DNA from: Phycisphaerales bacterium
Lineage (GTDB): Bacteria > Planctomycetota > Phycisphaerae > Sedimentisphaerales > Anaerohalosphaeraceae
Direction: 5' to 3'
Assembly: GCA_011048645.1 (NCBI GenBank)
Contig: DSDR01000172.1
Location: 1 to 41,375 of the forward strand
DNA length: 41,375 bases
In this document: positions 1 through 41,375 of the stretch, one piece after another
Layout: every line of letters starts with the position of its first letter
Position numbering within the stretch: the stretch's first letter is position 1
Notes under the pieces: generated by a model
The model's database searches: none
Told to the model about the DNA's origin: nothing
What the model saw: only the letters and a program-made list of their open reading frames with translations
Translations under genes and position numbers: made by a program

Positions 1-315
1 AAATTGACCGTCGCCGTCGGTGTAGAAGACCCAGTCCCTGGACGCAGCGCGAAACCCGCTTTGCAGCGCAGCGCCATAACCGCGATTGGTCGGATGATGC
101 ACCACGCGAATCCGCTTGTTTTCTGCCGCCAAACGATCGGTGATTTCGCCTGTACGGTCGGTGCTGCCGTCATCAACGATGATGATTTCGTAATCGGCGC
201 CGATCGACTCAAGCACATCAACGGCTTTTCGGGTCAGCGGTTCAATCGCCTCTTGTTCATTCCAGCACGGAAAGAACACACTCAGCGAAACGGGATGTGA
301 GTCTGTCGCGGACAT
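1..315 (-). CDS. Family 2 glycosyltransferase, polyprenol-phosphate sugar synthase-like. N-terminal 105 codons only; the gene runs off the left edge.
   Basis: I translated the minus strand from the ATG at 313-315: MSATDSHPVSLSVFFPCWNEQEAIEPL..YEIIIVDDGSTDRT..HHPTNRGYGAAL..FYTDGDGQF. These are the GT-A/GT2 DDGS and DxD-type motifs. The + ORF 4..300 in the track is its antisense shadow. Confidence 0.8.
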   Translation of the reverse strand, partial: MSATDSHPVSLSVFFPCWNEQEAIEPLTRKAVDVLESIGADYEIIIVDDGSTDRTGEITDRLAAENKRIRVVHHPTNRGYGAALQSGFRAASRDWVFYTDGDGQF

Positions 316-370
316 CTTATTCTGTTGGTTTCGGGATTGGCCGCTATTATTCTTTTTGCCGTAAACGTTG

Positions 371-3091
371 CTACCAAATATAGCGTTTCCCAATCTGTTG
401 CGATTCCTCTTGCAGCGATTCGGCCAGCTCCATCAGATCGTCCCTATCCGAGGGGTTAAAGCCGGCCAGATAGCGCGCGGCGATCAGCGCCGCCCCCAGA
501 CGATGAAGGTAGCCGCTTTGTCGGGCCAGCTCTGGTCGATTCGCCTGAAACGACTCCAAAAATTCGCGAATGGTCTGCTCAACCTGATCGCGAAACGCTG
601 CGGAACGCCCAATTTGTGCCAGGGCGATCATGGCGGACGGATACGGACGCTCCTCAAACGCCGCTTTGGCATAGCTTAAAACGTTCGTCACATGACGGGG
701 GTCGTTGGTTTCAAACGTCAACCGCACCAGCGTCAGATTTTTCGAAAACTCATCGGGAAAGATGGCGCTGCCTTCCAGAATGGCATCGACGAGCTGTCGG
801 CCCTGTTGGCTGTCGGTATCGACAATCAGGTGCTGCATTTCATCCACAAAAGCCGTTTTCCAGTTCGGCATGGTCATCAAGGCCCGCATAAAGGTTGAAT
901 CGATCTGCGAACGAGGCATCAGAGCGACCCAGACGTCGCGTTTTTTGAGGTCGCCGTCCAGCCAGCGTCCGATTTGGCGCATTTGCTCGGCGTCGGGCGT
1001 TCTGCCGGAGCGCAGAATTTGCTCGGCAATCGGGCCGCCGGCAAAGATGTGCTGCCACAGCTTGAACGTGTCATGGTCAAACGCCGCCTGAGCGCGACCG
1101 TCCATAAAATGCTGAAGCGGCGTCTTGCCGGTATCGGGGTCGGGATGCTGGCCGAACGCCAGGCCGCCGCCTTCAGTCCAGTAATTAAATATACGTCCGG
1201 TCAGCTTGTTGGCGTTGATGAAATCGCACACCTCAAACGGCTTTTGATGCGAATCGGTCATTCGCATAAACAGCGAGTCGCGCATATCGTCGCGCGGCCA
1301 CGGGGCGATATAAATACGATGAAACTTCCCGCCCCAATACAGCCCCAGGCCGATCACCAGTCCCGTCGCCGCCAGCCAGGCGTATCTTTGCCAGTGCGGC
1401 GGAACGGCGGCCGGCTGAAGGGTTTGCGTCTGTTTCCAGCGGCGCAATGCCGTAACCATCTGCCAAATCTGGAGTGTAAACATAGCCAATATCGGCGAGG
1501 CCGACGGGCCGGCAATGGCGATAAATCGGCGGGACTGAAACGCCATATACACCGTCAGCGCCCCGACGAGAATCAGGGCGATGTCGATTTTGGGCCAGCC
1601 TGCATCCGCCGGCGGAGGGCCGGCGGTTGTATGGCGCGGTCCTTTGCGTGCCGGACGCAGCGCAGGTTTGCGGGTATGCAGTATGGCCCAGACCGTCAGC
1701 AGCACCGCGGCGGCAATCAGCATCACAGCGAACGCTTCCTCATCGCCGACGGGGTTGGGTGTTTCTCGGGCCGGATCCATCCAGTCAAACGCCGGACGCC
1801 ATTCATTGACGGTGCGCCACGAGGCGGCGTGCTCGCTGATGCTGATCTCGAAGGTGTGCGTCAGATTGGTCAGCCGAAACGGGTTAAACACCACCATCGC
1901 CAGAAACGACACCGCCCCGGCCGCCAGCACGTGGCCGATGGTCTTGTTCGGAATCCGCACAAAGCGTTCTTTGCAGACGGCCAGCAAAACCACTATCAGC
2001 ACGCCCGAGGCCAGCAACAGCAGAAAACCCGTTGTGTTGCTGATCATAAAATGGTCAAGGATGCGGCGAAACTGCGGGTTGATATGAGCCGGAATGTCCA
2101 GTTGAAATCCCGCCAGAAGCACGACGGGATAAACAAGACCTGCAACGATGTGGAACGTGTAAAAAAGCCCCGCCGGAACACGACGCACGGCGGCAAGACC
2201 GCACCCGATCACCGCCAGCACGACGCCGGTCAACAAGACACGGTTGGCCAGGCTTATTTTTTCATAGTCCGGCTGCATAAACCGCATGGTTTCCAGATAG
2301 TACGAATTGGTGTGAAATTTGTAGTAGAGCACATACAGCACCATCCACAAACCCGACAGTCCCAGCGCAATCGTCCATCGCCGCGGCAGATTCAGCAAAA
2401 TATGCACCGCCACAAACGGCGTCATCATGATATAAGCGTAGATATAGCCGCCATGGACATTGGCCCAGAACACAATCAGCGGAATCATCAGCCAGATGAT
2501 TTTGTGGTGTTTGTAGCAGCTCAGCGCCAGCAGCAGGATAAACAGCGGCACCAGCAGATTGGAATAACAGGCCGGACGGATATCATAAAACGACCGCCCG
2601 ATGACCATCGCACAGCAGGCGGCAATCATCGACAGAAAATCCCCCGCGCCCAGCACTCTGCCCAGCGCATAGACCACAAAAATTGTGGTCATAAAAAGCG
2701 CGAATTTCCAATAGACCATCGCATTGTAATGCGGCTCTGATTCGTCGCCGAACCACACGGCCAGCTTGTAAAAGGTCAGATGCGTCAGCCAGTTTTGATT
2801 GATCCAGCCGGTCGGGTGCCAGAAACGAATCAGGCCGTGCATCCACTCAGGCCGGTCGGCAAGCTGTTCGTCGGTCGGGCCGGGCGGATGGGAGTTGAAA
2901 CTGAACGGTTCGACGGTATCCACGCCGTGATTGGCAAAATGCCGCCCGCATGCCAGCGCAACCCACGTATCTCCGGCCGCAACCATGTGTGTCGAGGCGT
3001 ACAGCCCGAACAGCACAAGAGCAGCCAGAATGACCGGTTTTTTCCAGCGAATTTCCGGTTCCGTATTCAGGGGGTCGATTAGGTCAGCCAT
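371..3091 (-). CDS. Large polytopic membrane protein with a soluble helical C-terminal domain; possible GT-C-type glycosyltransferase (function unknown)
   Basis: 906-aa ORF. The first ~590 aa hold many hydrophobic helices and the last ~320 aa are soluble. The ATG at 3089-3091 overlaps the aminotransferase stop by 13 nt. It lies directly upstream of the GT2 gene. I cannot assign a family from sequence alone. Confidence 0.55.
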   Translation of the reverse strand: MADLIDPLNTEPEIRWKKPVILAALVLFGLYASTHMVAAGDTWVALACGRHFANHGVDTVEPFSFNSHPPGPTDEQLADRPEWMHGLIRFWHPTGWINQNWLTHLTFYKLAVWFGDESEPHYNAMVYWKFALFMTTIFVVYALGRVLGAGDFLSMIAACCAMVIGRSFYDIRPACYSNLLVPLFILLLALSCYKHHKIIWLMIPLIVFWANVHGGYIYAYIMMTPFVAVHILLNLPRRWTIALGLSGLWMVLYVLYYKFHTNSYYLETMRFMQPDYEKISLANRVLLTGVVLAVIGCGLAAVRRVPAGLFYTFHIVAGLVYPVVLLAGFQLDIPAHINPQFRRILDHFMISNTTGFLLLLASGVLIVVLLAVCKERFVRIPNKTIGHVLAAGAVSFLAMVVFNPFRLTNLTHTFEISISEHAASWRTVNEWRPAFDWMDPARETPNPVGDEEAFAVMLIAAAVLLTVWAILHTRKPALRPARKGPRHTTAGPPPADAGWPKIDIALILVGALTVYMAFQSRRFIAIAGPSASPILAMFTLQIWQMVTALRRWKQTQTLQPAAVPPHWQRYAWLAATGLVIGLGLYWGGKFHRIYIAPWPRDDMRDSLFMRMTDSHQKPFEVCDFINANKLTGRIFNYWTEGGGLAFGQHPDPDTGKTPLQHFMDGRAQAAFDHDTFKLWQHIFAGGPIAEQILRSGRTPDAEQMRQIGRWLDGDLKKRDVWVALMPRSQIDSTFMRALMTMPNWKTAFVDEMQHLIVDTDSQQGRQLVDAILEGSAIFPDEFSKNLTLVRLTFETNDPRHVTNVLSYAKAAFEERPYPSAMIALAQIGRSAAFRDQVEQTIREFLESFQANRPELARQSGYLHRLGAALIAARYLAGFNPSDRDDLMELAESLQEESQQIGKRYIW

Positions 3092-4263
3092 TTCTGGATA
3101 CGCGCTATGCCTTTTTCAATCTGCTCCATCGAACAGGCGAAGCTCAGCCTGACATTATTGGGACAGCCGAACGGATCGCCCGGAACAACCGCAACCAGCG
3201 TCTGTTCGAGCAGCGCGGCGGCAAAGTCCATACTGTTGGCGATCTCGGCTCCGCCGATAGTGCGTCCGTAGTGCGCCGAGACGTCGGGGAAACAGTAAAA
3301 CGCCCCCTGCGGAGCGGCGCAGCGGATGCCGTCGATGGCGTTGAGTTTTTCGGCCATAAACCGGCCGCGTTTTTCGAATTCCAATCGCATTTTTTCGACA
3401 GCCCCGGTCGCGTCTTTCAAGGCCGCAATCGCCGCCGGCTGCGTGAAGGTCACGGGGTTTTGGGTCATATGATCCTGCATCCGCGACATGGCCTTCATCA
3501 CGTCCTTCGGCCCGGCGGTATAGCCCAGTCGCCAGCCAGTCATCGAAAACGACTTGCTCAGCCCGTTGATCGTCAGCGTGCGGTTATAGGCATCCTCACT
3601 GATGGCGGCAAAACTAAGAAACTGCGTACCGTCATAGACCAGCCGTTCATATATCTCATCGGACAGGACCATCACTTTTGTCCCCTCCAACACAGACGCC
3701 AAAGCCCGCAATTCGTCTGGACTGTAGCAAAAGCCGCCGGGATTGTTGGGCGAATTGAGCACCAGCAGAGCGGTCTTGTCGGTGATCGCGGCCTTCAGTT
3801 GATCAGGGGTAATTTTATAGCCCGTCCGGGCAGAGGTTTCCAGGATGACCGCCTTGCCGCCGGCCAGCTTGGTGGTTTCCGGGTAGGTGACCCAATAGGG
3901 CGCCGGCAGCAACACCTCGTCGCCCGGATCCAGCACCGTCTGCATTGTCATATAAACCGAATGCTTGGCGCCGATATTGACGACAATCTGCTCAAATGAA
4001 TAGTCCAGCCCGTTTTCCCGTTTCAGTTTTTCGGCGATGGCCTTTCGCAGTTCCGGCGTGCCGGCGGCGGGGGTGTATTTGGTCTGGCCTTTTTTCAGGG
4101 CCTCAATGGCGGCCTCCTTAATAAAGTCCGGCGTGTCAAAATCCGGCTCACCAGCGGCAAACCCAAGAACATCCATCCCCCGGGCCTTCATTTCCTTGGC
4201 TCGACTGGTTACGGCAATGGTTGCTGACGGCGGTACGGCGGCTGCGCGCTGACTGACTTTCAT
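3079..4263 (-). CDS. Aspartate/aromatic aminotransferase, PLP-dependent class I
   Basis: 394 aa. Motifs: GEPDFDTP, PAPYWVTYPE, NSPNNPGG, and LSKSFSMTGWRLGY (PLP-lysine motif SKxxxMTGWR), typical of bacterial AspAT. Confidence 0.9.
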   Translation of the reverse strand: MKVSQRAAAVPPSATIAVTSRAKEMKARGMDVLGFAAGEPDFDTPDFIKEAAIEALKKGQTKYTPAAGTPELRKAIAEKLKRENGLDYSFEQIVVNIGAKHSVYMTMQTVLDPGDEVLLPAPYWVTYPETTKLAGGKAVILETSARTGYKITPDQLKAAITDKTALLVLNSPNNPGGFCYSPDELRALASVLEGTKVMVLSDEIYERLVYDGTQFLSFAAISEDAYNRTLTINGLSKSFSMTGWRLGYTAGPKDVMKAMSRMQDHMTQNPVTFTQPAAIAALKDATGAVEKMRLEFEKRGRFMAEKLNAIDGIRCAAPQGAFYCFPDVSAHYGRTIGGAEIANSMDFAAALLEQTLVAVVPGDPFGCPNNVRLSFACSMEQIEKGIARIQKWLT

Positions 4264-4608
4264 ACGGCTCTCAACCTTTCCTGGAAAAAGAGGGACAATA
4301 TGTTTTTAATTCAAGACATTCCGCAGTCCGGTATTAAACCAGCCCGTCATCTGCCGGTCAAGTCAAATCCACCCAAAAAGTCTGCGGTTCGGGCCGCATT
4401 GAATTTAGGTATTGTCATCGGAATACTCTGAAATGTCGGTTTGTGTTACGCCCTGTGCATCCCCCCTCGAACGGGACAATTTGATGAACCCGTCATCTTT
4501 ATAGAGACACGCCTCGTGTGCACACAAGTGCGCCACACGGAACCTGTTCGGACAGCCCGGATACTCCCCCTGCCTGCTGCGACCGCGGTGTCGCTTCGGC
4601 CATACACA

Positions 4609-5493
4609 TCATAACATCGGCAAATAGCCGCGATTCATCCACTCCAAGTCGGCGTTGTCCGGCTGTAAGCGTGTGTTAATATCTCCTTTCATGAGATCAA
4701 GCGTTCGCTTGTCTTCCCATCGCCGTTTTTCGGCGTGACCGTCGGCAAACCCAAGCGTACTTTGTTTATTATGATAATATGCCGGCCAATCCCACCATTC
4801 CCAGAAATTACCGTTGCCCATCAACACAAACCCGCCCAGGTTCCATCGCTGCTGCTTGACGGAGACGTCTTCTTCAACGAACACGTATTTGTTACCCGGC
4901 GACCGAATGTCTGTAAAACGAACGGCCACCTTCAGCTCGCGCGACCCGCTGCCGGGAAACTGCGCAACGCGGTATTGTGAAATAGGACCGTAAATGCCTC
5001 CTGAACGGCTGATAAAATCTTCCCCATTCATCAAGCCGGGAATCGCGTAGCTGCGATACACATCAAATGGCGGCATTTCCCTCACGTTCGTCCGATCCCC
5101 CGGACAATGATACAACTTGACATCGCCCGTGTAGGGGTACAATCTGCCGGCGCGAATGCCGTTGAGCCGATGTTCAAGTGTAATGGCGTCGTCAGCCGGG
5201 ACGGGACTGGATTCAGGATTATCGCCGTCTTGAAACAAAGGGCGCTCAACCCAGCGATAGGGTGTGGCACGAGTACCGGAATAATAAGTCGAACCGCCGA
5301 CCAGCCGCCCGTCAAAATCGCCCTGATAGAGGTGCCAAGCGGTCGATAACCCTTTTTGATTGCTCAAACACACCGCGCCGGTGGCGATTTCCTTGGCCAC
5401 ACGCAGCGACGGGATAATAATCGACAGCAACAGAGCGATAATGGCGATCACCACCAGCAGTTCGATTAACGTAAAGGCCCTTGCGCGTCCCAT
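4609..5493 (-). CDS. Prepilin-type N-terminal cleavage/methylation domain protein with C-terminal H-X9-DG motif (DUF1559-like pseudopilin)
   Basis: The N-terminus MGRARAFTLIELLVVIAIIALL is the prepilin peptidase motif. The C-terminus has YYHNKQSTLGFADGH, which is H-X9-DG. An AAGGAG SD sits 6 nt before the ATG. Confidence 0.85.
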   Translation of the reverse strand: MGRARAFTLIELLVVIAIIALLLSIIIPSLRVAKEIATGAVCLSNQKGLSTAWHLYQGDFDGRLVGGSTYYSGTRATPYRWVERPLFQDGDNPESSPVPADDAITLEHRLNGIRAGRLYPYTGDVKLYHCPGDRTNVREMPPFDVYRSYAIPGLMNGEDFISRSGGIYGPISQYRVAQFPGSGSRELKVAVRFTDIRSPGNKYVFVEEDVSVKQQRWNLGGFVLMGNGNFWEWWDWPAYYHNKQSTLGFADGHAEKRRWEDKRTLDLMKGDINTRLQPDNADLEWMNRGYLPML

Positions 5494-5568
5494 ATCAGTC
5501 TCCTTTATAGAAGAAATCAGAATTTGCTATTTCAAGAGATATAACCCCTTGAATTCAACTTGGCACAC

Positions 5569-5601
5569 GGGCTATAAGCTCTTTGATTTTTATTATAGCC
5601 C
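5569..5601. repeat. Inverted repeat GGGCTATAA-N15-TTATAGCCC in the spacer between the cusA stop and the pseudopilin-like gene start
   Basis: Read directly: 9-bp perfect arms at 5569-5577 and 5593-5601. No U-run follows on either strand, so it is not a canonical terminator. Confidence 0.5.
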
Positions 5602-5731
5602 AAACGACAGATGCAAATCAACAAGAAAATGCATTAAAAAAAATATATCGAACTTAGCAATCGGTTTTTAATGTCTCAAAAGCAATTATTCCGTGTTATT
5701 TTGCAAAAACGCGGCTTACAGACGTTTTTTT

Positions 5732-8700
5732 TTATTCATTTTGGGCCTTGGCGACGGTGGCCTTGTGAAACTTGCGTTCCTGCATCAGGCAGAAAATGAC
5801 GGGCACAATCAGAATATTCGTAATCGCCACGACCATCCCGCCAAAGGACGGAATGGCCATCGGGATCATAATGTCGGCCCCCCTGCCGGTCGAGGTCAGT
5901 ACGGGCAACAGGGCCAAAATCGTCGTGGCGCTGGTCATCAGGGCCGGCCTGGCCCGCCGATGAGCGGCCTCGATGACGGCGTTTCGAATTTGTCCGACGG
6001 TAGCGGGAGTTTGCTGTCCGTCGAAGCGCTGGGTCAGGTAGGTCATCATCAGTACCCCATCGTCCGTGGCGATACCGAACAGGGCCAAAAACCCCACCCA
6101 GACTGCCACACTGAGATTGTACGGATGAATGTTAAGCAAATCGCGAAAATTCGTCCCCAACAGTGAAAAATCCATAAACCATCTCTGATTATACAGCCAG
6201 AGCATAATAAACCCGCCCGACCAGGCCGTAAAAATGCCGGTAAAGACCAGCAGCGTTCGCGGGACAGTATGAAACTGGAAAAACAGAATAATGAAAATAA
6301 CGCCCAGCGCCACCGGCAGTACCACGCGCAGCGTTTTTTGGGCGCGAACCTGATGTTCATACGTACCGGCGAAACGATAGCTCACACCGGCGGGGATCTC
6401 CAACTGGCCGGCGTGGATTTTGTCGGTCAGAAAGTCAGCCGTCTGTTCGACGACATCCACTTCGGCAATGCCCTCCCGCCCGTCAAACAGCACATATCCG
6501 ACCAGAAAAGTATCTTCGCTTTTAATGACTTGCGGGCCGCGGGTGTATTCGATGTCGGCAAGCTGAACCAGCGGAATCTGGACGCCGCCGGGCGCCGGTA
6601 CAAGGACGCGGCCGATGGCCGAGATCTCGTCGCGCAGCTCGCGCAGATAGCGTACGCGAACCGGATACCGCTCTCGCCCTTCCACTGTCATCGTGATAGG
6701 TTTTCCGCCGATGGCCACTTCGATGACCTGCTGAACATCATCGACGCGCAGACCGTAGCGGGCAATGGCCTCTCGGTCGATACGAATCTCCAGATAAGGC
6801 TTGCCGACGATCCGGTCGGAAAAGACCGTTGATGGATCAATTGAGGGGACTTGTTTGAGCAATTCTTCCATTCGCAATCCGACGCGTTCGATGGTTTCCA
6901 AGTCAGGCCCGAAAATCTTGACGCCCATCGGGGCGCGCATCCCGGTCTGAAGCATCACCAGTCGGGTCTCAATGGGCTGGAGCAGCGGAGCGCTGGTCGT
7001 GCCGGGGATTTTGGCGACGCGAACGATTTCATCCCAGATGTCGCGCGGCGTTTCAATGTGGTCGCGCCATTGGCGAATCGCCCTGCCCTCGTCGTCGGTC
7101 ACCAACCGGCCGTGTTCGTCGCGTTTGTACTTGGTATGATAGTCGATGACCGTCTCAATCATCGAAATCGGCGCCGGATCGAGCGGACTTTCGGCTCGCC
7201 CGATTTTGCCGACGACGGTTTTGACCTCCGGTATGGAGGCAATCGCGGCGTCGATCTCCTGCAGGACATCCAGCGCTTCGCCGATGGAAGCGTGCGGCAT
7301 CGTCGTGGGCATATACAGAAACGATCCTTCGTCCAGCGAGGGCATAAACTCACGTCCCAGACTGCGCCACGCCGCCACGCCGGACAGCACCAGCGCCGCC
7401 GCCAAGACAAGAAAGACTGTTTTGAACTGCAGACAGATTTCCAGAATCACCGGATAGAAGCGATACACCAGATAAATCAATAACAGCAATGCCGCCACAA
7501 CTACCGCCACAAAGAGGATATTATGTGCGTTGCCCTTGTCCGGGCCGAGCGGCAGCCACTCTATACCCAGCAGAACGGTAATTAAAATAACGGCAATCAC
7601 GTCAAGAATCCGACCGCTCCATTTGGCTTTAAGCGAGGGCTGCGTTTTGCGGCGGATTTTTTTATACAGCAGATACGCCAGCGGCGGAATGACAAACACC
7701 GCCGAAAAAGCCGCGGCCAGCAAGGCAAAGGTTTTGGTATAGGCCAGCGGTTTGAAGAGTTTGCCTTCCGAGCCGACCATCGTAAAGACCGGCAGAAAAC
7801 TGACAATGGTCGTGGCAATCGCCGCCAGCACCGCCGAACCGACTTCGACCGCAGCGCTGTGAATCACCTGGATAGAGGATTCGTCCGGCCCGGCCTCATC
7901 CAGTTTGCGAACGATGTTTTCACAAATCACAATCCCCATATCGACCATGGTGCCGATGGCGATGACAATGCCGGACAAGGCAACAATGTTGGCGTCGATG
8001 CCGAATAACTTCATCGCGATAAAGCACATCAAGACCGACAGCGGCAGCAGGCCGGAAATCAGAATCGAGCTGCGAAAATTGCGCAGCAAAATAAGAATGA
8101 CCAGTACGGTAATCAGCACTTCGTGGGAAATCGCATCATAGAGCGTGCCGAGCGTTTCGTAAATCAGGCCGGTGCGGTCATAAAACGGCACAATCCGAAC
8201 CTGACTGACCGTCCCATCGGGCAGTGTTTTTCGCGGCAGACCCGGGGCAATCTCGGCGATTTTTTCTTTGACGTTTTGAATTACCGCAAGCGGATTTTCG
8301 CCGTACCGCACTACGACGACGCCGCCGACGGCCTCGGCGCCGGCCTTGTCCAGCGCCCCGCGGCGCAGCGCCGGTCCGTGCGACACATGAGCTATATCGC
8401 GGACGCGAATGCCGACATTATCCCGCATGGCGACAACCGTATTTTCGACGTCTTCCAGGCTTTTGATGAATCCGATGCCGCGGATAAGGTACTCGGCGTT
8501 ACTGATTTCAATCGTCCGCGCGCCCACATCACGATTGGACGCCTGCACGGCCATCACAATATCGCTCAGCGCAACGCCGGCGACGCGCATGGCGTCGGGA
8601 TCCACGTCGATTTGATATTCACGAACATAACCGCCGACCGAGGCGACCTCGGCAACCCCGCGCGCCGACTGAAGCGCATACCGCACCGTCCAGTCCTGAA

Positions 8701-9271
8701 TGCTGCGCAGCTCGTCCAGATCCCAGCCGCCGGTCGGATGACCGTTTTCGTCGTGCCCTTCGAGTGTGTACCAAAAGACCTGTCCCAGCGCTGTCGCGTC
8801 CGGACCGAGCATCGGCGTTACGCCGGACGGCAGTGTGCCGGACGGCAGCGAATTCAGACGTTCAATGATCTTGACGCGCGACCAGTCAAAATCCGCGTCC
8901 TCATCAAAAATCACAAAAATGCTCGAAAAGCCGAACATCGAAATGCTGCGAACGCTGCGCACCTTGGCCATACCGAGCAGGTTGGCCGTTAACGGATAGG
9001 ACACTTGATCCTCAATATCCTGCGGGCTGCGGCCGGGCCACTCGGTAAAGACAATCTGCTGGTTTTCGCCGATGTCGGGGATGGCGTCCACGCCGATAGG
9101 GGCGCGCTCAAGAAACGGGATGTCCCAGTCGAACGGCGCAAAGGCCACGCCGGCCCATACAAAGCCGATCACAGCCAATATCATCACCAGGCGATTCGTT
9201 ACGCAAAACCAAAGCAACCCGGCCAGCAGCCCTTTTTCAGACGGCTTTTCCTGTGTTGTCGGCACATTCAT
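5732..9271 (-). CDS. cusA: CusA-type heavy-metal efflux RND inner-membrane permease (HME-RND)
   Basis: N-terminus AIPDIGENQQIVFTEWPGRSPQDIEDQVSYPLT. The contexts FLYMPTT, APISMIETV and RLVMLQTG align, from memory, with the E. coli CusA Met573/Met623/Met672 Cu(I)/Ag(I) triad. I moved the start to ATG 9269-9271 (MNVPTTQEK), which has GAGG ~9 nt upstream. The track ORF extends to 9307. Confidence 0.9.
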   Translation of the reverse strand: MNVPTTQEKPSEKGLLAGLLWFCVTNRLVMILAVIGFVWAGVAFAPFDWDIPFLERAPIGVDAIPDIGENQQIVFTEWPGRSPQDIEDQVSYPLTANLLGMAKVRSVRSISMFGFSSIFVIFDEDADFDWSRVKIIERLNSLPSGTLPSGVTPMLGPDATALGQVFWYTLEGHDENGHPTGGWDLDELRSIQDWTVRYALQSARGVAEVASVGGYVREYQIDVDPDAMRVAGVALSDIVMAVQASNRDVGARTIEISNAEYLIRGIGFIKSLEDVENTVVAMRDNVGIRVRDIAHVSHGPALRRGALDKAGAEAVGGVVVVRYGENPLAVIQNVKEKIAEIAPGLPRKTLPDGTVSQVRIVPFYDRTGLIYETLGTLYDAISHEVLITVLVILILLRNFRSSILISGLLPLSVLMCFIAMKLFGIDANIVALSGIVIAIGTMVDMGIVICENIVRKLDEAGPDESSIQVIHSAAVEVGSAVLAAIATTIVSFLPVFTMVGSEGKLFKPLAYTKTFALLAAAFSAVFVIPPLAYLLYKKIRRKTQPSLKAKWSGRILDVIAVILITVLLGIEWLPLGPDKGNAHNILFVAVVVAALLLLIYLVYRFYPVILEICLQFKTVFLVLAAALVLSGVAAWRSLGREFMPSLDEGSFLYMPTTMPHASIGEALDVLQEIDAAIASIPEVKTVVGKIGRAESPLDPAPISMIETVIDYHTKYKRDEHGRLVTDDEGRAIRQWRDHIETPRDIWDEIVRVAKIPGTTSAPLLQPIETRLVMLQTGMRAPMGVKIFGPDLETIERVGLRMEELLKQVPSIDPSTVFSDRIVGKPYLEIRIDREAIARYGLRVDDVQQVIEVAIGGKPITMTVEGRERYPVRVRYLRELRDEISAIGRVLVPAPGGVQIPLVQLADIEYTRGPQVIKSEDTFLVGYVLFDGREGIAEVDVVEQTADFLTDKIHAGQLEIPAGVSYRFAGTYEHQVRAQKTLRVVLPVALGVIFIILFFQFHTVPRTLLVFTGIFTAWSGGFIMLWLYNQRWFMDFSLLGTNFRDLLNIHPYNLSVAVWVGFLALFGIATDDGVLMMTYLTQRFDGQQTPATVGQIRNAVIEAAHRRARPALMTSATTILALLPVLTSTGRGADIMIPMAIPSFGGMVVAITNILIVPVIFCLMQERKFHKATVAKAQNE

Positions 9272-9285
9272 AGATGCAACCTCTA

Positions 9286-9419
9286 AAATCCGAAATCCGA
9301 ATAGCAAAACACAATCGAATATCAGAATATTTTATGCTCACACCAACACCCCTGACTATCTCTGTCATTGGGGATTTTTATATTGTGAGTTTGTTTCGTA
9401 TTTCGGGCTTCGGGCTTCG
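9286..9419 (-). repeat. Structured intercistronic spacer: tandem heptamers (AAATCCG x2) inverted relative to tandem heptamers (CTTCGGG x2), with nested inverted repeats between them
   Basis: Read directly. aaatccgaaatccgaata lies at 9286-9303 and tatttcgggcttcgggcttcg at 9399-9419. Inner arms are CTCACA 9337-9342 / TGTGAG 9384-9389 and CCCCTGAC 9349-9356 / GTCA-tt-GGGG 9364-9373. Confidence 0.6.
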
Positions 9420-9423
9420 AAAT

Positions 9424-9726
9424 TTACTTTTGAAACTGCGGCAGCTTGTCCAGATATTTTTCCGGGTTGCTGGTAAATTCCGCCTCGCAGCCGGGACAAC
9501 AGAAATAAACCTTCTTGCCCTCATACTCAACAAAGAGAGTCTTGTTAATGGGGGCATCCATCACGGGACAGATCGTCTGTTCAACGGCGTTTTCTGCTGT
9601 TTGAGCCGCCTGATGAGCCATGTGGTCATGTCCGGCATGGTCGTCGTTTTTTTTGCTGCAGCCGACAAACACACCGACGGCAACCATCAGAGTCAATACA
9701 CCAAAAATTTTCATTGCTGTCTTCAT
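9424..9726 (-). CDS. Small lipoprotein with a His/Met-rich linker and a YHS/TRASH-type metal-binding domain; candidate periplasmic metallochaperone
   Basis: The signal plus lipobox is MKTAMKIFGVLTLMVAVGVFVGC. This is followed by HAGHDHMAH, then CPVMDAPINKTLFVEYEGKKVYFCCPGCEAEFTSNPEKYL. The domain is a paralog of the C-terminal tail of the adjacent CusB-like protein. Confidence 0.8.
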   Translation of the reverse strand: MKTAMKIFGVLTLMVAVGVFVGCSKKNDDHAGHDHMAHQAAQTAENAVEQTICPVMDAPINKTLFVEYEGKKVYFCCPGCEAEFTSNPEKYLDKLPQFQK

Positions 9727-9747
9727 TGTCGTATCCTTTCCATAACG

Positions 9748-11478
9748 TTAGGGAACATGATTATGCGTCGGGTCTTGTGTCTGTTCTTTCGTCTGCTCGG
9801 CCTCTGCGAACTGCGGCAATTTGTGCAGGTATTTTTCCGGTTCAGCCAGAAACATCTCCGGACACCCCGGACAACAGAAATACACTGTCTTTCCCTCGTA
9901 TTCAACAAATACGTCTTTGTTGATCGGACCATCCATCACCGGGCACAAAATCTGCTCCCCGTCGGCGCCGGCGTGTTGATGGCCGGCGGGCATCGGTTCG
10001 CTGTCGCGGCTCATCAGGCTGGGACGGCCGCGAAGCTGGAGTTCCGAATCGATCTTGAAATTGCCGCGCGTTACCACCTGTTCGCCTTCCATCAACCCTT
10101 CGCGGACCACATAATAATCGCCTGCCCGCGGGCCAAGGACAATTTCCCTGCCGATATAGGTCGGTCTGTCGGCCCCCTCGACGACCGCGTACACCAATGC
10201 ACGATCGAGCTTGCGTCCGGTCAGCAGCGCCGCCGAAGCGGGAATCACCAGCGGCGCCGGCTCAGGCTCCTGTGCGGCAACATAGCCCAGCGACTCGGCG
10301 GTCTCCAACGGCATGTGACAGATATCGCATTGGCCGGGGGCGTCTTTGACGATCTCGCCGTGCATCGGACAAATCCATTTGCCGGCCAGCAACGGCTCTA
10401 TGACCCGGCCGCCCTCGGCCAGCGACGAAGCGACCACCGCCCGCACCAGCATATCGGGCTTGAGTCGGCCATCGGGATTGTCCACCACCGCACGCACACG
10501 GATGGTTCGCGTCGCGTCGTTGAGCAGCGGGTTGATAAAACTGATGCGCCCCGTAAATACTTCGCCCGGCCAGGCCTCGGTCGTAAATTCCACCGTTTGC
10601 CCGAATCGCAGCCACGTCAAATCGGACTCATAGGCGTCCATCATCACCCACAAACGACTCAAATCGGAAATGGTATATATCGGACTTCCGGTCTGGACAT
10701 ACATCCCTTCGTTGGCTTTTTTCTCGATCACGATGCCGCCCATCGGCGAATAAATAGTCAGATGGTCCAGCGGTTGGCCTTGCTGCTGGATTTTTTCAAC
10801 CTGCGCCTCGGTCAGCCCCAGCAAAAGCAGCTTCTCGCGGGCGGCGGTCAAACTCGAGACCACCGATTGGCGCACCAGCTCGGATACCGCCGGTCCCAAT
10901 CGCTGCTGCGACGCACGCGCTTCAAGAAATTCGGCCTGAGCAGTGATCAAGTCGGGGCTGTAGAGAAAAACCATATGATCGCCGGCATTGACGCGAATTC
11001 CTGTATAATCGACATAAAGCCGGTCGATACGACCCGGAACCCATGCGGTGATGGTTTTGGTGCGTGTCTCATCCAGCGCCAGTTTGCCTACCAGACGAAC
11101 GTCCTTTGTAACAACCTGCCGCACGACCGGACTGGTCTGAACCTGCATCAGCTTGACTATTTCCGGCGAAAACGAAATCACCCGCTCGCCCATCGAATCA
11201 TCCGAATCGTCGTCCAGCGGAATCAGATCCATCCCGCAAATGCGACACTTGCCCGGCTGGGTTTCGCGTATTTGGGGGTGCATCGAACAGGTCCAGATGG
11301 TCTCTGCGGCCGGCTCCTGCGAACTTGCACCTTCCTGAACATCGCTGAGAAGCCCTTTTCCATCAAACCAAAAATAGGCCGCAACGAATCCGGCGGCAAA
11401 ACCAATGACCAGAAACAGGACAAATACGCCCTGTTTAAGTAAATTTATGTGTGTTTTTTTATTCATATCCACAGTCAA
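9748..11478 (-). CDS. cusB: CusB-like RND periplasmic adaptor carrying two heavy-metal-binding (HMBD) Cys motifs and a C-terminal YHS domain
   Basis: Motifs: WTCSMHPQIRETQPGKCRICGMDLIPL near the N-terminus, a second WICPMHGEIVKDAPGQCDICHMPLE inside the adaptor, the adaptor core (DVRLVGKLALDE.., VNAGDHMVFLYSPDL), and the C-terminal AGHQHAG..CPVMDGPINKDVFVEYEGKTVYFCCPGCPEMFLAEPEKYL. The start is ambiguous: TTG 11478, GTG 11472 (GAGG 8 nt upstream) or ATG 11466. Confidence 0.85.
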   Translation of the reverse strand: MTVDMNKKTHINLLKQGVFVLFLVIGFAAGFVAAYFWFDGKGLLSDVQEGASSQEPAAETIWTCSMHPQIRETQPGKCRICGMDLIPLDDDSDDSMGERVISFSPEIVKLMQVQTSPVVRQVVTKDVRLVGKLALDETRTKTITAWVPGRIDRLYVDYTGIRVNAGDHMVFLYSPDLITAQAEFLEARASQQRLGPAVSELVRQSVVSSLTAAREKLLLLGLTEAQVEKIQQQGQPLDHLTIYSPMGGIVIEKKANEGMYVQTGSPIYTISDLSRLWVMMDAYESDLTWLRFGQTVEFTTEAWPGEVFTGRISFINPLLNDATRTIRVRAVVDNPDGRLKPDMLVRAVVASSLAEGGRVIEPLLAGKWICPMHGEIVKDAPGQCDICHMPLETAESLGYVAAQEPEPAPLVIPASAALLTGRKLDRALVYAVVEGADRPTYIGREIVLGPRAGDYYVVREGLMEGEQVVTRGNFKIDSELQLRGRPSLMSRDSEPMPAGHQHAGADGEQILCPVMDGPINKDVFVEYEGKTVYFCCPGCPEMFLAEPEKYLHKLPQFAEAEQTKEQTQDPTHNHVP

Positions 11479-11504
11479 CGCCTCAGTTTTATTTCATATC
11501 TTTC

Positions 11505-11519
11505 CTACTACAATAGTAG
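11505..11519. promoter_or_regulatory. Inverted TAGTAG hexamers (CTACTA-caa-TAGTAG) in the 68-nt cusC-cusB spacer
   Basis: Read directly. It shares TTCCTACT and the upstream block TTTTATTTCATA with the palindrome at 12866-12881. Confidence 0.4.
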
Positions 11520-11546
11520 TGTATATGTTTGAAAAAAACTTGCTGT

Positions 11547-12836
11547 TTATTCCTTTTCAGGCGCGGCAGGCAGTTGCCCTCCCACCAGCGCCTCCAGACG
11601 AGCCAGGCTTTTCAGGTGATTGGCCAGCGTCCGCTCGAAGGTCAACTCAAACGTCAATAATTTTCGCTGGGCATCAATCAAAGTCAGAAAGTCGATGGCG
11701 CCGGTCCGGTACGCCTGCTCTGACACCTCCAGCATTTCTTTGGCTTTGGGAATCAGCACGTCCTGGTAGAGTCTGACCTTACGGCGGCTGTCCTCTGCGG
11801 CAAACATCAGTTCCGATGCCTGAGAGGCCAAATCGCTTTGCATCTGTGTCTTGGTCTGAAGGGTCTTCATCGCCTGTGATTGCGCTTGCTGCACGCCGGC
11901 GCTGTAACTGTCCGTCCACAGCGGCAGGTTTAGCGTAACCATTGCAATCACGGGGTCGCGCCCGCTGCCGGGAGTATTCGGCATTCGCGACGAGTCTGTC
12001 TGAATCCAGTCGATGCCCAGCGTAACATCTGGCCAATAACGCTTTTGCGCCAATTCGGCGCGGCTCCGAGCGGCGGCAATCTCAAAGCTCATCGCCGACA
12101 ATTCGGGGTTGGCATCGACCAGCAAAGCAATGACCTGAGCCTCGTCAAGTTCTTCGGTTGGCAATGCTTCCTGCTTTGGCCAGGGCAAATCCATTTCCGG
12201 CGGTTGGTTCAGTACGGCATTGACCATGGCGACCACGGGCTTTTTCTTTCGCTTCAGCGTGAGGTATTCATCTTCAAACATCGCCAATTCGATCTGTGCG
12301 CGAACGATATCCGGATGGCTTGCCGCCGCTGTGCGATAACGGGCTTGAGCGACCTGCTCCAGATGCTTGAGCAGCTCAAGATTGTTCTCGGCGATTTCCA
12401 CGGCCTGCGCCAAATAAGCAAACTCAAAATAGGCCGCCTTTGTCTTTGAAATCACCTCCAGCCGAGCCGCCTCAAAACGCCTGCCGGCCGCTCGCGCCGC
12501 CGCCGCGGCCGCATCCGTCCGCGCTTCGATCTTGCCAAACCAGGGAAACCGCTGCATCAGGCCCAGACGGTGTTTCTGCGGTCCGACTCGTGTTTCAACC
12601 TCTTCGATAAAATACCCGTATGTAAACATCGGATCGTCCAGTGCACGCGCCTGCGGCACCTGGGCCAAAGCCGCCTTGTATTCGGAAAAACGGCTTTGCA
12701 GCCCGGCGTTGTTGGCCATCGCCGCCCGCACATAATCGGTAAGCGTTACAGGAAAATTCGGATCCAATGACTCAGCAGCATGCAGCGGCATTGCCATCAC
12801 AATGACAACGGCTGGGATCAATATCAGTATTTTCAT
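11547..12836 (-). CDS. cusC: TolC/CusC-family outer-membrane efflux protein
   Basis: 429 aa. It has the signal peptide MKILILIPAVVIVMAMPLHAAE and two-repeat OEP-type helical/beta content (LTDYVRAAMANNAGLQ, ARLEVISKTKAAYFEF, IDFLTLIDAQRKLL). It is the first gene of the cus operon. Confidence 0.85.
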   Translation of the reverse strand: MKILILIPAVVIVMAMPLHAAESLDPNFPVTLTDYVRAAMANNAGLQSRFSEYKAALAQVPQARALDDPMFTYGYFIEEVETRVGPQKHRLGLMQRFPWFGKIEARTDAAAAAARAAGRRFEAARLEVISKTKAAYFEFAYLAQAVEIAENNLELLKHLEQVAQARYRTAAASHPDIVRAQIELAMFEDEYLTLKRKKKPVVAMVNAVLNQPPEMDLPWPKQEALPTEELDEAQVIALLVDANPELSAMSFEIAAARSRAELAQKRYWPDVTLGIDWIQTDSSRMPNTPGSGRDPVIAMVTLNLPLWTDSYSAGVQQAQSQAMKTLQTKTQMQSDLASQASELMFAAEDSRRKVRLYQDVLIPKAKEMLEVSEQAYRTGAIDFLTLIDAQRKLLTFELTFERTLANHLKSLARLEALVGGQLPAAPEKE

Positions 12837-12865
12837 GCGTCACCTGCGTAAAAGGTCATCGCTTT

Positions 12866-12881
12866 AGTAGGAATTCCTACT
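12866..12881. promoter_or_regulatory. Perfect 16-bp palindrome AGTAGGAATTCCTACT 30 nt upstream of the cusC start; candidate operator
   Basis: Read directly. It sits in the only intergenic region upstream of the cus operon. Confidence 0.5.
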
Positions 12882-13044
12882 GTATTACTATGAAATAAAA
12901 TTAACAGAACACCGCTGGATGTCAATCAGAAAAAATCTCGAGATACACAGAAACTCCGGCCCACGACACATTTTTTTTCAAAATAGCATAGATCGCCAGA
13001 AGATATTCTCACACACGACTAAATTTTTCCTCTAAAAATACCTC

Positions 13045-13073
13045 TTGACAAGTGACCCTTTTTCGTGTATATA
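13045..13073 (+). promoter_or_regulatory. Sigma70-type promoter for the tRNA gene (TTGACA-17 nt-TATATA)
   Basis: TTGACA lies at 13045-13050 and TATATA at 13068-13073, with an exact 17-nt spacer. The tRNA starts 30 nt downstream. Confidence 0.7.
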
Positions 13074-13102
13074 TACTTCTCCTAATGACTTATGTCATTT
13101 TA

Positions 13103-13176
13103 GGGCGTTTAGCTCAGTTGGCTAGAGCACCAGCTCGACAAGCTGGGGGTCACTGGTTCAAGTCCAGTAACGCCCA
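13103..13176 (+). tRNA. tRNA-Val (anticodon GAC); 3' CCA not encoded
   Basis: Manual cloverleaf: acceptor GGGCGTT/AACGCCC, D arm GCTC-AGTTGGCTA-GAGC, anticodon arm CCAGC-TCGACAA-GCTGG, variable GGGTC, T arm ACTGG-TTCAAGT-CCAGT, discriminator A. It closely resembles E. coli tRNA-Val(GAC). Confidence 0.9.
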
Positions 13177-13615
13177 ATGGGTATTTTTTGTCTTGCTGTA
13201 TGCGCGATTCCTCTCTTTGGGCATATTCATTTTGCGTGTGATGCATAGGTTTTGCGCTGGCTTCGGCCAAGGCTCGACACGTCGTGTTTAAGGGCTCACT
13301 TGAGTTAGGTTTATAACGGGCGACCGACCCGGTCTTTCTGGTTGTTTTCCGAAAGCATCGGGATTGACCAACTGAGAGGCCGTCAGGTATGGGGTGAAGG
13401 TGGTACACAATAACCCGATTGCGGATCGATCAAACGTGTGCGAAACGTTGCCCCCCTGCTGTTGAGCCACGCCCTGCCAAAAAAAGAAAGGTCGGCCACG
13501 GCCTGTCGGCGTATGACCAACCCTTTTCGCGAAAGTTGTGCCCCTCATACCGGACCACATCTGCCGCATTCGATACCGAAAACAGGCGAAAACGCTGTTC
13601 CCGGCGACAGGGCTG

Positions 13616-13915
13616 TTATTGCCCGTTTGTTTGTCGTCGCTGGTCAATTTGAGCCTTGACGGCTCGCATGCCTTTGACGGCGTGTTCCTCGGCGAAACGT
13701 ATCACTTTGTCCATCCCCGCACGCATTGCCGCCGCGCGATCCTGTGAGCTTGTGCCGGATTCACTATTCCAGTGGTTTGACCAGGCAACACGCTCATCGA
13801 TCTTCCTGTCTTTAGGGACCTGTGCAGGCGAAGGCGCCAGCACATACACCGCCGTAATAAACCCTGCGCCATACAGGATTATAGATGTCAACAATTTGGT
13901 TCGCCAATGGCCCAT
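13616..13915 (-). CDS. Hypothetical small membrane-anchored protein (99 aa)
   Basis: I chose the internal ATG at 13913-13915 (MGHWRTKLLTSIILYGAGFITAVYVLAP..), which has GGAGAGG 7 nt upstream. The protein has one N-terminal TM helix. The track ORF extends to 14092 without support. Confidence 0.5.
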   Translation of the reverse strand: MGHWRTKLLTSIILYGAGFITAVYVLAPSPAQVPKDRKIDERVAWSNHWNSESGTSSQDRAAAMRAGMDKVIRFAEEHAVKGMRAVKAQIDQRRQTNGQ

Positions 13916-14116
13916 AGTGTCCTCTCCCGCGGAAAACATCGATTGACTGCCACATACGGAAACGACCGAAATCGTCTCCTTACCTCTAAAACATATATTA
14001 TAAACCCCGACCGGGCAAATCATATGCGCTAAAATCTGTCGTTTCTTTGTATGGGTTGGTTTTGTCGGATAACTAACGCGCGGAATGAACAAAGGAAACA
14101 GGGGATTCAGCAGACG

Positions 14117-14710
14117 TTAGACCGCCAGTTTTCGACCGACGGCCCGGGCGCAGCGTTTTCCGCTGTCATTGAGGGAGGAATCCGGAGTGAGGGCGGCCGT
14201 GCCGATGTAGAGTTTTTTGATCCGTCCGACGCCGAAACATTGTGCGCAGGCCTTCAATACGCCGAAGACGTGACGAAAGGCAACCCGTCCAATGAACGCG
14301 GGACAGGCGCTGGACGTAATCAAAAGCGCCTTTTTACGTCCTTTTTTCAGCCGCATCCTGGGATACGTTCCCCACGGCCAATAGCCATAACAGACCAGCC
14401 GTTCGATAAACCGCTTCATCAGGGCGGTGACACTGTAGAAATTGACCGGCGAGGCAAAGATGTAGGCATCCGCCGCATCGAGTGTATCCAAAATGGCGTC
14501 CATATCGTCCCTCATCACACACCGGCCGCGCTCCGGCCCGGCCGCTTGCGTGCATGCGCGACAGTTGGTGCAAAATTCGATATGCTTGTCAATCAGTAAA
14601 ATTTTCTCGGTTTCAGCGCCGACCTCACGGGCGCCCGCCAGCGCCTCATCGACGGCGGTATCCATTGTCTTTCCTTTTCGATAAGTGCCGACGACGGCAA
14701 CGACTTTCAT
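14117..14710 (-). CDS. Flavodoxin-like fold NAD(P)H-dependent FMN reductase / iron-sulfur flavoprotein family
   Basis: MKVVAVVGTYRKGKTMD.., CTNCRAC.., and DAADAYIFASPVNFYSVTALMKRFIERL are typical of the flavodoxin_2 / FMN_red families. Confidence 0.7.
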   Translation of the reverse strand: MKVVAVVGTYRKGKTMDTAVDEALAGAREVGAETEKILLIDKHIEFCTNCRACTQAAGPERGRCVMRDDMDAILDTLDAADAYIFASPVNFYSVTALMKRFIERLVCYGYWPWGTYPRMRLKKGRKKALLITSSACPAFIGRVAFRHVFGVLKACAQCFGVGRIKKLYIGTAALTPDSSLNDSGKRCARAVGRKLAV

Positions 14711-14725
14711 CGCATCCTTTCTTTG

Positions 14726-15862
14726 TTACTGCACTTTGTCAATCTCGTCCAGCGCGGCTGACAGTTCGCCGCACACCAGCCGAGCCTCATCCACCGTCAG
14801 ATTGTTGTGGAACGGCAGCGCCATCGTCCGCTCGCAGACCGCGTCGGTGATCGGAAAATCGCCCGTTTTGTAACCGAACCGCTCGACCATAAACGGCTGC
14901 AGATGGGCCGGCGGAAAATAATTGCTGACCTGAATCCCGCAGTCAAGCAATTTGTGAATCAGGGCGTTTCGCTGGGCCATCGTGTACCGTTCATCCAAAC
15001 GAATAACATAGACAAACCAGCTCATCCGCGCATCAGCCGGTTCAGTCGGCGTCTTGACCCGTTTTTCACCGGCCAGCAAGGCCGCGTATGTTCGGGCCAC
15101 GGCGGCGCGTTTTTCGATAAATTCTTCCATCCGTGAGAGCTGGACAAGCCCCAGTGCGCAGTTGATATCGCTGAGCCGATAATTGTACCCCATCCGCTCG
15201 TGCGCCAGCCAGCCGCCGCCGCGTCCGCGTCCCTGATTCCGCAAGGAACAGCACAGCTCGGCCAAGCGCTCATCATCGGTAACAATCATCCCGCCTTCGC
15301 CGGTGGTCATCTGCTTATTAGGGTAAAAGGCAAACACGCCGGCATCGCCGAACGTCCCGGCCATTTGCTCGCCCAGCGACGACCCCAACGCCTCACAGCA
15401 ATCCTCAATCACCCTCAATCCGTGCTTTGCGGCGATATCGCAGACTACATCCATCCCGGCCGGGTTGCCGAATACCTCCACCGGCACGATCGCCTTGGTC
15501 TTAGCGGTGATCTTCGCCTCGATTTTCGCCGGATCAAGATTCAGGCTCACCGGGTCAATATCCACAAAGACCGGCGTAGCCCCCGTCATTAAAATAAAAT
15601 TGACTGTCGCGATAAACGTAAACGGCGTAGTAATTACCTCGTCGCCCGGTCCCAATCCCATCGCCTGGGCACAAAGAAACAGCCCGCTGGTGCCGCTGTT
15701 GACAGCAATGGCGTATTTTCGCCCCACATACTCGGCAAATGCCGTCTCAAATTCCGGCAGCTTCGGTCCCAGCGACAGATTCGGACTGCGCAATACCTCA
15801 CACACCGCGTCAATTTCCGCCTCGGTAATATCCGGCCTCGATAAATAGACCCGCATTTCCAT
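14726..15862 (-). CDS. DegT/DnrJ/EryC1/StrS-family PLP-dependent sugar aminotransferase
   Basis: Motifs: RPDITEAEIDAV, LGPKLPEFE.AFAEYVGRKYAIAVNSGTSGL, DEVITTPFTFIAT, FYPNKQMTTGEGGM (Lys motif), NYRLSDI. Confidence 0.9.
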   Translation of the reverse strand: MEMRVYLSRPDITEAEIDAVCEVLRSPNLSLGPKLPEFETAFAEYVGRKYAIAVNSGTSGLFLCAQAMGLGPGDEVITTPFTFIATVNFILMTGATPVFVDIDPVSLNLDPAKIEAKITAKTKAIVPVEVFGNPAGMDVVCDIAAKHGLRVIEDCCEALGSSLGEQMAGTFGDAGVFAFYPNKQMTTGEGGMIVTDDERLAELCCSLRNQGRGRGGGWLAHERMGYNYRLSDINCALGLVQLSRMEEFIEKRAAVARTYAALLAGEKRVKTPTEPADARMSWFVYVIRLDERYTMAQRNALIHKLLDCGIQVSNYFPPAHLQPFMVERFGYKTGDFPITDAVCERTMALPFHNNLTVDEARLVCGELSAALDEIDKVQ

Positions 15863-15967
15863 ACCATTATCCTGCTGAATTTCGGGAACCTAAAAGTATT
15901 TATTATACGTCCCGATTGTTGATTTTCCAGAAGATTTGCAACATTTTTGCAACGTGCCGAAAAAAAC

Positions 15968-16014
15968 GTACCGCCGACTTCCAGCCGTCTTTGCCGGCCG
16001 GATACCGACGGTAC
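15968..16014 (-). terminator. Possible rho-independent terminator after the GH127-like gene
   Basis: On the minus strand, GTACCG...CGGTAC arms enclose a GC-rich interior and are followed by GTTTTTTTCGG (the plus-strand A-run at 15960-15966). The stem is imperfect and the loop long. Confidence 0.35.
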
Positions 16015-16051
16015 TGCAAACGTGCGAAAATGGATAATTCAAGCGGGTTTT

Positions 16052-19000
16052 CTATTCGTCGAATCGCACCTGTAAAACACCGGCAGACCAGCCCCGCTGC
16101 ATCCGAATTTCCAGCCGAACCGCCGTGGTGGTCACCTGCGTAAACGCCGTGCGATTGAACATATTCAGTTCGGTTGCATAGCCGTTGCTGTCGTCAACCG
16201 GTTTCCATTCATCGCCGTCCTTATACAGCAGCCGCCAGGACTGCGGAACCTTGCATTCGCCATGGCCGGTATCGTCCAGCCAATAGACCTCAACGGCTGA
16301 CAACGCGGTCGGCTCGGCAAATTCAAACTGCACCCACTCGGTGGTTCCCTTGCGAGGCCACCAATGATAGAACTCATTGTCTTTGTCGTGCGAGCTTTTC
16401 GGCTCGACGCCGCTGACGACCGACCGCGGACGACCTGTCCCGCGCGAAGCGGTAACGCGGCTTTCCGAGGCGAGTGTCGGGCGCGGCCGGACGAACGCAT
16501 CCTCTTTTCGTGTCGGCAGCCAGACCACCATTTCATTCGGGCCGCGATTACACCACGTTGAATAGGGGATCGCAGTCACATCCACCGACGACGTCACAAT
16601 GCGGTTGTCGCTGTCATCCAGCCCCACTTCGGAGGCGCGGAAAGTCAAGACCTGAACGCCGCCGAGCAAATTCGAACGAAACTCCGTATGGATGGGAGTT
16701 TTCGGATCCACAATCAAATTTCTGACCTGTTCGGTGGGGCTGTCGGCCGCTTCGATACAATACACAATCGGCCCGCGTTCCAGCGCGATGCGATGGCGGT
16801 TTTCGACCACATTTTCATGGGCGACGACCTGGCGCACGTCCATCGGGAAGTTCAGCTCGATGGTATCGCCGGCGTTCCACTGTCGCGTCATCCGCGCGTA
16901 TCCCTTATCCGGCTCAAACGAAACGGCTCGGCCGTTGACCCGTATCGTCGGTTTCTTGTCCAGCGTATCCCTATAGCGATACAAATCGCCCGGCACGGGT
17001 TGATTCATCGCCCAGCCCGGAATGCGAAGCGCCAGCGTGAAGGTTTCGCTCGTTTGGGGGGCGACGGTCAGCTTCACTTGTCCCTCCCAGGGGTATCGGG
17101 TTTGCTGTTCGATCTTGACGCTATTGTCCGCCAGTTGCACCGTGCCCTGCCCGCCGACATACAAATTGACGTAAAGAGCGTTGTTTCTTGTGGCATAAAC
17201 GTAGCCGGGCACGGAGGCCAGAAACCGCGCAATATTGCCCGGACAACAGGCACAGCCGAACCACGCCTGTCGGCGATGCTGGCCGCGGGATTCGAGCGGA
17301 TTGGGATAAAAGAATAACGTCCCGTCCAGCGACACGCCTGAAATCAGGCCGTTGTAGAGCGTCCGTTCCATCACATCGATGTACTTGCCGTCGCCATGCA
17401 GCAAAAACATCCGATGATTCCAATACACATTGCCGATGGCCGCACACGTTTCGGCATACGCACTCATATTCGGCAAGACGTAATTCGGCCCAAATGCCTC
17501 GCCGCTGGAGGTCGCGCCGATGCCGCCGGTGACATACAGCTTTTTGGTGACCATATTGTTCCAAATGCGATCCATCGCCTGAATGTACGCCTGATCGCCG
17601 GTCAGCGCCGCCACATCGGCCATCCCCGAATACATATACGTTGCGCGAACGGCATGGCCGACCGCTTCATCCTGATCGACCACCTTTTTATGCGCCTGAC
17701 TGTATTGACCGTCGTTGGGGCCGCGTGTGTCCAGAAAAAATTTGGCAAGATTCAGATATTTCTCTTCGCCGGTTACACGGTACAGTCGAACCAGCGCCAT
17801 CTCAATAATCTGATGGCCCGGAGCGTCTTCATTTTTACCCGGCCCGAAGGTCTCGCACAGCAATTCAGCGTTCTTGATCGCCACATCCAGCAGCGTCCGC
17901 TTGCCGGTGGCCTGATAATGAGCCACCGCCGCCTCATACAAATGCCCCATATTATACAGCTCATGGCTGAGCCGTTTGACGTAGATCCATCGCCGCGGTC
18001 CGGCCCACTCGTGCGGATTTTCAGGGTTGATCGTACGGGTGGTGTAAAGGTAGCCGTCCGGCTCCTGCGCCGAGGCAACCAAGTCAATGACCTGATCGAG
18101 ATAAGCATCCATTTTCGGATCATATTCGACGGCCAGGCCGTATGCGGCGCCTTCGAGCACCTTGTACGGGTCGGTATCGTCAAACGACAGTCCGGGCGGA
18201 GAACGATCTTCTAACTCTTCGCCGCGAAGCACCTTGGCCGCACGTTCGAAATGATAAAATCGTTTGGTTTCTTCGCATTTCTCAAACGCATGAGGAATCG
18301 TCACGGTCCGGTTGATTTCCACACGCGGCGCCCAGAATTCGTCATCAAAATGGACGTTCGTAAAGTCCACCGGCGAATAGGGGTAATCCCGCTCCAGGCG
18401 GAGCGTTTGTTTTCCGCCGCCTGATGGATTGCGTTTGATGATTCGCACGTCAAAAACGCCGCCTGCATAACTGTTTGGATGTGCCTGAAACCGTATCCTT
18501 ACTTTTTCTTTGCCTTTGGTCAGTTCCTCCGGAATCGGATGCGTTACATCGAAGAATTCATTCGGCTTGTTGCGGTCCAGCACCTGGGTGGCGATTTTTT
18601 CGCCGTCCACCAGAATATCAAAGGTTCTCCGACCGCGTTCCGACCCCCAGTAAGTCGCAATCAAATCCACCGGTTCATCGGGCAATACCTTCATATCAAA
18701 CTCAAACCATCCGTTGTAGGCGTCGCGCCACATTCGCCCGCTGAATGTGCCGACATTGGTTCGTTCGCCAGTCAGATTGTGGTCGCGTTCCGGCTGCATT
18801 TGACCCAGACGCAGCATATCCACACTCATCGCTTCGAGCTGTCGAATACGTTCCTGCTCTGCGGCAAATTCAGCCTGTTTATCGGCCCAGGCCTGCGGCG
18901 TAAAGACATCCATATACACCGTGTAGGGTTCATCGGCGATGGCGTAATGAGGCATCAGTTTCAGCGGCGTTGTCTTCCACCCGTCGGGGCCGCGCTGATA

Positions 19001-20788
19001 GGCCGTCGTTTCCGAGATAAATTCGAGCGGGGAAGTTTGCTTAAAGGCCTTCAAAAGGGCGCTGGTCTCTTCGGCCACCAGCAAAGGAGGCTGCTGCCCG
19101 TCGCTTAACGGGGCCGACAACAGGGTCGGGCCGTATAAAAAGGCCGTGCGATTCGGCATATCCGGCAGAGTTGATGTATGCAGCTTCATCGGGCATGTTA
19201 ATTCAATTGTGTCGCCGTCCTCAAAAGTGCGTCTTAGCGTCAGCCAGCCGTCCTGATCAACGGCGGCGTTTGTCGCCCGACCGTTCAGCGTTACTTCGAT
19301 GCCGTCAGCCCAATACGGCTTTCGTATTTTCAACACAAGACCTTGCGGCTGTATGCACTCAAAAGACAGCGCGACCTGTTCGTGGCTGGGCAATTGGCTT
19401 TGTTGGGTGAGCGTGATCCCTTTGTCTTTCCAGTTCAGAACCGACGAGATAAACAGATTGACATACAGCGTGTCGCCGGCATGGGCGTAAATGGTATCGG
19501 CGTATTTGGCGTGATTTTCCATACCGGTGCCGACACAGCACCAGAATGAGCGGGTCGGATGGCTGAATCCTTTTCGGGAGGGCATATCCAAAAAGCCTTT
19601 ATACACCAGCCGACCGCCCTGTTCGGGATGTTGATGCGCCAGAATGTGGTTGAGCAGCGCCCGCTCATAATAATCCATATAAGCCGCTTTGGGCTGCCAG
19701 GCAAACAAATGCCGCGTCAGCTTGAGCATATTGTAGGTGTTGCATGTTTCGGTTGTGTGGTGCATCCGCTCGGCCAGATGATCGGGTCTGCCGAAATACT
19801 CTTCGGCGCTGTTGCCGCCGTTGGCATAGGTGTAATGGTTGATTACCGTTGCCCAGAAGAAATCGGAAATCGTCTGATAGCGTTCCTTGCCGGTCAGTTC
19901 GTACAGCCGCGCCGTGCCGATGACCTTGGGAACCTGGGTGTTGGCGTGCAGACCGGTCAGACTGTTTTGTCGTTCGCTGAGCGGATCGAGCACTGATTTG
20001 TGATAGAACTTCTCTGCCAGCGCCAGATAACGTTCCCTGCCGGTCAAGGCGTACAGATCAGCGAACGTTTCGTTGATGCCGCCGTGTTCGCAGGCCAGCA
20101 TCTGCTGCCACTGCGATTCATTGAGACCCGCCAGCAATTCATCAATCCAGTCGGCGTGGCGAATCCACACCGCAAGCGCCTTTTGATTGCCGGTATAAAA
20201 ATAAATATCGCGCAATCCGGCCATCAGCTTGTGCTGGGTGTACCACGGCACCCAGATACCGTTCAAATCAAAACCGCGGGAGCGAATTTCTCCGCGCGAC
20301 ACTTCTTCAAAGGCTCGTTTGCCGTTGGGGAAAGCGGACATATAACCGCTGCCGTGTGCGTCCTGGATAAGGGCCAGCTCATCGACGATATACTCGAGTT
20401 TTTGCTTGAACTCATCGCGCCCGGTATGGCCGTACATCATCGCACAAGCCGACATATAATGCCCCAGACTGTGGCCGGCAATTGTTTCACGTTCCCAGCC
20501 GCCATAGACTTCGCCTTTCGGCTCCAATCCGGCCTCCTTTCGAAACCACGCCAGAAAACGATCCGGTTCCAGCGACAACAGCCACTCGGCGTTGAGGTCC
20601 ATGGCCGTTTTGAAGGGGCCTTCCAGCAGCCGAACATCGCCCAATCGGAACGGTCGGGCCTGTATCGCCGCCTGAGGCTCAACCCTGGCAGGAAAGTCCA
20701 TCGTCAGTGAGTCCGCTAAAAGAGGCGAAAACTGAAAACAAAACAAGACAAACATAACACCAATACAGAGCTTTGAGGCACGCATCAT
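16052..20788 (-). CDS. Secreted 1578-aa protein with two tandem GH127/DUF1680-like (beta-L-arabinofuranosidase-type) modules and a C-terminal discoidin-like beta-sandwich
   Basis: The signal peptide is MMRASKLCIGVMFVLFCFQFSPLLADS. Module 1 has GHSLGHYMSA.., HHTTETCNTYNM and SFWCCVGTGMENH. Module 2 has DDTDPYKVLEGAAY.., SHELYNMGHLYEAAV, SAYAETCAAIGN and AWFGCACCPGNIARF. The ETC and CC motifs match the Zn/Cys catalytic site of HypBA1 as I recall it. The C-terminus is WVQFEF..VEVYWLDD... Confidence 0.8.
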   Translation of the reverse strand: MMRASKLCIGVMFVLFCFQFSPLLADSLTMDFPARVEPQAAIQARPFRLGDVRLLEGPFKTAMDLNAEWLLSLEPDRFLAWFRKEAGLEPKGEVYGGWERETIAGHSLGHYMSACAMMYGHTGRDEFKQKLEYIVDELALIQDAHGSGYMSAFPNGKRAFEEVSRGEIRSRGFDLNGIWVPWYTQHKLMAGLRDIYFYTGNQKALAVWIRHADWIDELLAGLNESQWQQMLACEHGGINETFADLYALTGRERYLALAEKFYHKSVLDPLSERQNSLTGLHANTQVPKVIGTARLYELTGKERYQTISDFFWATVINHYTYANGGNSAEEYFGRPDHLAERMHHTTETCNTYNMLKLTRHLFAWQPKAAYMDYYERALLNHILAHQHPEQGGRLVYKGFLDMPSRKGFSHPTRSFWCCVGTGMENHAKYADTIYAHAGDTLYVNLFISSVLNWKDKGITLTQQSQLPSHEQVALSFECIQPQGLVLKIRKPYWADGIEVTLNGRATNAAVDQDGWLTLRRTFEDGDTIELTCPMKLHTSTLPDMPNRTAFLYGPTLLSAPLSDGQQPPLLVAEETSALLKAFKQTSPLEFISETTAYQRGPDGWKTTPLKLMPHYAIADEPYTVYMDVFTPQAWADKQAEFAAEQERIRQLEAMSVDMLRLGQMQPERDHNLTGERTNVGTFSGRMWRDAYNGWFEFDMKVLPDEPVDLIATYWGSERGRRTFDILVDGEKIATQVLDRNKPNEFFDVTHPIPEELTKGKEKVRIRFQAHPNSYAGGVFDVRIIKRNPSGGGKQTLRLERDYPYSPVDFTNVHFDDEFWAPRVEINRTVTIPHAFEKCEETKRFYHFERAAKVLRGEELEDRSPPGLSFDDTDPYKVLEGAAYGLAVEYDPKMDAYLDQVIDLVASAQEPDGYLYTTRTINPENPHEWAGPRRWIYVKRLSHELYNMGHLYEAAVAHYQATGKRTLLDVAIKNAELLCETFGPGKNEDAPGHQIIEMALVRLYRVTGEEKYLNLAKFFLDTRGPNDGQYSQAHKKVVDQDEAVGHAVRATYMYSGMADVAALTGDQAYIQAMDRIWNNMVTKKLYVTGGIGATSSGEAFGPNYVLPNMSAYAETCAAIGNVYWNHRMFLLHGDGKYIDVMERTLYNGLISGVSLDGTLFFYPNPLESRGQHRRQAWFGCACCPGNIARFLASVPGYVYATRNNALYVNLYVGGQGTVQLADNSVKIEQQTRYPWEGQVKLTVAPQTSETFTLALRIPGWAMNQPVPGDLYRYRDTLDKKPTIRVNGRAVSFEPDKGYARMTRQWNAGDTIELNFPMDVRQVVAHENVVENRHRIALERGPIVYCIEAADSPTEQVRNLIVDPKTPIHTEFRSNLLGGVQVLTFRASEVGLDDSDNRIVTSSVDVTAIPYSTWCNRGPNEMVVWLPTRKEDAFVRPRPTLASESRVTASRGTGRPRSVVSGVEPKSSHDKDNEFYHWWPRKGTTEWVQFEFAEPTALSAVEVYWLDDTGHGECKVPQSWRLLYKDGDEWKPVDDSNGYATELNMFNRTAFTQVTTTAVRLEIRMQRGWSAGVLQVRFDE

Positions 20789-20937
20789 CGACCAGTCTCC
20801 TTTCTCGTTTCAAGGAATCCATTATTCTCTATTCGATAAACTTAAAGACGATTTCCGAATCACCTGCCATCCTCTTAAAGAGGTTCAAGAAAATCAAAAG
20901 AAATGGACAGTTTTTTTGAAAAAATTGAAAAAAATTG

Positions 20938-20966
20938 TTGCAAAGTTAGGCGAACCTAATTATCTT
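20938..20966 (+). promoter_or_regulatory. Distal copy of the dtxR promoter (TTGCAA-17-TATCTT) with a DtxR-box-like palindrome AGTTAGGCGAACCTAATT (20944-20961) filling the spacer
   Basis: Read directly. TTAGG-cgaa-CCTAA is symmetric and resembles the DtxR/IdeR consensus TTAGGTTAGCCTAACCTAA. Confidence 0.5.
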
Positions 20967-20982
20967 AGACCAGACTTAAACT

Positions 20983-21225
20983 ATGAGTTTATACAATAAA
21001 CAACTGAGTGCCTCCCTTGAGGACTATCTGGAGGCGATATTTGTTCTTTCGCAGACAGGCAGGATTGCCCGCAGCAAATTCCGAATCACCTGCCATCCTC
21101 TTAAAGAGGTTCAAGAAAATCAAAAGAAATGGACAGTTTTTTTGAAAAAATTGAAAAAAATTGTTGCAAAGTTAGGCGAAACTAATTATCTTAGACCAGA
21201 CTTAAACTATGAGTTTATACAATAA
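20983..21225 (+). pseudogene. Duplication by-product: the first 31 codons of the DtxR-family gene, reading out of frame through the duplicated promoter (80-aa ORF)
   Basis: MSLYNKQLSASLEDYLEAIFVLSQTGRIARSK is identical to the start of the intact gene except for I/V. The ORF then diverges into FRITCHPLKEV.. and stops at 21223-21225, 17 nt inside the intact gene. Confidence 0.8.
21164..21192 (+). promoter_or_regulatory. Proximal copy of the dtxR promoter (TTGCAA-17-TATCTT). Its operator copy AGTTAGGCGAAACTAATT (21170-21187) carries a C-to-A change in the right arm.
   Basis: Read directly. The change breaks the CCTAA arm symmetry that is present in the distal copy. Confidence 0.5.
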
Positions 21226-21694
21226 ACAACTGAGTGCCTCACTTGAGGACTATCTGGAGGCGATATTTGTTCTTTCGCAGACAGGCAGGGTTGCCCGCAG
21301 CAAAGACATTGCCGAGCATTTGCAGGTAGCGCCGTCATCAGTCACAGGCGCGCTGAAAATGCTGGCCGAGCGGCAATTGATTCACTATAAACCCTATGGA
21401 TATGTTACCTTGACCGACAGAGGCCGGCAAATGGCCGGGCGTATCGTTCGACGGCATGAGGCGCTGGAATCATTTTTTTGCGATATCCTTGGGGTGGATC
21501 CCGATGTTGCGCAGCGCTCGGCCTGTTTGGCCGAACACGCCATCAGTTCGGAAATTGCATCGCGTCTGATGCTGTATTTGGAGTTTCTGTCATCGGAAAA
21601 ACAGTCCGGCAGAGATGTACCGCGGGCGTTTCAGGGGTATTGCCGGCAAACGGAGATCCGGAGTCAGGGCACACAAAAACCCAGTCATACGTGA
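21209..21694 (+). CDS. DtxR/MntR-family metal-dependent transcriptional repressor (HTH plus dimerisation domain, no SH3 domain)
   Basis: 161 aa. Motifs: EDYLEAIF, the HTH ARSKDIAEHLQVAPSSVTGALKML, YGYVTLTDRGR, RRHEALESFF and CLAEHAIS (metal-ligand positions). Fe versus Mn specificity cannot be read from sequence. Confidence 0.9.
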   Translation: MSLYNKQLSASLEDYLEAIFVLSQTGRVARSKDIAEHLQVAPSSVTGALKMLAERQLIHYKPYGYVTLTDRGRQMAGRIVRRHEALESFFCDILGVDPDVAQRSACLAEHAISSEIASRLMLYLEFLSSEKQSGRDVPRAFQGYCRQTEIRSQGTQKPSHT

Positions 21695-21766
21695 TGGTCG
21701 ATGTTCAGTGATGATGTTTATTGCGTCAAGGATTCAATAATGCAGACCAACAAGGAGACACAATCG

Positions 21767-21991
21767 ATGCCGCTTATACAAGTACCGGCCGGAAAGACCG
21801 TCGAGGTCGTTTTCATCGACGCCGGGCACGGGTTGAAAAATCGCCTTGCTTCCATGGGCGTCCTGTCTCATTCAACGTTTAAGGTATTGCGCAACGAAGG
21901 GGCCGGTCGGCTCATCGTCGGTATCAAAAACAGCAAAGTTGTCATCGGACGCGGCGCATCCGGTAAAATTTTTGTCCGGGAGTGTGAATAA
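21767..21991 (+). CDS. feoA: FeoA-domain protein
   Basis: MPLIQVPAGKTVEVVFIDAGHGLKNRLASMGVLSHSTFKVLRNEGAGRLIVGIKNSKVVIGRGASGKIFV is a typical FeoA SH3-like domain. I set the start at ATG 21767, which has AAGGAG 9 nt upstream. The track ORF starts at 21701. Confidence 0.85.
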   Translation: MPLIQVPAGKTVEVVFIDAGHGLKNRLASMGVLSHSTFKVLRNEGAGRLIVGIKNSKVVIGRGASGKIFVRECE

Positions 21992-22006
21992 TTTTTTTAG
22001 ATAATA

Positions 22007-22024
22007 AGTTAGGCAAGCCTAACT
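22007..22024. promoter_or_regulatory. DtxR-box-like perfect palindrome AGTTAGGC-AA-GCCTAACT between feoA and feoB
   Basis: Read directly: 8-bp perfect arms with a 2-nt centre. It shares AAGTTAGGC with both dtxR promoter copies, and TTAGGcaAGCCTAA matches the core of the DtxR consensus. Confidence 0.6.
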
Positions 22025-22043
22025 CGCACAGGGATTGTTTTCA

Positions 22044-24128
22044 ATGGAACAAAAAAAAGAAATACGTGTTGCTCTGGCCGGCAACCCCAACAGCGGAAAA
22101 ACCACTGTATTTAATCTGTTGACCGGTGCGCGGCGACACGTCGGCAATTATCCCGGCGTAACGGTCGAAAAAGTCGAAGGACGACGCGATTATAAAGGAT
22201 TTTTACTGCGTTTTGTCGATTTGCCCGGCACTTACAGTCTGGCCGCCTATTCCACCGAAGAGCTGGTTGCCCGGCATTTTATATTGGATGAAAAACCTGA
22301 TGTGGTCGTTGATGTGCTGGATGCTTCCAATCCGGAGCGGCATTTATACCTGGCCACGCAATTGATGGAAATGCGCACACCGCTGGTGCTGGCCTTTAAT
22401 ATGTCCGATGTCGCTCAAAGCCAGGGACTGGAATTTGATTTGAAACACCTGGAGGGCCTGCTTGGCTCTCGTATTGTGCCGATGGTGGCCAGCAAGGGTA
22501 AAGGAATGAATGACCTGCTGGACGCGGTCATCGAAACCGCGGCCGATAAGACGCCCATTACGCCGCCAATGCACTATGGCAAGGATATTGAGGCCGAACT
22601 GTCTCGGATTGAACACCTCTTGATAGAATCCGATTGCGAGGTCTCGGCCCGGTACGGAAGCCGATGGGTTGCTTTGAAACTGCTCGAAGGCGATGCGGAA
22701 CTATGCAGTCGCGTTAAACATTCGGATATTTTGAAAGTAGTTGAGGCCGCTCAGGTTCGGCTTAAAACCATTCTCGGCGATAGTGCGGACATCTTGATTG
22801 CCGACCGGCGCTACGGGTTTATCAGCGGCGCCTGCCAGGAAGCGATCAAGCACACCGTCCTGGCCCGCCACGATATCAGCGACAAGGTGGATTTGGTGCT
22901 GACGCATCGCTGGCTGGGACTGCCGATATTCGGAGTGCTGATGTATCTGGTGTTTTATCTGACATTTACGCTGGGCGAATATCCGATGGGGTGGCTGGAA
23001 ACGTTTTTCGATTGGCTGGGTGCGGCAACCGTCGCCGTTTGGCCGGGCGAAAACCTGCTCTGGCTGCAATCGCTTCTGGTTGACGGCGTGATCGCCGGCG
23101 TCGGCGGAGTCGTGGTCTTTCTGCCGAATATTCTCTTTCTGTTTTTGGGTATCGCTGTTCTTGAGGATACTGGCTATATGGCTCGCGCGGCCTTTATTAT
23201 GGATCGCATTATGCACAAGATCGGTCTGCACGGAAAAAGCTTCATCCCAATGCTGATTGGCTTTGGCTGTTCGATTCCGGCGATTATGGCCACACGCATT
23301 CTGGAAAACCGCCGCAACCGGCTGGCTACTATGCTGGTCATTCCGCTGATGAGCTGCGGAGCGCGCATCCCTATTTATGCGCTGCTGATTCCGGCGTTCT
23401 TCCCCCCCCACTGGCGCGGGCCGGTGATGTGGCTGATTTACATTATCGGAATCGTCGCGGCTATCCTCTGCATCAATCTGCTGCGGCGATCTCTACTCAA
23501 AGGCGAATCCGTTCCGTTTGTGATGGAATTGCCGCCCTACCGAATGCCGACATGGAAAGGCCTGTCTATCCATATGTGGGATCGCGGCTGGATGTATTTG
23601 AGAAAAGCCGGAACGATTATTCTCAGTTTATCCATCGTCTTGTGGTTTTTGATGAGTTTTCCCACGCCGCCGGAAGGACGGTTTGATCATCTGACGCCGG
23701 AAGAACAATACGCTGCCGGCCTGAAATATTCAATTGCCGGTCGCATCGGCAAAGCGATGGAGCCGGTGATTCGACCGATGGGTTTTGACTGGAAGATCGG
23801 TACCGCCCTGATCGGTGCGACCATGGCCAAAGAAGTGTTTGTGACGCAATTGAGTATCGTCTATTCGCTCGGCGACGAAGAGGAAGACGAAGAGACGCTT
23901 TCCCTGCTTCGTCAGCGGCTGCGTGCGGACTATTCGTCGCTTCAGGGGTTTTGCATTATGTTATTCTGTTTGCTCAGCACACCGTGTATTGCAACGGTGG
24001 CGATTACGCGCAAGGAATCCGGAAAATGGAGATGGGCCTTATTCCAGTTTTTCGGTCTGACGGCGATGGCCTATGTTGTGACCACAGCGGTCTTTCAAAT
24101 CGGCAGTTTGGTACAGTCGTTAATCTGA
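22044..24128 (+). CDS. feoB: Ferrous iron transporter FeoB (G-domain plus permease)
   Basis: G1 is GNPNSGKTT and G3 is DLPGTYSL, with gate motifs in the polytopic C-terminal part. I set the start at ATG 22044 (MEQKKEIRVALAG). Confidence 0.95.
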   Translation: MEQKKEIRVALAGNPNSGKTTVFNLLTGARRHVGNYPGVTVEKVEGRRDYKGFLLRFVDLPGTYSLAAYSTEELVARHFILDEKPDVVVDVLDASNPERHLYLATQLMEMRTPLVLAFNMSDVAQSQGLEFDLKHLEGLLGSRIVPMVASKGKGMNDLLDAVIETAADKTPITPPMHYGKDIEAELSRIEHLLIESDCEVSARYGSRWVALKLLEGDAELCSRVKHSDILKVVEAAQVRLKTILGDSADILIADRRYGFISGACQEAIKHTVLARHDISDKVDLVLTHRWLGLPIFGVLMYLVFYLTFTLGEYPMGWLETFFDWLGAATVAVWPGENLLWLQSLLVDGVIAGVGGVVVFLPNILFLFLGIAVLEDTGYMARAAFIMDRIMHKIGLHGKSFIPMLIGFGCSIPAIMATRILENRRNRLATMLVIPLMSCGARIPIYALLIPAFFPPHWRGPVMWLIYIIGIVAAILCINLLRRSLLKGESVPFVMELPPYRMPTWKGLSIHMWDRGWMYLRKAGTIILSLSIVLWFLMSFPTPPEGRFDHLTPEEQYAAGLKYSIAGRIGKAMEPVIRPMGFDWKIGTALIGATMAKEVFVTQLSIVYSLGDEEEDEETLSLLRQRLRADYSSLQGFCIMLFCLLSTPCIATVAITRKESGKWRWALFQFFGLTAMAYVVTTAVFQIGSLVQSLI

Positions 24129-24144
24129 TTTTCTGTTTTGAACG

Positions 24145-24327
24145 ATGAAGCCTATTAACCCGGCCCAAAAAAATAAGCTCAAAACGGCTTTGCCGAGTGT
24201 GTCCTCGCCGCCGATTTACCGCATCGAACAGCTTTTTGACGGCGCACGACAAGTCCGTTTGCTCCATAAAGGGCAGGAATATCGGCTGAGTATCACCAAA
24301 GCGGATAAATTGATCTTAACCAAATGA
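24145..24327 (+). CDS. HemP/HmuP-like small protein (60 aa)
   Basis: The C-terminal signature IEQLFDGARQVRLLHKGQEYRLSITKADKLILTK matches the HemP family pattern (..LF.G..E..I.H.G..Y.LR.T..GKLILTK). It starts 17 nt after the feoB stop. Confidence 0.75.
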   Translation: MKPINPAQKNKLKTALPSVSSPPIYRIEQLFDGARQVRLLHKGQEYRLSITKADKLILTK

Positions 24328-24416
24328 CAGGATAAAACGAATACATTAAAAATGCCAGCCAATTGCTCTGCAATAGCCAGCCATATCAAAAGTAAACTTT
24401 TTGGAAAGGAAAGTGT

Positions 24417-25733
24417 ATGGTTGGCAGAAAAAGTTTGTCTTATTGGCCATCTGTATTGGATTTATTTCTGGTTGCGAGGCTAGTCGTCTCGGACCAATCG
24501 TATGGGAATGAAATAGACACAGCAGTCATTCAGCATCGACTGGAACAATTGCAGGGCGAGATAAATCAGCTCAAGGCGATGCTGTCGCAGCAACAGGTCG
24601 AACAGGAACGTACTCGACAGGAGATTGAAACCTATCGTCAGAAGGTTCAGGCACAAGAAACGCTGCGTGCCGCCGAACAGGATCGGCTGCATATTGGCGG
24701 TTACGGTGAAATCAAAGGGAAATTCCGGCAAGGCAGCGATGCGGATTTTGGGGACATTCATCGTCTTGTCCTGGAAATCGGGTATGATTTTTCAGACTGG
24801 GTCAGATTTTTTTCCGAGTGGGAAGTCGAACACGCCCTTGTTTCCGATACGGCTGACGGTTCAACCGGCGGCTATTTGATGATCGAACAGGCATATTTCG
24901 ATTTTCTGTTGTCCGATATGTTTAACGTTCGGGCAGGTCGTATTCTGACGCCGATGGGGATCATTAACAAACGGCATGAGCCGGACACGTTCTTCGGTGT
25001 GGATCGTCCTTCTGTCGAGCGCTATATCATCCCCACGACATGGCCGTCGGACGGCGTTGGTTTGTTCGGCAATTTGGGTTCGCATCTGGCCTATGAGATG
25101 TATGTAGTCGGCGGCCTGGACGGTTCAAAATTCAATGCCGTCAACGGCATTCGCTCCGGCCGACAGCGGGAACGCCCCGGCCTCAATGATCCCGCCGTCA
25201 CGGGGCGACTGGACTATTTTCCGCAAATGAGTCCGGGACAGGATTTGCGGCTGGGGGTATCCGGCTATTACGGCGGATTGAACAACGGCAATCGGGGTCG
25301 AAATCCGGGCATCAGCGGCAAGATTCGAATACTGTCGGCGGATTTTGAGTATTCGATTGATAAATGGGACTTCCGCGGCGTTATCGTACACACCGATATC
25401 AGCAACGCCCGTCAGATTGGCAACGGCGCCGCCAGTGAAATGTTCGGATGGTATCTGGAAGGCGGATATCACTTTTGGCCGGACTCCTTCAAGGTCGGTA
25501 AGCTTGCCGATTCCGATGCGGTGGCTTTTGTGCGTTACGATCATTTTGACACACAGCACAAAATGCCTTCCGGAATTGCGGCGGATCCGGCCGGAGACCG
25601 AAATACATGGACGTTTGGAATGAATTTTGACTTGACCTCCAATGTTGTTTTCAAGACCGATTACCAGATACAGAAAGACCGCGCCGGGAATAAAGAGAAT
25701 TGGCTCAACTTTGGTCTGGGATTTTCATTTTAG
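24417..25733 (+). CDS. Outer-membrane porin with an N-terminal coiled coil (phosphate-selective porin O/P-like). The 5' end is possibly frameshifted.
   Basis: The coiled coil is LEQLQGEINQLKAMLSQQQVEQE... It is followed by alternating beta-strand sequence ending GLGFSF, with the terminal Phe typical of OM barrels. The annotated frame has no signal peptide, but a lipoprotein-type signal lies in another frame (see findings). Confidence 0.7.
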   Translation: MVGRKSLSYWPSVLDLFLVARLVVSDQSYGNEIDTAVIQHRLEQLQGEINQLKAMLSQQQVEQERTRQEIETYRQKVQAQETLRAAEQDRLHIGGYGEIKGKFRQGSDADFGDIHRLVLEIGYDFSDWVRFFSEWEVEHALVSDTADGSTGGYLMIEQAYFDFLLSDMFNVRAGRILTPMGIINKRHEPDTFFGVDRPSVERYIIPTTWPSDGVGLFGNLGSHLAYEMYVVGGLDGSKFNAVNGIRSGRQRERPGLNDPAVTGRLDYFPQMSPGQDLRLGVSGYYGGLNNGNRGRNPGISGKIRILSADFEYSIDKWDFRGVIVHTDISNARQIGNGAASEMFGWYLEGGYHFWPDSFKVGKLADSDAVAFVRYDHFDTQHKMPSGIAADPAGDRNTWTFGMNFDLTSNVVFKTDYQIQKDRAGNKENWLNFGLGFSF

Positions 25734-25741
25734 GAGATAAG

Positions 25742-26218
25742 ATGATGCCGCATCAAACGATGGTATTCAGTACGGCGGTACCGTTGAGTTTAATGTGTAA
25801 CAGTTGCAGCGGGCCGGAACAAACAGCCGCCAGTATCATTGCGGAAAATGAGCAATTTATGATGTATAAAGCAATGGGAAATGCACAGGATCGGTTTGCT
25901 GTCAGAACAACAGCCGCGACGCGCTCCGGTACATTTACACTGGAGGTTGTTATCAATCCGGATATGGTGATTCAGGAAACCAGAATTCTATCCTATCCTT
26001 TAACACGAGGCCGCGGCATTTTACAGCCGGGTTTTTTGAGCCGGTTCCACGGCAAAACCATCAATGATCCCATTCAGGTGGGAAACGATATACATGCAGT
26101 AACCGGAGATACAATGTCATCAATAGCAATGTCTGATGCCGTACGCCAAAGTCTCGCATTTGCCGTCCAATACAGAGAGCGGATGCAGAGACTGAACGAC
26201 AACTCACCGCCGCTATAA
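25742..26218 (+). CDS. Exported FMN-binding-domain (FMN_bind, RnfG/NqrC/PplA-like) protein
   Basis: GTFTLEVVINPDMVIQETRILSYPLTRGRGILQPGFLSRFHGKTINDPIQVGNDIHAVTGDTMSSIAMSDAV fits the FMN_bind pattern, including the flavinylation-site region. It has a hydrophobic, Cys-containing N-terminus. I set the start at ATG 25742; the AGGAG SD overlaps the porin stop. Confidence 0.75.
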   Translation: MMPHQTMVFSTAVPLSLMCNSCSGPEQTAASIIAENEQFMMYKAMGNAQDRFAVRTTAATRSGTFTLEVVINPDMVIQETRILSYPLTRGRGILQPGFLSRFHGKTINDPIQVGNDIHAVTGDTMSSIAMSDAVRQSLAFAVQYRERMQRLNDNSPPL

Positions 26219-26230
26219 AATTTGACATAA

Positions 26231-26247
26231 TAGTAGAAATTTAGTAG
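26231..26247 (+). promoter_or_regulatory. Direct TAGTAG hexamers 11 bp apart, inside a candidate promoter (TTGACA 26222-26227, 17 nt, TAGGTT) upstream of the OprB-type porin
   Basis: Read directly. TTTAGTAGG is identical to the left arm of the cus palindrome at 12863-12871. Confidence 0.4.
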
Positions 26248-26312
26248 GTTTTACATAAAGAAATATAAAATGCTCCTGAACTGACAGAATCAATTTTTGG
26301 AAAGGACAGCAG

Positions 26313-27572
26313 ATGAAGCGCATCACCTTGGGATATGGTATTGGATTGGTTCTCATTGTTTCGGTCTTTGCCCATCAGAATCCCTCAGAAAAGGAATCTC
26401 TAACCGATGGTTTTTGGGGACTGAATGAAGCGTTGGAATCAAGCGGTATTGAGTTTGGGCTGAGTCTGACGAACATCTATCAGCTCAATGCCCGCGGCGG
26501 AATGAGTACCAGCCGTCGTCAGGGGCGCTGGTCCGGCAGTTACGATTTTGAGATGACCGCTGATCTGGAGCGGCTGTTGGGTGCCGAGGGCGCTGAAATC
26601 TATATGCTGGCCGAGGGGACCTGGTCGCGCAAAGACATTGATGAAACCTCCGTCGGCAGTGCGTTCGGCGTCAACGCGGATTTTGCCCCGCGCGAGGCGT
26701 TTAACATCATTGAGTTCTGGTATCAGCAATCGTTCTTTGACGATACACTGAGAATCCGCATCGGCAAGCTCGATATGACCGGCGGATTTGAGCACAGGGG
26801 CCGTCCTGTTTCGTTTGACTGCAGCGCCTACGCCAACGATGAAAACACGCAATTTCTCAATAATGCGCTGGTCAACAACCCGACCATTCCGTTTCCGGAC
26901 TATGGGCTGGGCGTGATTGTCTTCTGGAATCCGGTGGATGATTGGTATCTGTCGGTTGGAGCCGCCGACGCGCAGGCCGACAAACGCGAAACCGGCTTTA
27001 ACACCGCCTTCCACAGCGAAGATTACTTCGTCTATATGGCCGAGACGGGCATCACGCCTCAATTCAACTCGGCCAACGGCCCCCTGCAGGGCGCTTATCG
27101 GATCGGAATGTGGTACAGCCCCGAACCTCGCGCCAACGAACAGGCGGCTGATGAGGGCAGGGCCTGGCGCGATGATACCGGTTTTTATCTGAGCTTTGAC
27201 CAGCTTTTGGCCAAAGAAAACAATGACCCGGACGACAGTCAGGGATTGGGCGTTTTCTTCCGTTACGGCCAAGCCAGCGCCAAGACCAATGACATCACTG
27301 ATTTTTACAGCGTCGGCTTCCAGTACCAAGGCCTCTTTGACGGCCGCGACGACGATGTGCTCGGCGTCGGTTACGCCCGCGGCCGGTTCAGCCATCGCGC
27401 CTCGGCGGTCTTTCGCGATCACCACGAAAGTGTTCTGGAAGCCTATTACAATACCAGCATCACGCCGTGGCTGAATCTCAGTCCGTCGGTACAATACGTT
27501 GCCAACCCCGGCGGCTCCGGCGAAGCCAAGGACGCCGTCGTTGTCGGTCTTCGGGCCATGATGATCTTTTGA
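26313..27572 (+). CDS. OprB-family (carbohydrate-selective / iron-uptake type) outer-membrane porin
   Basis: It has the signal peptide MKRITLGYGIGLVLIVSVFA. The motif EFWYQQSFFDDTLRIRIGKLDMTGGFE is characteristic of OprB family members. The protein ends VVGLRAMMIF. Confidence 0.8.
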   Translation: MKRITLGYGIGLVLIVSVFAHQNPSEKESLTDGFWGLNEALESSGIEFGLSLTNIYQLNARGGMSTSRRQGRWSGSYDFEMTADLERLLGAEGAEIYMLAEGTWSRKDIDETSVGSAFGVNADFAPREAFNIIEFWYQQSFFDDTLRIRIGKLDMTGGFEHRGRPVSFDCSAYANDENTQFLNNALVNNPTIPFPDYGLGVIVFWNPVDDWYLSVGAADAQADKRETGFNTAFHSEDYFVYMAETGITPQFNSANGPLQGAYRIGMWYSPEPRANEQAADEGRAWRDDTGFYLSFDQLLAKENNDPDDSQGLGVFFRYGQASAKTNDITDFYSVGFQYQGLFDGRDDDVLGVGYARGRFSHRASAVFRDHHESVLEAYYNTSITPWLNLSPSVQYVANPGGSGEAKDAVVVGLRAMMIF

Positions 27573-27649
27573 ATGGTGATATGCTCTGACCCCTGTTGAC
27601 GGCGTAATTTTTTCTTCACAAAGCCGCAGTATCTGCTATACTGGAAGCT

Positions 27650-27886
27650 ATGCCGTTTAAGATGATGTTTATTTTGATTGGCGGGTTGCTGTTTTTGGCA
27701 TCGACGGCAGGTTATATTTATGCCAAGGTGCGTTTGCGTCCGCGCGGGGAGTCCGACGTGGACGAGTATTATTATGAATTCGAGGACCAGCATCCCGGAC
27801 TGGCTCGCTATTACGCCTGGTGTCGCGTCACATGGGGCGGCATCATTACGGCCATGCTGCTGATATTTCTGGCTTTGGTGCTGTAA
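27650..27886 (+). CDS. Hypothetical small two-TM membrane protein (78 aa)
   Basis: It has two hydrophobic helices flanking an acidic loop, DVDEYYYEFEDQ. A candidate promoter TTCACA-16-TATACT lies upstream (about 27616-27643). Confidence 0.45.
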   Translation: MPFKMMFILIGGLLFLASTAGYIYAKVRLRPRGESDVDEYYYEFEDQHPGLARYYAWCRVTWGGIITAMLLIFLALVL

Positions 27887-27897
27887 AGGCGCGGTAT

Positions 27898-29583
27898 TTA
27901 TTTTTCTCCGGCCAGCACCTCGGCAATGTTGAAAGCGTGGTCTTTGATCCGCCGATACGAAGTCAGCATATCGGTATAAATCAGACTTTTGAGCGGCGTG
28001 GCCTTGCCGTCGCCGACACGGGCCAGGTGTTTGCTGCGGCAGTCTTTCATCAATGTGGTAATCTCTGTACCCCGAGTCATCGCTTCTTTTAGAAACTGTC
28101 CGTTTTCGGATTCTACCGCATGGTTCACGTCGCAGATGTAGCCGGATACCATATCATGCAATTGGAGGATTTCCTCCAGCGCTTCAGGGCTGAGTACCTG
28201 ATCGGTGTCCCGCATTTTCAGGCGAAGTTTCAGAATGGTAACGACATAATCGCTGATCGATTCGAATTCATCGGACATACGAAGCTGCTCGCGCGCTGTC
28301 TTCATAGTTTCATGGGAGATATTGCCTGACATGATATGGCCGATAAATTCGACGATTTCTTTTTGGACAATATCCAGATCGTTTTCAGCCTGGAAAATCG
28401 GCTCGATCTTGTCCGGTTCCAGATTTCCGGCAGCGAACACCTCGCGCAGCAGTTCGAGCATCTGATCCACCCGGTGTCCCATCTTGACGACTTCTTTGCC
28501 GGACTGTTCCAGGGCGATACTCGGCGTATCAAAAACGCGCACATCCAGATAGGTCAGGCGCGGCGCGGTCGGTTTCTTTCGATCCGGTACCGCCCAGTTG
28601 AGGAAACGGGCGACATAGCCAATCAACGGCAGAAACAATATCGTATTGACGATATTAAATGCCGAATGGGTGACGGCAATGGCGGCCATAACGTGCGGAT
28701 AGGTTACGCCGGCGTCGGTATAAACCGCCACATCCGGCCGTTCGGTATGGTGAAAGACGTCAAGGAACCAAAGTACCCCGTCGGTGTACCACGAAAAGAT
28801 GGCGGTAATCCACAACACGCCGAAGACGTTAAACATAATATGCGCATAGGCGGCACGACGGGCATTCGGAGAGGTCCCCAGGGAGGCCAGAAACGCCGTG
28901 ATCGTCGTGCCGATGTTCTCGCCCAGCACCAGCGCCGCGGCGGTCTGATACGTAATCGCCCCGCTAAACGCCAGTGTCATCGTTATCGCCAGCGTAGCCG
29001 ATGAGGACTGAATCAGCGCGGTCAGCAGCGCTCCGATCATACAGCATCTCAACACGCCAAAATATGACGTCGGCTCAAATCGATGAAACAGTTCGACAAA
29101 GCCCGGCATATCTTTGAAGGGAGAAAAGCCGGTTTTCATCAATTGCAGCCCGTAAAACACCATCCCCAGGCCCAACACAAACATCGCCGTAAAGCGCACC
29201 CGGTCGCGCTTGATGAACAAATAGATCAAGGCCGCCGACCCTATCAGCGGCAGGCCGTATTTGTCCACACTAAGCGTGACCACCCAGCCGGTAATCGTTG
29301 TACCGATATTGGCTCCGGCAATCACCCCGATTGCCTGCAAAAGGGTCATCACGCCGGCGTTGACCATCCCCACCACCATGACCGTGGTAATTGAGCTGGA
29401 CTGAATAAGACAGGTTACAGCGGTACCCACCCCGCAGGCCATCAGGCGATTGTTCGTGACCGCTCCGATCATACGACGCAGCCGTTCTCCGGCGACCGCC
29501 TGCATCCCTTCGGACATATTTTTCATTCCCAAGAGAAATAGACCAAACCCGCCGAGAATCTCGAAAACCATTTGTGCGTTCAT
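27898..29583 (-). CDS. Na/Pi cotransporter family protein with C-terminal PhoU-like domains
   Basis: GGFGLFLLGMKNMSEGMQ and QSSSITTVMVVGMVNAG, with a repeat at QSSSATLAITM, are NptA-type repeats. The C-terminal half is helical and PhoU-like. I set the start at ATG 29583, which has AGGGGG 5 nt upstream; the track starts at GTG 29607. Confidence 0.85.
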   Translation of the reverse strand: MNAQMVFEILGGFGLFLLGMKNMSEGMQAVAGERLRRMIGAVTNNRLMACGVGTAVTCLIQSSSITTVMVVGMVNAGVMTLLQAIGVIAGANIGTTITGWVVTLSVDKYGLPLIGSAALIYLFIKRDRVRFTAMFVLGLGMVFYGLQLMKTGFSPFKDMPGFVELFHRFEPTSYFGVLRCCMIGALLTALIQSSSATLAITMTLAFSGAITYQTAAALVLGENIGTTITAFLASLGTSPNARRAAYAHIMFNVFGVLWITAIFSWYTDGVLWFLDVFHHTERPDVAVYTDAGVTYPHVMAAIAVTHSAFNIVNTILFLPLIGYVARFLNWAVPDRKKPTAPRLTYLDVRVFDTPSIALEQSGKEVVKMGHRVDQMLELLREVFAAGNLEPDKIEPIFQAENDLDIVQKEIVEFIGHIMSGNISHETMKTAREQLRMSDEFESISDYVVTILKLRLKMRDTDQVLSPEALEEILQLHDMVSGYICDVNHAVESENGQFLKEAMTRGTEITTLMKDCRSKHLARVGDGKATPLKSLIYTDMLTSYRRIKDHAFNIAEVLAGEK

Positions 29584-29866
29584 TAAACCCCCTGCGTATA
29601 TGAGCACAGGATTAGAGTCAGATTAATACAAGACGATTATTGGCGATTATCGCGGCACGTTATACCGTCGCCTCCGGCCAAAGTCAAGCCCCAAGCCCCA
29701 AAAACACAGGCTCATATCAAATTTTAACTCTATACAATAAGCGTTGTTGCGGCATCCCTGAGACATCGCAAAAGATAGACGCTTTGATGGGCGGCTCAGG
29801 TATAAAGATGGCGTGTGTCGCCAAAAATGCGGCTTGCTCGATCAGGCATTCCTCGGCGGCCTGCAC

Positions 29867-30775
29867 TTAATTCCACAATTGCAGCGTTGCGCTGACGGGA
29901 TAATGGTCGGAGGGGTAACGCCCTTGTTCGTTTGCATAGCGGTCTATTTGGGCATCCAGCACCGTGGTTGTTCGCTCAATGAGGATATGGTCGATCTTGA
30001 CGCCATCGGCGCCGCCTTCAAAGCCGTGGAAGGTTCGCGTATCCGGTTTATCCGGGTACAGCAGCCGCCACGAATCCAGCAGTTCCACCGGCGAATTCGG
30101 ATACCCCAATCGCCTCAGATACAGCATAGCCGGATTATCCAGTCCCATATTGAAATCCCCCATCACAATCACCGGATCTTCCGGCTCGCGGCGCGACACG
30201 ACGCGGGCCAACAGTTCTGCGCTTTTGAATCGCGACGTTTGGGATTGATGATCCAGATGCAGATTATAGACATACATCGCCCTGCCCGTGTCGCGCTCGA
30301 TTAATCGCACCCACGTGCAGATGCGCGGGATGCGGTTGCCCCAGTGTCGCGAGCCGGGCGCCCACGGCGAATTGGAAAACCAGAATGTGCCGGAATCGGC
30401 CAAACGGAAACGGTCGCGCCGATAAAGTACCGTGCAATGTTCGCCGGCCGATTTGCCGTCATCGCGCCCGACCGTGACCAGATCATATCCTTTCAGAGCA
30501 TTATGTATCTGTTCTACCTGAAAGTCCAATGCCTCCTGCAGGCCGACGACATCCGCCCCATGCCGAGCGATCAGATCAAAGACCATCTCACAACGATGTT
30601 CCCACTGATCCGGCCCGTCCTTGGCCGTACCGTAGCGTATGTTGAAGGTCATCACCTTGATGTTGTCCCCTTCGGTTTGAAACGGCACATCCCGCCGAGC
30701 CATTTGCTCCGGTGCAGCGCAACCGACAAGAGCCGCCGCCAGCACATATCCCAAAGACCCTATCCAATTTCGCAT
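29867..30775 (-). CDS. Endonuclease/exonuclease/phosphatase (EEP) family lipoprotein
   Basis: Lipobox LAAALVGC. Motifs: VMTFNIRYG, DVVGLQEA, GDFN and SDHYPVSATL. I set the start at ATG 30775, which has a GGGAGAG SD. Confidence 0.85.
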   Translation of the reverse strand: MRNWIGSLGYVLAAALVGCAAPEQMARRDVPFQTEGDNIKVMTFNIRYGTAKDGPDQWEHRCEMVFDLIARHGADVVGLQEALDFQVEQIHNALKGYDLVTVGRDDGKSAGEHCTVLYRRDRFRLADSGTFWFSNSPWAPGSRHWGNRIPRICTWVRLIERDTGRAMYVYNLHLDHQSQTSRFKSAELLARVVSRREPEDPVIVMGDFNMGLDNPAMLYLRRLGYPNSPVELLDSWRLLYPDKPDTRTFHGFEGGADGVKIDHILIERTTTVLDAQIDRYANEQGRYPSDHYPVSATLQLWN

Positions 30776-30810
30776 TGAACTGCTCTCCCACAATCAACAA
30801 TCTGCTGCTG

Positions 30811-32052
30811 TTACAGAACGTCCTCGAAGAGTTTAATGCCGTCCACGACTTTACAGGTATGAACGGCGTATTTGTCGGCAAAGGCCGGACGGCTGCGCGG
30901 GTAGGCGGTATCGACGGCCTGTTTGGCCGTCTCGGCGCTGTCGGCCAGCACCAAGGCGCCAGCAGCGCCTTTATCGCCGCCGCCGAGCATTCGCTCACCG
31001 AGAACGCCGGGCACGGTGCGGACGATGTCGCACATCGTTTCCAGCTCCGGACCGGAGATGACATAATCGTCGCGCAGCCCGATGCCATCCTGACGGAAAA
31101 TCCGTCCGACGGTCTCGATGTCGCCAGCCTTCCAGGCGTCCATCATCTCATAAAAGCGTTTCTGGGCGTTATAGATGTAGTCCATCCGTGCGACCAGATG
31201 CGAAGCGTCCTGTTCGAAACGCGATTTGATTTGGTCAAAGAGGCTCTTGTCGCGAATATCAGCCAGACAGGAAATCTTAAAACCGGCCTGCCTGGCTTTT
31301 GCGACCAGTTCCTCGCACTCAGCGCGTCGAATTTTGTAGGTGGATTTTTCCAGTCCCGGGCGGACCGTGCCGGTATCCATTACCATAATGCGAAAATCGT
31401 CGGCGCCGGCGCCCAGCGGGACATACTCAATCGAACGGTCGGCGGGCTTGTAGTGCGTGCCCATACCGGCTTTGGCAAAGGCGATCATGATCTGATCGAG
31501 CTTGCCGCATGGTGAACCAATGTAGTCGTTCTCAACCATTTGGGCCAAATCGACCACCTGCATCATATCCGGCGCGGCAATGCCGTTGACGTCCAGCGCC
31601 GAGAGAATCAGATTCAGCGTCAGCGACGCACTGCGGCTCATTCCGCCGCCGGGGATATTGCCGATAAGCACGGCATCCATGCCTTTGTCAAGCGGCAGCC
31701 CTTCCCGACGCAGGATAAAATCCACGCCGCAGGGAAACCGCGCCCAGGTATCGGCCATCTCGGCGGATTGAGGATCGGGCACTCTGCCCAGTTCAAACTC
31801 CACCACCCCGTCATCGGGGAAGTTACCGCTGTACAGACGCATTTTATGCGTGCCGTTCGGTTTATAGGCCATCCAGATAAACCGGTCGGTTCCTACGCCG
31901 AACAGTTCGGTTCCGTTATAGTCGCCATGTTCGACGCCCAGACAAAATCGGGACGAAGACCGACGCACCTTGGCGCCGGCGATATCCAGATTGACTTTTG
32001 CAGCCAGCGCCTTTATTTCATCAATCAGTTTTTGATCTTGTGAAGATACCAT
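30811..32052 (-). CDS. GHMP-family sugar kinase, galactokinase-like
   Basis: LGVEHGDYNG resembles the GalK signature G-E-H-x-D-Y. PGGGMSRSASL is the GHMP ATP motif. I set the start at ATG 32052, which has GAGG 4 nt upstream. Confidence 0.75.
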   Translation of the reverse strand: MVSSQDQKLIDEIKALAAKVNLDIAGAKVRRSSSRFCLGVEHGDYNGTELFGVGTDRFIWMAYKPNGTHKMRLYSGNFPDDGVVEFELGRVPDPQSAEMADTWARFPCGVDFILRREGLPLDKGMDAVLIGNIPGGGMSRSASLTLNLILSALDVNGIAAPDMMQVVDLAQMVENDYIGSPCGKLDQIMIAFAKAGMGTHYKPADRSIEYVPLGAGADDFRIMVMDTGTVRPGLEKSTYKIRRAECEELVAKARQAGFKISCLADIRDKSLFDQIKSRFEQDASHLVARMDYIYNAQKRFYEMMDAWKAGDIETVGRIFRQDGIGLRDDYVISGPELETMCDIVRTVPGVLGERMLGGGDKGAAGALVLADSAETAKQAVDTAYPRSRPAFADKYAVHTCKVVDGIKLFEDVL

Positions 32053-32075
32053 AAACCTCAACCCTTATCTTACTC

Positions 32076-33989
32076 TTACCAGAAAATAATGTACAAAGCA
32101 ATGGTAGCCAAAATAACAACGCCGCCCAGGTACATTGAACCTTTCGACCATTCCATCTCGATTTTCGTCTGTTCGGGCAGCGTAACAGGTGCAGGAAGCG
32201 GACGCAGTACCGTGACAATGGCCAGCACGACGGCGATAAGCCCAACGGTCAGCGCCATTCGATTCAAAAACGCCAGCTCACTCCAACCGAAAAACAAGGC
32301 GCCATAAATAATCGGACTCAGGACCAATCCCAATACGCCGCACACGCGCGGCGCCTTTTTGACAAACAGGCCATACAGAAAAATGACCAAAATGCCGGGC
32401 GAAATAAAGCCCTGGAACTCCTGGATAAAGGCAAACGCGCCGCCAAACCGGGGGTCGGCAAGAATCGGTGCAATGATGCACCCGATAATGACCAAAACCC
32501 CCACGCAAATACGGCCGATTAAAATCAGCAGTTTGTGGTTGACGGTTTCTTTCTTTGTAAACCAATCTTTATACAGATCCATCGTAAAAATGGTTGACCC
32601 CGCATTGAGCATCGACGCCAGCGAACTGATCACCGCCCCCATCAACGCCGCCAGCACAAACCCCCGCAATCCGTTCGGCGTCAAGTACCGAATCAAAAGC
32701 GGAAACGCACCATCATAATCATAGCCGACCAATTCCCGGCTTAAAGACAGGTCGGGGCGCTGTCGCCGGACGTTTTCAAGCAGTGTTCGGTTAGCCTGAA
32801 CAAGATCGGGACTGTCGGGGATTTCTTTGCCCAGTAACGCCGCATTGAATTGAACGATTTGCTCGCTCAACTCCGGCTGCCGCTGCGCAAAATCGCCGTT
32901 AAATCGAAAGACCGCGCCAGCCTCTGCGGGGGACTGTCGAAGCTGCTCAAACGTTTCAAGGGTTGGTTTATTGAGTCCTTCCATCTGCATTGCATTGTCA
33001 TGCATCACGGGAGCATATAAGGTAAACGCGATAATTCCCGGCACGCACACGATAAACGGTATCAGCAGCTTCAAAAAGGCGGCGAACACAACGCCCCGCT
33101 GTCCCTCGCGAAGGGAATGCGCCCCCAGCGTACGCTGCATAATAAACTGATTCAGCCCCCAGTAGTAAAAGTTCGGAATCCAGATGCCCAACAGCAGCGC
33201 CGTCCACGGCAAAAAGGTACTGTCGGCCGGCAGAACCATGTGCATCTGCTCTTGTTTGAGGACCGCAAATTTTTCGCCCAGTGTGGCGCCTTCCTGCACA
33301 TTCAGCATTTCATGAACTGAAGCTTCACTAATCAGTTCATAGTTTGACGGGTTGTCCAGCGCCATAAAAGCAAGGATCATGATGACGGCGCCGCCAACGA
33401 TCAGGGCCGATCCCTGAATTAAATCCGCCCAGGCACACGCTTTTAACCCCCCCGCCGCAACATACAAAGCGGCAAGAATGCCCACAAACCACGACAGCGT
33501 CGTAATGTTCACAGGCATTCCCAGTACCGTGTCGGGAAACAACGGCCCCAGCGTCCGTGCGCCAAGATAAATAACGGTGGGAATCGTCACCCCCGCAAAT
33601 ACAATGACCATTAACGCGGACATCACCAAACGAGAGGAGTGATTGAAACGATATTCGAGATATTCAGGAATCGTAAAAATACCGCTTTTGAGAAATTTCG
33701 GCAGGAAAAAGAACGCCACCACCACGAGCGTGATTGCTGCAATCCATTCATAACTGGCCACCGCAAGTCCGATTTCCGGCGAGGCCGCCTGTCCGGCCAT
33801 TCCCACAAATTGTTCGGCGGAAATGTTGGCGGCAATGAGAGAAAAACCGATCAGCCACCACTTCAGTCCGCGACCGGCAAGGAAATAATCCTCAGAGGTT
33901 TCTTCCTTTCGGCTCTTATAAAGGCCCAGTGCGATCACACACGCAAAAAACACAAGAATGATCAAACCGTCAAAAAGACTTAGCTGCAT
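32076..33989 (-). CDS. Sodium:solute symporter (SSS/SGLT family)
   Basis: EDYFLAGRGLKWWLIGFSLIAANISAEQFVGMAGQA is the typical SGLT N-terminus. The protein has roughly 14 TM helices. I set the start at ATG 33989 (MQLSLFDG). Confidence 0.9.
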   Translation of the reverse strand: MQLSLFDGLIILVFFACVIALGLYKSRKEETSEDYFLAGRGLKWWLIGFSLIAANISAEQFVGMAGQAASPEIGLAVASYEWIAAITLVVVAFFFLPKFLKSGIFTIPEYLEYRFNHSSRLVMSALMVIVFAGVTIPTVIYLGARTLGPLFPDTVLGMPVNITTLSWFVGILAALYVAAGGLKACAWADLIQGSALIVGGAVIMILAFMALDNPSNYELISEASVHEMLNVQEGATLGEKFAVLKQEQMHMVLPADSTFLPWTALLLGIWIPNFYYWGLNQFIMQRTLGAHSLREGQRGVVFAAFLKLLIPFIVCVPGIIAFTLYAPVMHDNAMQMEGLNKPTLETFEQLRQSPAEAGAVFRFNGDFAQRQPELSEQIVQFNAALLGKEIPDSPDLVQANRTLLENVRRQRPDLSLSRELVGYDYDGAFPLLIRYLTPNGLRGFVLAALMGAVISSLASMLNAGSTIFTMDLYKDWFTKKETVNHKLLILIGRICVGVLVIIGCIIAPILADPRFGGAFAFIQEFQGFISPGILVIFLYGLFVKKAPRVCGVLGLVLSPIIYGALFFGWSELAFLNRMALTVGLIAVVLAIVTVLRPLPAPVTLPEQTKIEMEWSKGSMYLGGVVILATIALYIIFW

Positions 33990-34350
33990 AGTTTGGTTCC
34001 TTTCACAACACGACACGTCAATCGATATTTGGGTTCGACAACTATCGAGATTAAAACACGTTGACCTGCCAGCGGCGCGTTATGTCCATCTCGATTCAGT
34101 GCAATGCAAGACGAAAAAGAATCCATCACTAACCGGACGGAATACCCCAAAACCCCATTTTCTTTCTCCTTAAACGTCAGATTTATTGTTCGGATATGTT
34201 TCGTATTATCCGGATTTCAAGCCCGGATTCAACAAGAAATACACAAACAATCAGGGAATTTCTGTCTTTATTTTGTCTCATATGCTGAGAAAACGCTTCA
34301 CAGAATCCGGCCTTTGGGGTAGAGTAAACAGACGGAATAAACGGATATTT

Positions 34351-35136
34351 ATGAATACAAAAACGACAGAGACAATCGGTCTTTCAATTGTCATCCCGAC
34401 CTTTCAGGAGGCCAGGAAAGTAGGCGGCGATATCGCGGCTGCATCGGAGTTTCTGACCCGGTTTCCCGACGGCGGCGAAATCCTGATTGCCGATGACGGC
34501 AGTCGAGATCAGACCGCCGATGTCGCTGAGCAATGCGCCGCTCGGTCCCCTGTCTCGGTGCGTGTGCTTCGATTGGAACGCAACCGCGGCAAAGGCTGCG
34601 CGGTACGCACGGGGATTCTCGAAAGCCGCGGCCGGTATGTGATGTTTGCCGACAGCGGCTGCTGCGTGCCGTATCAGGAAGCGATGACGGGCATCGAACT
34701 GATTCAAAGCGGCCGATGCCAAATCGCCCACGGCTCCCGTAAAATGAGCGTCAGCCACATCCATCGTCCGCAATCCTGGTATCGTCGGCTCTGCTCGCGG
34801 CTGTTTCATTGGCTGCTGATTCACGACCTCAAACGCTTGGCCAATTTGACCGACACGCAGTGCGGCTTTAAGGTCTATGACGGCCAGATTGCCCGATGTC
34901 TGTATGCAGTCAGCACCATCGACGGATTTATGTTTGATGTGGAAATTATCCTGCTGGCGATGAAATACGGCTACAGGATATGCGAATTTCCCGTGGACTG
35001 GTCATGGGATCCGGACAGCCGACTCAAACCCTCTCACGAAGCGATTAAGGTACTGCGGGATTTAATTTGGCTCAAGCACCAATACGGCGATGTGCTCAGT
35101 ACACAGCGAAATCAGTCAAAATCAGCCGCACAGTAA
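34351..35136 (+). CDS. GT2 glycosyltransferase, dolichyl/polyprenyl-phosphate beta-glucosyltransferase-like
   Basis: Motifs: LSIVIPTFQEA, LIADDGSRDQT, NRGKGCAVR, FADSG and TQCGFKVY. I set the start at ATG 34351; the track ORF starts at 34186. Confidence 0.85.
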   Translation: MNTKTTETIGLSIVIPTFQEARKVGGDIAAASEFLTRFPDGGEILIADDGSRDQTADVAEQCAARSPVSVRVLRLERNRGKGCAVRTGILESRGRYVMFADSGCCVPYQEAMTGIELIQSGRCQIAHGSRKMSVSHIHRPQSWYRRLCSRLFHWLLIHDLKRLANLTDTQCGFKVYDGQIARCLYAVSTIDGFMFDVEIILLAMKYGYRICEFPVDWSWDPDSRLKPSHEAIKVLRDLIWLKHQYGDVLSTQRNQSKSAAQ

Positions 35137-35149
35137 GGGACGATCCGCT

Positions 35150-35896
35150 ATGTTGGCCGGAAAAACAATTCTTATCACAGGCGCCGGCCGAGGCATTGGG
35201 TTGTGCATCGCACATCGTTTCATTCAGGCCGGAGCATCTGTCGTGCTTGCCGAGAAAAACCGACAGTTAAAAACATTCGCCTTGGACAGATTGAAACAGA
35301 CCGAGCGGACTTTGTTTGTACAGACGGATATCGCGTTGGAGGCCGATGTCGAAGCGGTCATTCGGCAGGCAGTTCAATGGTCCGGTCGTCTGGATGCGGT
35401 CGTACATAATGCCGCTATCGCCGACAATCGCCCGATTGAGCTGCTTGACTACGATCAATGGCAGCAGGTTTTGAATGTCAACCTGTCCGGCGCGTTTTTG
35501 TGTGCCAAGCACGCCGCCGCTTCACTTAAAAAGACCGCCGGCGCTATCGTGCTGATCGCCTCAACGCGAGCGTTGATGAGCGAGCCGCATACTGAGGCCT
35601 ATTCAGCCTCCAAAGCCGGATTGGTGGGGCTGACTCATTCGCTGGCGATGAGCCTGGCTCCGGTGCGCGTCAACTGCATCAGTCCGGGTTGGATCGTAAC
35701 GGATGCATGGCAACAGGACGGCCCTGCATCGACATTAACCGACCGAGATCACGCTCAGCACCCGGTCGGCAGAGTCGGACAACCGGAAGACATCGCCGAA
35801 ATGGTTTTTTATTTGTGTTCAGAAAAAGCCGCCTTTATCACCGGCCAGAATTTTATCATCGACGGCGGAATGACAAAAAAAATGATCTATTGTTAG
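35150..35896 (+). CDS. Short-chain dehydrogenase/reductase (SDR)
   Basis: It has the Rossmann motif TGAGRGIGLCIA, then NAAI, and the catalytic YSASKAG. I set the start at ATG 35150. Confidence 0.9.
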   Translation: MLAGKTILITGAGRGIGLCIAHRFIQAGASVVLAEKNRQLKTFALDRLKQTERTLFVQTDIALEADVEAVIRQAVQWSGRLDAVVHNAAIADNRPIELLDYDQWQQVLNVNLSGAFLCAKHAAASLKKTAGAIVLIASTRALMSEPHTEAYSASKAGLVGLTHSLAMSLAPVRVNCISPGWIVTDAWQQDGPASTLTDRDHAQHPVGRVGQPEDIAEMVFYLCSEKAAFITGQNFIIDGGMTKKMIYC

Positions 35897-35902
35897 GCCG
35901 TG

Positions 35903-38431
35903 CTACGGCCACAACCCCAATTTCAACGGCGATTGTGTCGGATCAGCCGGTATCAGCATAACGCCGTCCTGCGGATGTTCGTCGGCCAATTGCGCAACCG
36001 CTTCGGTCGGCAACACCATAAAAGCGGTGGTCAACGCATCGGCTTTGGCCGCTGAAAAATCCGTCAACAGCCAAACCGCCCGTCTTTTTGATGCGGGCCG
36101 GCCGGATACGGGATCAATGATATGGCTTCCGCGCTCCAGCCCCGAACAACTCAGCACGCGACCGGCCAACGCCAGGCGAACCAGCGTTTCTGCTGGATCG
36201 TGCGGATTGGACAACCGAATCGGCCAGCCGTCCCTTTCTTGCGGCGGCCCCAACGCGCGCACCGAGCTTGCCCCGCCGTGTATCAGGGCGTGTTCAATGG
36301 TCCACTGGTTCAACATTTCGGCCATCCGATCAATCGCGTAGCCTTTGGCCACGCCGCCCAAATCAAGCTCCATATTCGGCCGCCCTACGATAACGGTTAA
36401 CTCCTCCGCATTGAGTTCAAACGGCCTGCCCTCTCGCGTCGGCAACAGTCGGGCGATCTGATCAGGAGTCGGTTCGCCCTGCCGCCACAGCTGAACCAAC
36501 GGTCCGACCGACATATCAAATGCGCCGTCTGTCCGTGCGTAAACTTCTTCAGCAATTTTTAAACAAGCCATCGTATCCGGCGAGACCACCACCGATTCGC
36601 CGGGCCGGGCCTGATTGATGCGACTGATATCGCTGTTGTCGATGAAGCGACTCAACTCCTGCTCCAGCCGATCGACCTCGGTGAACGCCGCACGCGCAGC
36701 GCGGCCGGCGTAAGAGCCGTCCTCGTGCTGAACCCAGATTTCAAAGACCGTATTCATAGCCTGATGGCTGAACTTGGCCGTTTTCGGAATCTCGTTACGG
36801 TCGGGCTGAATATGCACAATAGGTCCCTCATCCACTTGATCATGAGAAGATTCAACGGCCGCCGGCGTCTGAGCAAATACTTTTTCCCACAGAGATCGCG
36901 TCACCACCCCCCGCCATTCGACGCCGGGACGCAGCTCGATATACTCATCAAACAACGGCACATAAAGTTCACGCTGACCCGGCGGCGGGGTCTCATACAG
37001 TTTTCGCAGCACGTCCTGCTTGACATCGGCATGACCAATCACCAACGGTGCATTGGGCAAACGCAAATCGACGGTGTCGGTATAGGCTGCCGCTTCAAAA
37101 TCCCGCAGATACCACGGCAGCGGCCAGTAATCATGCCCCGGCGCAATAACCTGAATAAACATTTTCTTGCCGTCCGGATGGACGTCCGCAATGCGGCGGA
37201 CGGTCTGCTCGATCTTGAACACATCCGGGCCGGTGTGCGCATACACCCACGGATTGCTCGGATGAGCGGCGTATCGGGTGTTCAAAAATACCGACTGAAA
37301 CAGCGGACTGACAACCCCGAAACCCGCCAGTACAATGCACAGCATGATTTTCTGCCATCGCATCACATCCCAGCGAAGCATCCGGTCGGTTGCCAACCCC
37401 GCGAGCAAAACCATCCCGTACATAAAATTTAACGCACACCACGGCGTCTTATACGGGATGACCGAATAAATAATCGTTAAAATCAACGTAAACAAAGCCA
37501 AAAACACACCGAACGGGCGGCGATGCGACAGCCCTGCGCGACGTTGAAATGCAAAAAAGAATCCGAACAGGGCGCCGGCTGCGATGATGTCTTCATTCCA
37601 CGTAATCGGCTGGACAAACTCAATCCACACCATCAAATCCAGATACCAATACCACGGATGGGCGTGGATGCTGTGCTGGCCGGCGCGATTGAGCCAGTAG
37701 GTATAGGTCAGCACCGAATCCAGAATGCCGTCGGGATGTTTGCCGAAGGATGAAAAAAAGACCATACTGGTCGCTGCCGCGGCCAACAGGCCCAGTAGTC
37801 CGTTCCGGTTGTACAGCGAAAAACGCACCGGCCAGCCCGTCAAGACCAGCGTCAGCAGCGCCGCCAGCATCACCGCGGCAAACGTCAGCGCGCACGTTTC
37901 TTTCGTCGCGTGCATCAGACCGGCACACACACCCGCAAAGAGTATCCATCGGCGCCGATGAGACCGCATATACCGCCACATTCCGCCCAGAAAGCCTGCG
38001 GTAAAGCAAACCAGCAGCATTTCCTGAATATAGTAGCGGCTGTAATAGACAAAAGCGGGCGAAAAAGCCAGCAGCACGGTGGAAAACACCGCCGCGCGCA
38101 GACCAATACCGTCAAAAAACAAAAGCGGAGTCAATAAAAGCAACGTTCCGAAAATCGCCGGCACAAAGCGAAGCGTTTTTTCGTCAATATCGATATACGA
38201 CGCCTGTCCGCGGAGCCAGGCCACCGGAAGCGCCAGATAATTCAGCGTCGGACCGTGGTACTCGTCGGGGTCATAGGCGTAAAAGCCCTCATCCAGCAAA
38301 GCGCCGAATTTTTCGGCATGAACCGCTTCATCGGTATGCATCGGCCTCATGTCCAGGGCATAAATCCTGAACCAGAGGCCGAATGCAAGCGTCATACCGA
38401 ACAGCAGACATCCTGTCCGTGATAACCTCAT
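35903..38431 (-). CDS. Fusion protein: N-terminal TIGR03663/PMT-like GT-C polytopic membrane domain (~aa 1-520) plus C-terminal ApbE-family FAD:protein FMN transferase domain (~aa 545-842)
   Basis: The N-terminal part has MHTDEAVH (DE) and EYHGPTLNY (HGP), the invariant motifs I recall for TIGR03663, followed by about 12 or more TM helices. The C-terminal part has AMNTVFEIWV, SDISRIN, TDGAFDMSVGPL, LDLGGVAKGYAIDRM and IHGGASSV, which is the ApbE signature. It is one uninterrupted 842-codon ORF. Confidence 0.8.
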   Translation of the reverse strand: MRLSRTGCLLFGMTLAFGLWFRIYALDMRPMHTDEAVHAEKFGALLDEGFYAYDPDEYHGPTLNYLALPVAWLRGQASYIDIDEKTLRFVPAIFGTLLLLTPLLFFDGIGLRAAVFSTVLLAFSPAFVYYSRYYIQEMLLVCFTAGFLGGMWRYMRSHRRRWILFAGVCAGLMHATKETCALTFAAVMLAALLTLVLTGWPVRFSLYNRNGLLGLLAAAATSMVFFSSFGKHPDGILDSVLTYTYWLNRAGQHSIHAHPWYWYLDLMVWIEFVQPITWNEDIIAAGALFGFFFAFQRRAGLSHRRPFGVFLALFTLILTIIYSVIPYKTPWCALNFMYGMVLLAGLATDRMLRWDVMRWQKIMLCIVLAGFGVVSPLFQSVFLNTRYAAHPSNPWVYAHTGPDVFKIEQTVRRIADVHPDGKKMFIQVIAPGHDYWPLPWYLRDFEAAAYTDTVDLRLPNAPLVIGHADVKQDVLRKLYETPPPGQRELYVPLFDEYIELRPGVEWRGVVTRSLWEKVFAQTPAAVESSHDQVDEGPIVHIQPDRNEIPKTAKFSHQAMNTVFEIWVQHEDGSYAGRAARAAFTEVDRLEQELSRFIDNSDISRINQARPGESVVVSPDTMACLKIAEEVYARTDGAFDMSVGPLVQLWRQGEPTPDQIARLLPTREGRPFELNAEELTVIVGRPNMELDLGGVAKGYAIDRMAEMLNQWTIEHALIHGGASSVRALGPPQERDGWPIRLSNPHDPAETLVRLALAGRVLSCSGLERGSHIIDPVSGRPASKRRAVWLLTDFSAAKADALTTAFMVLPTEAVAQLADEHPQDGVMLIPADPTQSPLKLGLWP

Positions 38432-38437
38432 AGGCGG

Positions 38438-39214
38438 CTATTTGCCATACACTTCCACTTCAATATAGTGGTTGTAGTCATTCTGGTTGTTGCCCTCGCT
38501 CCACAGGCGAACATAGCGACCGCGAATCCCTTTGCAATCGATCAGCTTGCCTTCCGAGGTCTCAACATAATTTTGGTCGGTTCCCACGCCCAGGCCCAGC
38601 GAATTGTTGTGATCATTATTGAAGACCACCGTCGATTCAATAAATTCCGGATCGTTGGAAATCTCGACGACCACATTGAAATACACCGCCGGCGTGCGGT
38701 GATAGTGCCAGACGACAATGGCATAAATGTCGTGTTCCTTTTCCAGGTCAATCATCACCCACTGGGCAAACGGCCCCAGTTCCACCACACTGCCTTCGGT
38801 GGCTTCTTTATCGCCATCGACAATCATCTCCAGGTCACCCATTATCGGAAACGGTTCCGAGCTGGTTACCGGCTTGTTGAGCGCCACATTAGCGACCCCT
38901 TCGGGCGCCAGAAACGGCGGGCGCGGTCTGCCGAGTGGTTTTTCAAGATTCTGCACGCCTTCCAGATTCTGCGGCGTCCCGACAAACATCGGCTTGGGCA
39001 ATGTCAGCGGTATCGGAACAAGATTCTCATCCTCGTTTGCCGGTTCAGTCTCCGAAGTTGCGGGAACCTGTTCCGTTGACGTCGCCGGTTCACTCTCGAC
39101 CGAACGGGTTGTCTGCTCGTCATCCGGTTGGGCCGGGGGTGTTGGACTTTTTTTACATCCAAAAGCGATCAGACCGATTGTTAATACTACACTCAACCAC
39201 ACCAATTTTTTCAT
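38438..39214 (-). CDS. Lipoprotein with an acidic/Thr-Pro linker and a discoidin (F5/8 type C) domain
   Basis: The lipobox is MKKLVWLSVVLTIGLIAFGC. The C-terminal domain is QWVMIDLEKEHDIYAIVVWHY..GRYVRLWS..YIEVEVYGK. The stop lies 6 nt before the fusion gene's ATG. I set the start at ATG 39214, which has a GGGAGA SD. Confidence 0.75.
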   Translation of the reverse strand: MKKLVWLSVVLTIGLIAFGCKKSPTPPAQPDDEQTTRSVESEPATSTEQVPATSETEPANEDENLVPIPLTLPKPMFVGTPQNLEGVQNLEKPLGRPRPPFLAPEGVANVALNKPVTSSEPFPIMGDLEMIVDGDKEATEGSVVELGPFAQWVMIDLEKEHDIYAIVVWHYHRTPAVYFNVVVEISNDPEFIESTVVFNNDHNNSLGLGVGTDQNYVETSEGKLIDCKGIRGRYVRLWSEGNNQNDYNHYIEVEVYGK

Positions 39215-39357
39215 TTTGACTGTCTCCCGGTTATATACCATTTCTGTCTATTTCTTGTACTTATTTCATTGTAACTGAAAAATCCCGAATGTCAAATTCC
39301 GGTTTTTTTCGCGTCTTCGCTCAACCGATTTGTCTGTGGCATCTTTTCGACAAAAAA

Positions 39358-39395
39358 ACGTCGCGGCCGCTGAACCCTCCAGAAAGCCGCGACGT
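39358..39395 (-). terminator. Rho-independent terminator after the permease gene
   Basis: There is a perfect 10-bp stem, ACGTCGCGGC / GCCGCGACGT, with an 18-nt loop. On the minus strand it is followed by TTTTTTT (the plus-strand A-run at 39351-39357). Confidence 0.75.
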
Positions 39396-39456
39396 AAAAA
39401 CGATTTATCCTGTATTCATAATACCTTATGAACACGAAATCGAAACCTCGTCGGGT

Positions 39457-40830
39457 TTACTTCTTTTCCAGGGATACCGTTTCCGGCTCAAGTCCCATTT
39501 CCGCGGCCACCAGATAGATTGAGAATCCAAGAATAAACGAGACGAGCGTTTCAAGACCGTAACTGAATCCGATGCCCGGAAGGACATTAAAGATACCCAC
39601 AACAAACCCCACAGCCCAAGCGATATAGCCGGCCCAGTTAATCCCTTTCCGCGGCCCGTTCCAGCCTCCGCTGCGGATATAGTCGGCGGTCATGGCGCCA
39701 ATAATCGGACCGAAAGAAGCCCCGATCAAGCCGAAGAACCCCGCCAGATTGTTGGCCAACCCCGTCGCGGCCAGAATCACGCCCACGACACCGGCCGCCA
39801 TCGTCATACCGGTACGCGGCAGTTTGGGGAACATCGTCGAGAATGAATTGGCCGCCAAAAACGCACAAAAGCCCGTCGGACAAATGCAGGCGATCAAGAA
39901 CACCCAGAACATAATTTTCGATAAGCCGCCGACCTCGCCGAGCGAACTGATAAACAGCGGAATTCCAGCCATTTTATCCGTCCCGACCCCGTGTTGAACC
40001 GCCAGTTGTGGATTATTGCCGATGGCTCCGGCAATCGTAAACAGGGCAAACGTACCGGCGACCAGCGCCGCAATCGTAATGCCCCAAAATCCGCCCAACA
40101 CCACGTCTTTTTGAGAACGACTGTTCATCGTAAAATCAGCGCCGGCTGCACCGGCCGTCGCAAAAAAACCGGCCGCGGCCTGTATCGCCGCAAACGCACC
40201 CAACCCCATGACGGGAATGATGGCCGCCGAGCGAGCGATGTCGGCGACCGATTCGAATTTGCCGATGCCGCCCATATTGGCAAACCCCGCAATCACAATG
40301 GCGGCCAAAGGAAAGACGGGAATCCAGCTCGACAGCCAGCCCAGCCAGCTAATGCCGACCGCACCCACAAACGCAAAAATCAATCCCCAAACCGCACAAA
40401 CCAGCCAGAAAAAAGCCGAGTTAGGCCCGGCGTCCCGACCAATGGCCTGCATAAAAAACGAGGCCGCCGAAAACGTAAACACCGCATGCCAACCGATCTG
40501 AAGCGCCCCCATCAATAATCCCGGCATCACAATTCCGCCCTGCGTGCCGAACGTTGACGAGCCGACCACATACAGCGGCATTCCCGTTTTGAAACCGAGC
40601 ATGCCGGGGACATAGTACAGCAGAAAACAGAACAGCGATCCGATCAGCAACCCCACAAATCCGGCCCATACACTGCCGAACTGAAGCGCGCCGGCCATGC
40701 CGGCCATAAACGGCACAGACAGGAAAATGCCCGCATAGGACGGCGCCGTATTTTTGTACCACGGCGCCCGATTTTCCATCGGGTTGGGTTTTGCTGCCGC
40801 CAGATAATTCGGTAAGCTTTCGTTTGCCAT
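39457..40830 (-). CDS. Polytopic permease, probably NCS1 / purine-cytosine permease-like
   Basis: 457 aa with about 12 TM helices. The Gly-rich helices and the N-terminus (PWYKNTAPSYAGIF..) resemble CodB/CytX-type transporters. Family assignment is from memory only. Confidence 0.45.
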   Translation of the reverse strand: MANESLPNYLAAAKPNPMENRAPWYKNTAPSYAGIFLSVPFMAGMAGALQFGSVWAGFVGLLIGSLFCFLLYYVPGMLGFKTGMPLYVVGSSTFGTQGGIVMPGLLMGALQIGWHAVFTFSAASFFMQAIGRDAGPNSAFFWLVCAVWGLIFAFVGAVGISWLGWLSSWIPVFPLAAIVIAGFANMGGIGKFESVADIARSAAIIPVMGLGAFAAIQAAAGFFATAGAAGADFTMNSRSQKDVVLGGFWGITIAALVAGTFALFTIAGAIGNNPQLAVQHGVGTDKMAGIPLFISSLGEVGGLSKIMFWVFLIACICPTGFCAFLAANSFSTMFPKLPRTGMTMAAGVVGVILAATGLANNLAGFFGLIGASFGPIIGAMTADYIRSGGWNGPRKGINWAGYIAWAVGFVVGIFNVLPGIGFSYGLETLVSFILGFSIYLVAAEMGLEPETVSLEKK

Positions 40831-40856
40831 AGTGAACCTCCCTTAAAAATGGTGTG

Positions 40857-41375
40857 TTAGATTTGCGTATCCTTCCTGATCTCTTTGCGAATCAGAACAT
40901 ACAACGTTAACACCGCCGCGGCCGCGAATGCCAGCGCACTCCAGCGATGGGCCTCAAAAAGCCATTCCTGCCCTTTCGTGCCGAACAGCGTGGTCATACT
41001 GATGACCATCGTCAGCGTCAACGGCAGCGACAACGCCGTTAAGAGCCAGAAGCCCGCTTTCGGCGCGGCCGAACAGTCGGTCAGCCAGCAGGCGTTTTTG
41101 TTTTTTCGGTTTTTCCACAAGTCGGCCAGGTGCTCGGCGTCGTGCTTAACCAGTCGATATCGCTCGGCGCCGGTTACGACCACCACCGCCGCACAGGCAA
41201 TAAAAATCGGTGCAAATGTCGCGTGAAGCATCAGCCAGTATCCTTCCAGCCGTCCGCCCAGCAGCGGCGGCAGAAAACCGGTCAGCAGCAGCACGGCAAA
41301 ACTGAGCAAGCCAAATAAAAACGCCAGCTTCCGCAGCCGCCCGCCCCAATTAAGCGATTGCTCCAGAAACAGCAA
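40857..41375 (-). CDS. Hypothetical membrane protein (C-terminal part; the ORF is open at the right edge)
   Basis: It has four hydrophobic helices with conserved-looking His residues (MLHATFAP, FEAHRWSA). The Met shown in the track is an edge artefact. Confidence 0.4.
   Translation of the reverse strand: MLFLEQSLNWGGRLRKLAFLFGLLSFAVLLLTGFLPPLLGGRLEGYWLMLHATFAPIFIACAAVVVVTGAERYRLVKHDAEHLADLWKNRKNKNACWLTDCSAAPKAGFWLLTALSLPLTLTMVISMTTLFGTKGQEWLFEAHRWSALAFAAAAVLTLYVLIRKEIRKDTQI

Follow-up and report, generated by a model that had tools for sequence, protein, structure and literature searches.

A 226-bp tandem duplication of the regulatory region and 5' coding end of a DtxR/MntR-family regulator gene in a contig from an uncultured planctomycete

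Background

That promoters can carry small duplications, which may contribute to variation in expression, has been documented before. In Mycobacterium tuberculosis, tandem repeats in promoters vary in copy number, with values of 1e-2 to 1e-3 per chromosome, and include a 57-bp duplication in the dop promoter (PMC12817950). A 36-bp duplication in the pbp4 promoter of S. aureus is among the promoter mutations studied for raised PBP4 expression (PMC9769611), and the cyp51A promoter of Aspergillus fumigatus carries the TR34 and TR46 repeats (bioRxiv 10.1101/2022.01.28.478276). The shorter a duplication, the lower the measured rate of its loss, which comes down to about 1e-4 per generation for 2.6 kb (PMC12607827). 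Two routes to short duplications have been described: integration of a circularised homologous fragment by a single crossover, which yields tandem duplications of 109-950 bp, and homology-facilitated illegitimate recombination (HFIR), in which an illegitimate joint at one end is combined with homologous exchange at the other (PMC3240628).

Here we analyse a tandem duplication at the start of a metal-dependent regulator gene that is located next to feoAB. The locus opens no new question; if real, it offers a clean natural case for study of a small duplication adding a promoter and a repressor site before an autoregulated metal sensor and its iron or manganese transporter.

Results and discussion

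Structure of the duplicated segment

The analysed stretch of DNA (41,375 nt), called the window hereafter, contains a sole tandem array detected by TRF, at 20853-21304, with a period of 226, 2.0 copies, 98% matches and no indels. Its parts, as delimited by the repeat search and by direct comparison of the copies, are:

20853-21078, forward strand: copy 1 (distal) of the unit, consisting of 130 nt of upstream regulatory DNA and regulator codons 1-32
21079-21304, forward strand: copy 2 (proximal), which runs on into the intact regulator gene
21071-21087, forward strand: novel joint, GCAGCAAA followed by TTCCGAATC, blunt and with zero microhomology (direct comparison)

The copies adjoin head to tail without a spacer and are identical at 223 of 226 positions, and identity ends at the unit edges on both sides. 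The three mismatches between copy 1 and copy 2 (20955 C / 21181 A, 21015 C / 21241 A, 21064 A / 21290 G) lie at offsets 103, 163 and 212 within the unit, and the longest perfect identities between the copies are 102, 59 and 48 nt. Adjacent copies lacking a spacer and differing at three positions had been reported in the first-pass annotation, and both TRF and the direct comparison bear this out. Its view of a duplication that takes in the regulatory region and the 5' end of the coding sequence is likewise supported, and the duplication looks genuine; its coding part is 96 nt, equal to 32 codons and not 31 as given there. The tandem copies have the form of a head-to-tail tandem segmental duplication, a kind of structural mutation. 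Neither the rest of the window nor the 226,628 nt of related loci that were scanned contains a further tandem repeat with a period of at least 30.

The regulator gene and its neighbours

The genes surrounding the duplication are:

16052-20788, reverse strand: divergent gene for a GH127 beta-L-arabinofuranosidase of 1578 aa
20983-21225, forward strand: chimeric ORF of 80 aa, comprising regulator residues 1-32 (with V28I) and 48 out-of-frame residues read through the second promoter-like site
21209-21694, forward strand: intact DtxR/MntR-family regulator gene, 161 aa, encoding the same protein as in four single-copy assemblies
21740-21991, forward strand: feoA, 83 aa, 45 nt downstream of the regulator gene
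22044-24128, forward strand: feoB, 694 aa

The 226-nt unit begins 65 nt upstream of the GH127 start codon, and a search of 20500-22200 gave no match to Rfam families. The regulator contains the domains PF01325 (Fe_dep_repress, E=3e-15) and PF02742 (Fe_dep_repr_C, E=1e-18), both above the gathering cut-offs, and its best solved relatives are 8pvt and MntR 1on1. In the alignment to Bacillus subtilis MntR, residues D14, E17, H83, E109 and H110 are found at D8, E11, H77, E102 and H103, and C106 is found at E99. The metal ligands of MntR are D8, E11, H77, E99, E102 and H103; the protein has five of the six, plus one DtxR-like Cys. The SH3-like third domain of DtxR sensu stricto is absent from the 161 residues; a separate gene downstream encodes the SH3-like FeoA protein. 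Domain content and ligand residues place the regulator among the two-domain, MntR-type proteins of the family. Its previous designation as dtxR needs correcting, since the protein belongs to the DtxR/MntR family and lacks the third domain of DtxR in the strict sense. As to the metal sensed, the pointers come from context only: the relatives are named 'Mn-dependent' by JGI, and the regulator gene adjoins feoAB. The feoA gene is probably co-transcribed with the regulator gene.

The 80-aa ORF was found as annotated before, with its stop 17 nt inside the intact gene. It had been described as a decoy starting with the helix-turn-helix (HTH) N-terminus of the repressor. In the alignment to MntR, read with the MntR and DtxR structures, the duplicated N-terminus spans helix 1 only and ends where the first helix of the HTH starts, so that the decoy ORF lacks an HTH. 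The ORF has no Pfam match, and an exact look-up returned this contig only, as a singleton cluster; it is absent from all relatives. Since it exists only because of the duplication, it is not a conserved leader peptide or uORF, and in annotation it should be treated as a by-product rather than a gene.

Promoter and operator sites

Putative regulatory sites in and near the duplication are:

20938-20966, forward strand: distal promoter-like site, TTGCAA (20938-20943), a 17-nt spacer and TATCTT (20961-20966), predicted at consensus level
20946-20959, forward strand: distal operator TTAGGCGAACCTAA, core GTTAG-N6-CTAAT, within the promoter spacer and the same as the operator of the single-copy relatives
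21164-21192, forward strand: proximal promoter-like site with the same hexamers, likewise at consensus level
21172-21185, forward strand: proximal operator variant TTAGGCGAAACTAA, with C to A at 21181, in no relative
22009-22022, forward strand: third operator site TTAGGCAAGCCTAA, in the feoA-feoB interval and shared by the three lineages compared

The promoter-like site TTGCAA-17-TATCTT matches the consensus at 8 of 12 positions, below the threshold of 9 used in the sigma-70 scan; planctomycete promoters are poorly known. Phased A-tracts precede the distal site. We retain the promoter-like site as a consensus-level prediction that is supported by conservation in relatives. The operator palindrome, with TTAGG/CCTAA arms, overlaps this site and is conserved across relatives. 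Its core is 14 bp, extending up to 18 bp at feoB, where it forms the palindrome AGTTAGGC-AA-GCCTAACT, and the arms are 4-6 nt apart. In the window and in the relative loci of about 20 kb, covering three lineages, the core GTTAG-N6-CTAA occurs only upstream of the regulator gene and upstream of feoB. The suggestion in the first-pass annotation that the whole iron regulon would be affected is thus not supported, as the only operators detected in the window and in these loci lie before the regulator gene itself and before feoB.

The duplication thereby supplies a second predicted promoter/operator module before the intact gene, a reading supported by the sites listed. An operator difference between the copies, TTAGGCGAACCTAA against TTAGGCGAAACTAA, had correctly been noted before: the change at 21181 destroys the GG...CC symmetry of the proximal operator (CCTAA to ACTAA). 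The base concerned is C at all sites upstream of the regulator gene and G at the feoB site of the sister species. A supposed invariance of this base was dropped after all sites had been tabulated, the feoB site of the sister species having G. As the base varies between sites, it is uncertain whether the repressor would bind the proximal operator more weakly.

Copy number and ancestral state in relatives

Upstream DNA was readable in 20 related assemblies, i.e. four of the same lineage, six lineage-B contigs and ten sister-species loci. All 20 have one copy, and the window contig is the only one of the 21 with two. The four same-lineage assemblies, which are independent, encode an identical regulator protein and are 99.8-99.9% identical at the DNA level. 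A single copy is also seen in all six lineage-B contigs that span the whole upstream region and in all ten sister-species loci inspected. The gap between the GH127 and regulator genes is 420 nt in the window, versus 194-229 nt in every relative. The joint sequence was sought in 19 related loci and is absent from all of them, and neither a 3-copy form nor an independent recurrence in lineage B or the sister species was found among the 20 assemblies. The comparison with related genomes, as proposed in the first-pass annotation with a view to variable copy number, therefore gave an invariant one copy in 20 out of 20.

The states at the three variable sites are C, C and G in all relatives, which means that each copy in the window bears private derived changes: G to A at 21064 in copy 1, and C to A at 21181 (operator) and at 21241 (a synonymous change in a Ser codon) in copy 2. 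With a single copy and these states in all 20 relatives, the duplication is, on this comparison, a derived feature of this contig alone. Divergence between the two copies is 1.3%, as against only about 0.1% between the window and the nearest single-copy strains.

Wider searches gave the following. A 27-nt operator-region pattern had no match in a scan over genome and metagenome contig collections. A 22-nt motif kept in all lineages retrieved three true homologues, all single copy, next to chance matches in unrelated genomes. An exact look-up of the FeoB allele of the window (H270) returned no other contig and so, like that of the 80-aa ORF, recovered none from the window's own lineage. Two short lineage-B contigs, L015 and L018, stop inside the unit and do not contain the joint sequence; a break at an A/T-rich low-complexity stretch is the likelier cause of these ends.

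Breakpoints

A short imperfect repeat is present at the two outer edges of the duplication:

20844-20858, forward strand: left quasi-repeat member AAAGACGATTTCCGA, 15 nt, spanning the left breakpoint
21302-21315, forward strand: right quasi-repeat member AAAGACATTGCCGA, spanning the right breakpoint

When 20,000 pairs of positions with a spacing of 226 nt were drawn at random, only 44 scored as high as AAAGACGATTTCCGA against AAAGAC-ATTGCCGA, so that the similarity of the flanks outside the repeat, as observed earlier, is real and unlikely by chance. The register of the quasi-repeat is off the actual joint by 5-6 nt. A simple in-register crossover within the quasi-repeat was rejected as a candidate, since it predicts a unit of 231-232 nt that keeps AAAGAC, where 226 nt and AAA directly followed by TTCCG are observed. 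The 15-nt quasi-repeat probably aided misalignment at the breakpoints.

A tract of derived substitutions

The direction of substitutions could be assigned in the region 17983-24694, and all six window-derived substitutions in that region fall in one tract of about 0.8 kb that straddles the joint:

21064-21862, forward strand: tract with the derived substitutions 21064, 21181, 21241, 21578, 21859 and 21862

Four of the six are synonymous changes in intact genes, one lies in the operator and one in the decoy ORF. Three of them lie in the part of the tract that runs about 650 nt past copy 2, after which the tract ends. Other window-specific differences are clustered too, at 11089-11406 and 15419-15439, as expected where recombination tracts dominate.

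The position of the tract across the joint suggests that one event of recombination or repair, and not gradual divergence between the copies, produced it. Such an event fits better than slippage followed by slow divergence, because the joint is blunt and out of register and one tract crosses it. The statistical weight is limited: the excess of SNPs in the repeat is modest (Poisson p=0.007, but with three lineage-specific differences reached in 4% of all sliding windows of 452 nt), and by our own estimate the coincidence of tract and joint is only suggestive (roughly p 0.02-0.1). Contiguity of alleles across the joint was also considered as a test for a donor fragment and was set aside as uninformative, as four of the eight possible configurations are contiguous. 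The event had previously been called recent and linked to slippage or illegitimate recombination. It is derived and private to this contig; recent slippage fits poorly with the blunt, out-of-register joint, the 1.3% divergence of the copies against about 0.1% from the nearest strains, and the single tract.

A different history, in which an old duplication arose and diverged in an unsampled sister strain and was later moved in as a stable allele by ordinary homologous recombination, appears very unlikely. It would be in line with a bounded derived tract (21064-21862) in a near-identical background, with one plus two private changes per 226-nt copy matching the density in the tract (three in about 650 nt), and with the clusters at 11089-11406 and 15419-15439, which show that recombination-like patches are common between strains. 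The searches turned up no donor lineage carrying the duplication, nor one carrying any of the six derived alleles, and the left edge of the tract lies at most 14 nt from the joint, which is better explained by the same event that made the joint. The numbers are too small to separate this history from single-event models.

The possibility of an assembly artefact

The tandem structure could also be artefactual. Contig ends or strain variants overlapping by 226 nt may have been joined without merging, or a chimeric molecule may have been assembled, the organism itself having one copy; in that case, variation between strains or errors at contig ends would account for the three differences. We regard this as unlikely, albeit with several observations in its favour. 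The two copies occur in a single assembly, set against 20 single-copy relatives, the 80-aa ORF is recorded from this contig only, and the three variant alleles occur in no other sequence. The variant at 21064 is within 14 nt of the joint, in a position where errors are common if the joint is a contig end, and the joint is without microhomology. Two of the three changes in the repeat are C to A transversions, and the six window-specific differences first found near the locus outside the repeat are all transitions, although the wider 20-kb comparison of such differences does include transversions.

Against an artefact, de Bruijn assemblers should not be able to create joint k-mers, an argument that presupposes an assembler of this type. 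The SNPs and unit boundaries are at most 117 nt apart, so a 127-mer or a 150-nt read would link each to the next. With every phasing link contained in one large k-mer or read, a two-copy path from a large-k de Bruijn assembly needs reads containing it. Moreover, overlaps that such assemblers leave unmerged do not exceed k-1 nt, which is below 226 nt. Location of the breakpoints at a quasi-repeat is unlikely by chance, and a random contig end would not account for it. The derived tract, which continues beyond copy 2 and then stops, is unlike a join of two strains' contigs, and the left and right flanks relate alike to the reference strains, with no strain switch at the joint. A chimeric join of strains was examined separately and rejected: polymorphism sharing with L020-L023 is equal left and right of the joint.

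Proposed origin and effect

We consider it fairly probable that the duplication is a one-off structural mutation in one uncultured Anaerohalosphaeraceae-related strain (Phycisphaerae), made in a single joining event, stable, and neutral or mildly adaptive. The 226-bp segment with promoter, operator and 32 codons would have been joined head to tail in a single illegitimate-joining or recombination event. Candidate routes are unequal exchange, integration of DNA from a close strain via one homologous and one illegitimate end, entry of a circularised fragment from a close strain by a single crossover, and error-prone repair of a break.

The repressor is proposed to be autoregulated and to head a regulator-feoA-feoB cluster. 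Both modules face the intact operon, and the stretch from the distal start codon to the intact gene shows no terminator-like site, so that distal transcripts would encode the 80-aa peptide first, followed by the regulator, FeoA and FeoB. The chimeric peptide, without an HTH and without a dimerisation domain, is presumed to be functionless. As a net effect, promoter dose might be raised by at most about two-fold under metal limitation. The proximal promoter may be slightly leakier, with the symmetry of the operator half-sites lost (CCTAA to ACTAA), and repressor bound to the proximal operator could also stop transcripts from the distal promoter. Most likely the change has a neutral or mildly adaptive effect and is a stable variant, not a switch.

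Two further-reaching adaptive readings are improbable, the one as much as the other. In the first, the duplication is a device of possibly variable copy number: the doubled promoter/operator and the weakened proximal operator would reset the set-point of the repressor and of metal uptake by Feo, and expression would be switched back and forth as RecA adds or removes units, a model also proposed for promoter repeats of M. tuberculosis. In the second, the duplication is real and kept by selection: inter-strain recombination would have added a module, and a weakened proximal operator would rewire autoregulation and Feo uptake, possibly with slow copy-number dynamics. If true, the latter would show operator duplication at work in the evolution of regulation, caught in nature in an anaerobic planctomycete that has not been cultured. 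Several features speak for the first: the whole putative promoter and operator lie within the unit, one change strikes an operator base that is C in every site upstream of the regulator gene, and the copies either persisted for the time needed to diverge or came in from outside and were retained, which could reflect selection. The perfect identities of 102, 59 and 48 nt still allow homologous recombination, being long enough by minimal homology requirements. There is also precedent in the copy-number variation of promoter tandem repeats in M. tuberculosis (PMC12817950).

Weighing against it, the 20 other assemblies, from three lineages, show no copy-number variation; neither a 3-copy form nor a recurrence is seen among them. 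Copies that are often gained and lost should stay identical, but 1.3% of positions differ, and the operator base that changed varies from site to site. The derived changes give no hint of positive selection, four of the six being synonymous and another lying in the decoy ORF. Since loss becomes rarer as duplications get shorter, and is down to about 1e-4 per generation already at 2.6 kb (PMC12607827), a 226-nt repeat should, by extrapolation, be stable. The role as a reversible expression switch put forward in the first-pass annotation is therefore unsupported: copy number does not vary, the copies have not been homogenised, and the repeat is expected to be stable. The duplication appears to be an ordinary mutation of a known kind.

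Comparison with known systems

The regulator resembles MntR of B. subtilis and DtxR/IdeR in its Fe_dep_repress and Fe_dep_repr_C domains, its ligand residues and a TTAGG/CCTAA palindrome over the promoter. Unlike DtxR/IdeR it is without the SH3-like third domain, and unlike MntR it has Cys in place of E99. The DtxR/IdeR box is 19 bp long, with the consensus TTAGGTTAGCCTAACCTAA and arms 9 nt apart; the operator here, with its arms separated by 4-6 nt, differs from that geometry.

As in spontaneous bacterial tandem duplications, the copies are arranged head to tail with a novel joint, the duplication is derived and located at a short imperfect repeat, and loss would be expected to occur by homologous recombination, with a rate dependent on length (PMC12607827). 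It differs from the usually studied duplications of kb to Mb in being only 226 bp, with no complete gene, a blunt out-of-register joint and three differing sites. The integration mechanisms cited above (PMC3240628) would set donor alleles contiguous across the joint, as is the case for 21064, 21181 and 21241. Microhomology of 3-10 bp and a compensating deletion are the usual marks of HFIR joints (PMC3240628), and both are absent here.

The dop, lpdA and cysG/efpA repeats of M. tuberculosis, for which a change in promoter strength was proposed (PMC12817950), are similar in that a promoter-bearing segment is repeated just upstream of the gene that it drives. Those repeats vary within and between strains and recur on many branches, whereas here one of 21 assemblies has two copies and the copies have diverged. 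The present unit also holds 32 codons and a repressor operator, unlike the M. tuberculosis repeats. The pbp4 and cyp51A cases share with this locus a short cis-regulatory tandem duplication containing transcription-factor sites, with the gene otherwise intact. They are drug-selected and their effects on expression were measured, whereas the present case is known from sequence alone; and unlike in those cases, the duplicated site here is a predicted site for the gene's own repressor.

Structure of the tandem repeat

Tandem Repeats Finder identified one large array in the window, at 20853–21304, with a period of 226 nt, 2.0 copies, 98% matches and no indels, and a second, separate repeat search returned the same units (20853–21078 and 21079–21304). 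There is no spacer between the copies, identity ends at each outer edge of the array, and base-by-base comparison revealed exactly three mismatches (20955 C/21181 A, 21015 C/21241 A and 21064 A/21290 G), so that the first-pass annotation was accurate in describing a near-perfect 226-bp duplication with three differences. Further tandem repeats with a period of at least 30 nt were found neither in the window nor in 226,628 nt of related loci.

Each unit comprises 130 nt of upstream DNA and 96 nt of coding sequence; the 5' coding end is indeed duplicated, albeit over 32 codons and not 31. The ORF listing contains both the 80-aa chimeric ORF (20983–21225) and the 161-aa regulator ORF (21209–21694), overlapping by 17 nt as had been reported. 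The chimeric ORF does not, as was claimed, start with the HTH N-terminus: in an alignment with MntR, the duplicated protein fragment stops at the start of the first HTH helix.

The regulator and its neighbours

The genes surrounding the repeat are the following:

16052–20788, minus strand: GH127 arabinofuranosidase gene, 1578 aa, divergent, upstream of the regulator
21209–21694, plus strand: regulator, 161 aa, with both iron-dependent-repressor family domains (PF01325 and PF02742)
21740–21991: feoA, downstream of the regulator
22044–24128: feoB, downstream of the regulator
24145–24327: hemP-like ORF, 60 aa, clearly matching the HemP hemin-uptake domain at E=1.5e-13, located after feoB and before a phosphate-porin-like gene

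The closest solved structures to the regulator, 8pvt and 1on1, belong to the two-domain MntR type and not to three-domain DtxR. Its residues at the six MntR metal-ligand positions (D14, E17, H83, C106, E109 and H110) form a hybrid site of five MntR-like residues and one DtxR-like cysteine, Cys106, which occupies the position of MntR E99 and of DtxR Cys102. The protein lacks an SH3-like domain; the next gene downstream encodes FeoA, a separate protein that is itself SH3-like. Given the two-domain relatives and the mixed ligand set, the name dtxR is right only as a family label and does not by itself imply iron specificity.

The GH127 neighbour is unusually large, carrying F5/8 type C and DUF6805 domains besides two GH127 catalytic-domain matches, and its synteny with the regulator-feoAB cluster extends across the three lineages. 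The HemP ORF is not among the called genes on related contigs. At FeoB residue 270 (site 22851), the window shares His with the sister species and lineage B, and Tyr270 in the four near-identical assemblies is a derived state; the window FeoB therefore has no exact match on other contigs in the collection.

Copy number in related genomes

An exact-protein look-up found the identical regulator in four independent assemblies, whose DNA matches that of the window at 99.8–99.9% identity across the compared ~20 kb. Their GH127-regulator gap is 194 nt in each case, versus 420 nt in the window. Related assemblies are named as Anaerohalosphaeraceae or Phycisphaerae MAGs (Planctomycetota).

Copy number of the 226-nt unit in relatives
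Lineage of the window, identical regulator protein: 4 assemblies, single copy
Lineage B, ~93% DNA identity: 8 contigs (entire upstream region present in 6), single copy
Sister species, 78% protein identity: 10 of 10 loci inspected single copy (24 contigs read in the look-up)

The unit is thus single in every relative with readable upstream DNA. The joint sequence GCAGCAAATTCCGAATC was absent from all 19 loci searched, and look-ups returned no record of the 80-aa ORF outside this contig. Since all relatives show C, C and G at the three variable positions, each copy carries private changes: 21064 G->A in copy 1, and 21181 C->A (operator) and 21241 C->A (synonymous) in copy 2. These comparisons mark the duplication as a derived feature of this contig alone.

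Two lineage-B Logan contigs, L015 (1–111) and L018 (1–86), terminate within the region homologous to the unit and lack the joint sequence; these breaks are probably due to an A/T-rich low-complexity stretch, not to a hidden duplication.

Breakpoints, SNP tract and origin

The joint (21078/21079) has no microhomology. A 15-nt imperfect direct repeat (AAAGACGATTTCCGA / AAAGAC-ATTGCCGA) straddles both breakpoints, with a score reached by only 44 of 20,000 position pairs drawn at random with the same 226-nt spacing. The likeness of the flanks, earlier read as a hint of slippage or illegitimate recombination, is therefore real, but the quasi-repeat lies 5–6 nt out of register with the joint, an offset that excludes simple crossover or slippage between its two members. 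The quasi-repeat may have helped to hold a misaligned intermediate together.

Divergence between the copies is 1.3%, compared with ~17 of 20,260 sites between the window and the nearest strains; at that rate a 452-nt stretch should contain ~0.4 changes (Poisson p 0.007), but because the differences cluster, 4% of sliding windows reach three lineage-specific differences. With lineage B and the sister species as outgroups, six changes within 17983–24694 were assigned as derived in the window (21064, 21181, 21241, 21578, 21859 and 21862), forming a ~0.8-kb tract across the joint; at 18581 and 22851 it is the other strains that carry the derived state. The four changes within intact genes are all synonymous. 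The remaining window-specific differences are likewise clustered, at 11089–11406 (four) and 15419–15439 (six). The latter, six substitutions in 21 nt relative to the four nearest strains, lie in a DegT/DnrJ/EryC1-type aminotransferase gene; their alleles are partly common to lineage B, and the cluster resembles a patch of micro-recombination or the product of a multi-nucleotide event.

This tract also bears on whether the duplication is an assembly error, which we consider unlikely. In favour of an error, only one assembly has the duplication, none of its three variant alleles occurs elsewhere, and one variant lies 14 nt from the joint. Against an error, the SNP tract is bounded and does not run to the contig end, no strain switch is seen at the joint, and breakpoints at a quasi-repeat are improbable by chance. 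Moreover, no gap between neighbouring variant sites or unit boundaries exceeds 117 nt, and each can be linked to the next by a 127-mer or a 150-nt read, so that a large-k de Bruijn assembler would need reads containing the phased path. The joint lies only ~390 nt from the exact midpoint of the window, itself a complete contig of 41,375 nt, which we treat as coincidence; no mirrored or repeated window halves were found, and the window is colinear with single-copy relatives across its centre.

We infer that one event made both the duplication and the SNP tract. Four candidate origins stand side by side on the present data. DNA of an unsampled, slightly diverged strain may have integrated with one illegitimate end, or a circularised ~226-nt fragment may have entered by a single crossover, as in E. 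coli, where such integration yields 109–950-bp duplications (PMC3240628); for such a fragment, the observed pattern follows if the donor haplotype was A-A-A and the crossover fell between unit offsets 163 and 212. Alternatively, an older duplicated allele may have been imported, or error-prone break repair may have been responsible. Contiguity of the derived alleles is uninformative as a test of origin (four of eight configurations are contiguous).

Promoter-like and putative operator sequences

Alignment of the upstream regions revealed several conserved blocks. The elements within the unit, and a further site between feoA and feoB, are the following:

20871–20883 and 21097–21109: 13-nt perfect palindrome CCTCTTAAAGAGG, in the unit, between the divergent GH127 and regulator genes
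20903–20937 and 21129–21163: 22-nt block ATGGACAGTTTTTTTGAAAAAA followed by phased A-tracts (TTGAAAAAA, twice), just upstream of the -35-like hexamer
20938–20943 and 20961–20966: distal promoter-like site, TTGCAA and TATCTT with a 17-nt spacer
22009–22022 (extended 22007–22024): third operator motif, AGTTAGGC-AA-GCCTAACT, a perfect 8+8 palindrome between the feoA stop and the feoB start

The palindrome TTAGGCGAACCTAA sits within the 17-nt spacer. Its core, GTTAG-N6-CTAA(C/T), occurs in only two places per ~20-kb relative locus scanned in three lineages, one ahead of the regulator and one in the feoA-feoB gap, and in the window at these two places plus the duplicated copy. This is the distribution expected of the regulator's own operator. 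The third motif is conserved in position in both lineage B and the sister species, which suggests either a dedicated, repressor-controlled promoter for feoB or a roadblock site. The base altered in the proximal operator is C at every regulator-upstream site and G at the feoB site of the sister species, and is thus conserved without being invariant; the proximal operator may plausibly be weaker.

CCTCTTAAAGAGG, now present twice through the duplication, is unchanged in lineages A (that of the window) and B and differs at a single position in the sister species; it could be the binding site of another regulator. ATGGACAGTTTTTTTGAAAAAA is invariant across species only ~78% identical elsewhere, and together with the A-tracts may act as an UP-element, form bent DNA or belong to the divergent GH127 promoter. 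No terminator-like sites were found from the distal start codon to the intact gene, and no Rfam family matched in the region.

Expected effect on expression

The sequence comparisons show directly the tandem structure, its derived and private status, an unaltered downstream gene and conservation of the operator. Transcription into regulator-feoA-feoB would be expected from both modules, with distal transcripts first encoding a presumably functionless chimeric peptide. As its stop lies 14–17 nt beyond the real start codon, some translational coupling is possible. At most, the arrangement would raise promoter dose modestly and make the proximal promoter slightly leakier.

The first-pass annotation raised the possibility of a reversible expression switch, for which promoter tandem repeats of M. 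tuberculosis are a real precedent (PMC12817950). We argue against this: copy number is constant among relatives, the window being the sole two-copy case among 21 assemblies with readable upstream DNA, and the copies have diverged and not been homogenised. In addition, shorter duplications are lost less often, the rate being down to ~1e-4 per generation at 2.6 kb (PMC12607827), a trend by which a 226-nt repeat should be stable. The first-pass observation is thus confirmed, and its interpretation is supported in part. The SNP context is informative, but the comparisons gave no evidence of function or switching. The duplication is a fresh instance, in an uncultured planctomycete, of a well-known kind of mutation, the short tandem duplication of cis-regulatory DNA.

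Follow-up and report, generated by a model that had tools for sequence, protein, structure and literature searches.

What do two outer-membrane porins and an exported FMN-binding protein contribute beside the ferrous-iron transport genes feoA and feoB? The question is raised by a stretch of 41,375 nucleotides from a Phycisphaerales bacterium (GCA_011048645.1 DSDR01000172.1:1-41375), which is called the window here. The host is an anaerobic planctomycete. The original prediction joined seven genes of the window into one envelope-spanning iron module.

Gene content and layout

All seven open reading frames are present on the plus strand and match, by Pfam, the families assigned to them, in the order dtxR, feoA, feoB, hemP, a Porin_O_P-like porin, an FMN_bind lipoprotein gene and oprB. 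They are listed here together with the gene that follows them.

21209..21694, plus strand: metalloregulator of the DtxR/MntR family (161 aa) that lacks an SH3 domain (Pfam Fe_dep_repress 3e-15, Fe_dep_repr_C 1e-18)
21740..21991, plus strand: FeoA (Pfam FeoA 2e-13); the frame opens at 21701, and 21740 is the likelier start
22035..24128, plus strand: FeoB ferrous-iron transporter (FeoB_N 2e-59, FeoB_Cyto, Gate, FeoB_C), from TTG 22035 or alternatively ATG 22044
24145..24327, plus strand: HemP-family small protein, 60 aa (Pfam hemP 1.5e-13)
24417..25733, plus strand: conserved porin, termed psp-like (Pfam Porin_O_P 38.5 bits, cutoff 20.9)
25742..26218, plus strand: RnfG-like FMN_bind protein, whose lipoprotein signal, LMCNSC, is probable though degenerate (Pfam FMN_bind 22.7 bits, cutoff 22)
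26313..27572, plus strand: OprB-family porin (Pfam OprB 1e-59)
27650..27886, plus strand: small 78-aa protein, probable eighth gene of the unit, kept after OprB in relatives L001, L004 and L005

The transporter is a full Feo member: it scores 582 bits against TIGR00437 (cutoff 315.65), carries all four domains, including the N-terminal G domain, Gate and FeoB_C, and adjoins FeoA. The regulator exceeds the cutoffs of both PF01325 (winged-helix DNA-binding) and PF02742 (metal-binding dimerisation) and thereby belongs to the DtxR/MntR family, while the NCBIfam equivalog models for MntR and DtxR all remain below cutoff, those for MntR scoring highest. OprB matches PF04966 over its full length (203 bits, profile positions 4-370 of 372).

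Spacing is tight and largely as described before. The gap between feoB and hemP is indeed short, although the sequence gives 16 nt and not 17 nt; the porin stop codon TAG does lie within the ribosome-binding sequence TAGGAGA, 8 nt ahead of ATG 25742, the best start for the FMN_bind gene; and the spacers put at about 90 nt are 89 nt (hemP to porin) and 94 nt (FMN_bind to OprB). No terminator-like sites were found between the operon genes, and there were no Rfam matches. Of the extent formerly drawn, 21209-27572, the seven genes stand but the end does not: because an eighth same-strand gene is conserved after OprB in relatives, the unit probably ends at 27886. The product of this gene belongs to no Pfam family; its relatives in the three genomes named above match it at phmmer values of 1e-30 to 3e-37, and its hydrophobic N- and C-terminal stretches were read by eye as two membrane helices.

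The upstream region contains a duplication and, together with the feoB start, a set of operator-like boxes.

20853..21304, no strand assigned: tandem duplication, 2 x 226 bp, 99% identical, units 20853-21078 and 21079-21304 (repeat search and sequence)
20946..20959, plus strand: DtxR-box-like palindrome TTAGGCGAACCTAA, the copy in the upstream repeat unit (pattern search)
21172..21185, plus strand: DtxR-box-like palindrome TTAGGCGAAACTAA, ending 23 nt ahead of the dtxR ATG (pattern search)
22009..22022, plus strand: DtxR-box-like palindrome TTAGGCAAGCCTAA, located 12 nt upstream of the TTG start of feoB and 21 nt upstream of the ATG (pattern search)

The palindromes amount to three matches in the window versus 0.41 expected, and none of 100 shuffles reached three or more. 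Exact boxes occupy the equivalent position ahead of dtxR in two other loci (L164 and L172), and L164 has a further one just 5' of the feoB reading frame; over 80 loci the pattern shows no overall enrichment (12 found versus about 11 expected). The duplication takes in the promoter/operator region of dtxR together with its initial 32 codons, leaves a truncated upstream dtxR copy as ORF 20983-21225, and is absent from the closest relative (L003), whose FeoB is 96% identical.

A conserved pair within a mosaic operon

Nearly all of the 80 genomes that encode a related FeoB carry dtxR-feoA-feoB, yet the expectation that all seven genes would recur as a unit was not borne out. Among these genomes hemP and the porin were seen only in the closest relative, on a cut contig. 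OprB follows feoB in 9 of 60 relatives, directly in L004, L005, L010, L036 and L039 and as weaker OprB-family frames in four more; in three near relatives (L004, L005 and L010) the locus reads dtxR-feoA-feoB-oprB and lacks hemP, porin and FMN_bind. OprB follows the FMN_bind partner at only 3 of 24 loci. The operon is a mosaic specific to its lineage, not a conserved module.

The conserved unit is instead the porin with the gene next to it. Metagenomic porin loci were collected (80 in total; clustering at 80% identity gives at least 31 porin groups), and in 68 of them the sequence runs on for 450 nt or more past the 3' end of the porin gene. In every one of these 68 the next gene encodes a redox lipoprotein, either an RnfG-like FMN_bind protein (38) or a monohaem cytochrome c with a single CxxCH (30). 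Conversely, all eight independent FMN_bind family members with upstream sequence directly follow a porin homologue, so the FMN_bind gene is no chance neighbour. The cytochrome type appears in more than one branch when the porins are clustered by average-linkage identity; in L164 and L176 a single fused protein combines FMN_bind with a CxxCH domain, and L153 has both genes. That a haem lipoprotein replaces the flavoprotein in other lineages argues that electron transfer is the partner's purpose, and this swap between non-homologous proteins supports the earlier idea of a redox step ahead of FeoB.

The pair also keeps company with iron genes. Where 700 nt or more of sequence precede an FMN-type pair (31 loci), Fur or DtxR is found in 25, FeoB in 17 and HemP in 16. 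The order DtxR/FeoA - FeoB - FeoB_associated - HemP - porin - FMN_bind - Fur occurs in L089, and L086 runs from Fur and FeoB on to porin - FMN_bind. Genes of the fur family adjoin the pair in L086, L091, L093, L097 and others, and the Fur-family neighbours could be other paralogues; in L091 and L093 (Anaerohalosphaera lusitana, Fur - porin - FMN_bind) and in L097 the pair stands alone with Fur, without Feo. Some cytochrome-type loci read porin - cytochrome c - Alginate_exp barrel - feoA - feoA - feoB, and Fur or DtxR upstream is rare in this type (3/20). ApbE lies near the module only in L136 and L154, adjoining rnf genes. Together, pairing and iron locus suggest that iron entry involves a redox step not described before; no description of this porin's obligatory redox partner was found in the literature.

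The porin and its partner

The porin is predicted to have a signal sequence, a coiled-coil stalk in the periplasm (about residues 35-88) and a barrel of 16 strands. Its AF2 model (pLDDT 82, 16 strands) has OmpM1 and OprP/OprO as top Foldseek matches, with OprP (2o4v_A) at E=6e-14 and TM 0.58-0.62; a PDB profile search with the sequence retrieved no barrel relative and did not match OprP/OprO. The PF07396 match covers profile positions 11-196 of 370 only. More than 640 relatives were found at E<=1e-20, the best 120 of these being 50-64% identical, and their taxa are Planctomycetota, Abyssobacteria and Poribacteria. Mean column identity is 55-59%, peaking in the inward loops L3 (18 of 32 columns) and L4 (13 of 26) and at about half of the strand positions, and a long periplasmic turn, T6, is conserved as well. 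On strand 3 the alternating residues E134, E136 and E138 never vary, and numerous further Asp, Glu and His positions are likewise invariant. This conservation is far above what would be expected of a general porin. No columns separate flavin-partnered from haem-partnered porins, so that a protein interface specific to one partner finds no support here.

The FMN_bind protein is modelled well (pLDDT 87); Foldseek returns RnfG (7zc6_G and 9eri_G) and then NqrC at probability 1.00, and a PDB profile search returns RnfG at 6.8e-15. Its flavin-attachment site departs from the family.

26102..26113, plus strand: position of the flavinylation motif, T121-G-D123-T124 (sequence)

The published motif is D-x-x-[S/T]-G-A-[S/T] (PMC12052999). 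The family consensus is [ST]GA[ST], present in nearly all complete FMN partners, and A123 is at least 90% conserved in family alignment A1. The window protein reads H-A-V-T-G-D-T, with Asp for Ala and the target Thr retained; the Asp codon (GAT) is one base, at 26109, from an Ala codon (GCT). TGDT occurs in two independent assemblies, the window and P0387, and P0002, an 87% identical relative, has TGAT. Because TGDT replaces [ST]GA[ST], flavinylation of the window protein is uncertain; an A-to-V change at the motif brings flavinylation down to about 50% in a model protein. The relatives have clear lipoboxes (IISC, LSGC, IVGC), and the window protein has an uncharged N-region followed by CNSC, an atypical lipobox. 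Given both features, this copy may be poorly flavinylated or lipidated. A candidate maturase is encoded outside the operon, as the first of two further window genes.

35903..38431, minus strand: 842-aa protein in which residues 559-821 form an ApbE flavin-transferase domain, joined to a membrane domain of PMT/GT-C-like type (Pfam ApbE 4.6e-57, PMT, PMT_2)
27898-29607, convergent: Na/Pi cotransporter with a PhoU domain (Pfam scan of window ORFs)

Proposed mechanism and alternatives

On balance, we lean towards reading the locus as a metal-regulated iron-acquisition operon built from three pieces, in which a widespread two-gene module, made up of porin and redox lipoprotein, reduces iron for FeoB. 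The core would be dtxR-feoA-feoB, with putative DtxR-type operators ahead of dtxR and feoB. The OprB-family porin and the small membrane protein, which also follow feoB in sister lineages, would be the second piece, and the third a cassette of hemP, psp-like porin and redox lipoprotein that appears inserted between the other two, the whole presumably being co-transcribed. The porin, a trimer-type 16-strand channel with a coiled-coil stalk and an acid-rich conserved lumen and constriction, would probably admit iron as Fe2+ or small Fe(III) complexes. Its partner would be a small exported carrier with one cofactor, RnfG-like and FMN-binding here and a monohaem cytochrome c elsewhere, that may contact the porin and most likely reduces Fe(III), or holds iron reduced, on the periplasmic side; FeoB would then import Fe2+. 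The module itself contains no electron donor or membrane electron-transfer protein, and electrons would flow towards iron from a donor encoded elsewhere. Ferric reductase activity of the FMN_bind protein is a proposal, and since these organisms are mostly anaerobes with Fe2+ already available, the need for a reductase is not obvious.

Two of the alternatives we regard as improbable to a similar degree. One takes hemP-porin-FMN_bind to be a cassette inserted by chance into a dtxR-feoAB-oprB iron unit, without joint function and with the FMN_bind gene now decaying. The absence of the cassette from L004, L005 and L010, the Feo-less pairs beside Fur, the TGDT and degenerate lipobox of the window copy, and a 226-bp duplication that marks a locus in flux all fit this. 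Yet the cassette recurs beside feoB and hemP in many unrelated loci (17/31), and the window's FMN_bind frame is intact, translationally coupled to the porin, close to a relative with the canonical motif and still in possession of the flavinylated Thr. The other sees the pair as a redox conduit in the outer membrane, comparable to a split Cyc2 or to the porin-cytochrome type. The lipoprotein cofactor would sit in or under the barrel and swap electrons with extracellular iron, either reducing Fe(III) at the surface, coupled to uptake of Fe2+ by the same pore, or oxidising Fe(II). One monohaem cytochrome or flavin next to a 16-strand barrel does resemble the fused cytochrome-porin Cyc2, and the invariable pairing, turn T6 and the inward loops would suit a conduit. 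However, one cofactor alone could not bridge the membrane unless the barrel also housed a donor, the loci encode no multihaem partner in the periplasm, the porin has no partner-specific columns, and linkage to Fur, DtxR and Feo indicates assimilation and not respiration or oxidation.

Less probable still is a different substrate, such as Mn(II), haem or phosphate, with the redox lipoprotein serving that substrate or guarding against oxidative damage during import. This would accord with the regulator's best, though sub-cutoff, scores against MntR models, the placing of hemP in a "hemin uptake" family, the Porin_O_P match of the porin, the neighbouring Na/Pi cotransporter, and manganese transport by some FeoB homologues (PMC8749426). 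Against it, FeoB exceeds the TIGR00437 equivalog cutoff; the neighbours that recur across lineages are Fur, DtxR and FeoA/FeoB, not phosphate genes; and the covalent-attachment motifs on haem and flavin partners imply that these are cofactors, not cargo. Phosphate and anion selectivity of the OprP type goes with an arginine ladder and a lysine cluster; the invariant alternating Glu residues of the psp-like porin are at odds with such a ladder.

Relation to known systems

The view that feo loci are confined to the inner membrane does not hold: Fur-regulated PF07396-like "psp" and OprB-family porins beside feoAB, upstream of it in Geobacter (G. metallireducens in the case of psp) and Desulfuromonas, were predicted earlier as Fe2+ entry routes (Rodionov et al. 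2004, PMC545781). The present locus shares with them, as properties only, a weak Porin_O_P match, OprB, a layout suggesting iron-regulator control beside feoAB, and the role proposed for the porins in admitting Fe2+. That paper has single porin genes and no redox partner, whereas in the present family a flavin or haem lipoprotein invariably comes after the PF07396-like porin, and the window operon combines the two porin types.

Earlier work tied flavinylated FMN_bind proteins, in clusters with VIT1 or with P19/FTR1, to the assimilation of iron and remarked on the redundancy of flavins and cytochromes (Meheust et al. 2021, PMC8238504). Like these clusters and Listeria PplA/FmnB, which depend on ApbE, the module has a small exported RnfG/NqrC-type domain with a family [ST]GA[ST], a co-localised ferrous-iron transporter, and interchangeable flavin and cytochrome. 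It differs in that the transporter is FeoB, the constant neighbour is an outer-membrane porin, no membrane electron-transfer component is included and the window copy has TGDT; a term search of PMC8238504 found no "porin", and "Feo" in the reference list only. Listeria-type membrane electron-transfer genes (Ndh2, EetA/B, DmkA) were found neither beside the module by Pfam among the large window ORFs nor in the annotated relatives L086, L089, L091 and L093. Flavin-based extracellular electron transfer of the Listeria type was rejected, as in these ORFs and relatives no dedicated genes of this kind were found clustered with FMN_bind.

In its modelled architecture the porin resembles OmpM1 of Veillonella and OprP/OprO of Pseudomonas through the 16-strand barrel, and OmpM1 also through the N-terminal periplasmic coiled-coil stalk. 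Unlike OmpM1 it has no SLH domain, and unlike OprP/OprO its invariant strand residues are acidic and form no arginine ladder. With Cyc2 and MtrAB/PCC conduits the module shares a beta-barrel, a haem or functionally equivalent redox protein and, as proposed here, action on iron at the outer membrane, but its genes are separate, its partner is a one-cofactor lipoprotein in which the cofactor may be flavin, and its context is assimilatory (Fur/DtxR/Feo), not respiratory or lithotrophic. A fusion of the Cyc2 type was rejected: the redox protein is a separate downstream gene, a flavoprotein in the window, and the porin's N-terminus is a coiled coil that lacks CxxCH.

A bolder and rather unlikely extension of the favoured reading would make the pair a minimal, split Cyc2 run in reverse, that is, a new class of outer-membrane reductive iron uptake. 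One flavin or haem, covalently bound at the mouth of a cation-selective barrel would convert Fe(III) to Fe2+, which would be handed on to FeoB, possibly along the coiled-coil stalk. If true, such a system would occur widely among anaerobic Planctomycetota and candidate phyla, and its flavin and haem versions would be interchangeable.

Gene content of the Feo unit

The open reading frames of the window were listed and then scanned against Pfam and NCBIfam, which bears out the original prediction of seven consecutive same-strand genes, all of the families proposed. The gene content of the unit is as follows.

21209-21694, +: DtxR/MntR-type regulator
21701-21991, +: FeoA (ORF opens at 21701, likelier start 21740)
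22035/22044-24128, +: FeoB (TIGR00437, 582 bits; cutoff 316)
24145-24327, +: HemP-family protein
24417-25733, +: porin (partial Porin_O_P match, above cutoff)
25742-26218, +: FMN_bind protein (best start ATG 25742)
26313-27572, +: OprB-family porin
27650-27886, +: small ORF of 78 aa, after OprB

The spacers are as short as had been claimed, measuring 16 nt between feoB and hemP, 89 nt between hemP and the porin, 8 nt between the porin and FMN_bind, and 94 nt between FMN_bind and oprB; the porin stop codon, 8 nt before the FMN_bind ATG, is embedded in TAGGAGA. Because the 78-aa ORF keeps its position after OprB in three relatives, the unit probably comprises eight genes. A terminator and promoter scan of the window returned counts at background level and no site between the genes of the unit, and an Rfam search of the window gave no match at E<=0.1.

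To place the unit among its relatives, 80 genomic loci with a FeoB 57-96% identical to that of the window were collected, and the window proteins, together with an HMM of the FMN_bind family, served as queries against their six-frame ORFs. By its FeoB relatives, the window belongs to the Anaerohalosphaeraceae (Phycisphaerae, Planctomycetota). The dtxR-feoA-feoB order is almost universal among them, 9 of the 60 loci with enough sequence (including the near relatives L004, L005 and L010, FeoB 75-84% identical) have an OprB-family gene that begins less than 1 kb beyond feoB, and hemP plus the porin accompany a related FeoB only in L003 (96% FeoB identity), whose contig stops within the porin, so that the FMN_bind position lies beyond its end. 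The seven-gene set is thus not a conserved neighbourhood. Judged by gene order, the operon is a mosaic: dtxR-feoAB, oprB and the small ORF make up its core, into which a hemP-porin-FMN_bind cassette is set between feoB and oprB.

Pairing of the porin with a redox lipoprotein

According to the comparative data, this cassette is a genuine module of wide distribution. The sequence of the FMN_bind protein is divergent, a word-indexed search retrieving 2 homologues and an exhaustive search 613; the best single-domain matches are ~150-220 aa long, carry a lipobox cysteine in most cases, and share the family consensus ...SRSGPF...YP..RGR...DPIR.G.DIDAVTGAT.SS (alignment A1). All members with upstream DNA directly follow a porin gene closely homologous to that of the window (E 1e-132 to 1e-154, full-length or long partial copies), as seen in L001, L002, L083, L085, L086-88, L089/90 and L091/92; the contigs of three homologues (P0010, P0011, P0016) are short and offer little genomic context. 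Specifically, the gene order is Fur - FeoB - x - DtxR_C/FeoA - porin - FMN_bind in L086, DtxR/FeoA - FeoB - FeoB_associated - HemP - porin - FMN_bind - Fur in L089, and Fur - porin - FMN_bind in L091, and the cultured Anaerohalosphaera lusitana (L093) has Fur ... porin - FMN_bind at CP019791 ~592.9-596.2 kb.

A metagenome scan with the porin alignment yielded 80 loci, 68 of which extend at least 450 nt beyond the porin. In 38 of these 68 the next gene belongs to the FMN_bind family, and in the other 30 it encodes a ~115-aa lipoprotein with exactly one CxxCH, a monohaem cytochrome c whose Pfam cytochrome matches are weak; a porin followed by neither partner was found in none of the 68. Some modules hold flavin and haem together (cytochrome motifs NCSSCHALIEPGRF / NCSSCHSLIEPGRF): a cytochrome domain is fused C-terminally to FMN_bind in L164:6689-7564 and L176:1344-2189, and an FMN_bind gene is followed by a separate monohaem cytochrome gene in L153:8379-9249. 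At 80% identity the porins of these loci form at least 31 clusters, cytochrome-type pairs occur in more than one branch of an average-linkage clustering of porin identities, and porins with different partners are still ~61% identical. The FMN_bind gene does belong with the porin. OprB was considered as a further core component and rejected, as only 3 of 24 loci have it after the FMN_bind partner.

The genes around the FMN-type pairs mostly point to iron. Among the 31 FMN-type pairs with at least 700 nt of upstream sequence, Fur or DtxR precedes 25, FeoB 17 and HemP 16; such genes are seldom found upstream of cytochrome-type pairs (3 of 20). The latter continue into an Alginate_exp-like barrel in 10 of 21 loci, and four of these run on to feoA or feoA-feoB. 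In L177:9096-16048 the order is ArsR-type regulator - 109 aa - porin - cytochrome c lipoprotein - Alginate_exp barrel - feoA - feoA - feoB - FeoB_associated, an apparent operon, and the cytochrome-type arrangement also occurs in L131, L163, L123 and L150. The combination of porin, redox lipoprotein, second barrel and Feo therefore exists, at the level of gene order, in two non-orthologous versions.

Some 8-10 kb upstream of the Feo unit, at 5732-12836 (- strand), ACR_tran, OEP and a membrane-fusion protein that carries HMBD and YHS domains make up a heavy-metal RND efflux set like CusCBA; in L177/L178 a CusB/ACR_tran pair (L178:1-3966) precedes the cytochrome-type module by ~6 kb. The presence of efflux genes near both Feo-linked modules may be coincidence.

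Predicted properties of the two proteins

The porin family is large and strongly conserved, with more than 640 matches at E<=1e-20 among 8000 candidates scored; the best 120, at 50-64% identity, come from Planctomycetota, Candidatus Abyssobacteria and Candidatus Poribacteria. Column identity averages 55-59%, and ~75-100 columns are invariant. A sequence search of the PDB found no barrel relative. The AF2 model (pLDDT 82) has 16 strands and a 54-residue N-terminal helix (residues 35-88), and is structurally most similar to OmpM1, a stalked porin with which it shares the N-terminal stalk, and to OprP/OprO. The conserved columns cluster in L4, in the long loop L3 that joins strands 5 and 6 (at least 90% conservation in 18 of 32 columns), in the periplasmic turn T6, which is unusually long, and at roughly half of the strand positions. 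The invariant E134, E136 and E138, which alternate on strand 3, may form an acidic, lumen-facing ladder suited to cations. No columns specific to flavin- or haem-partnered porins were found, so a partner-specific complex gains no support.

The FMN_bind model (pLDDT 87) is RnfG/NqrC-like by Foldseek and PDB profile search. The accepted ApbE flavinylation motif, D-x-x-[S/T]-G-A-[S/T] (PMC12052999), is present in the partner family. The window's copy reads T-G-D-T through a single-base change at 26109, and a relative 87% identical to it has TGAT; a sequencing error was considered and rejected, as TGDT recurs in an independent assembly. In a model protein, an A-to-V change at the motif halves flavinylation (PMC12052999). 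From its sequence, flavinylation of the window's own copy is uncertain, and this copy also has an atypical lipobox (CNSC) and an uncharged N-region. The motif deviates in two further partners, L099 (ITSAT) and L167 (VSRAT), so the window is not unique in this variation.

An ApbE domain does occur 8.3 kb downstream of the unit, C-terminal on a PMT/GT-C-like polytopic membrane domain (842 aa). ApbE was rejected as a module member, since L136 and L154 are the only loci with it close to the pair, there beside rnf genes. No membrane electron-transfer protein belongs to the module either. Within the same minus-strand region (35903-41375), the fusion adjoins an F5/8-type-C protein with a lipoprotein-like N-terminus, accompanied by a 457-aa hydrophobic, probably polytopic protein without a Pfam family and by a protein of the cytochrome b561 family truncated at the window end; these genes may form a membrane redox cluster of their own, linked to flavinylation. 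At 14117-14710 (- strand), 6.5 kb upstream, lies a gene for a cytoplasmic NADPH-dependent FMN reductase (FMN_red) with no evident link to the module.

Regulation

Three DtxR-box-like palindromes, TTAGGnnnnCCTAA, are the sole matches in the 41 kb, against 0.41 expected; one precedes feoB and two precede dtxR. The two boxes before dtxR arose because a 226-bp tandem duplication (20853-21304, units 99% identical) copied its promoter: the duplication covers the dtxR operator/promoter and first 32 codons, and yields the second box as well as the truncated ORF 20983-21225. L003, the nearest relative, does not have the duplication, which may reflect either an assembly artefact or a recent change in regulation. 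Across the 80 porin loci the pattern, allowing one mismatch, is not enriched overall (12 against 10.7 expected) and exact copies alone are well placed, so DtxR-type operators at the locus are rated as suggestive. Among NCBIfam models, those for MntR score highest with the regulator, every MntR and DtxR model staying below its cutoff, so that the metal sensed may be iron or manganese. Directly upstream of dtxR lies a divergent 1578-aa ORF (16052-20788, - strand), to judge from its sequence a putative doubled glycoside hydrolase.

A model for iron entry

The available data are best accounted for by a model in which the porin-redox lipoprotein pair is an iron-regulated entry route for Feo. The porin would act as a dedicated outer-membrane channel for cations, and the lipoprotein as a one-cofactor electron carrier working with it, which would reduce Fe(III), or keep iron reduced, before FeoB. 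The chief support for this reading is the interchange of flavoprotein and cytochrome in a constant genomic slot, a swap that mirrors the flavin/cytochrome redundancy noted for extracytosolic electron transfer (PMC8238504). The original prediction, a Feo module spanning the envelope with the FMN_bind protein as periplasmic ferric reductase, thereby stands in part: the porin-FMN_bind module is widespread and mostly lies beside Fur or DtxR, HemP and FeoB, but the seven-gene set is unconserved.

Three rivals compete with this entry route. The pair might be a conduit at the cell surface resembling Cyc2 or the porin-cytochrome systems; a porin does stand beside a cytochrome in the haem-type loci. 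Alternatively, the operon could be a mosaic lacking joint function, with a decaying flavoprotein gene, a reading to be set between the altered motif in the window and the constancy of the pair elsewhere. The substrate, finally, might be Mn, haem or phosphate. A Na/Pi cotransporter with a PhoU domain (27898-29607, - strand) is convergent to the operon end, notable only because the Pfam family matched by the porin is named "phosphate-selective porin"; related loci show no recurrent phosphate genes.

Relation to known systems and significance

Feo is treated as an inner-membrane system, and iron passage across the outer membrane before FeoB is usually put down to diffusion via general porins. Rodionov et al. 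2004 (PMC545781) nevertheless predicted Fur-controlled porins with a proposed role in Fe2+ transport: "psp", weakly PF07396-like, and an OprB-family gene followed by feoAB. Both Pfam affinities are exactly those of the window's porins. Outer-membrane Feo partners are therefore not new, and the claim that feo loci are inner-membrane only does not hold. Meheust et al. 2021 (PMC8238504) tied FMN_bind proteins to the VIT1 and P19/FTR1 iron transporters; in a term search, "porin" was absent from that paper and "Feo" confined to its reference list. A Feo evolution study (PMC8749426) mentions no porins, flavin or FMN, and a later flavinylation paper no porins. Full-text literature searches, with subscription journals mostly outside their scope, found no description of a Feo/porin/FMN_bind system, nor of a porin-FMN_bind or porin-monohaem-lipoprotein pair.

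Iron-regulated porins are known already, as is iron assimilation of the reductive or flavin-linked kind. The new element is the invariable porin-redox-lipoprotein pairing. A very conserved, dedicated porin that is always accompanied by a flavoprotein or cytochrome lipoprotein, in 68/68 loci, contrasts with the view of diffusion through general porins. Should the pair function in the proposed way, the entry of iron for Feo would include a specific channel and a redox step in many uncultured anaerobes, ApbE-type flavinylation would extend to an outer-membrane-linked function, and the module would present a clean natural case of flavin/haem equivalence.

Follow-up and report, generated by a model that had tools for sequence, protein, structure and literature searches.

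The window, i.e. the entire stretch of 41,375 nucleotides analysed here, contains on its minus strand a single gene (35903..38431) that encodes a TIGR03663/Agl23-type GT-C domain, a linker and an ApbE flavin transferase domain, as recovered from its reading frame, Pfam, NCBIfam and an AF2 model. Judging from the sequence, its product would be a bifunctional envelope protein, with both activities predicted. The gene appears to be part of a four-gene module composed of the GT-C protein, ApbE, a lipid-anchored CBM32-like lectin and a DPM1/GtrB-like GT2, and gene content suggests that this module is usually joined to an operon for glycoside-3-dehydrogenase-like oxidoreductases exported by Tat, enzymes of keto-sugar processing, and two cytochromes, a heptaheme cytochrome c and a cytochrome b of the membrane. 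The explanation that we favor, and to which we give about an even chance, is an envelope maturation module, combining the handling of a lipid-linked sugar with flavin attachment, that serves a periplasmic sugar-oxidising electron chain.

The fused gene is intact

The reading frame comprises 842 codons plus the stop, begins with ATG and has zero internal stops. Pfam detects ApbE at residues 559-821 (E 4.6e-57, 194 bits against a cutoff of 25.6), as well as PMT (residues 76-206) and PMT_2 (residues 84-194) in the membrane part, while TIGR03663 of NCBIfam matches residues 11-449 with 184.1 bits versus a cutoff of 126.25, spanning model positions 4-434 of 435. In the AF2 model (mean pLDDT 89.4), the N-terminal part adopts a GT-C fold and the C-terminal part an ApbE fold. 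The Pfam and NCBIfam matches agree with the domain boundaries of a preliminary description made from the sequence alone, and the motifs quoted there are present: D34-E35, H59-G60-P61, TDGAFD (634-639), GGVAKGY (692-698) and HGGASS (718-723). The start that yields 842 residues is preferable to the 830-residue database call, because TM1 is of full length only in the longer form. The current NCBIfam name of TIGR03663 is 'flippase activity-associated protein Agl23'.

An overlap of 4 nt between the two genes is seen in many relatives, and a one-base sequencing error could hence mimic a fusion. However, the same gene is present in three further assemblies (ENA ERZ1742330, JGI 3300022547 and Logan SRR7787622) with 5 substitutions and 0 indels over 2529 nt, so that the four near-identical assemblies differ by substitutions only. 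Moreover, the fused architecture is common to at least 120 clusters (at 90% identity), diverged down to 38% identity and in some cases located on contigs of 3-6 Mb, with a conserved linker length and a retained ApbE leader motif. The fusion recognised in the preliminary description, a single uninterrupted frame with both domain matches, is real and intact, and two genes joined by a frameshift or mis-assembly is an artefact that is excluded, its probability being practically nil.

Predicted topology of the GT-C part

The membrane part (residues 1-384; 37280..38431, minus strand) has 11 predicted TM helices with the N-terminus inside, according to the AF2 model, hydropathy, charge statistics and Foldseek. 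It is succeeded by a soluble alpha/beta C-domain (residues 385-520; 36872..37279, minus strand), defined from the model, charge statistics and conservation. The helices are arranged in a PMT/ArnT-like 7+4 layout, and Foldseek retrieves GT-C structures, with ArnT (5f15) as the best match (E 3.5e-9, target-normalised TM-score 0.64), and also AglB, STT3, Pmt4 and ALG9. The PMT profile reaches 34.1 bits against a cutoff of 22.7, covering profile positions 73-211 of 245 only; Pfam gives no match to a MIR domain, which in PMTs occupies the large outer loop behind TM7, and outer loop 4 is only about 54 residues long, and the fused protein is therefore PMT-like, rather than a PMT. Searching PDB sequences with a profile of the GT-C domain returned only a chance WP(L/I)PWYL match to a mitoribosomal protein.

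Members of the TIGR03663 family are described by an invariant DE dipeptide, an HGP tripeptide and Arg residues. Here, D34-E35 and H59-G60-P61 are invariant and R88, R132, R443 and R501 invariant or nearly so, in fused as well as unfused relatives. The acidic pair D34/E35 is located right after TM1 in the first outer loop, which has a net charge of -4.6 and two juxtamembrane helices. The invariant residues of the outer loops are H32/D34/E35, H59/G60, R132/E137, K177/E178, H256/Y263 and Y327-K328-T329-P330-W331, and the C-domain holds the most conserved motif of the family, D-Y-W-P-L-P-W-Y-L-R (W436, P437, P439, W440 and R443), as well as R501.

Charges over 65 homologs display a positive-inside bias (IL2 +1.7, IL3 +2.6 and IL4 +2.0). 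Since TM11 runs from inside to outside, the C-domain is predicted to face outward, like the outer loops, and no hydrophobic segment follows TM11 in any of 120 fused proteins. Together, the positive-inside statistics, the placement of the invariant loop residues and the lack of a segment after TM11 place the fused ApbE domain on the outer face in this prediction, congruent with the extracytoplasmic position anticipated in the preliminary description. Other C-terminal fusions of TIGR03663 proteins were sought as an independent topology marker, and the search returned ApbE or nothing.

The ApbE domain and its localisation

The hydrophilic, disordered linker (residues 521-552; 36776..36871, minus strand) was delineated from pLDDT, which drops below 50 at residues 522-537, from 120 fused proteins and from a junction comparison with split loci, in which it corresponds to two ancestral pieces, the C-terminal tail of the upstream protein and the leader, of about 20 residues, of ApbE. 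The ensuing ApbE (FAD:protein FMN transferase) domain (residues 553-842; 35906..36775, minus strand) was assigned with Pfam, PDB alignments, Foldseek and conservation, the Foldseek matches being 4xdt, 6nxi, 3pnd and 5mgy with target-normalised TM-scores of 0.77-0.86. In alignments to 6nxi/6nxj, 4xgw and 3pnd, H770 coincides with His257 of V. cholerae, the residue mutated in 6nxj. The lysine of GGVAKGY (K696) and the Asp and Thr of ADALTT (D798/T802) are invariant, and the position of E. coli Tyr60 is taken by F596. The catalytic His, Lys and Asp/Thr are kept in the fused forms and in 41 of 41 split forms, and by its residues the domain would be catalytically complete, with a predicted FMN transferase activity.

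ApbE normally requires membrane association and export (PMC12052999). The fused ApbE domain has no signal peptide or lipobox of its own and follows the 11-TM protein, the C-domain of which is predicted outside from the helix count and the positive-inside rule. The split partners of the same GT-C domain, about 40 orthologous ApbEs, however have no signal peptide, no lipobox and no hydrophobic N-terminus, and those ApbEs without a signal that have been studied are cytoplasmic (PMC12052999). These orthologs are at odds with the outward orientation predicted for the fused domain, and they challenge that of the adjoining C-domain as well. The earlier claim that both activities are extracytoplasmic consequently agrees with the predicted topology of the fused protein, but cannot be taken as secure for the entire module. 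A resolution of the conflict would reveal something new about either ApbE export and flavin delivery or GT-C topology.

It is conceivable that the module ApbE finds its targets in the cytoplasm, with its abundant FAD, and that these targets, namely the GFO/IDH/MocA dehydrogenases, are subsequently exported by Tat in a folded state; the C-domain of TIGR03663 would then be cytoplasmic against the prediction, or the fused forms would modify the same target following export. The signal-less split ApbEs and the existence of cytoplasmic ApbEs (PMC12052999) fit such a scenario, as do the RRxF Tat signals of the GFO partners and the correlation of ApbE presence with GFO. The ApbE domains of the module are furthermore Cys-rich, with about 4 Cys, often an odd number, versus 1.75 in 8 signal-bearing ApbEs, a weak and, with 8 controls, merely suggestive pointer in the same direction. 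Conversely, the 11 TM helices, the consistent positive-inside bias, the location of all invariant loop residues, and of the C-domain, on the opposite face, the PMT/ArnT-like 7+4 layout, the lack of an extra TM helix before ApbE in 120 fused proteins, and GFO proteins without a flavinylation motif all argue against action on the cytoplasmic side, which we regard as unlikely, albeit with some weight.

A conserved gene pair, fused in a minority

The architecture is not rare, with at least 120 fused clusters, and the fused form is itself a minority of a widespread adjacent pair. Split and adjacent genes are found at 45 loci and fused ones at 10, distributed over KSB1, Planctomycetota, Calditrichota, Acidobacteriota, Verrucomicrobiota and Bacteroidota/Ignavibacteria, and among the best 150 representatives (at 50% identity) nearest to the membrane domain about 12 are fused. 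Going by these sequences, the fusion appears as the minority state of a pair of genes that is conserved across six phyla or more. In the split arrangement, the TIGR03663 gene is succeeded by apbE, often with a 4-nt overlap (..AAATGA..), and an indel of a single base suffices for their fusion. Some loci are permuted, in the order apbE, lectin, GT-C. As a control, the equally overlapping junction from lectin to GT-C is fused in 0 of 53 cases, as compared with 7 of 39 for the junction from GT-C to ApbE. Fusion of the pair probably arose several times, as suggested by an unbootstrapped NJ tree.

These arrangements bear on a simpler reading, that the GT-C protein replaces the lipid anchor of a housekeeping ApbE with standard targets elsewhere (Nqr, Rnf or FMN_bind), the two activities being otherwise unrelated. 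Several observations are consistent with it: the need of ApbE for membrane association and export (PMC12052999), the lack of a canonical substrate in the module, the ordinary catalytic residues of ApbE, and an FMN_bind-like lipoprotein in the window that would need an ApbE. In most lineages, however, ApbE is separate, soluble and anchorless, and yet it has stayed next to the TIGR03663 gene across several phyla, permuted orders included. Moreover, ApbE presence co-varies with cytochrome and dehydrogenase genes, and an anchor function leaves the conserved lectin and GT2 partners unexplained. A pure anchoring role hence seems improbable to us, without being far-fetched.

The module and its redox neighborhood

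The favored maturation module includes genes on both sides of the fusion. Upstream, the fused gene starts 6 nt past the stop of a gene for a discoidin-like lipoprotein, and downstream it converges on an SDR and a GT2, as described at the outset. The lipoprotein (38438..39214, or to 39241, minus strand) consists of a disordered linker and a CBM32/F-type-lectin-like discoidin domain, identified with Pfam (F5_F8_type_C_2), an AF2 model (pLDDT 82) and Foldseek, which matches CBM32 and fucolectins. At 53 loci its gene immediately precedes the GT-C gene, which it accompanies with or without ApbE. The protein contains an invariant L-P-x-P-x-F-x-G-T-P peptide (T80 of the 258-residue form), the G and T of which are kept in 48 of 48 sequences.

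The convergent GT2 (34351..35136, plus strand), found with Pfam Glycos_transf_2, NCBIfam and PDB matches, resembles polyprenyl-phosphate glycosyltransferases: PpgS, AglJ and ArnC of NCBIfam, each below its cutoff, and in the PDB DPMS (5mlz), GtrB (5ekp) and ArnC (9hwj). It recurs in 17 of 29 loci with ApbE versus 5 of 20 without, which reinforces the early proposal of a partner of the lipid-linked-sugar type, and it is a candidate DPM1/GtrB/ArnC/PpgS-like synthase of a lipid-linked sugar. The SDR, put forward as a partner in the same proposal, turned out to be lineage-specific, being restricted to loci L004-L006 (L004 being the source contig).

The same operon continues with an NCS1-like permease (39457..40830, minus strand; weak NCBIfam match to TIGR00800), whose position is kept in L003, L004, L011, L017, L018, L020, L025, L047, L051 and L076 and occupied by an MFS transporter in L001 and L002. 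No FMN riboswitch was found with Rfam around the NCS1/MFS transporter genes, the sole match being a tRNA. Next is a Ni_hydr_CYTB-like cytochrome b (40857..41375, minus strand; Pfam), which is cut by the window end. Further upstream, the source contig encodes a cytochrome c with seven CXXCH motifs, two GFO/IDH/MocA oxidoreductases with Tat signals of the RRxF type, an AP_endonuc_2+DUF1080 protein and a ThuA-HEAT protein. Of these two GFO proteins, the first matches the BT_2158-family glycoside 3-dehydrogenase model NF058561 with E 3.4e-186 and 620 bits, below the 750-bit cutoff. This conserved context of a CBM32-like lipoprotein with periplasmic dehydrogenase and cytochrome genes was invisible in the preliminary description, because the window ends inside the operon.

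A multiheme cytochrome is present in 15 of 29 loci with ApbE versus 1 of 20 without (p=0.0006), and ApbE presence also tracks cytochrome b (p=0.001), GFO (p=0.003) and DUF1080 (p=0.003), all by Fisher tests with no correction for phylogeny and with seed HMMs built from the fused lineage. At several Opitutales loci, only GT-C, ApbE and GT2 are present, and dehydrogenase and cytochrome genes are missing from the surrounding 10 kb.

Possible flavinylation acceptors

A canonical [S/T]GA[S/T] site is absent from all module proteins, and strict and loose motif scans of 5,688 ORFs in 89 loci revealed nothing recurrent in the module, although they did recover a true substrate beside an unrelated ApbE in L085, serving as a positive control. 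The flavinylation target could therefore be encoded elsewhere in the genome. Comparison of loci with and without ApbE exposed no diagnostic Ser/Thr, and no differing column in the GT-C domain. The lectin residues G150, G156/P157, R185 and H258 do differ between the two groups, in a manner that looks like subfamily divergence, and a conserved [ST]-G beside the heme motif of the cytochrome was judged structural.

The preliminary description had suggested that the fusion glycosylates and flavinylates one and the same exported protein, for instance the FMN_bind protein 10 kb away. In the fused protein, both domains are indeed predicted to lie on the outer side, and the FMN_bind frame (25742-26218) encodes a probable lipoprotein with a flavinylation-like AVTGDT site. 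Its TGDT is however non-canonical, with Asp in place of Ala, the FMN_bind match is marginal (22.9 bits versus a cutoff of 22) and the gene is part of a DtxR-FeoB-porin iron cluster. At other loci, no FMN_bind gene or canonical motif was found within 10 kb of the fusion or pair, by a scan that detected the L085 substrate. The proposed partnership did not withstand this comparison, and a single shared substrate of this kind is in our view very improbable.

The acceptor may be of a kind new to ApbE, in place of the canonical [S/T]GA[S/T] protein site: the invariant Thr of the CBM32-like lipoprotein, a sugar on it, or a polyprenyl-linked intermediate flipped by the Agl23-like GT-C protein. We hold this for rather unlikely as a specific proposal. 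If true, the GT2/GT-C pair would be part of a new route for covalent flavin onto envelope proteins, with bearing on the question of how flavin is delivered to the periplasm. In a form that dispenses with a protein acceptor, FMN would be transferred onto a lipid- or glycan-linked GT2/GT-C intermediate, or onto a sugar on the invariant Thr of the lectin. Such a substrate would be accessible from both leaflets, with the GT-C/flippase as the solution to flavin delivery. It would reconcile the signal-less split ApbEs with the outward-facing fused ApbE, and explain both the missing protein motif and the tight ApbE-GT-C-GT2 linkage even without nearby redox genes; flippase activity is moreover known for Agl23 (PMC11182771). 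However, transfer by ApbE to non-protein acceptors is without precedent, the catalytic site is like that of ordinary protein flavin transferases and the idea is purely inferential, and we therefore judge it quite improbable.

Relation to known systems and proposed function

Compared with ApbE/Ftp (6nxi of V. cholerae, E. coli ApbE and T. pallidum Ftp), the fold, the catalytic His (H770 equivalent to H257 of V. cholerae), the AKGY Lys and the Asp/Thr metal site are alike. In contrast, the domain is here C-terminal to an 11-TM GT-C protein without signal peptide or lipobox, its split relatives are free and signal-less, no [S/T]GA[S/T] substrate is nearby, and Phe replaces Tyr at the Tyr60 position of the E. 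coli enzyme. ArnC/ArnT, GtrB/GtrC and DPM1/PMT likewise pair a GT2 resembling polyprenyl-P-sugar synthases of the cytoplasmic face with a GT-C protein that has an acidic first outer loop and a soluble C-domain, whereas here there is no detectable sequence similarity to solved GT-C proteins and no MIR, and a flavin transferase is added. PpgS/Rv3779 is another two-step system of GT2 and GT-C, and no such system is known to include a flavin transferase component.

The closest parallel for the family itself is archaeal. In Haloarcula hispanica, Agl23 and its GT2 partner Agl22 act together on hexose-P-dolichol, Agl23 can flip lipid-linked glycans in vitro, and flippase-associated activity is known for this Agl23 only (PMC11182771). 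The fused protein passes the TIGR03663 cutoff, maintains the DE, HGP and Arg invariants and has a DPM1-like GT2 as recurrent neighbor, as Agl22 is to Agl23. On the other hand, it is bacterial, tied to ApbE, a CBM32-like lipoprotein and redox operons, and has no agl N-glycosylation context, and its role as flippase or transferase is putative. ApbE fusions and tight clusters mark functional partners, as in the trypanosomatid fumarate reductase, ApbE-DUF2271 and ApbE-DUF3570 (PMC12052999; PMC8238504). In those cases the partner has a flavinylation motif, as opposed to the GT-C partner here.

In the literature searched, no paper was found that describes the fusion or the module, congruent with the original impression of an undescribed architecture. 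The principal genomic survey was limited to those ApbE genes that have an export signal (PMC8238504), and the signal-less or membrane-fused subfamily therefore was outside its scope.

For the maturation module that we favor, the following sequence of events can be envisaged. At the inner face, the GT2 would load polyprenyl phosphate with a hexose, after which the Agl23-like GT-C domain and the lectin lipoprotein may flip the loaded hexose lipid and/or use it at the outer face. The ApbE part would attach covalent FMN to a putative non-canonical acceptor, and the attached flavin would couple the periplasmic dehydrogenases, two-electron enzymes with bound NAD(P)H, to the one-electron heme chain. 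Many extracytoplasmic electron-transfer systems are built on ApbE-dependent flavinylation. The pair and its fusion supply both ApbE and the Agl23-type GT-C protein, each poorly understood, with a concrete and testable partner: a physiological context is suggested for bacterial TIGR03663 proteins, and for ApbE an orphan class with a probably new acceptor.

The pair also marks an operon that is widespread in Planctomycetota, Verrucomicrobiota, Acidobacteriota and relatives, and that appears to pass electrons from periplasmic glycoside oxidation to cytochromes, of relevance for polysaccharide turnover in sediment and soil. It shares a BT_2158-family homolog, a second GFO/IDH/MocA protein and xylose-isomerase-like and DUF1080 parts with the Bacteroides 3-keto-glycoside pathway BT2156-BT2160, to which a heptaheme cytochrome c, cytochrome b, ThuA-HEAT proteins and the GT-C/ApbE module are added here. 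This suggests that electrons leave to the respiratory chain, in place of a redox-neutral cycle.

A membrane glycosyltransferase-like protein fused to ApbE

The minus strand of the window carries at 35903-38431 an uninterrupted ORF of 842 codons, in which a GT-C membrane domain is joined to ApbE, as the preliminary description had proposed. Pfam places PMT/PMT_2 at aa 76-206 and ApbE at aa 559-821 (E 4.6e-57), and NCBIfam assigns aa 11-449 to TIGR03663 (184 bits, the cutoff being 126), a family presently named 'flippase activity-associated protein Agl23'; every motif quoted earlier was recovered in the protein. The ORF map and Pfam likewise bear out the described surroundings, the gene beginning 6 nt past a discoidin-like lipoprotein gene and being convergent with an SDR and a GT2. 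The concern that assembly or a frameshift had created the fusion could be dismissed: three other assemblies, from near-identical strains, differ by five substitutions and no indels in 2,529 nt, and the same architecture recurs in at least 120 protein clusters, with identity as low as 38% and some of them originating from contigs of 3-6 Mb. We consider the fusion confirmed as genuine.

Both domains belong to known families; the ApbE domain lacks two features of its family, an export signal and a cognate motif nearby. Database labels on the fused proteins mention TIGR03663/Agl23 only, and we found no description of the fusion or its gene module in the literature searched. A large eLife survey of ApbE excluded genes without predicted export signals (PMC8238504), which may be why fusion and module are absent from it. 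The closest functional analogues are Agl22/Agl23 (PMC11182771) and GT2 plus GT-C pairs such as ArnC/ArnT, and ApbE fused to its own substrate provides a further precedent for ApbE fusion.

The fusion is a minority state of a conserved gene pair. When one genome per species was surveyed, searching our own ORF map with seed HMMs, 45 loci held the TIGR03663 gene (product of ~510-560 aa) and apbE (~290-330 aa) as separate neighbors vs 10 with the fused form, and when the 150 closest representatives of the membrane domain at 50% identity were considered, only ~12 proved to be fused. The organisms with the pair are labeled KSB1, Planctomycetota (Phycisphaerae, Pirellulales), Calditrichota, Acidobacteriota (including Aminicenantes), Verrucomicrobiota, Melioribacteraceae and Bacteroidota, the last represented by the complete genome of Marinoscillum (CP121337.1); another long sequence with a fused or split pair is the 4.9-Mb contig ERZ21873832 ctg9783c. 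The two genes overlap by 4 nt in 13 pairs, and a permuted order (apbE, lectin, GT-C) is found in Aminicenantes and some others. The split junction typically reads AAATGA, and therefore a single indel is enough to fuse the genes; the linker of the fused form consists of the hydrophilic tail of the upstream protein and an ApbE leader of ~20 aa ending in ..IPxM(K/R)RF(S/T)HxAM. In a neighbor-joining tree covering 213 membrane domains, which is of low resolution and lacks support values, fused and unfused forms interleave and the state changes at least 14 times. The lectin-to-GT-C junction served as an internal control: it overlaps equally often but was fused in 0 of 53 cases, vs 7 of 39 for GT-C-to-ApbE.

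Structure and compartment

AlphaFold2 modeling from 65 fused homologs gave a confident structure (mean pLDDT 89.4) with disorder at aa 522-537. In Foldseek, ApbE/Ftp structures matched the C-terminal part (target-normalised TM-score 0.77-0.86), whereas the N-terminal part matched GT-C enzymes, with ArnT (0.64) followed by AglB/STT3, Pmt4 and ALG9. The membrane part counts eleven hydrophobic helices; its first outer loop contains two juxtamembrane helices, and the loop past TM7 is flexible. As modeled, this corresponds to the 7+4 arrangement of PMT-type GT-C proteins, but the MIR domain is missing, and for that reason the protein is PMT-like but no PMT. The ApbE domain retains the catalytic His (H770, equivalent to V. 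cholerae His257, mutated in 6nxj), the AKGY lysine and the Asp/Thr metal site, with Phe at the position of E. coli Tyr60.

Across the 65 homologs the net charge is positive for the N-terminus (+1.4) and the short loops IL2 (+1.7), IL3 (+2.6), IL4 (+2.0) and IL5 (+0.8), and negative for the large loops EL1 and EL4. All invariant loop residues lie in EL loops or in the soluble C-domain (aa 385-520), the latter harboring the strongest family motif, DYWPLPWYLR, and no hydrophobic segment separates TM11 from ApbE in any of 120 fused proteins. The fused ApbE is thus predicted to reside outside the cytoplasm, in line with the earlier proposal. The split orthologs, however, conflict with it: in ~40 of these, with starts bounded by upstream stop codons, we detected no signal peptide, lipobox or hydrophobic N-terminus, in contrast to unrelated ApbEs from the same scan, and ApbEs without a signal are cytoplasmic where studied (PMC12052999). 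The split forms keep all catalytic residues, and fused and split ApbEs are alike in Cys richness, which is weak evidence. Either side of the membrane may have access to the acceptor, which would hold for a folded protein exported by Tat or for an intermediate linked to lipid. Alternatively, split ApbE may leave the cytoplasm by an unconventional route, or the soluble C-domain of GT-C may be cytoplasmic, contrary to prediction. That ApbE operates on the cytoplasmic side ahead of Tat export, congruent with the signal-less orthologs and at odds with the predicted topology, appears unlikely to us.

Planctomycete split ApbEs (e.g. from 11623 in locus L017, 11623 in L018, 11677 in L051 and 2022 in L060) share the leader C-F-x4-C-x-S-I-P-x-M-[KR]-R-F-[SC]-H, both cysteines of which are lost in the fused proteins. 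Its [KR]RF is reminiscent of a Tat motif core, but lacks a hydrophobic region behind it.

Operon context

The window boundary falls within the operon of the fusion gene. The genes upstream of the fusion on the same strand, shared by the source contig and five diverged genomes, encode first a ThuA-HEAT protein, then two GFO/IDH/MocA oxidoreductases with Tat signals, an AP_endonuc_2+DUF1080 protein, a cytochrome c with seven CXXCH sites, a cytochrome b, an NCS1 or MFS transporter and, last before the fusion, the discoidin-like lipoprotein. The first oxidoreductase matches the model of BT_2158-family glycoside 3-dehydrogenases (E 3.4e-186, below the equivalog cutoff), and the GT2 is similar to polyprenyl-phosphate glycosyltransferases (PpgS, AglJ, ArnC, DPMS 5mlz and GtrB 5ekp). 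The lipoprotein (38438-39214) is a CBM32/F-type-lectin-like beta-sandwich; ahead of the sandwich come a linker that is disordered and the invariant peptide L-P-x-P-x-F-x-G-T-P, whose G and T are kept in 48 of 48 sequences.

Co-occurrence was assessed at loci with enough flank, 29 with and 20 without ApbE, using statistics that ignore phylogeny. The lectin accompanies the GT-C gene regardless of ApbE (22/29 vs 13/20). With kinship ignored throughout, the multiheme cytochrome (15/29 vs 1/20, p=0.0006), cytochrome b (p=0.001), GFO (p=0.003), DUF1080 (p=0.003) and GT2 (p=0.04) track ApbE. The SDR is confined to the lineage of the window. Considering these associations and the conserved lectin and GT2 partners, a housekeeping ApbE for which the GT-C domain is a mere anchor seems improbable.

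The multiheme cytochrome c and cytochrome b are themselves fused in loci L003 (4377-6707, 776 aa) and L082 (6725-9748, 1,007 aa), a second fusion-prone junction of the operon. The transporter slot holds an NCS1-like permease in the window (39457-40830, minus strand) and MFS proteins in L001 (7952-9142) and L002 (7760-9037), which looks like non-orthologous displacement. Rfam searches of the window and four related loci recovered no FMN riboswitch near these transporter genes, the sole match being a tRNA gene (window 13103-13176, plus strand). Tandem duplicates of the discoidin-like gene occur in L031, L049, L003, L013, L032 and L036; in L049 as many as six copies precede the GT-C gene.

The flavin acceptor and a proposed mechanism

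Motif scans found the canonical ApbE site in none of the module proteins, and a strict scan of 5,688 ORFs recovered a true FMN_bind substrate only beside the unrelated, signal-bearing ApbE of L085. The loose [ST]GA[ST] motif occurs sporadically, and no Ser/Thr of the lectin or GT-C domain covaries with ApbE. A non-protein acceptor, which would agree with these scans, is nonetheless judged very unlikely.

The client suggested earlier, a probable lipoprotein at 25742-26218 (plus strand), is not favored by our data: its FMN_bind/RnfG-like match is marginal, its site (AVTGDT) is non-canonical with Asp replacing the usual Ala, it is flanked by a porin and an OprB porin, with genes for a DtxR-like repressor and FeoB further upstream (21209-27572), and no counterpart occurs near the pair in the other genomes compared. 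It could still be a client, provided that the fusion is the sole ApbE of the genome. Separately, this ORF may be an extracytoplasmic helper in iron reduction.

From the observed architecture, conservation, synteny, catalytic residues and associations, we propose that sugar handling by GT2, GT-C and lectin is combined with flavin attachment by ApbE to serve a dehydrogenase-haem chain, a picture as likely right as wrong, with lower confidence in each step. GT2 would generate a polyprenyl-P-hexose, which the Agl23-like domain and the lectin lipoprotein may flip and/or use on the outer side of the membrane; the invariant G-T-P peptide might serve there as acceptor or docking site. ApbE would then place covalent FMN onto a non-canonical acceptor, and this flavin might be the link between the haem chain and the periplasmic dehydrogenases with their bound NAD(P)H. 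The original notion that one protein is both glycosylated and flavinylated, suggested by the joining of the two activities, we regard as very unlikely.

Other genes in the window

The features described here lie on the minus strand. A 906-aa ORF at the window start (371-3091) has no Pfam match. A Cus-like heavy-metal RND efflux set (5732-12836) encodes a pump of the AcrB family, an outer-membrane factor and a membrane-fusion protein that bears the metal-binding domains HMBD and YHS. An NADPH-dependent FMN reductase/flavodoxin-like gene adjoins a DegT-type aminotransferase (14117-15862). Finally, a 1,578-aa protein (16052-20788) carries an F5/8 type C domain at its C-terminus in addition to two GH127 beta-L-arabinofuranosidase catalytic modules, DUF6805 and a stretch resembling GH88.
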